Positions 1-20,000 of a DNA stretch of 20,000 bases are shown here, piece by piece. Under the pieces are notes generated by a model. It made no database searches. It saw only the letters and a list, made by a program, of their open reading frames with translations, and was not told where the DNA came from. Position 1 is the first letter of the stretch, and the number at the start of each line of letters is the position of its first letter. The stretch is taken from IMG/VR virus record IMGVR_UViG_3300024235_000284; one strand, 5' to 3'. This stretch comes from an uncultured virus (IMG/VR IMGVR_UViG_3300024235_000284) (taxonomy: Duplodnaviria > Heunggongvirae > Uroviricota > Caudoviricetes). The position numbers and the translations under genes were made by a program.

Positions 1-2
1 AT

Positions 3-704
3 GCTATACGACAAGAAATACACAAAGACCTAGGCTTCACAGCAGAGGACCGCTTGGAACATGCCAGGAGACTAGGCAAACTGAGCGACTGGGCCAGCAT
101 GGGTGGAAATTATGTTGTGGCTGATTTTGTGTGTCCTACTGCGGAGACACGAGAGGCTTTTGATGCTCACTGGGTCATCTGGGTGGACAGAATACAAGAG
201 GGTAGATACGAAGACACCAACAAGTTGTTCCAGCCACCAACAGATGCAGATGTGGTGCTCAAAGATGGTTCACCGGATGAATGGTGTAATCAAGTGATGG
301 AATGTATCAACAAATCAGAGCAATGGGATAATCAAGCACCCACCGCACTTCTGATAGGTAGGTATCAGCCGTTTCATGTGGGTCATAAAACTCTTGTGGC
401 GGAGGCGGTCAGACGCACTGGTCAATGCTGCATAGCGTTGCGAGACGTTGGAGGTATGGATGATAATAATCCATATGACTTTGAAAAGGTCAAAGCAGAG
501 ATATACGCTGCATGTGCTGAATTCGGTGACAAGATCAAAGTGATCGAGATACCCAACATAATGGATGTTTTTTACGGGCGAGGTGTTGGATATAACATCG
601 AGCAGCTTGAGCTGAGCAAAGAGTTACAAGAAGTGAGTGCCACTAAGATTCGAGCTGGTGAGATTGGACAGGATGGAAAACCAACTGGAAAACGACCAGA
701 ATAA
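3..704 (+). CDS. 5'-truncated adenylylsulfate-kinase-like P-loop kinase fused to an HxGH nucleotidyl(cytidylyl)transferase domain
   Basis: The frame is open from position 3 (AIRQEIHKDLGFTAEDRLEHARR), matching the APS-kinase D..R...DLGF..EDR.E..RR motif. The C-terminal half has IGRYQPFHVGH (HxGH) and the SATKIR end motif of the CTP-transferase superfamily. The start lies upstream of the window. Confidence 0.8.
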   Translation, partial: AIRQEIHKDLGFTAEDRLEHARRLGKLSDWASMGGNYVVADFVCPTAETREAFDAHWVIWVDRIQEGRYEDTNKLFQPPTDADVVLKDGSPDEWCNQVMECINKSEQWDNQAPTALLIGRYQPFHVGHKTLVAEAVRRTGQCCIALRDVGGMDDNNPYDFEKVKAEIYAACAEFGDKIKVIEIPNIMDVFYGRGVGYNIEQLELSKELQEVSATKIRAGEIGQDGKPTGKRPE

Positions 705-710
705 TAAATA
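703..710 (+). promoter_or_regulatory. T4-like late promoter variant AATAAATA
   Basis: AATAAATA, 5 nt, then ATG at 716. Confidence 0.55.
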
Positions 711-715
711 TTACC

Positions 716-925
716 ATGAATGAACATCTATTTCAAATGTTGAAGTGTTCTGCAGAAGCAGACAAATCAAAAGCTGAATTGTCGTTGAAGATTTTGAGCG
801 ACAGTTGTGTTGGTATTGGAGATCATAGCACCAAAGATCTATGGGACAATGCCGAGGAGGCCTTGGCGTTGCTCGAGAATGCCACAAGTAGATTGGAGTT
901 GTTGGAAAAGTTAGATGCAAACTGA
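716..925 (+). CDS. small helical phage hypothetical protein (VGIGDH motif)
   Basis: 69-aa ORF downstream of a late-promoter box and overlapping the next gene. Confidence 0.7.
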   Translation: MNEHLFQMLKCSAEADKSKAELSLKILSDSCVGIGDHSTKDLWDNAEEALALLENATSRLELLEKLDAN

Positions 926-1289
926 AAAGAAAAACACTATGTTCTGTGACATTGACGGGACATTGTTCAAATATCGTAAATTTGAGACATACAAAACGTC
1001 TGATCCAGAGTTGCTGGATGGTGTGAAAGAGAAGATGGATCAATGGAAATCAGATGGACATATGATCATACTGACCACCGCGCGCCCAGAATATTTGCGA
1101 GAGCATACAGTCAAGGAGCTTGAGCTACATGATTTACCGTATGATAGACTCATAATGGAGATTGAGCGAGGTCCTAGATACTTAATCAATGACATGGATC
1201 CTGGTAAACCTGGAGAACGAGCCATCGGAATCAACTTGATCCGGGACCATGGTCTCGGGTCTCATGATTGGTCCGGATTGGAAATGTGA
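915..1289 (+). CDS. HAD-superfamily phosphatase (capless, PNKP-C/capsule-phosphatase-like)
   Basis: Motif I FCDIDGTL, motif II IILTTAR, C-terminal LIND. Confidence 0.85.
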   Translation: MQTEKKNTMFCDIDGTLFKYRKFETYKTSDPELLDGVKEKMDQWKSDGHMIILTTARPEYLREHTVKELELHDLPYDRLIMEIERGPRYLINDMDPGKPGERAIGINLIRDHGLGSHDWSGLEM

Positions 1290-1699
1290 TGAGTGTTGGA
1301 TTCACATGTGGAGCAATGGATCTGTTGCATGCCGGTCACGTCTTGATGTTAGCTGACTGTCGGAGCAAATGTGATCACCTGATCGTAGGATTACACACCA
1401 ACCCGCAGCTTGATCGTCCGGGTAAAAACAAGCCGATACAATCGTTAATAGAACGCTACATACAGCTGCAAGGATGTAAATATGTTGATCAGATTATACC
1501 GTATGAAACAGAAGCTGATCTTATCGAGATTCTCAAATCAGTACCAATTGATGTGAGGTTTGTTGGTGCGGATTGGAAGGATAAACCATACACAGGTCAT
1601 GAGATAGACAAAATAAACGTACAATACAACACAAGAGATCATGATTACAGTAGTTCTGGTTTGAGAACACGAATCGCTCAAGCGCAACAGAATAAGTAA
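1289..1699 (+). CDS. glycerol-3-phosphate cytidylyltransferase-like (TagD family) nucleotidyltransferase
   Basis: GFTCGAMDLLHAGH (HxGH), LIVGL, R.H.YSSS.LR. The start is placed at ATG 1289, which forms a TGATG overlap with the upstream stop. Confidence 0.85.
   Translation: MSVGFTCGAMDLLHAGHVLMLADCRSKCDHLIVGLHTNPQLDRPGKNKPIQSLIERYIQLQGCKYVDQIIPYETEADLIEILKSVPIDVRFVGADWKDKPYTGHEIDKINVQYNTRDHDYSSSGLRTRIAQAQQNK
1691..1698 (+). promoter_or_regulatory. possible late promoter variant AATAAGTA
   Basis: Same 5-nt spacing to a start codon (GTG 1704) as the other boxes. Confidence 0.35.
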
Positions 1700-1703
1700 T
1701 CAT

Positions 1704-1850
1704 GTGAACCATGAAAGTAATGAGCAATTATTAAAACGTTACCAGCGCGCGTTGAAGCGAATTCAATGGTTGGAACAGGAGGTCATGAGATTGAAAATGA
1801 TCCTGGAAGGTGTAGATGTGATGAAAAACTCACTTCCCACAAAAAAGTAG
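1704..1850 (+). CDS. 48-aa coiled-coil small protein (not in ORF track)
   Basis: GTG start; MNHESNEQLLKRYQRALKRIQWLEQEVMRLKMILEGVDVMKNSLPTKK*. Heptad pattern; fills the intergenic gap. Confidence 0.55.
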   Translation: MNHESNEQLLKRYQRALKRIQWLEQEVMRLKMILEGVDVMKNSLPTKK

Positions 1851-1851
1851 C

Positions 1852-1880
1852 TTGATTTCTAGCAACAAATTATATATAAT
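1852..1880 (+). promoter_or_regulatory. sigma70-type (early) promoter
   Basis: TTGATT (1852-1857)-N17-TATAAT (1875-1880) with an A-tract just upstream. Confidence 0.75.
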
Positions 1881-1897
1881 AGAGGAACATAACTATT

Positions 1898-2548
1898 ATG
1901 AAGACAAAACTAATAATCGCTGCACTTGCATGTGCATTGTCTATCAACGCTGCCCAAGCGGACGTACAAAGTTCGCTAGGAGTTAAGCATACCTCTGATT
2001 ACTATTATCGAGGTGCTCAACTGTCACAAGACGCGTTGCAACTAAACGTAGGTGTCAACACCACAATGTCCGGTTTGGATGTATCTGTTGGATACTTGAC
2101 AAACCAGGCCGCGGATGACACAAACACCGACACACTGTCGCTACAGATTGGAAAAACCGTGCTAGATAAAAGATTGAATCTAGTTGCTGGTGTTTACAAT
2201 ATGGACGCTGATGGCTCACCGGATCACACACAAGTATATATAGGCGGCAGTCTGAATGTATTGTTGAGTCCAACTGTCACGGTTTTTCGTGACACAAGTG
2301 ACGATCTGTACACATACGAGTTCGGAGTCTATCATGGCTTTGACGTCGGTGGTGCGGATTTGACTCTTGGAGCAGCAGTAGGCCGTACAGAGTTGACAAG
2401 TGTGCTAGACCGTGATTACGGATCGGTCAGTGCTCGTTTGAGCAAAACGATTGGTGCTGTGACTCCACATGTACAAGTTGCGTTGGTTGATTCTGACATC
2501 ACTTCACGTGAAACTGTTGTTTGTCTAGGAGTGGACTTCAAGTTCTAG
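1898..2548 (+). CDS. outer-membrane beta-barrel protein, TorF/Gcw_chp (TIGR02001)-like putative porin
   Basis: Sec signal ending AQA-D; SDYYYRG motif near the mature N-terminus; alternating amphipathic beta-strands; C-terminal GVDFKF (BAM beta-signal). Confidence 0.75.
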   Translation: MKTKLIIAALACALSINAAQADVQSSLGVKHTSDYYYRGAQLSQDALQLNVGVNTTMSGLDVSVGYLTNQAADDTNTDTLSLQIGKTVLDKRLNLVAGVYNMDADGSPDHTQVYIGGSLNVLLSPTVTVFRDTSDDLYTYEFGVYHGFDVGGADLTLGAAVGRTELTSVLDRDYGSVSARLSKTIGAVTPHVQVALVDSDITSRETVVCLGVDFKF

Positions 2549-2565
2549 TAGCTGGGTATTTTATT

Positions 2566-2799
2566 ATGAAAGAAACACTAGAAACATTCAAAGGTCTCAT
2601 CTGGGGCGTCACTTCGGTGCTCGTGTCAGCATTAGGCCTGCTGGTTGTTGCACAAGCCGTATTCGGTGAAGCAGCCAGTGTTAACGTTATTGGTAACCTG
2701 CAAGGGATTATCAACGGGTTTGTCGGAGAAGGAGCAAGCCTGGCAGGGGTGATCACATTACTTCTTGTGGTAGCATTGCTACAGAAGAAGAAAGAGTAA
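2566..2799 (+). CDS. small two-TM membrane protein
   Basis: ATG 2566; 77 aa with two hydrophobic helices and a basic tail KKKE. Confidence 0.75.
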   Translation: MKETLETFKGLIWGVTSVLVSALGLLVVAQAVFGEAASVNVIGNLQGIINGFVGEGASLAGVITLLLVVALLQKKKE

Positions 2800-2824
2800 A
2801 TATTAAACAGTTTACCCTGATCTG

Positions 2825-2855
2825 GCTCGAGTTCGTGAGAACTCGAGCTTTTTTT
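2825..2855 (+). terminator. Rho-independent terminator
   Basis: GCTCGAGTTC-GTGA-GAACTCGAGC perfect 10-bp stem, GNRA loop, followed by T7. Confidence 0.9.
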
Positions 2856-2864
2856 ATGTTTATA

Positions 2865-2872
2865 TATAAATA
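2865..2872 (+). promoter_or_regulatory. T4-like late promoter TATAAATA
   Basis: Perfect consensus, 5 nt before ATG 2878. Confidence 0.75.
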
Positions 2873-2877
2873 CTTGC

Positions 2878-3120
2878 ATGATTTTAGAGCCAGAAAAATT
2901 AGTTTTAATTGTGATAGGTCTTGTGGTTTCAATAATTACATATTTTATAAAAAAGGAGAGTAACAAGCTTCAAAAACTTGGAGATGATGTGCGGAAGTTA
3001 CAGAACGAGTTGACTAAGAACACATGTAAGGATCAAGAACGTTGGTATTGGATAAATAAGCGTATGGAAGATCGGCGTGACGATTGTAAGAAATTATACG
3101 ACCTGGTCAATAAACGTTAA
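2878..3120 (+). CDS. single-TM plus coiled-coil small protein (possibly holin-like)
   Basis: N-terminal hydrophobic helix followed by a charged coiled coil. Convergent with a lysozyme-like gene; the stops overlap at TTAA 3117-3120. Confidence 0.65.
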   Translation: MILEPEKLVLIVIGLVVSIITYFIKKESNKLQKLGDDVRKLQNELTKNTCKDQERWYWINKRMEDRRDDCKKLYDLVNKR

Positions 3121-3674
3121 TCGTCCCACCCACTAGCGATCCATTTGGCAGCAGCCATTGTGGCGCCGAGCACATCATATCTCTCTAGACCTCTGGTCCA
3201 TTTTTGTTTGTCGAACTGTTGTGCGTTTCGTAACGCATTTTCACCGAAGTGCTTGTGAAACTTGCTTCCAAAATACGCACCACTGTTCTTCACTAGATCC
3301 ATTGCGGTTGCTGGTTCCACCTGCCAATAACTTCTAGCAGGACCACCACCAACTTGCACTTTGGTTCGATATCCACTCTCAACAGCTCCGGTGTGTCTCA
3401 GGTATTTCACTAGTTGTTCATGAGTCTTTCCTTCATCACCCGCGAAGATACTAGCAGCAATCTGTATGGCTCGTTCGGCCTCCGGAGGCACGGTGTAATT
3501 GCTGTCTATCACTTGTTGAGCTCGCCGCTCTTTGGCTGGATCGTTGCTAGTCTGATAATTCTTGCTCCAATCATCAACAAATCCGCCATGCAAGCTGCTA
3601 GCTGTCATCGCCGCAGCACCCATCATGCTACCCAATCGACCTTCGTTCACACAATACTGTTTAAATGTCTTCAT
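3117..3674 (-). CDS. lysozyme-fold (lytic transglycosylase-like) protein with a T4 capsid-targeting-like N-terminus
   Basis: AVESG (putative catalytic Glu) ... GGGPARSYWQVEPAT resembles the SLT ES...A.G..Q..P.T motifs; N-terminus MKTFKQYCVNE. Confidence 0.65.
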   Translation of the reverse strand: MKTFKQYCVNEGRLGSMMGAAAMTASSLHGGFVDDWSKNYQTSNDPAKERRAQQVIDSNYTVPPEAERAIQIAASIFAGDEGKTHEQLVKYLRHTGAVESGYRTKVQVGGGPARSYWQVEPATAMDLVKNSGAYFGSKFHKHFGENALRNAQQFDKQKWTRGLERYDVLGATMAAAKWIASGWDD

Positions 3675-3817
3675 TTTGTGGCTTCTAGCTTGTCACCAGC
3701 TTTCTTAGCAGCTTTGTATGCTTTGCTACCTTTCTTGGCACTCTTGCCTCCGCGTTTTTTCTTGGCGTTGATGTTGGCCCACAAGCCTTCAGTGTAGAAT
3801 TCTTTGAACGTTTTCAT
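3671..3817 (-). CDS. 48-aa Lys-rich putative internal head protein (not in ORF track)
   Basis: MKTFKEFYTEGLWANINAKKKRGGKSAKKGSKAYKAAKKAGDKLEATK*. ATGA overlap with the next gene; N-terminus resembles T4 IPI MKTFKEF. Confidence 0.75.
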   Translation of the reverse strand: MKTFKEFYTEGLWANINAKKKRGGKSAKKGSKAYKAAKKAGDKLEATK

Positions 3818-3834
3818 CAGTCACCAGGCCCAGG

Positions 3835-4635
3835 TCAGTCAGTTGGATCCGATCGGAATTTAGGTCCACCGTCACCATCAGCATCTGCATCTCCGCTCTT
3901 GAGAGCACCGCTCTTGGTGTAGTGTTTGCCTTTAGGTGCTCCACGAGTTTCGTGTAATGAACCACCTAGATCAGAAAGAGCCATGGCAAGAAAACGCTTG
4001 ATTTCATATTCATGCTCCGGATCCAATTGATCCTTATACTTGATGATCATGCCGGCTAAATCTTCGATTGAATAGCGCTCGAATGTTTCTGGTTGCTCGG
4101 TTTGTACTGGTTCAGATTCTGTTATTTCTAATTGGTCTGTTGTCGTGACTGCCTCATATTTAGATAGGGCTTGATCCCACATGTAGTTAGTGTCATCCTC
4201 ATCCTCAATGCCGAGATGGTTCGACAAATCATCGCGGAATCCACCATCCTCGATGTAACCTATCAGCGAGTCTCCGTCCGGGAATTCAGGTTGGTTCCGA
4301 AAGAATCGGAGGTATTTCTGTTCCAATTCACGCAGTATTTCTTCATGTTCCTTCTTCCCACGCATTCTATCGAAAGTGTCTGCTGCTTGCATGATTAGTT
4401 TGTCCATCGCACCGACTGATTCATTCAAATCAGCCTCACCACCTTGATCTAACTCCTTATCAACCTTTTCTTCATAACCTCGACCGCTGCACATCTTTTC
4501 CGCTTCAGCGCGGGAGTAACCATCACTCATGTAATCTCTAACACAGTCATACATCTCTTCCTCCACTATATCGTTACTACCTCTCTTGTTAACATAATTT
4601 TCCCATATAAGTTGCGTATCTTTATTTTCACTCAT
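3835..4635 (-). CDS. acidic hypothetical protein, putative head core/internal protein
   Basis: 266 aa, E/D-rich, N-terminal DTQLIWENY, several [ILV]xE sites; late-promoter box upstream. Confidence 0.7.
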   Translation of the reverse strand: MSENKDTQLIWENYVNKRGSNDIVEEEMYDCVRDYMSDGYSRAEAEKMCSGRGYEEKVDKELDQGGEADLNESVGAMDKLIMQAADTFDRMRGKKEHEEILRELEQKYLRFFRNQPEFPDGDSLIGYIEDGGFRDDLSNHLGIEDEDDTNYMWDQALSKYEAVTTTDQLEITESEPVQTEQPETFERYSIEDLAGMIIKYKDQLDPEHEYEIKRFLAMALSDLGGSLHETRGAPKGKHYTKSGALKSGDADADGDGGPKFRSDPTD

Positions 4636-4640
4636 ATATT
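4612..4640 (+). promoter_or_regulatory. possible sigma70-type promoter for uvsE
   Basis: TTGCGT (4612-4617)-N17-TATATT (4635-4640), 9 nt before ATG 4650. Confidence 0.4.
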
Positions 4641-4648
4641 TATTTAGT
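4641..4648 (-). promoter_or_regulatory. late promoter variant ACTAAATA
   Basis: Minus strand ACTAAATA, 5 nt, then ATG at 4635. Confidence 0.55.
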
Positions 4649-4649
4649 C

Positions 4650-5615
4650 ATGTATAACCTATGTTGCATCAGTTTAACACTAAAAAAATCCGGTTCGAAT
4701 CATCGTGCCATGAGATTCAATCAATTTGAGAAGCATTCTAGGAGTGAATCACTTGAGACATTAGGGAGTCGATCGCTAGAAAATCTACAAACCACACTAG
4801 ACACGATGCGGTTCGCGCGGAAGAGAGGGTGGGGGTATCGTATAAGCAGCACGTTGTTTCCCTTGTTCAATCTGGATAAGGCTAATGTGTGTCTTGATGA
4901 TCTTCCAAATGCCACGCTGATTCATGATAAATTTCACGAGATACACTCTTTTATGTCTGACCAGTCACCTGAAGATTTCCGTATCAGTTTTCATCCAGAT
5001 CACTTTAACGTGCTGTGTAGTGCCAATGCTGAAGTGGTGAGGAGAACCATCAACGAGCTTGACCATCACGCCTGGTTGATGGATAACTTCGCCGGGGTGG
5101 ATAGCAGAAGCTATTGGTATCCGCTGAACATTCATATGAGTCGTAGTGCAGGTGACCCGGAAGTTATTGCTAAAGAGTTCATATCCAACTACCAGAAACT
5201 CCCGGAACGAGTCCGGGCGCGGTTGGTATTAGAAAATGAAGACAAAGGCGTATGGACCCCAGACATGTTGTTTGAATTGATTCACCTGGAAACAGGTATA
5301 CCCATAACATATGACAATCTTCATCACCGGTGTAATCCCGGGCTATGGGGCATCGAAGAAGCGTTTCGTGTGTGTTGTAGCACCTGGAAAGCTCATGGTG
5401 TTAACCCTTTGTTTCACTACAGTGAGGGAGGAGCGAACAACAATCCAAGAGCACATACAGATTTTGCCACCAGCTCTCCAGTGTTATGGCGATCAGAGTA
5501 TGACAGTTCGTACACAAGAGACATGCACGTGGATTGGGATATTGAGATTAAACAAAAAGATTACGCCATAGATCACATGGTACAAATAGAGGAAAAGTCG
5601 CTTCATGCGATATAA
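4650..5615 (+). CDS. uvsE: UV DNA damage endonuclease UvsE/UVDE
   Basis: LCCIS, YRISS.LFP, RISFHPDHFNVL, LNIH, RLVLENEDK, PITYDNLHH, PLFHYSE, RAHTD, DIEIKQKDYA. Confidence 0.92.
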   Translation: MYNLCCISLTLKKSGSNHRAMRFNQFEKHSRSESLETLGSRSLENLQTTLDTMRFARKRGWGYRISSTLFPLFNLDKANVCLDDLPNATLIHDKFHEIHSFMSDQSPEDFRISFHPDHFNVLCSANAEVVRRTINELDHHAWLMDNFAGVDSRSYWYPLNIHMSRSAGDPEVIAKEFISNYQKLPERVRARLVLENEDKGVWTPDMLFELIHLETGIPITYDNLHHRCNPGLWGIEEAFRVCCSTWKAHGVNPLFHYSEGGANNNPRAHTDFATSSPVLWRSEYDSSYTRDMHVDWDIEIKQKDYAIDHMVQIEEKSLHAI

Positions 5616-5618
5616 ATA
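5611..5618 (+). promoter_or_regulatory. T4-like late promoter TATAAATA
   Basis: Perfect consensus overlapping the uvsE stop, 6 nt before ATG 5625. Confidence 0.7.
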
Positions 5619-5624
5619 CATTAT

Positions 5625-6344
5625 ATGAAGGATATGGATTCGAAATTAATATACGAAAGGTTCAACTCACTGATAAATGAACAAAATAATATCACTAGTG
5701 ACAAGCAAGTAGTGTTGAATGGCCTCGAGCAGATTGGTCGAATGTTACCAGATGATCAACATGTTCAATGGAAAATCACCAACGGTAGTTTCAGCGGTTT
5801 GTCACCACATGATGCTGTGATTGAATTTGAGAGTGGTGAGAATGACCCCAAACCAGGTAGCTCACTATTTCAAGGTGTGAAGCCTGGAGATGGATATTAC
5901 ACCATACAGATGTTCGAGAAGTTTCTCAGAGCATGCTGGAATGATGAGTCAGTCGCCAGAAAGCATGGTATAGAGAATGCCAGTTACTCTGCAGAAGGTA
6001 CATACAGTAAAAAGTCATTCTGGGTAGCGAATGACACACATTTCAAGGATGTTATGTCCGGGCAAGAGAGTGAAGTTTTTGATCCTCGAGGTTACCCTAC
6101 TGCAGAGTACAAAGATGAATACAAACAGTTCTACGAGAACAAATCACTGACTGAGATGTATGTAGATCAAGTGTTGAATGGTGGTCCGGTGAAGGATGAG
6201 GTGAAGGATTTGACTCCAGATAACTTCAAGTTACAGAAACACTGGCGTATATCATTATCAGCGAGATCAGAGAAGATATCAAAGGCTGCAGACGCAACAT
6301 ACGATGCGGTGGGCTACGGTAAAGGTCGATATATGGGTGATTGA
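5625..6344 (+). CDS. hypothetical protein with DxxLIYExF N-terminal motif
   Basis: 239-aa ORF behind a late promoter; C-terminal YGKGRYMGD. Confidence 0.75.
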   Translation: MKDMDSKLIYERFNSLINEQNNITSDKQVVLNGLEQIGRMLPDDQHVQWKITNGSFSGLSPHDAVIEFESGENDPKPGSSLFQGVKPGDGYYTIQMFEKFLRACWNDESVARKHGIENASYSAEGTYSKKSFWVANDTHFKDVMSGQESEVFDPRGYPTAEYKDEYKQFYENKSLTEMYVDQVLNGGPVKDEVKDLTPDNFKLQKHWRISLSARSEKISKAADATYDAVGYGKGRYMGD

Positions 6345-6378
6345 TCAGTAGAGCATTATTGTTTTAATTACATGGTGA

Positions 6379-6386
6379 TATAAATA
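6379..6386 (+). promoter_or_regulatory. T4-like late promoter TATAAATA
   Basis: Perfect consensus 8 nt before ATG 6395. Confidence 0.65.
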
Positions 6387-6394
6387 TATATAAC

Positions 6395-8011
6395 ATGTAC
6401 AACAATACTAAACGTAACAAAAACATATCCCTAGCGAACCTATTCCTAGGTTATACCTTATCTGTAATCTTCATCATACTGCTGATGTCGAACGTTAACA
6501 GCTCTAGAGATTCGGTTGAGATTATCACAAGGGTCGTTGAGGTCAACAACACAATTGTCGAAGATAGATTAGTATATACACCATCACATGCACCATCAGT
6601 TCAATATGTTGATCATCTGGATGTTGGTATCAACAAGAGCGTGAGACATGATTGGATTGATCGAAATCCGAACCAGATTGGTATAAATACAGTTGATGTC
6701 GATAGCATTCATAGTAGAACTTGGAATGGTGGTTCTGATCCTGATATTGTTGCTCATGACATAAACACACACAAGCGTGACACAAACAACCATTCACGAC
6801 GGTCACTCACACGCAGATTACACTCACATGATGTGTTAGAGAACCACGATCCAGGTTTGTTGGATCGTAGGATACAACAGATGGAGGATGATGAGATTGG
6901 TTTGAGTTTCAATGATGGAGTTGATATTAGCAATTTAACAGTTGCGGGTAGGGGTGATGATATGGAGCTAGGTGATGTGATGAAGTTCCATGCGAGATCA
7001 AAAGCTGGTGATGTTGCAGGTGGTGGTCAATTGTTCGCATACAGTTTTCCAAGTCAGGGTGTTGGTGCAGGTGTCGGTAGCGGGTCAGTAGGTGCAACCT
7101 CCGGTGGTGGAGCCGGGATAGGTGCTGGTATCGGAGAGGCAATCACCGGTGGAGATAGTGTACCAACACTGGGTGGGGTTGGTACATACATGAACTTGGG
7201 GAATGCACCAGATGTTGGTGGTGTTGGTGGATTGGTTGCTGGTGGGGGTGCTGGTGGTGCAGCTGGGCTGTACACTGGTAAGGTTATTGAGGTTCTTGGA
7301 ATCAATCCTGGACCTGGAACCGGTGCATCTGAGGGATACAATTACGATCATCTACCACGAGATGGTGCTCTTCACATCATGATGCATGTTGATGGTAGTG
7401 GTAGCATTCTCAACACTAGAAAGCAACTGGATATAATGAAGGATACATTGCTGAAGCGCGCGTTGTTACCATATTATAACAATGACGTGGATCTGTACAA
7501 TCGTAGAGTAACTATAGTGTCAACATCTGGAGAACGTACTCTGCAGTTTTTCAAGGAAGCAGCAGAAAAAGACAATGTTTTGGCGATCGCTTTTCAAGAT
7601 GAGGCTCAACCAGCATATCATTTGCCTAACTTCAATAAACAACCGGAGGAGCACTATCTTGACGACATTAATGAGCTTAAAGCGTCACTTGACGGTTATA
7701 CCGGGTTGTACAGAGGTGTGATGTTTCAGGTTGATAGAGGCAAGACGTTTGCTAAGAGTTTCAAGGAGTTTGTGAATAATTCTTTCAAAGGTGAGGGTTA
7801 TCTCGAGAGCAGCAATTTAAAAAATTACTACAGGGACAACAACACAGACAATATAAGGAACAAGGATGGTATTGTGTTTAGTGATGAATATCATGCAAAA
7901 GATTCTGGAGACCCTACATACTACTTGAATTTGATCTTGACCGCAGCCAAAAGAGTTGGACTGGATTTAAGTGTTAATAGTGGTGGACTTACAGACGGTA
8001 AGAATATATAA
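6395..8011 (+). CDS. membrane-anchored protein with Gly-rich linker and C-terminal vWA-like domain
   Basis: N-terminal TM (LFLGYTLSVIFIILLM); H/D-rich region; Gly-rich low-complexity tract; IMMHVDGSGS is a beta-strand plus DxSxS MIDAS-like motif at 7391-7405. Confidence 0.65.
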   Translation: MYNNTKRNKNISLANLFLGYTLSVIFIILLMSNVNSSRDSVEIITRVVEVNNTIVEDRLVYTPSHAPSVQYVDHLDVGINKSVRHDWIDRNPNQIGINTVDVDSIHSRTWNGGSDPDIVAHDINTHKRDTNNHSRRSLTRRLHSHDVLENHDPGLLDRRIQQMEDDEIGLSFNDGVDISNLTVAGRGDDMELGDVMKFHARSKAGDVAGGGQLFAYSFPSQGVGAGVGSGSVGATSGGGAGIGAGIGEAITGGDSVPTLGGVGTYMNLGNAPDVGGVGGLVAGGGAGGAAGLYTGKVIEVLGINPGPGTGASEGYNYDHLPRDGALHIMMHVDGSGSILNTRKQLDIMKDTLLKRALLPYYNNDVDLYNRRVTIVSTSGERTLQFFKEAAEKDNVLAIAFQDEAQPAYHLPNFNKQPEEHYLDDINELKASLDGYTGLYRGVMFQVDRGKTFAKSFKEFVNNSFKGEGYLESSNLKNYYRDNNTDNIRNKDGIVFSDEYHAKDSGDPTYYLNLILTAAKRVGLDLSVNSGGLTDGKNI

Positions 8012-8012
8012 T
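7984..8012 (+). promoter_or_regulatory. possible sigma70-type promoter for tmRNA
   Basis: TGGACT-N17-TATAAT ending 8 nt before the mature 5' end. Confidence 0.35.
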
Positions 8013-8020
8013 ATATTAAC

Positions 8021-8420
8021 GGGCCTGTAAAGGATTCGACGTTCATTGACAGTTAACTACGGCAAGTGAGAGAGATGCCTGGCTCTCTAATAAGGCATAA
8101 AAGTCCTAAATGGCGAAGGTTATTCAACCATTGAAGATCTTCTTGATGCAGCTCGCGAAGAGTACGACAACATGGTCGACTTCGAAGCCGCGCAAGAGCT
8201 CTTCGAAATGGCAGCCTGAGTGCTGTCTCAACCGTTAAGCGACGCTTGATAGTTTAACGGTTGTCATTATCGAGCAAAACCAGATATGTTGTTGATTGAT
8301 GACTGGTCAAATCGAAATCAAATAGGGTGTTGGTAACCGAAAACAACCAACTAAACTTGTGAATGACGTGTTAACCAGAGATGTTAACGGACGCCGGTTC
8401 GACTCCGGCCAGGTCCACCA
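8021..8420 (+). ncRNA. ssrA: tmRNA (transfer-messenger RNA)
   Basis: 5' GGGCCTG...GGATTCGAC; 3' T-arm GCCGG-TTCGACT-CCGGC then CAGGTCC-A-CCA. The acceptor stem has the G3:U alanine identity pair. PK1 is AGAGAG/CTCTCT plus ATGCCT/AGGCAT (8069-8098). PK2-like AACCGTTAAGC/GTTTAACGGTT with GCTTGATA/TATCGAGC. Internal tag ORF ends AA-stop. Confidence 0.95.
8112..8219 (+). other. tmRNA tag reading frame (35 codons + stop)
   Basis: Resume context TAAAT|GGC after PK1; encodes GEGYSTIEDLLDAAREEYDNMVDFEAAQELFEMAA*. Confidence 0.75.
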
Positions 8421-8445
8421 ATTTTAATATCATAACAATTCAGAC

Positions 8446-8453
8446 GATAAATA
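8446..8453 (+). promoter_or_regulatory. late promoter variant GATAAATA
   Basis: 5 nt before ATG 8459. Confidence 0.6.
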
Positions 8454-8458
8454 ATTTA

Positions 8459-8800
8459 ATGAAACTACACATATCAATACTACTGATCTTGTTTGGCAGC
8501 TGCACGATCCAACCAACAACTACAAAAACTGAAGCTGTTGACTATAGCAAGCATGTTGACATCATCATGCAGGATCTTGATAACAAGCAAAGAGAGCTTG
8601 TGATTCTCCGAGAGATAAAACTAGCACAGGACAACAATGATACAGATGCATATGAGTTTTTCATGCAAGAGTATTTTGATGTGCCTAGATTGAAACTCAC
8701 TGCTGACCAGAAACAACACCCACAATACAGAGAGTGGCTGACTGATGAACAGATAAAGTCTGCAGCTTACATGTCTGTAGAATTTGATTACGTCAAGTGA
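8459..8800 (+). CDS. putative lipoprotein
   Basis: Re-started at ATG 8459: MKLHISILLILFGSC, a type II signal with lipobox-like FGS-C; 113 aa. Confidence 0.7.
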   Translation: MKLHISILLILFGSCTIQPTTTKTEAVDYSKHVDIIMQDLDNKQRELVILREIKLAQDNNDTDAYEFFMQEYFDVPRLKLTADQKQHPQYREWLTDEQIKSAAYMSVEFDYVK

Positions 8801-8830
8801 TACGCTCCGGTTGTGTTTACCAGTTGCTTT

Positions 8831-8838
8831 AATAAATA
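8831..8838 (+). promoter_or_regulatory. late promoter variant AATAAATA
   Basis: 5 nt before ATG 8844. Confidence 0.6.
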
Positions 8839-8843
8839 CAGGT

Positions 8844-10913
8844 ATGAAGCATTTGTTATTGTTAATACCGTTAATTGTCGGAGCAGTCGCCACTACATGC
8901 AAAGGGACCACTAGAATATATCATAAAACCGGTGGGTCGGTTGAAGGTACAATCCTTGAGGCCAATGAAACACACATGTTGTTTCAACGTGCAGAGGATC
9001 TGCAACAGTACAGGTTACTGATCGATTCATTGGCAGAGAACTCACAGCAACTGGTGGACTTGTATCATAGAACCGAACGTTACAGCACAATACCAAAAGT
9101 CAAAACTCCGGTTGAGACAAAAACGCTGGAGAAATACACTAGATATATAGACGAGTTGATATTTCAGGATTTACGAAGCAAACGAATATCACCAACAGAT
9201 AAGGTGGATCAGTACACTTTTGTTAGAAGATTGTACCTGACCACAATAGGGCGTATACCAACATACACAGAACTAATGGAGTATGTTGATGATCGTGACA
9301 GTGACAGAAAAGACAAATTAATTGTGCGTTTACTCAATTCAGAAGGATATGTCAATCATCAAATGAACTGGTGGATGGACATGTTGAGGATACAAGATCG
9401 TCCTCAAAATATCAACATCAATGCAGGTGGTATCTACAGAGAGTGGATGAGACAAGCATTGAGAGACAACAAACCGTACAATAAAATTGTACAGGAATTG
9501 ATTGCTAGCAACGGATCACTCTACGGTGGGTCTCCAGAAGTCAGTTATTACTTACGTGATCGTGGCATGCAGGAAGACAATTTATCTCACACGGTGCGTG
9601 TGTTCCTGGGCACTCGACTTCAATGCGCCATGTGTCATGATCATCCGTTCGATAGATGGACGCAAAAAGAATTTTACGAGTTGACGGCGTTCACCAGTGG
9701 GATCGGACAGGTGAGAATTAAAGACTATCAAAAAGTTTACGGGCAGTTGAACAAAACCATTAGAGATAATCCAGATGACAATACCGGTATATATAACAAC
9801 TGGCGCAATCAGGTGAGGGATTCTCTGGCGATCGGATTGGAGAACAACGGTACCGGCATGATCAAACTACCAAGGGATTTTGCGGCGGACAACGCTAATC
9901 CATTTGACATAGTTTATGCAAAAGCCATATTCACACCAAAACCTGTGTTTGACCCGACTCTACCAAATTCACAAAGCAGAGTGGTGTTCGCTGACTGGTT
10001 GACTAGTGTGGATAATCCTAGATTCACCACCATGATCGCTAACAGGTTATGGAAACACGTGTTTGGCGCGGCCATGATCGAGCCAATAGACACCATGATG
10101 GATGACACTCTGCCAAGCAACACCGCGCTGATGAAATACCTAGAAAGATTGATGGTGAGTGTCGATTATGATATCAAGGAGTATTTGCGCATCATACTGA
10201 ACACAAAATTGTTTGAGCGTGAGGCGTTGAAGCAGGATTTCAAGAGCCTGGAAGAGTACAGCTTCGCAGGACCGATGGTCAAGCGTATGACCGGTGAGCA
10301 AATATGGGATTCCCTTGTGACATTAGTGTATAATGACATTGATTCACCGGAACGTATCTATCTACACAATCAACAAGACTACACTGATATTTATGAGAGA
10401 TACAGGGAGATGACTGGTGAGGAGATATATGCAGATTTTAAAATGTTAGTTGAGAAGAATCCTGGTAACAGAAATTTTCTCGAGGTGATAAGAAAGGAAG
10501 CATCAGGTTACACCAAAGTCAAACCCATATCTGATCGTGGATTGGTGCGCAGTAGCTATTTACAATCACCAACACCTGGTGGTCATTTGATACGTCAGTT
10601 TGGTGGTAGTGATCGTTTACAGATTGACAACAGTAACTCTGAACCTAACACCACTCAAGTGCTCAACATGCTCAATGGATTTGTTGAGAAAAACATCATT
10701 GGTAACAAGAACGCTGATTTCATCACATTTATGAAAACCCATAAATCCAAATCCAAACAGTTAGAGACAATATTTCTATCCATACTAGGAAGAAAACCCG
10801 ACAGTAGAGAGTTGAGTGATTTGAAAGGGTTTCTAAGTGAAGATGATCCGAATAGTTACAAGCATGTGGCATGGATTCTACTGAACACACATGAATTTAT
10901 GTTTGTACAATAA
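8844..10913 (+). CDS. secreted DUF1549 (PSCyt2) + DUF1553 (PSD1) protein with N-terminal SHD1-like domain
   Basis: Signal peptide MKHLLLLIPLIVGAVA; FVRRLYL..IGRIPT; W.D.LR; NKPY..IV.ELI; FLGTRLQCAMCHDHPFDRWTQ.EFY; WLTS.DNPRF....ANRLWK..FG; KRMTGEQIWDS; FGGSDR; Q.L.MLNG; ILGRKP; W.LLNT.EF. Confidence 0.9.
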   Translation: MKHLLLLIPLIVGAVATTCKGTTRIYHKTGGSVEGTILEANETHMLFQRAEDLQQYRLLIDSLAENSQQLVDLYHRTERYSTIPKVKTPVETKTLEKYTRYIDELIFQDLRSKRISPTDKVDQYTFVRRLYLTTIGRIPTYTELMEYVDDRDSDRKDKLIVRLLNSEGYVNHQMNWWMDMLRIQDRPQNININAGGIYREWMRQALRDNKPYNKIVQELIASNGSLYGGSPEVSYYLRDRGMQEDNLSHTVRVFLGTRLQCAMCHDHPFDRWTQKEFYELTAFTSGIGQVRIKDYQKVYGQLNKTIRDNPDDNTGIYNNWRNQVRDSLAIGLENNGTGMIKLPRDFAADNANPFDIVYAKAIFTPKPVFDPTLPNSQSRVVFADWLTSVDNPRFTTMIANRLWKHVFGAAMIEPIDTMMDDTLPSNTALMKYLERLMVSVDYDIKEYLRIILNTKLFEREALKQDFKSLEEYSFAGPMVKRMTGEQIWDSLVTLVYNDIDSPERIYLHNQQDYTDIYERYREMTGEEIYADFKMLVEKNPGNRNFLEVIRKEASGYTKVKPISDRGLVRSSYLQSPTPGGHLIRQFGGSDRLQIDNSNSEPNTTQVLNMLNGFVEKNIIGNKNADFITFMKTHKSKSKQLETIFLSILGRKPDSRELSDLKGFLSEDDPNSYKHVAWILLNTHEFMFVQ

Positions 10914-10941
10914 TTCATAATTGGAAAAGGTCATATTTTTT

Positions 10942-10949
10942 TATAAATA
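10942..10949 (+). promoter_or_regulatory. T4-like late promoter TATAAATA
   Basis: Perfect consensus, 5 nt before ATG 10955. Confidence 0.75.
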
Positions 10950-10954
10950 TATAC

Positions 10955-12226
10955 ATGATGAACGATATAAACAGAAGACAATTTATTAATGGAATAGCCA
11001 AAAGCTGTCTTGGTGTGAGTGCCATACTGACAGCTGATGACCTATTAAGTGTGGAGTTATCCAGACAAGTGGCCACCGCGAGAAGTGTGATCTTTCTGTA
11101 CATGGGTGGTGGAATGACACATATTGACACTCTAGACCCGAAACCAGACAATACTGATGTGATGGGTGAAACTTCGGCTATCAAAACCTCAGCAGATGGT
11201 ATACAGCTTGGTCACTGGTTGCCTAAAACCGCTCAACAGATGCACAATGCCACTTTGATACGTTCATTGAACACCAATCAAGGTGCGCATGCTCAAGCTA
11301 ATTATTTATTACACACGAGTTACCAACGACGTGGTACCATAGTGCATCCAACCATGGGAGCTTGGGTGAGTCGATTCACAGAAAAATTAAACAAAACATT
11401 ACCATCAAACGTGAAAATCAACGGAGGTAGTGACGTGTTGGGAGCTGGTTATTTTGAGAAGAAACATGGTCCGTTACCACTTGGTAATCCTAGTGCTGGT
11501 ATTCAAAATGTAGTTAAGTCTGGTTATCTTGATGAGAGCATGTACAACAAACGTTTAGATATCTCGAGTAAATTCAACAAAAATTTTCTAGGGACTTATC
11601 CACAAAAACAAGTACGAGCATACACTGATCTGTATGATGATGCGATCAAGTTAATGAAGAGTGATGATTTGAAGGCTTTTGATCTGTCTAAAGAGTCTCA
11701 ACAGATACGTGACGAGTATGGTGACAACAATTTCGGTCAGGGTTGTTTGTTGGCAAGAAGACTAGTGGAAACCGGTGTTAGATTTGTGGAGGTGCAACTA
11801 GGTGGATGGGACATGCACAATCAAGTGTTCAACTCTCTAGAGACAAAAGCGGCTGAGCTTGACTCAGGACTGTCTTCGTTGCTTGTGGATTTGAACAGAC
11901 GTGGCATGTTGAATCAAACGCTTGTTGTGCTGGCCAGTGAGTTTGGTAGAACTCCGGAGGTCAAGCCTGGTAGAATAGGGAGAGATCATCACCCATCTGC
12001 GTTCAGTGCGTTGTTGGCTGGTGGAGGAATCAAACAAGGTTACGTGCATGGTATGTCAGACGATCGCGCTCATTATGTTGAGGAGAATGGTGTTGGTATG
12101 GAGGAGCTCAATGCAACTATAGCGCACACCATGGGACTAAGGATAAACAAAACTATCTTCTCACCAGGAGGCAGACCATTTCAAGTGTCACATGGAGCTC
12201 AGCCCATCGTAGATGTCCTCTCTTGA
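10955..12226 (+). CDS. DUF1501 domain protein with twin-arginine (Tat) signal
   Basis: NRRQFI Tat motif; VIFLYMGGGMTHIDTLDPKP; FGQGCLLARRLVE.GVRFVEV; GWDMH; TLVVLASEFGRTP; GRDHHP; LLAGGGIK.G. Confidence 0.92.
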   Translation: MMNDINRRQFINGIAKSCLGVSAILTADDLLSVELSRQVATARSVIFLYMGGGMTHIDTLDPKPDNTDVMGETSAIKTSADGIQLGHWLPKTAQQMHNATLIRSLNTNQGAHAQANYLLHTSYQRRGTIVHPTMGAWVSRFTEKLNKTLPSNVKINGGSDVLGAGYFEKKHGPLPLGNPSAGIQNVVKSGYLDESMYNKRLDISSKFNKNFLGTYPQKQVRAYTDLYDDAIKLMKSDDLKAFDLSKESQQIRDEYGDNNFGQGCLLARRLVETGVRFVEVQLGGWDMHNQVFNSLETKAAELDSGLSSLLVDLNRRGMLNQTLVVLASEFGRTPEVKPGRIGRDHHPSAFSALLAGGGIKQGYVHGMSDDRAHYVEENGVGMEELNATIAHTMGLRINKTIFSPGGRPFQVSHGAQPIVDVLS

Positions 12227-12410
12227 TCAAGATTCGCTCACGGTACAAAAAATCATGTTAACTGAGATGTGGCAAGATCATGAGTACTTACAAGTTGGTG
12301 AATTTATCAAGAGCGTTGGGTGGACAGCTAGCGAGACTGTAGATTTTGCTGCGTATTTCTGCAAATATCTAGGAACTAAACAACTAGAAATATTGCATAA
12401 ATTCATTTGA
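12213..12410 (+). CDS. hypothetical protein
   Basis: 65-aa ORF overlapping the DUF1501 3' end and filling the gap before the next promoter. Confidence 0.6.
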   Translation: MSSLDQDSLTVQKIMLTEMWQDHEYLQVGEFIKSVGWTASETVDFAAYFCKYLGTKQLEILHKFI

Positions 12411-12413
12411 AAC

Positions 12414-12421
12414 AATAAATA
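12414..12421 (+). promoter_or_regulatory. late promoter variant AATAAATA
   Basis: 5 nt before ATG 12427. Confidence 0.6.
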
Positions 12422-12426
12422 ATAAC

Positions 12427-13029
12427 ATGAAGGATCGTGATCAACAACTACTATGGGAAGCGTACGTTACTGAAAAGAGTGATGTAGCTGAACGTACACC
12501 ACCAAAAGACAAGTTAAACAAGGGTGATTTTTTACCCAAAAAGGTCCGGGATGAAATTAATGATGAGGAGGATGTTGCTGAGGAGGGTACAGATGGTAAT
12601 ACTGATGATTTAAATCCTGCGGAGAAGGCCAAGCTCGCGGCTGATGCTGCTAAGAAAGGTAAAGGACCTCTCAAGGAGGACGATGAAGTGCAGGAAGAAG
12701 GTGAGATGGGCGTCGCGAATGCCGCATCTGAAGGCATGGGATTGAGCCCAGATGCGGGCATGACAAACATGGAGTTTTCCGCGGCCGGGAGAGAGAATCC
12801 AGAGCAGATGGTATTTGATGCTGTGCTCAGTTGGATGCGTGCAGACACTGAGGGTCTAATGACCCCAGAGGACTATGAAGGTTACAGCATGAACACAGCA
12901 TTTGATGATGCTAAGGATTTTATCAGACAATCGCTCCAGGATATATCATTTAGTGAAATTAAAGCACATCTCAACGACACTGTGGATATAGGATACGATT
13001 CAAGTGTGACTACAGAAGAAGAATATTAA
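12427..13029 (+). CDS. acidic hypothetical protein, putative head core/internal protein
   Basis: 200 aa, very E/D-rich, N-terminal DQQLLWEAY, repeated [VL]xE sites. Confidence 0.75.
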   Translation: MKDRDQQLLWEAYVTEKSDVAERTPPKDKLNKGDFLPKKVRDEINDEEDVAEEGTDGNTDDLNPAEKAKLAADAAKKGKGPLKEDDEVQEEGEMGVANAASEGMGLSPDAGMTNMEFSAAGRENPEQMVFDAVLSWMRADTEGLMTPEDYEGYSMNTAFDDAKDFIRQSLQDISFSEIKAHLNDTVDIGYDSSVTTEEEY

Positions 13030-13032
13030 CAG

Positions 13033-13506
13033 GTGACATTACGTGATTTATTGAATCATGTATTAGATCGCGGATACTTCAACAAATCCGTCAATTATAT
13101 ACGTTGTGTTGATCCGATCGTGTCAGAAAGATCAGTAGAGCGAGTGTTCGAACAATATACTAATGCTGCAAGGGAGCTGATAGAATTACCTGGAGATGAC
13201 ACTTACAAGGACCATGTGATTTCAATCAAGGGTATAGTGAGTGACAAGACAGAAACGAGTGATGTCACCCTGTTTGATGGTACTGAACATCATTCCATGG
13301 ATTTCATTGACTGGAACGATTTGATCGATCTAGAAATCGAGGATACAACTAGTGTCAATTTGAGTGAGATGTTGGCACATGTGTTGTATGAAATAACCTG
13401 GTGGGGGTTCACAAGAGAGACTGTACGTCAGCAAGGAGAGGATTTGTTGAGGCAGTCTAATAGTGATAATATTGTGGAGTTCTCATTAAGTGCATTGGGT
13501 AGTTGA
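13033..13506 (+). CDS. hypothetical protein (LAHVLYEITWWGF motif)
   Basis: 157-aa ORF with GTG start 3 nt after the upstream stop. Confidence 0.7.
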   Translation: MTLRDLLNHVLDRGYFNKSVNYIRCVDPIVSERSVERVFEQYTNAARELIELPGDDTYKDHVISIKGIVSDKTETSDVTLFDGTEHHSMDFIDWNDLIDLEIEDTTSVNLSEMLAHVLYEITWWGFTRETVRQQGEDLLRQSNSDNIVEFSLSALGS

Positions 13507-13531
13507 TTTCCCGGGTGTTGTATACTATAAT
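13503..13531 (+). promoter_or_regulatory. sigma70-type (early) promoter
   Basis: TTGATT (13503-13508)-N17-TATAAT (13526-13531); same TTGATTTC -35 context as the promoter at 1852. Confidence 0.75.
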
Positions 13532-13536
13532 TAGGC

Positions 13537-14253
13537 ATGGAGTATGACCCGAAATTAAGAAAACGCACAAGACAAACCAAACCTTACAACAGCAACACGT
13601 TTCTGAACAGTCGAGAGGCTCGAGGCATCCGCGTGCAATGTGAGATGCTTGAACCAGGTGTTCGGTTGTCTCGACTTGGTATTGAACACATGATAACATT
13701 TTTCGGTAGTGCGAGGTCAGGGCCTGGTAGTGAAGATTATAAAAATGCTTATAACATTGCACATAAGCTTGGGGAAGGGTTATCAGGACCGGATGTTGGT
13801 ATCAACAGTGGTGGAGGACCAGGTATCATGGAGGCGGTCAACAGAGGTGCGAAGGATAGCGGTGCTAAGAGTATCGGGATGGGGATAAGCTTGCCATTTG
13901 AACAACGTAACAATGAGTATATATCAGAAGATTTAGAGTTTCAGTTCCATTATTTTTTTACCAGAAAATACTGGTGTGTCTATTTGAGCAAAGCGTTTGT
14001 TGTGATGCCCGGGGGAGTTGGAACCATGGATGAACTGTTTGAAATATTGACATTGATACAAACACGCAAGATACCTGGTAACAAACCAATCGTGTTGTTT
14101 AATTCTAGTTTTTGGAATGAGACTATCAATTTTAACCGCATGGTTGAACATGGTACTATCTCTGCTGCAGATTTAAACTTATTCAAGATCACTGATAATG
14201 TGGATGAAGCCGTTTCACATGTGATTGACAACATCGACTTAGTGCGCGTATAA
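13537..14253 (+). CDS. LOG-family (TIGR00730-like) nucleotide monophosphate phosphoribohydrolase
   Basis: ITFFGSAR, GGGPGIMEA.NRGA, LPFEQ..N.Y, F.YFFTRK, PGGVGTMDELFE. Confidence 0.9.
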   Translation: MEYDPKLRKRTRQTKPYNSNTFLNSREARGIRVQCEMLEPGVRLSRLGIEHMITFFGSARSGPGSEDYKNAYNIAHKLGEGLSGPDVGINSGGGPGIMEAVNRGAKDSGAKSIGMGISLPFEQRNNEYISEDLEFQFHYFFTRKYWCVYLSKAFVVMPGGVGTMDELFEILTLIQTRKIPGNKPIVLFNSSFWNETINFNRMVEHGTISAADLNLFKITDNVDEAVSHVIDNIDLVRV

Positions 14254-14254
14254 T

Positions 14255-14452
14255 ATGGATCAAAAAATGACGATAGGTGTTCTCATGCTCGGGAGTGTCT
14301 TGATTGTTGGTGCTGTCTTAATGTATAATCGAATAGTGAGACTTGAAGAATTGGTTAGAGTGCAAGATGAAACAATACAATTACAAAACCGAGCCATATT
14401 GCTAAAAAATCTAGAAACACAGTTGCTGCATCAAAGGTATCATGTTCAATGA
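14255..14452 (+). CDS. small single-TM coiled-coil protein
   Basis: Hydrophobic N-terminal helix then heptads; ATGA-coupled to the next ORF. Confidence 0.65.
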   Translation: MDQKMTIGVLMLGSVLIVGAVLMYNRIVRLEELVRVQDETIQLQNRAILLKNLETQLLHQRYHVQ

Positions 14453-14751
14453 AATATTTAGATCCTAGACCTGATATATATAAAATTGTATTCCAAGCTG
14501 GTCGATGGACAAGCAAGAGCGAAAGGTATTACACCGCGTTCACTTCACAAGAAGCCATGATGGATTTTTATCACACATTTGTTGTGGGACATGTACATGC
14601 CAAAACAGTCAAAGTTTACAGGATTGAACGTTATGATAGATTTAGTGACACATGGGATAACCATATACAATCATGTTTAGATGACTTACCCAAACCAGTA
14701 CTGACTAATGTGAAGGTTAAAGATAATCGCATAATATTTCATGAAATCTAA
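14449..14751 (+). CDS. hypothetical protein
   Basis: 100-aa ORF in a tightly packed operon. Confidence 0.65.
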   Translation: MKYLDPRPDIYKIVFQAGRWTSKSERYYTAFTSQEAMMDFYHTFVVGHVHAKTVKVYRIERYDRFSDTWDNHIQSCLDDLPKPVLTNVKVKDNRIIFHEI

Positions 14752-14968
14752 CCAAGACATACACACATTAACTGCTATACAATCAGACATGTTGAGAGAA
14801 TTACACAACAATCAAGAGAAGTTAATACACATAATAGACAAAAAAATAGATGAACAGACTTTTCACGCTATGAAGTACAAGGAGCGTGAGTGTTATGAAG
14901 CTTTATTGGAGTTGAGAGAGTTACGCAACACATTACAAGTGTTTTTACAAGTGACTAGACAATCTTAA
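14741..14968 (+). CDS. hypothetical helical protein
   Basis: 75-aa ORF overlapping both neighbours. Confidence 0.6.
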   Translation: MKSNQDIHTLTAIQSDMLRELHNNQEKLIHIIDKKIDEQTFHAMKYKERECYEALLELRELRNTLQVFLQVTRQS

Positions 14969-17528
14969 CTTTGCTCCCAGATGTTTTGATCTCAACATCT
15001 TGAGCTGGTACCCTCTCACTCTCATCACACTCCTTGCCACGATCTCTCACAATGTCATTTGATGCCACTAGATGCATGGCGGCGTTTTTGAACAAGTGAC
15101 TATGACCATAATCAATCACATGGTCATCGTTGCTATCCGAAATTAATGTTACAGTCGCCCCACCCCAGCTTGGATGTGCAGTACCATGGGGGCTCACCGC
15201 ATGACTACCGCCATTGATGTTACATTTGAAGGTTAACCCGGACAACAACTTGCTGAATATACGAGCAACCTCTGTCTCGTGTATCTCCACTGGTGCTGTT
15301 ATGTGGTGGCAGCTCAACTCTCCCTCAACATGCAAACCTCCACCAATCACGACATTCTGACTAACACCCAGGTTGCTGTCTACCAGCACTTGCCCACGCT
15401 CTCGCTGCCGGATGCTTATTATGTCACTCACTATGTTCAATCGCTTACCACCATCAATATTAACTTCATTCTTACTACCTATACTCACCTGATCACCACC
15501 AACAGTCACCTGTGAACCACCAATTTCAACACGCCCCGCAGTTTTTATACTCACACCTCCAGCACCTACATGCACATTCCACCGGTTTGCTATATTCAAT
15601 GTGTAGCTACCACCGGGCATATCATCTACATGAACAGGCTCGATAACAGGTGAGGGTGTTTGATTGACAAACACACCATGTTTGTGCACTCGGACATCGC
15701 TACGAAACATTTTACCTGTTGGGTCGGTTCTGATGCTAGGAAAATCATTCATCACCAGACCTATATTTTCAACTTTATGTTTGGCAATTGTTATGATCTC
15801 AGACCCACCCATACCCAACTCACTTTCTATTGGTGCCAGTTTCTCTGCAACACTCTTCACAAGTTGCTTGAATGTCTCTGTATTCTTCTGCGGAGTTTCA
15901 GTCCACACACCATCCATACTGCTGGTGCTCAGTCCAGTACCATTACAAGCTGGGCACCTCTCACCAAATATGAAGCCCGGGCCTTGTAATACCCATAACG
16001 GATCGATAGCTACCGCCTCATGGAGTTGTGCACTGGTGTACAATTTGGGTGACGCTCCCGTGGGATCGGTCATCATGTACTGTACCGGATTGGGTGGAGC
16101 TGGAGATGGTGGAAACTGTTGTCTGTATGGATTGAAATAACCTTGCAATCCAGGTGCACCCATCGTCGCTTTTGTGGCACCATTGCCCCCGGCTTTGGAA
16201 GTGTCTGTTTTGAGTTGTATTGATGGTAATAAAAATTGATTGAACGCACGTGTGTAATTTGTTTTGGGCAAACCGGTGAGGCTATCAACATCAACACACA
16301 CCGGGCATGGAGCAGCAACCCCGGTTTTGGTTTGTGACAATTTCCCATTCTGGCCAGGTATACCATTGACACGCTGTATATCAAACAGCGCTTTCACTTG
16401 TGCAATCTCATGCATGGTTTCTCTCCAGTTAAGATGATGGTTAAAGTTCTGATAACCTACCTTATGATAATAATCACCCCGGACAATGTGATCTAGATCA
16501 CGTTCAGTGTACCAATTACGGAAACCGTTGACAGTGTCATAATCATCCTCCTGTACCAATCTCTGATTGTTTACGGCTGCGAATTGTATGTTGGTTTGAT
16601 TGTTGAACTCCAGGAATGATCCACTATAATGTGTCATCTTGAGAATCTCTCTGTTGTCAGTGTTTATGAATTCAAGTGAACCACCTTTTTGATTGATGAC
16701 ATATTTGTTCCTGTACGTCTCAGTGTTCGTATCAAACACACGCTCCTCATCCTTGCTTATGTTTTCATACGTGCCCGGGTAATCCATACCATGCTCCTCT
16801 TGGCTCTCGTATATACCTCTCCAATCCTCACTACCATGCATGGCAGCGAACACAACCGGGTGCAGAGGATCCCCATCTTGAAAAAACACCCACACATGTG
16901 CACCAACATTAGGTATACTGAAGCTACCTTTGGCGCAATTACTGTACGTGTTGGGTCTATAATTCCACGCGAATTTGTTGGGTCTGTTCACGCCGTTCAA
17001 TCGCTCACCAACTGCTAGATCTTCAAATGGCCAGCTGCCTTCATCATCTGACGAGCTGTCTTCACTCATTGAATCAGGGTCATGCGTGTTTGTGAATGCG
17101 TCATGCACCCACAACTCATGCGACTCATACACCTTGCCAGGTTTTTCTCCTATGTGCTCGTCATTCAGTTTGTATTTTTTCTCTATGTCTGTCGTGTGTG
17201 TATCTGGCTTGAGAGTCTCATGTCGATTGCTATCTGACACAGTACCCAACTCATCATGTGCATTGTAACGTCCACTACCAACAGCTCCCACACTGGGCAT
17301 GGCATTCTCCGCCCATGGTAGTATGGTTTTTAGCTCTGGTAATATCTTGTTCAGATCACTCTTGAGATTTATACCAGGGAAGGTGAAACTTTTGTCACTT
17401 ATCTCGTTATACCAGTTCTGGTAAACATTTGCTTGTATGTGTGGTACATACACTTTGACTCGACCGCGGAAATCTGGGTCATTGTTCTGTACCACGATGC
17501 CCAGGTACATTCCTGTGTATTGTTTCAT
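14955..17528 (-). CDS. baseplate hub/central spike protein (T4 gp5 / GpV / VgrG-like OB-fold + beta-helix)
   Basis: YLGIVVQNNDP..RGRVKVYVP, LPWA, IPNVGAHVWVFFQDGDP.HPV (gp5 OB-fold); HYSGSFLEF; beta-helix-like C-terminus; HSH near the tip. Confidence 0.85.
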   Translation of the reverse strand: MKQYTGMYLGIVVQNNDPDFRGRVKVYVPHIQANVYQNWYNEISDKSFTFPGINLKSDLNKILPELKTILPWAENAMPSVGAVGSGRYNAHDELGTVSDSNRHETLKPDTHTTDIEKKYKLNDEHIGEKPGKVYESHELWVHDAFTNTHDPDSMSEDSSSDDEGSWPFEDLAVGERLNGVNRPNKFAWNYRPNTYSNCAKGSFSIPNVGAHVWVFFQDGDPLHPVVFAAMHGSEDWRGIYESQEEHGMDYPGTYENISKDEERVFDTNTETYRNKYVINQKGGSLEFINTDNREILKMTHYSGSFLEFNNQTNIQFAAVNNQRLVQEDDYDTVNGFRNWYTERDLDHIVRGDYYHKVGYQNFNHHLNWRETMHEIAQVKALFDIQRVNGIPGQNGKLSQTKTGVAAPCPVCVDVDSLTGLPKTNYTRAFNQFLLPSIQLKTDTSKAGGNGATKATMGAPGLQGYFNPYRQQFPPSPAPPNPVQYMMTDPTGASPKLYTSAQLHEAVAIDPLWVLQGPGFIFGERCPACNGTGLSTSSMDGVWTETPQKNTETFKQLVKSVAEKLAPIESELGMGGSEIITIAKHKVENIGLVMNDFPSIRTDPTGKMFRSDVRVHKHGVFVNQTPSPVIEPVHVDDMPGGSYTLNIANRWNVHVGAGGVSIKTAGRVEIGGSQVTVGGDQVSIGSKNEVNIDGGKRLNIVSDIISIRQRERGQVLVDSNLGVSQNVVIGGGLHVEGELSCHHITAPVEIHETEVARIFSKLLSGLTFKCNINGGSHAVSPHGTAHPSWGGATVTLISDSNDDHVIDYGHSHLFKNAAMHLVASNDIVRDRGKECDESERVPAQDVEIKTSGSKVKIV

Positions 17529-18838
17529 ATGCTAAAATTTTCGTTGAACCATTGAGTGTAGTTGTTGCTCTGCAGCGGGTTCATGAACTGCTCCAACGCC
17601 ATGGCAGTGGCCGCTTTGTACCCATTTGCATGATCTTTACCACGTGCCTGTCTCGTTATAGTTGCAGTCTCCATCTCATAATTACCGAACAATGAATCAC
17701 CGGGTGTCACGGTGTGTATCAGTTGCATGCTGACCTCCACATTCACCACAGTTCCGATGTCGAACCGGTCACGTACAGATGATATTACTGATGATCGGAT
17801 CCACAATGATATGTGCCTATTAGGTGTTGAGTATGTGTCATTTTCATCCCAGTTAGCATCTTGTTGTGCACCTAAAAAGTCAAAGAATTGTTGGCGAGCT
17901 TGTCTGGAGTTAAAAGCATACTCTCCGTTGGATATCACGGAAGAATTGTCAAGGTAACTGTCGGACATCTCACCATGCGACCAATGCGTGTGGTCATGTG
18001 GTTTGGATAGAGCCGCCTGTGTACCTGTACCGAGTTTCGATTTGAACATCTCAATTGTTGGTTGTATGTAACCTAACAGTTCAGCATGTGATACAGATTC
18101 AGCATTTGCGGACCATGCCGGACTTGGAGGAGATATGTATGAATCCATGAGCAGATCATGAGTTTGTTCTTTGTCTCGTGTCTTTGTTTGTATCTGATCT
18201 GATTGTATGTTCTCTTGTACTGATCTTTCGTTTATGTCTGCTTGTGCTGCCTGCGCGACTGCTGTATCTGTCGCTTGTGATGTCACTTGTGATTCTATTT
18301 CTGCTTGTTTAGTCTCAGCAGTCTTGTCATTGTTCTTCATGTCCCGTAGATCTTTAGCCGGGATGTTTTGAGCTGCAGATTGAGCAGCAACTGACATGGC
18401 ACCGGTGACCTGGCTAGCCTGTTTTATGTATTGCTCACCACACTTATCAGTGCCTATACTCTGCTGTAGACCTGTGAACTCAGCCTTGCCAGGCAAACCA
18501 AAGTTTGGAACTTTGGGAATCATGGAACTCAATCTATTTGGTAAATTTTTAACTCCATTGATAGCTTGATTCACAGTGGAACCAACCTCTCCGGTGAGGT
18601 CGCTCACAGCACCAGAGATTCTATCGGTGAGTGCTGCTGGATTCAACGCACCTGTTAACTTGCTCACATTGCTGCTGATCAACCCGCTCACATTACCCAT
18701 GGCAGCACTCAGACCCTGACCACTCGCGAGGCTCTTTATTTGCCCTAACGTTCCCCCTCGAGGCATGTTTAGACCTGGTGGCAACGCACCTTCTTCAAGT
18801 GTCGGAGGACTAGGGGGTCTGATGTTGTTACACGCCAT
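17525..18838 (-). CDS. hypothetical, probably virion-associated protein
   Basis: 437 aa, G/S/A/Q-rich amphipathic N-terminal half; ATGA-coupled to the spike gene; late promoter upstream. Confidence 0.7.
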   Translation of the reverse strand: MACNNIRPPSPPTLEEGALPPGLNMPRGGTLGQIKSLASGQGLSAAMGNVSGLISSNVSKLTGALNPAALTDRISGAVSDLTGEVGSTVNQAINGVKNLPNRLSSMIPKVPNFGLPGKAEFTGLQQSIGTDKCGEQYIKQASQVTGAMSVAAQSAAQNIPAKDLRDMKNNDKTAETKQAEIESQVTSQATDTAVAQAAQADINERSVQENIQSDQIQTKTRDKEQTHDLLMDSYISPPSPAWSANAESVSHAELLGYIQPTIEMFKSKLGTGTQAALSKPHDHTHWSHGEMSDSYLDNSSVISNGEYAFNSRQARQQFFDFLGAQQDANWDENDTYSTPNRHISLWIRSSVISSVRDRFDIGTVVNVEVSMQLIHTVTPGDSLFGNYEMETATITRQARGKDHANGYKAATAMALEQFMNPLQSNNYTQWFNENFSI

Positions 18839-18850
18839 TGTTGTATATAG

Positions 18851-18858
18851 TATTTATA
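18851..18858 (-). promoter_or_regulatory. T4-like late promoter TATAAATA
   Basis: Perfect consensus on the minus strand, 12 nt before ATG 18838. Confidence 0.7.
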
Positions 18859-18879
18859 TAGCGTGTCTTGGTTTTACAG

Positions 18880-19998
18880 CTATTTGCTCAATTGTTCCAC
18901 CTTGCGTGTCAACTCGTCAATTTGCGCTTGTTGTGACTTGGTCACTTCAATGAGTAACGCGGTGAGTTTTTCGTACTTGACCGCCTTGTATCCGGAGTCT
19001 CTAGTGGTGACAATTTCCGGGAGAACAGACTCGATCTCCTGTGCTAGTACTCCGATATCATGACCACTGAAACACACTTCATCATTTTCAATCCAGTCAA
19101 ACTCATATCCATTTATTTTGGACAATTTGTCAATTGGATCGGATATTGGTGTGAGATTCTCTTTGAGTCGCTTGTCAGAAGACGCGAATGCCACAATGTC
19201 TCCGGTGGCATTGATTGTACCGGTGGTGGTGGAGGCGGCTATTCCAATTCCTAGGGAGCGGAACTGAACTCTGTTGTCGGTGTCTAGGTCCAGTGTGGTT
19301 TTGGTCGAAGTTGTGTCTTCGGAGCCTGTGCCAATGCCGGTGACATGTCCATTGGCGTCAACCGTGATTGATTTTACAAATGTACGGGCTGTAGCTGTAA
19401 CGGTCGGGTTTGTGGCAGCTCCTGTCGAATCATGATTGATCGTGATCGCGTTTTTTGCATTAGTGATCGTTATATCAGTACCTGCTGTGAGTGTTGATGC
19501 CTCGGGTCCATCGGATCCACCTATCAACAATGCCCCGTCGGTGGTCATCACTTTTGTTAGTACTTTATCAGTACCACTGGCTTGTGTCACACAAACAGAT
19601 TTGTCCGCTAGGCTGCTCACACCAGTGCCTCCATTTGACACTGCTAAATCAGTTCCTAATGACAAGCTGGTGGCGCTGATACTTTTCGCGGTCAAGGCTC
19701 CAGTTTCTCCGGCAACACTGAACATCACTGCTGGTGTGGTGGCGGAGTTTTTCATCGTGAAGTCCGTGCCTGATATTAGGTTGACTCCCTCACTGGTTCC
19801 GTCAATGACCAAACCACCGGCACCGCTGAGTGTCAACGCTCCAGAACTGGTTGTGAAATTGCTAGCTGCGTCTGAATCCAATGATATGCCAGTGGCATCA
19901 ATCGTGACACCACCAGTGGTGTCAACATCCAAACTACCAGCGTTCATGTCAATTGCGGCTCCGGTGGTGGTAATGTCGATCTCTTGACCAGTGCCGTT
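18880..19998 (-). CDS. 5'-truncated tail fibre protein with C-terminal intramolecular chaperone (peptidase S74) domain
   Basis: The frame is open to the window edge; T/G/S/D-rich beta repeats; SSDKRLKEN ... IGVLAQEIESVLPEIV ... KAVKYEKLTALLIE followed by a coiled coil. Confidence 0.9.
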   Translation of the reverse strand, partial: NGTGQEIDITTTGAAIDMNAGSLDVDTTGGVTIDATGISLDSDAASNFTTSSGALTLSGAGGLVIDGTSEGVNLISGTDFTMKNSATTPAVMFSVAGETGALTAKSISATSLSLGTDLAVSNGGTGVSSLADKSVCVTQASGTDKVLTKVMTTDGALLIGGSDGPEASTLTAGTDITITNAKNAITINHDSTGAATNPTVTATARTFVKSITVDANGHVTGIGTGSEDTTSTKTTLDLDTDNRVQFRSLGIGIAASTTTGTINATGDIVAFASSDKRLKENLTPISDPIDKLSKINGYEFDWIENDEVCFSGHDIGVLAQEIESVLPEIVTTRDSGYKAVKYEKLTALLIEVTKSQQAQIDELTRKVEQLSK

Positions 19999-20000
19999 GA

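Follow-up and report, generated by a model that had tools for sequence, protein, structure and literature searches.

The stretch of DNA analysed here (the window; 20,000 nucleotides) carries two adjacent genes on the + strand that are separated by 41 nt. The upstream gene (8844..10913, +) codes for a PSCyt2/PSD1 (DUF1549/DUF1553) protein of 689 residues, with ATG 8844 as the best start and the stop at 10913. An earlier note on this DNA began the locus at 8831; this position is the first base of an upstream box, not the start of the reading frame. Pfam recognizes both domains that had been assigned to this intact gene, PSCyt2/DUF1549 at residues 102–285 (E = 5.7e-44, 151 bits, cut-off 29.8) and PSD1/DUF1553 at residues 379–663 (E = 4.5e-28, 98.7 bits). 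The CAMCH (CxxCH) motif was also correctly placed: it lies within LGTRLQCAMCHDHPFDRWTQ at 9624..9638 (+) and corresponds to residues 261–265 in the PSCyt2 domain. A CxxCH motif is found in 83/83 partner proteins compared. The N-terminus contains a putative signal peptide with a conserved cysteine at its end, followed by a small conserved domain of about 50 residues that is present in 11/11 viral partner copies shown. The former description of this domain as SHD1-like found no support in Pfam: SHD1 (PF03983) was matched neither by the whole protein nor, at E values up to 5, by residues 1–110. In the two closest clusters of bacterial proteins in Atlas, however, 22% and 38% of the members carry SHD1. 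Apart from PSCyt2, the window's partner protein matched no cytochrome c family in Pfam, and the matches of its Atlas model (pTM 0.83) are confined to its own family.

The downstream gene (10955..12226, +) codes for a DUF1501 protein of 423 residues with a Tat-type RRxF motif and a predicted alkaline-phosphatase-superfamily fold. The Pfam match (E = 3.4e-107, 359.4 bits, cut-off 27) covers profile positions 1–389 of 390, which confirms a full-length DUF1501 gene, and the Tat-type motif NRRQFI, GWDMH and GRDHH are all where a reader of the earlier note would expect them, in this second gene. The signal peptides of both proteins were judged by eye, without a predictor. All 38 DUF1501 sequences compared, from viruses and cells, share R7, R8, H56, T59, H112, H131, D286, H288, E329, R343 and H345. 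The DUF1501 protein has the alpha/beta core fold that is shared by the alkaline-phosphatase superfamily. Its best likenesses are NPP/PafA and sulfatases, which rank above LtaS/EptA-type enzymes, although its identity to NPP/ENPP6, PafA, S1 sulfatases and LtaS is 9–16% and no sulfatase or phosphodiesterase Pfam family matches. E329 aligns with the ligand aspartate of sulfatases, so that glutamate stands at this place. The protein does not qualify as a formylglycine (S1) sulfatase: it lacks the Cys/Ser-x-Pro-x-Arg (CxPxR) motif and has no PF00884 match at E values up to 0.01. PDB sequence searches with profiles of the partner and of DUF1501 returned nothing significant; weak sulfatase segments alone surfaced (E = 0.02–2). 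NCBIfam holds no model for either protein, and PHROGs none.

Promoter boxes and neighbouring genes

Both genes are preceded by an (A/T)ATAAATA box exactly 5 nt ahead of the ATG, just as had been noted. The box of the partner gene, AATAAATA at 8831..8838 (+), is followed by CAGGT and ATG 8844; that of the DUF1501 gene, TATAAATA at 10942..10949 (+), is followed by TATAC and ATG 10955. We take TATAAATA to be the T4 late-promoter consensus that is read by gp55. The match to this consensus extends over 8/8 positions ahead of DUF1501 and 7/8 ahead of the partner. On the + strand of the window the arrangement ATAAATA-N5-ATG occurs 7 times where 0.09 would be expected, a number reached in none of 200 shuffles. 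The box and its N5 spacing before the DUF1501 ATG are kept in 9/10 close relatives (79–86% identical), in which the flanks differ. A related phage genome, G001, codes for a gp55-like late sigma factor (E = 2.3e-31); in this genome the strings of tube/sheath, gp25/gp6 and hub genes each begin with the box, which also stands ahead of the RNR small subunit and a kinase. The genes for capsid, sheath, tube, terminase, protease, gp4 and gp6 of G001 have no box within 30 nt.

The exact consensus ahead of DUF1501 and the gp55-like gene of G001 are features shared with T4 late promoters. In contrast to these promoters, the boxes in the window lie only 5 nt from the ATG, and with T4-like spacing the transcript would therefore begin at or beside the start codon. 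These features suggest that the pair may be expressed late, although the distribution of the box in G001 counts against this. A promoter-like motif from lineage C, AGTGTA..ATG, is not enriched (11 occurrences versus 21 in shuffles). Contigs from two metatranscriptome libraries contain the stretch, an observation that reports presence only. Contig depth is uneven in the RNA libraries (7.6 to 350 in X2, with the peak over a tmRNA) and flat in DNA runs (3.6–9), a measure that can neither rank genes nor prove transcription.

Four further genes on the + strand are associated with the pair by linkage only. The membrane-anchored protein o538 (6395..8011) is confined to viral loci, where its gene stands directly upstream of the partner gene in six of seven cases and beyond DUF1501 in the seventh. 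Its C-terminal region of about 220 residues is very conserved, and the protein contains a MIDAS-like DxSxS motif; searches of Pfam and Atlas gave nothing usable. The small putative lipoprotein lipo113 (8459..8800) has its own box ahead and stands after DUF1501 in relatives. It bears no similarity to the variable protein located between the two genes of the pair in lineage C. OMP216 (1898..2548), a protein with a signal peptide and a terminal phenylalanine, matches TorF-family putative porins weakly, below the cut-off, and adjoins the pair in relatives from both phage lineages described below. The gene for the small hydrophobic protein o92 (2521..2799) always follows OMP216 in these relatives.

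Phage origin and history of the pair

The window itself codes for a gp5-like hub with an OB domain and for an S74 tail fibre. Its relative G001 (222,461 bp, CheckV 100%) contains a hub that is 49–51% identical to that of the window, together with a Gp23 capsid protein (E = 1.6e-89), a sheath and T4-type replication and morphogenesis genes; PhoH is found in G001 and in a second phage genome, G002. The hub and tail fibre, with the T4-type capsid, sheath and gp55-like sigma factor of G001, establish the window as phage DNA, and the best explanation is that it belongs to a marine, T4-like jumbo phage with a genome of about 200 kb.

Two metagenome contigs from two samples, L109 (110.6 kb) and L110 (99.6 kb), are 100% identical to window positions 955–20000, and the junctions between the pair and the phage genes are bridged by contigs of four further runs. 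For example, record 14 of X2 spans 8391–11735 with 0 differences and record 22 of X4 spans 11795–15309; the bridging pieces listed leave a gap at 8091–8390, inside the tmRNA. Thus, the assembly across these junctions, a point at which the earlier note had seen a risk, is reproduced in independent assemblies. The exact partner protein is encoded on 8 contigs, the longest of 193,724 bp. The idea that the window is bacterial chromosome, or a chimera assembled from phage and bacterial DNA, could draw on the fact that the pair is a hallmark of PVC bacteria and that neither the window DNA nor the DUF1501 protein nor the hub has a match among the INPHARED cultured phages. A search of IMG/VR for an exact 41-mer taken from the window likewise gave no match. 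This idea is already contradicted because the identical and bridging contigs exist. It is also at odds with the even GC content over the pair and its flanks, with the phage box inside the region, and with the relatives L113 and G001, which have the same neighbourhood with hub genes. We regard its probability as negligible. As a host marker the tmRNA is uninformative, with matches in 0/401 Verrucomicrobiota genomes.

In a DUF1501 tree of 78 rows, the window's protein groups with 12 IMG/VR rows and 15 metagenome rows in one clade (SH-aLRT 99) that contains no cellular row. This is the monophyletic viral clade that the earlier note had named as a sign of long-term retention. The partner tree is congruent: its viral rows (11/11) all fall into a single clade. 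In the DUF1501 tree, support for the sister groups is weak (88), and rows from Verrucomicrobiota, Omnitrophota and Lentisphaerota are intermingled in them. Metagenomes are the only source of more than 120 protein clusters at 72–91% identity; in 16 of these the longest contig exceeds 100 kb, and none exceeds 240,092 bp. The best 80 cellular loci listed, which were picked by likeness to the window so that closer cellular relatives may exist, are 42–51% identical and mostly from Verrucomicrobiota. Among 401 Verrucomicrobiota genomes none scored better than E = 1e-138. A search of 50%-representative sequences left the gap between 52% and 69% identity unfilled, with the best full-length match at 50% and only fragments at 70–77%. 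The partner gene stands upstream of DUF1501 in 70 of the 80 cellular loci. Among the nearest cellular pairs, a PSCyt1/cytochrome c gene directly downstream and a PQQ-type beta-propeller were each found in 3/9 loci. Bacterial genomes contain 3 to 72 DUF1501 matches each.

A scan of IMG/VR with the partner protein kept 76 loci, 69 of which have DUF1501 directly downstream. The second lineage, represented by G002 (204,906 bp), has TerL, a J-type tail fibre, RIIA/B and a split DnaE, and lacks Gp23 and a sheath. At least two lineages of jumbo phages that are unrelated to each other thus carry the pair, and there are additional viral clades. The UniProt entry A0A6J5M742, [quoted passage not shown] (BFVD; E = 9e-8), is likewise a DUF1501 protein filed under a phage, but it is only 15% identical to the window's protein in a structural alignment, which makes it a distant paralogue; we found no printed description of this entry. 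Our literature search found no paper on the pair in phages, consistent with the earlier note, which was aware of no description of the pair as a phage auxiliary system.

The earlier proposal that a lytic phage captured the pair stands as regards a tailed, T4-like phage; capture by one phage does not agree with an old and widespread viral clade. Recent capture is contradicted by this single viral clade and by the best cellular relatives found, which are at most 51% identical. Selection on the pair was estimated from L004 and L010, the sole unsaturated pair of loci, since dS is saturated for the window's own copies. For these two loci dN/dS (NG86) is 0.055 and 0.054 for the two genes. Values of about 0.05 in both genes indicate purifying selection in phages, by the test that the earlier note had proposed. 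A recent host fragment without a role for the phage would be expected in just the sort of plastic accessory region in which the pair resides, where gene order is shuffled among relatives. Yet such passenger DNA is already contradicted by these dN/dS values, by the retention of the pair across two phage lineages and in 69/76 IMG/VR loci, by the phage-type box ahead of DUF1501 in 9/10 close relatives and by the lack of a cellular relative above 51% identity among the best 80 loci and the 401 Verrucomicrobiota genomes; we consider it highly improbable. We are confident that the pair resides in a phage, belongs to an old viral clade, is under selection and has its own promoter boxes. The source of the pair was probably a PVC bacterium, in all likelihood a member of the Verrucomicrobiota, from which it reached phages long ago. 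Since then it would have spread by descent and exchange through at least two unrelated lineages of jumbo phages, with purifying selection keeping it. In the lineage of the window, each gene has its own T4-type late-promoter box right before the ATG.

Possible functions of the pair

DUF1501 and the PSCyt1/PSCyt2/PSD1 domains have been described as a "conserved genetic module" in Planctomycetes, Verrucomicrobia and Lentisphaerae (Kamneva 2012 PMC3542564; He 2017 PMC5615132). In the portions of these papers available to us, enzyme activity, a metal, haem or a complex is shown for no member of either family (Kamneva 2012 PMC3542564; He 2017 PMC5615132), and the module, as one of them puts it without a known function, has been a named target for functional work since 2012 (Kamneva 2012 PMC3542564). 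The phage pair shares with this module the two Pfam architectures, the gene order, the strand, the CxxCH block and the Tat motif. It differs from the module in several respects. The phage genes are single-copy and group in a separate clade, sharing at most 51% identity with cellular counterparts; their motif reads CAMCH instead of CAQCH; the partner has only a short N-terminal domain in place of PSCyt1, CBM and laminin modules; and the pair comes with phage boxes and with the virus-only companions o538, lipo113, OMP216 and o92.

How might these two proteins work? The Tat-type motif suggests that DUF1501 folds in the cytoplasm and exits via the Tat pathway of the host. Judging from its predicted fold, it may be a metal-dependent periplasmic enzyme of the alkaline-phosphatase superfamily that acts on a phosphate or sulfate ester. 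The partner, which is probably exported by the Sec pathway and possibly lipid-anchored, carries the invariant CxxCH motif and would serve as an accessory subunit for substrate handling or redox chemistry. We see about even chances that the pair is a two-protein periplasmic enzyme with DUF1501 as the catalytic subunit. The most likely benefit to the phage would be additional processing of organic esters in the periplasm, feeding phosphorus into phage production, and this scavenging would work jointly with the co-travelling porin-like and membrane proteins. We offer this nutrient-scavenging role tentatively, as a possibility that is more doubtful than the enzyme assignment; the explanation taken as a whole falls slightly short of an even chance.

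Comparable systems are known for phosphate acquisition. T4-like cyanophages carry the auxiliary genes pstS and phoA for phosphate acquisition, and E. coli pairs the porin PhoE with PhoA. The window resembles these systems in that a T4-like marine phage codes for an exported member of the alkaline-phosphatase superfamily, close to a porin-like gene. In contrast to them, it contains a different enzyme family and late-type boxes only, with no evident PhoB-type regulation.

The same set of exported, porin-like, lipoprotein and membrane proteins could also serve to alter the glycans or lipids of the envelope late in infection. Such remodelling could provide superinfection exclusion, hide receptors on debris or aid lysis of a PVC-type envelope. 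The enzymes expected for this task, LtaS and EptA types, are membrane-anchored, whereas DUF1501 appears to be a soluble Tat substrate, and they rank below NPP/PafA and sulfatases in the structural comparison. The 3 to 72 copies per bacterial genome better fit a diversity of substrates, and no lysis genes are adjacent. Remodelling therefore seems an unlikely purpose of the pair.

The invariance of CxxCH in all 83 partners permits yet another reading, in which the partner is a genuine c-type haem protein that exchanges electrons with DUF1501 or host cytochromes. The phage would then gain not hydrolysis but a stronger oxidation or reduction in the periplasm, which might supply energy or serve detoxification. 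Electron transport was proposed for the bacterial module (Kamneva 2012 PMC3542564); PSCyt1 and cytochrome c genes, or PQQ-type propellers, accompany some of the nearest cellular pairs (3/9 loci each), and DUF1501, with many His among its invariant residues, could be the site of a redox metal. The phage copies, however, travel without PSCyt1 or PQQ genes, and the window's partner has no Pfam cytochrome c domain. We also know of no oxidoreductase in the alkaline-phosphatase superfamily, which counts against this reading. A redox module is in our estimate quite unlikely.

Few orphan families of Planctomycetes and Verrucomicrobia are as expanded as DUF1501 and PSCyt2/PSD1. That phages keep a stripped-down single copy under strong selection argues that the pair is a self-contained unit, and the phage version offers a minimal form for expression and assay. 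Its retention under strong selection, in dozens of contigs from the ocean and in no fewer than two unrelated lineages of jumbo phages, also implies that the pair pays within one infection cycle. It is a candidate for a new class of auxiliary genes whose products act in the periplasm, and a host marker for abundant uncultured marine T4-like phages.

As an extension of the scavenging role, the pair may be the core of a phage-encoded, envelope-spanning kit for uptake and processing that also includes OMP216, o92, lipo113 and o538, a speculation to which we assign a low probability. The parts would be OMP216 as a TorF-like outer-membrane porin, o92 and lipo113 as small inner-membrane proteins, o538 as a membrane-anchored component, the partner as a haem-motif adaptor and DUF1501 as a Tat-exported esterase. 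In this picture, jumbo phages that infect marine PVC bacteria would put the kit in place late in infection, from leaderless late transcripts, and draw on organic phosphate or sulfate esters to make virions. If true, the kit would be the viral equivalent of the Pho regulon's PhoE/PhoA arm, and a family that has been an orphan for 20 years would have its first function.

The gene pair in its phage context

The two genes of the pair lie next to each other on the plus strand, in DNA whose GC content (~43%) is even across the region. The first, hereafter the partner (689 aa from the best-read ATG, 8844–10913), matches PSCyt2/DUF1549 (E 5.7e-44) and PSD1/DUF1553 (E 4.5e-28) in Pfam; the second (423 aa, 10955–12226) matches DUF1501 (E 3.4e-107) over profile positions 1–389 of 390. 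The family assignments of the earlier note are therefore correct, and the motifs it named are all present (CAMCH at nt 9624–9638; NRRQFI, GWDMH and GRDHH within the pair). Its description of the partner N terminus as SHD1-like found no counterpart in Pfam, which returned no SHD1 match. The ~50 residues after the signal peptide, which ends in a conserved Cys, form a conserved small domain in 11 of 11 viral copies shown, and SHD1 occurs in 22% and 38% of the members of the nearest bacterial clusters in the protein cluster resource Atlas. Neither protein matched a PHROG or an NCBIfam model.

In the window, domain and PHROG matches identified a gp5-type hub with an OB domain (14955–17528, minus strand) and a tail fibre that carries an S74 chaperone domain (18880–19998, minus strand). 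No cultured phage in INPHARED matched the window DNA, the DUF1501 protein or the hub. The IMG/VR genome G001 (222,461 bp, CheckV 100%) encodes a hub 49–51% identical and a UvdE 78% identical to those of the window, together with a Gp23-family capsid protein (E 1.6e-89) and a sheath. A PHROG scan of 212 of its ORFs of at least 110 aa added a prohead protease, gp4-like head closure, TerL, two tube proteins, gp25- and gp6-like baseplate parts, a gp55-like late sigma factor (E 2.3e-31), and a replication set of family B polymerase, UvsX, gp32, gp41, primase, clamp loader and gp46/47. Given the hub and tail fibre in the window and the T4-type genes of this relative, the window is part of an uncultured T4-like jumbo phage.

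The window is not a chimera. Metagenome contigs of 110.6 and 99.6 kb (L109, L110) are 100% identical to positions 955–20000, and the exact partner protein is present on eight contigs, the longest of 193,724 bp. At the flanks, where the earlier note saw a risk of misassembly, independent contigs from four further seawater runs span the junctions between the pair and phage genes. Bridging contigs include records 13 (5589–8090), 14 (8391–11735, 0 differences), 15 (11800–14457) and 16 (14507–19828) of run X2, and record 22 of run X4 (11795–15309), which extends into the hub gene. Since X2 and X4 are metatranscriptome libraries, the sequence is present in RNA libraries, which does not in itself prove transcription. 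Some contigs of X2, X4 and a third run, X5, stop matching at 8424 (end of the tmRNA), 8785 (end of the gene lipo113) or 12667 (inside an acidic ORF, 12427–13029) and continue into unrelated sequence. It appears that coexisting strains differ around the pair, at the borders of gene cassettes.

Spread among viruses and origin

The module has been described in bacteria of the Planctomycetes/Verrucomicrobia (PVC) group, with proposed roles in membrane targeting and electron transport (Kamneva 2012, PMC3542564) and 41 copies in R. baltica (Wecker 2009); He 2017 (PMC5615132) states that nothing is known of its function. Literature searches returned no description of the pair in viruses, in agreement with the earlier note. 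One UniProt entry, the top BFVD match to DUF1501, already bears the name 'DUF1501 domain-containing protein [uncultured Caudovirales phage]', but is only 15% identical.

A word-indexed protein search recovered more than 120 clusters of DUF1501 relatives at 72–91% identity, all from metagenomes and none with an informative name; the longest contig exceeds 100 kb in 16 of them and 240,092 bp in none. Scanning IMG/VR with DUF1501 gave 15 loci, and scanning with a partner alignment gave 94 stretches, of which 76 loci were kept. Viral contigs with both genes, as the earlier note had envisaged, make up 69 of these 76, counting DUF1501 if directly downstream within a 3-kb flank. Grouped by identity to the window partner, the fractions are 19 of 21 at 55–65% (tier 1), 33 of 37 at 37–42% (tier 2) and 17 of 18 at 31–34% (tier 3). 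Of the other seven loci, six stop too soon to show it; in the last, G001, 7.5 kb separate the two genes.

The pair is also carried by a second IMG/VR genome, G002 (204,906 bp, CheckV 100%). It has no Gp23 and no sheath. A PHROG scan of 77 of its ORFs of at least 230 aa matched TerL, a J-type central tail fibre, minor tail proteins, RIIA/RIIB and PhoH, and, for replication, UvsX, DnaB, primase, ligase, RNR and a DnaE-type polymerase split into three genes. The string o538-like gene, partner, variable gene, DUF1501, RNR and split DnaE recurs in whole or part in 10 of the first 15 IMG/VR loci (in full in L001, L003–L005, L008–L010 and L013–L014; in part in L006–L007). From this shared string and the lack of Gp23 and sheath in G002, we conclude that at least two unrelated jumbo-phage lineages carry the same pair. 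In the second of these, lineage C, the variable gene encodes 192–593 aa (L001, L004), belongs to phrog_7595, contains DUF5754/DUF5824 in L004, and bears no likeness to lipo113. G002 also contains a single ORF of 5,408 aa (L099:162-16388) and others of 3,417 and 2,342 aa.

The best 80 cellular loci listed from the GTDB species set are 42–51% identical to the window DUF1501 and come mostly from Verrucomicrobiales, with few from Planctomycetota, Lentisphaerota and Omnitrophota. Among 401 evenly drawn Verrucomicrobiota genomes, no match was better than E 1e-138; the number of DUF1501 matches per bacterial genome ranges from 3 to 72. A quick IQ-TREE of 78 DUF1501 rows, omitting the duplicates L012 and L014, roughly half the cellular loci and 105 of 120 metagenome proteins, united the window, 12 IMG/VR and 15 metagenome rows in one clade (SH-aLRT 99) with no cellular row inside. 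L011 is its sister (97), and L015 lies outside, beside a Verrucomicrobiales row (99). The partner trees are consistent with this: all 11 viral rows group together as a single clade in a FastTree of 40 rows, and in a larger tree of 65 rows tiers 1 and 2 are sister clades (100), with tier 3 apart, beside a Verrucomicrobiota group (96). The monophyly raised as a sign of long-term retention was thus recovered for the window's clade, and this is an old viral clade common to at least two phage lineages. With tier 3 apart from tiers 1 and 2, the pair entered viral contigs at least twice, as judged against cellular rows chosen by likeness to the window protein. The trees place the donor of the window's clade no more precisely than the PVC group, as sister groupings have support of 88 or lower. 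L011/L012 and L015 encode DUF1501 proteins 51% and 42% identical to that of the window, with no partner in the flanks examined; L015 seems to be either an independent acquisition or a cellular contig wrongly filed as viral.

Selection, predicted fold and possible function

The two genes are under strong constraint in the viral loci L004 and L010, the only pair with dS below 1 (Nei-Gojobori dN/dS of 0.055 in DUF1501 and 0.054 in the partner). In more distant comparisons dS is saturated, and dN/dS is still at most 0.14; dS is also saturated in every comparison that involves the window. All 83 partner proteins compared (that of the window, 13 viral, 69 cellular) contain the block LGT..CA[MQ]CH[DN]HPFD.WTQ, which reads CAMCH in viral copies versus CAQCH in cellular ones. 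Twelve residues invariant in 38 viral and cellular DUF1501 proteins (R7, R8, H56, T59, H112, Y117, H131, D286, H288, E329, R343, H345) are all kept in the window copy. The pair is intact, selected and phage-borne.

An AlphaFold2 model of DUF1501 from a 38-sequence alignment (pLDDT 82.8, pTM 0.83) has sulfamidase (E 3.7e-7, TM 0.40), steroid sulfatase and LtaS as its best PDB matches in Foldseek, and giant-virus phosphoesterases and sulfatases follow the top match in BFVD. The modelled fold is thus an alkaline-phosphatase-superfamily core, about equidistant from several subfamilies, in line with the fold named in the earlier note; it retains the family's invariant residues. In a profile alignment, TLVVLASEFGR pairs with the sulfatase strand that ends in a metal-ligand Asp, which places the invariant Glu329 at that position. 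Unlike formylglycine sulfatases, the window protein has no CxPxR motif. Sequence searches gave no relative of solved structure for the partner.

We infer that DUF1501 may be a metalloenzyme exported in folded form by Tat, which would act on a phospho- or sulfo-ester in the periplasm with the CxxCH partner as its accessory subunit; nutrient scavenging would be the gain for the phage. Live rivals to this reading are envelope remodelling and a redox role. Around nine of the nearest cellular pairs the neighbours are mixed: a PSCyt1/cytochrome c gene lies directly downstream in three, a PQQ-type propeller is in the neighbourhood of three, and two-component systems are near three; a CBM6 protein, a sulfatase and a TonB receptor each occur once. 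The window encodes an APS-kinase-like and cytidylyltransferase-like ORF (3–704, plus strand; phrog_10255 'kinase'). The same kinase occurs in G001 with six galactose-3-O-sulfotransferase-like genes, glycosyltransferases, epimerases and PhoH; the kinase and sulfotransferase-like genes hint at phage-driven glycan sulfation.

Promoter boxes and neighbouring genes

As observed in the earlier note, an (A/T)ATAAATA box stands exactly 5 nt before each ATG of the pair. ATAAATA-N5-ATG occurs seven times on the plus strand versus 0.09 expected (sites include 704–718, 2866–2880, 8447–8461, 8832–8846, 10943–10957 and 12415–12429), and a box lies 1–12 nt before 10 of 24 gene starts examined. The DUF1501 box is kept at this spacing in 9 of 10 relatives at 79–86% identity (exception L127), with different surrounding bases. 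It has N8 spacing in G001 and is absent from all 14 lineage-C-type loci; overall, 10 of 28 loci have it. Besides the window, one of 14 other loci has the partner box (L112, N7); in L111 and L117 the partner directly follows a kinase gene. In the window, each gene of the pair has a lineage-specific late-type box.

In G001, 33 of 212 ORFs have a box within 30 nt of their start. It heads a tube-like/sheath/tube string, a gp25/gp6 string and three genes upstream of the hub, and also precedes the RNR small subunit and a kinase. No box precedes any of 11 annotated replication and transcription genes (polymerase, UvsX, gp32, gp41, primase, clamp loader, gp46, gp47, two helicases, gp55), and none lies within 30 nt of the capsid, sheath, tube, terminase, protease, gp4 and gp6 genes. 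In T4, gp55 reads TATAAATA at −10. This rule and the distribution in G001 support a late-class promoter, which would not in itself prove timing. With T4-like spacing, a box 5 nt from the ATG would start transcripts at the start codon, making them leaderless. Early genes of G001 (gp41, gp32, primase) have TATAAT 6–7 nt before the ATG, and GGAG-type ribosome sites precede its genes for capsid, sheath and tube.

Four further window genes (o538, OMP216, o92 and lipo113) have homologues in viral loci only, and none in the flanks of cellular pairs. Of the seven viral loci with o538 (6395–8011, plus strand in the window), six have it directly upstream of the partner; in L006 it lies ~2 kb past DUF1501. 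Pfam and the Atlas gave no lead for this protein. It is anchored in the membrane by its N terminus and includes a Gly/Ala-rich stretch; its last ~220 aa, which start HVDGSGS, are very conserved, and the DxSxS pattern there, read by eye, may resemble a vWA MIDAS motif. OMP216 (1898–2548, plus strand) carries a signal peptide, ends in Phe and matches TorF/Gcw_chp porins weakly, below the cut-off (E 5e-5). Directly after it comes o92, a small two-helix membrane protein (both within 1898–2799, plus strand), and these two genes accompany the DUF1501 pair in both phage lineages. In relatives, lipo113 comes after DUF1501.

Gene order in the region is shuffled among relatives, and in L125 the UvdE gene lies between the two genes of the pair, which fits each gene having its own promoter. 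The UvdE UV-damage endonuclease (4650–5615, plus strand) is 77–78% identical in L125, L115 and L112 and is mobile within the accessory region. A LOG/TIGR00730-family protein (13537–14253, plus strand), cytokinin riboside 5'-monophosphate phosphoribohydrolase-like, is also found in G001, L112 and L115. Rfam RF00023 detected a full-length tmRNA with a CCA end (8021–8420, plus strand, 91.8 bits), for which ARAGORN made no call. The contigs that cover it far exceed all others in depth in the two RNA libraries (350 and 242) versus ~3 in DNA runs, a depth that cannot prove transcription. The tag frame, from 8112, is unusually long, with 35 codons ending ...FEMAA-stop.
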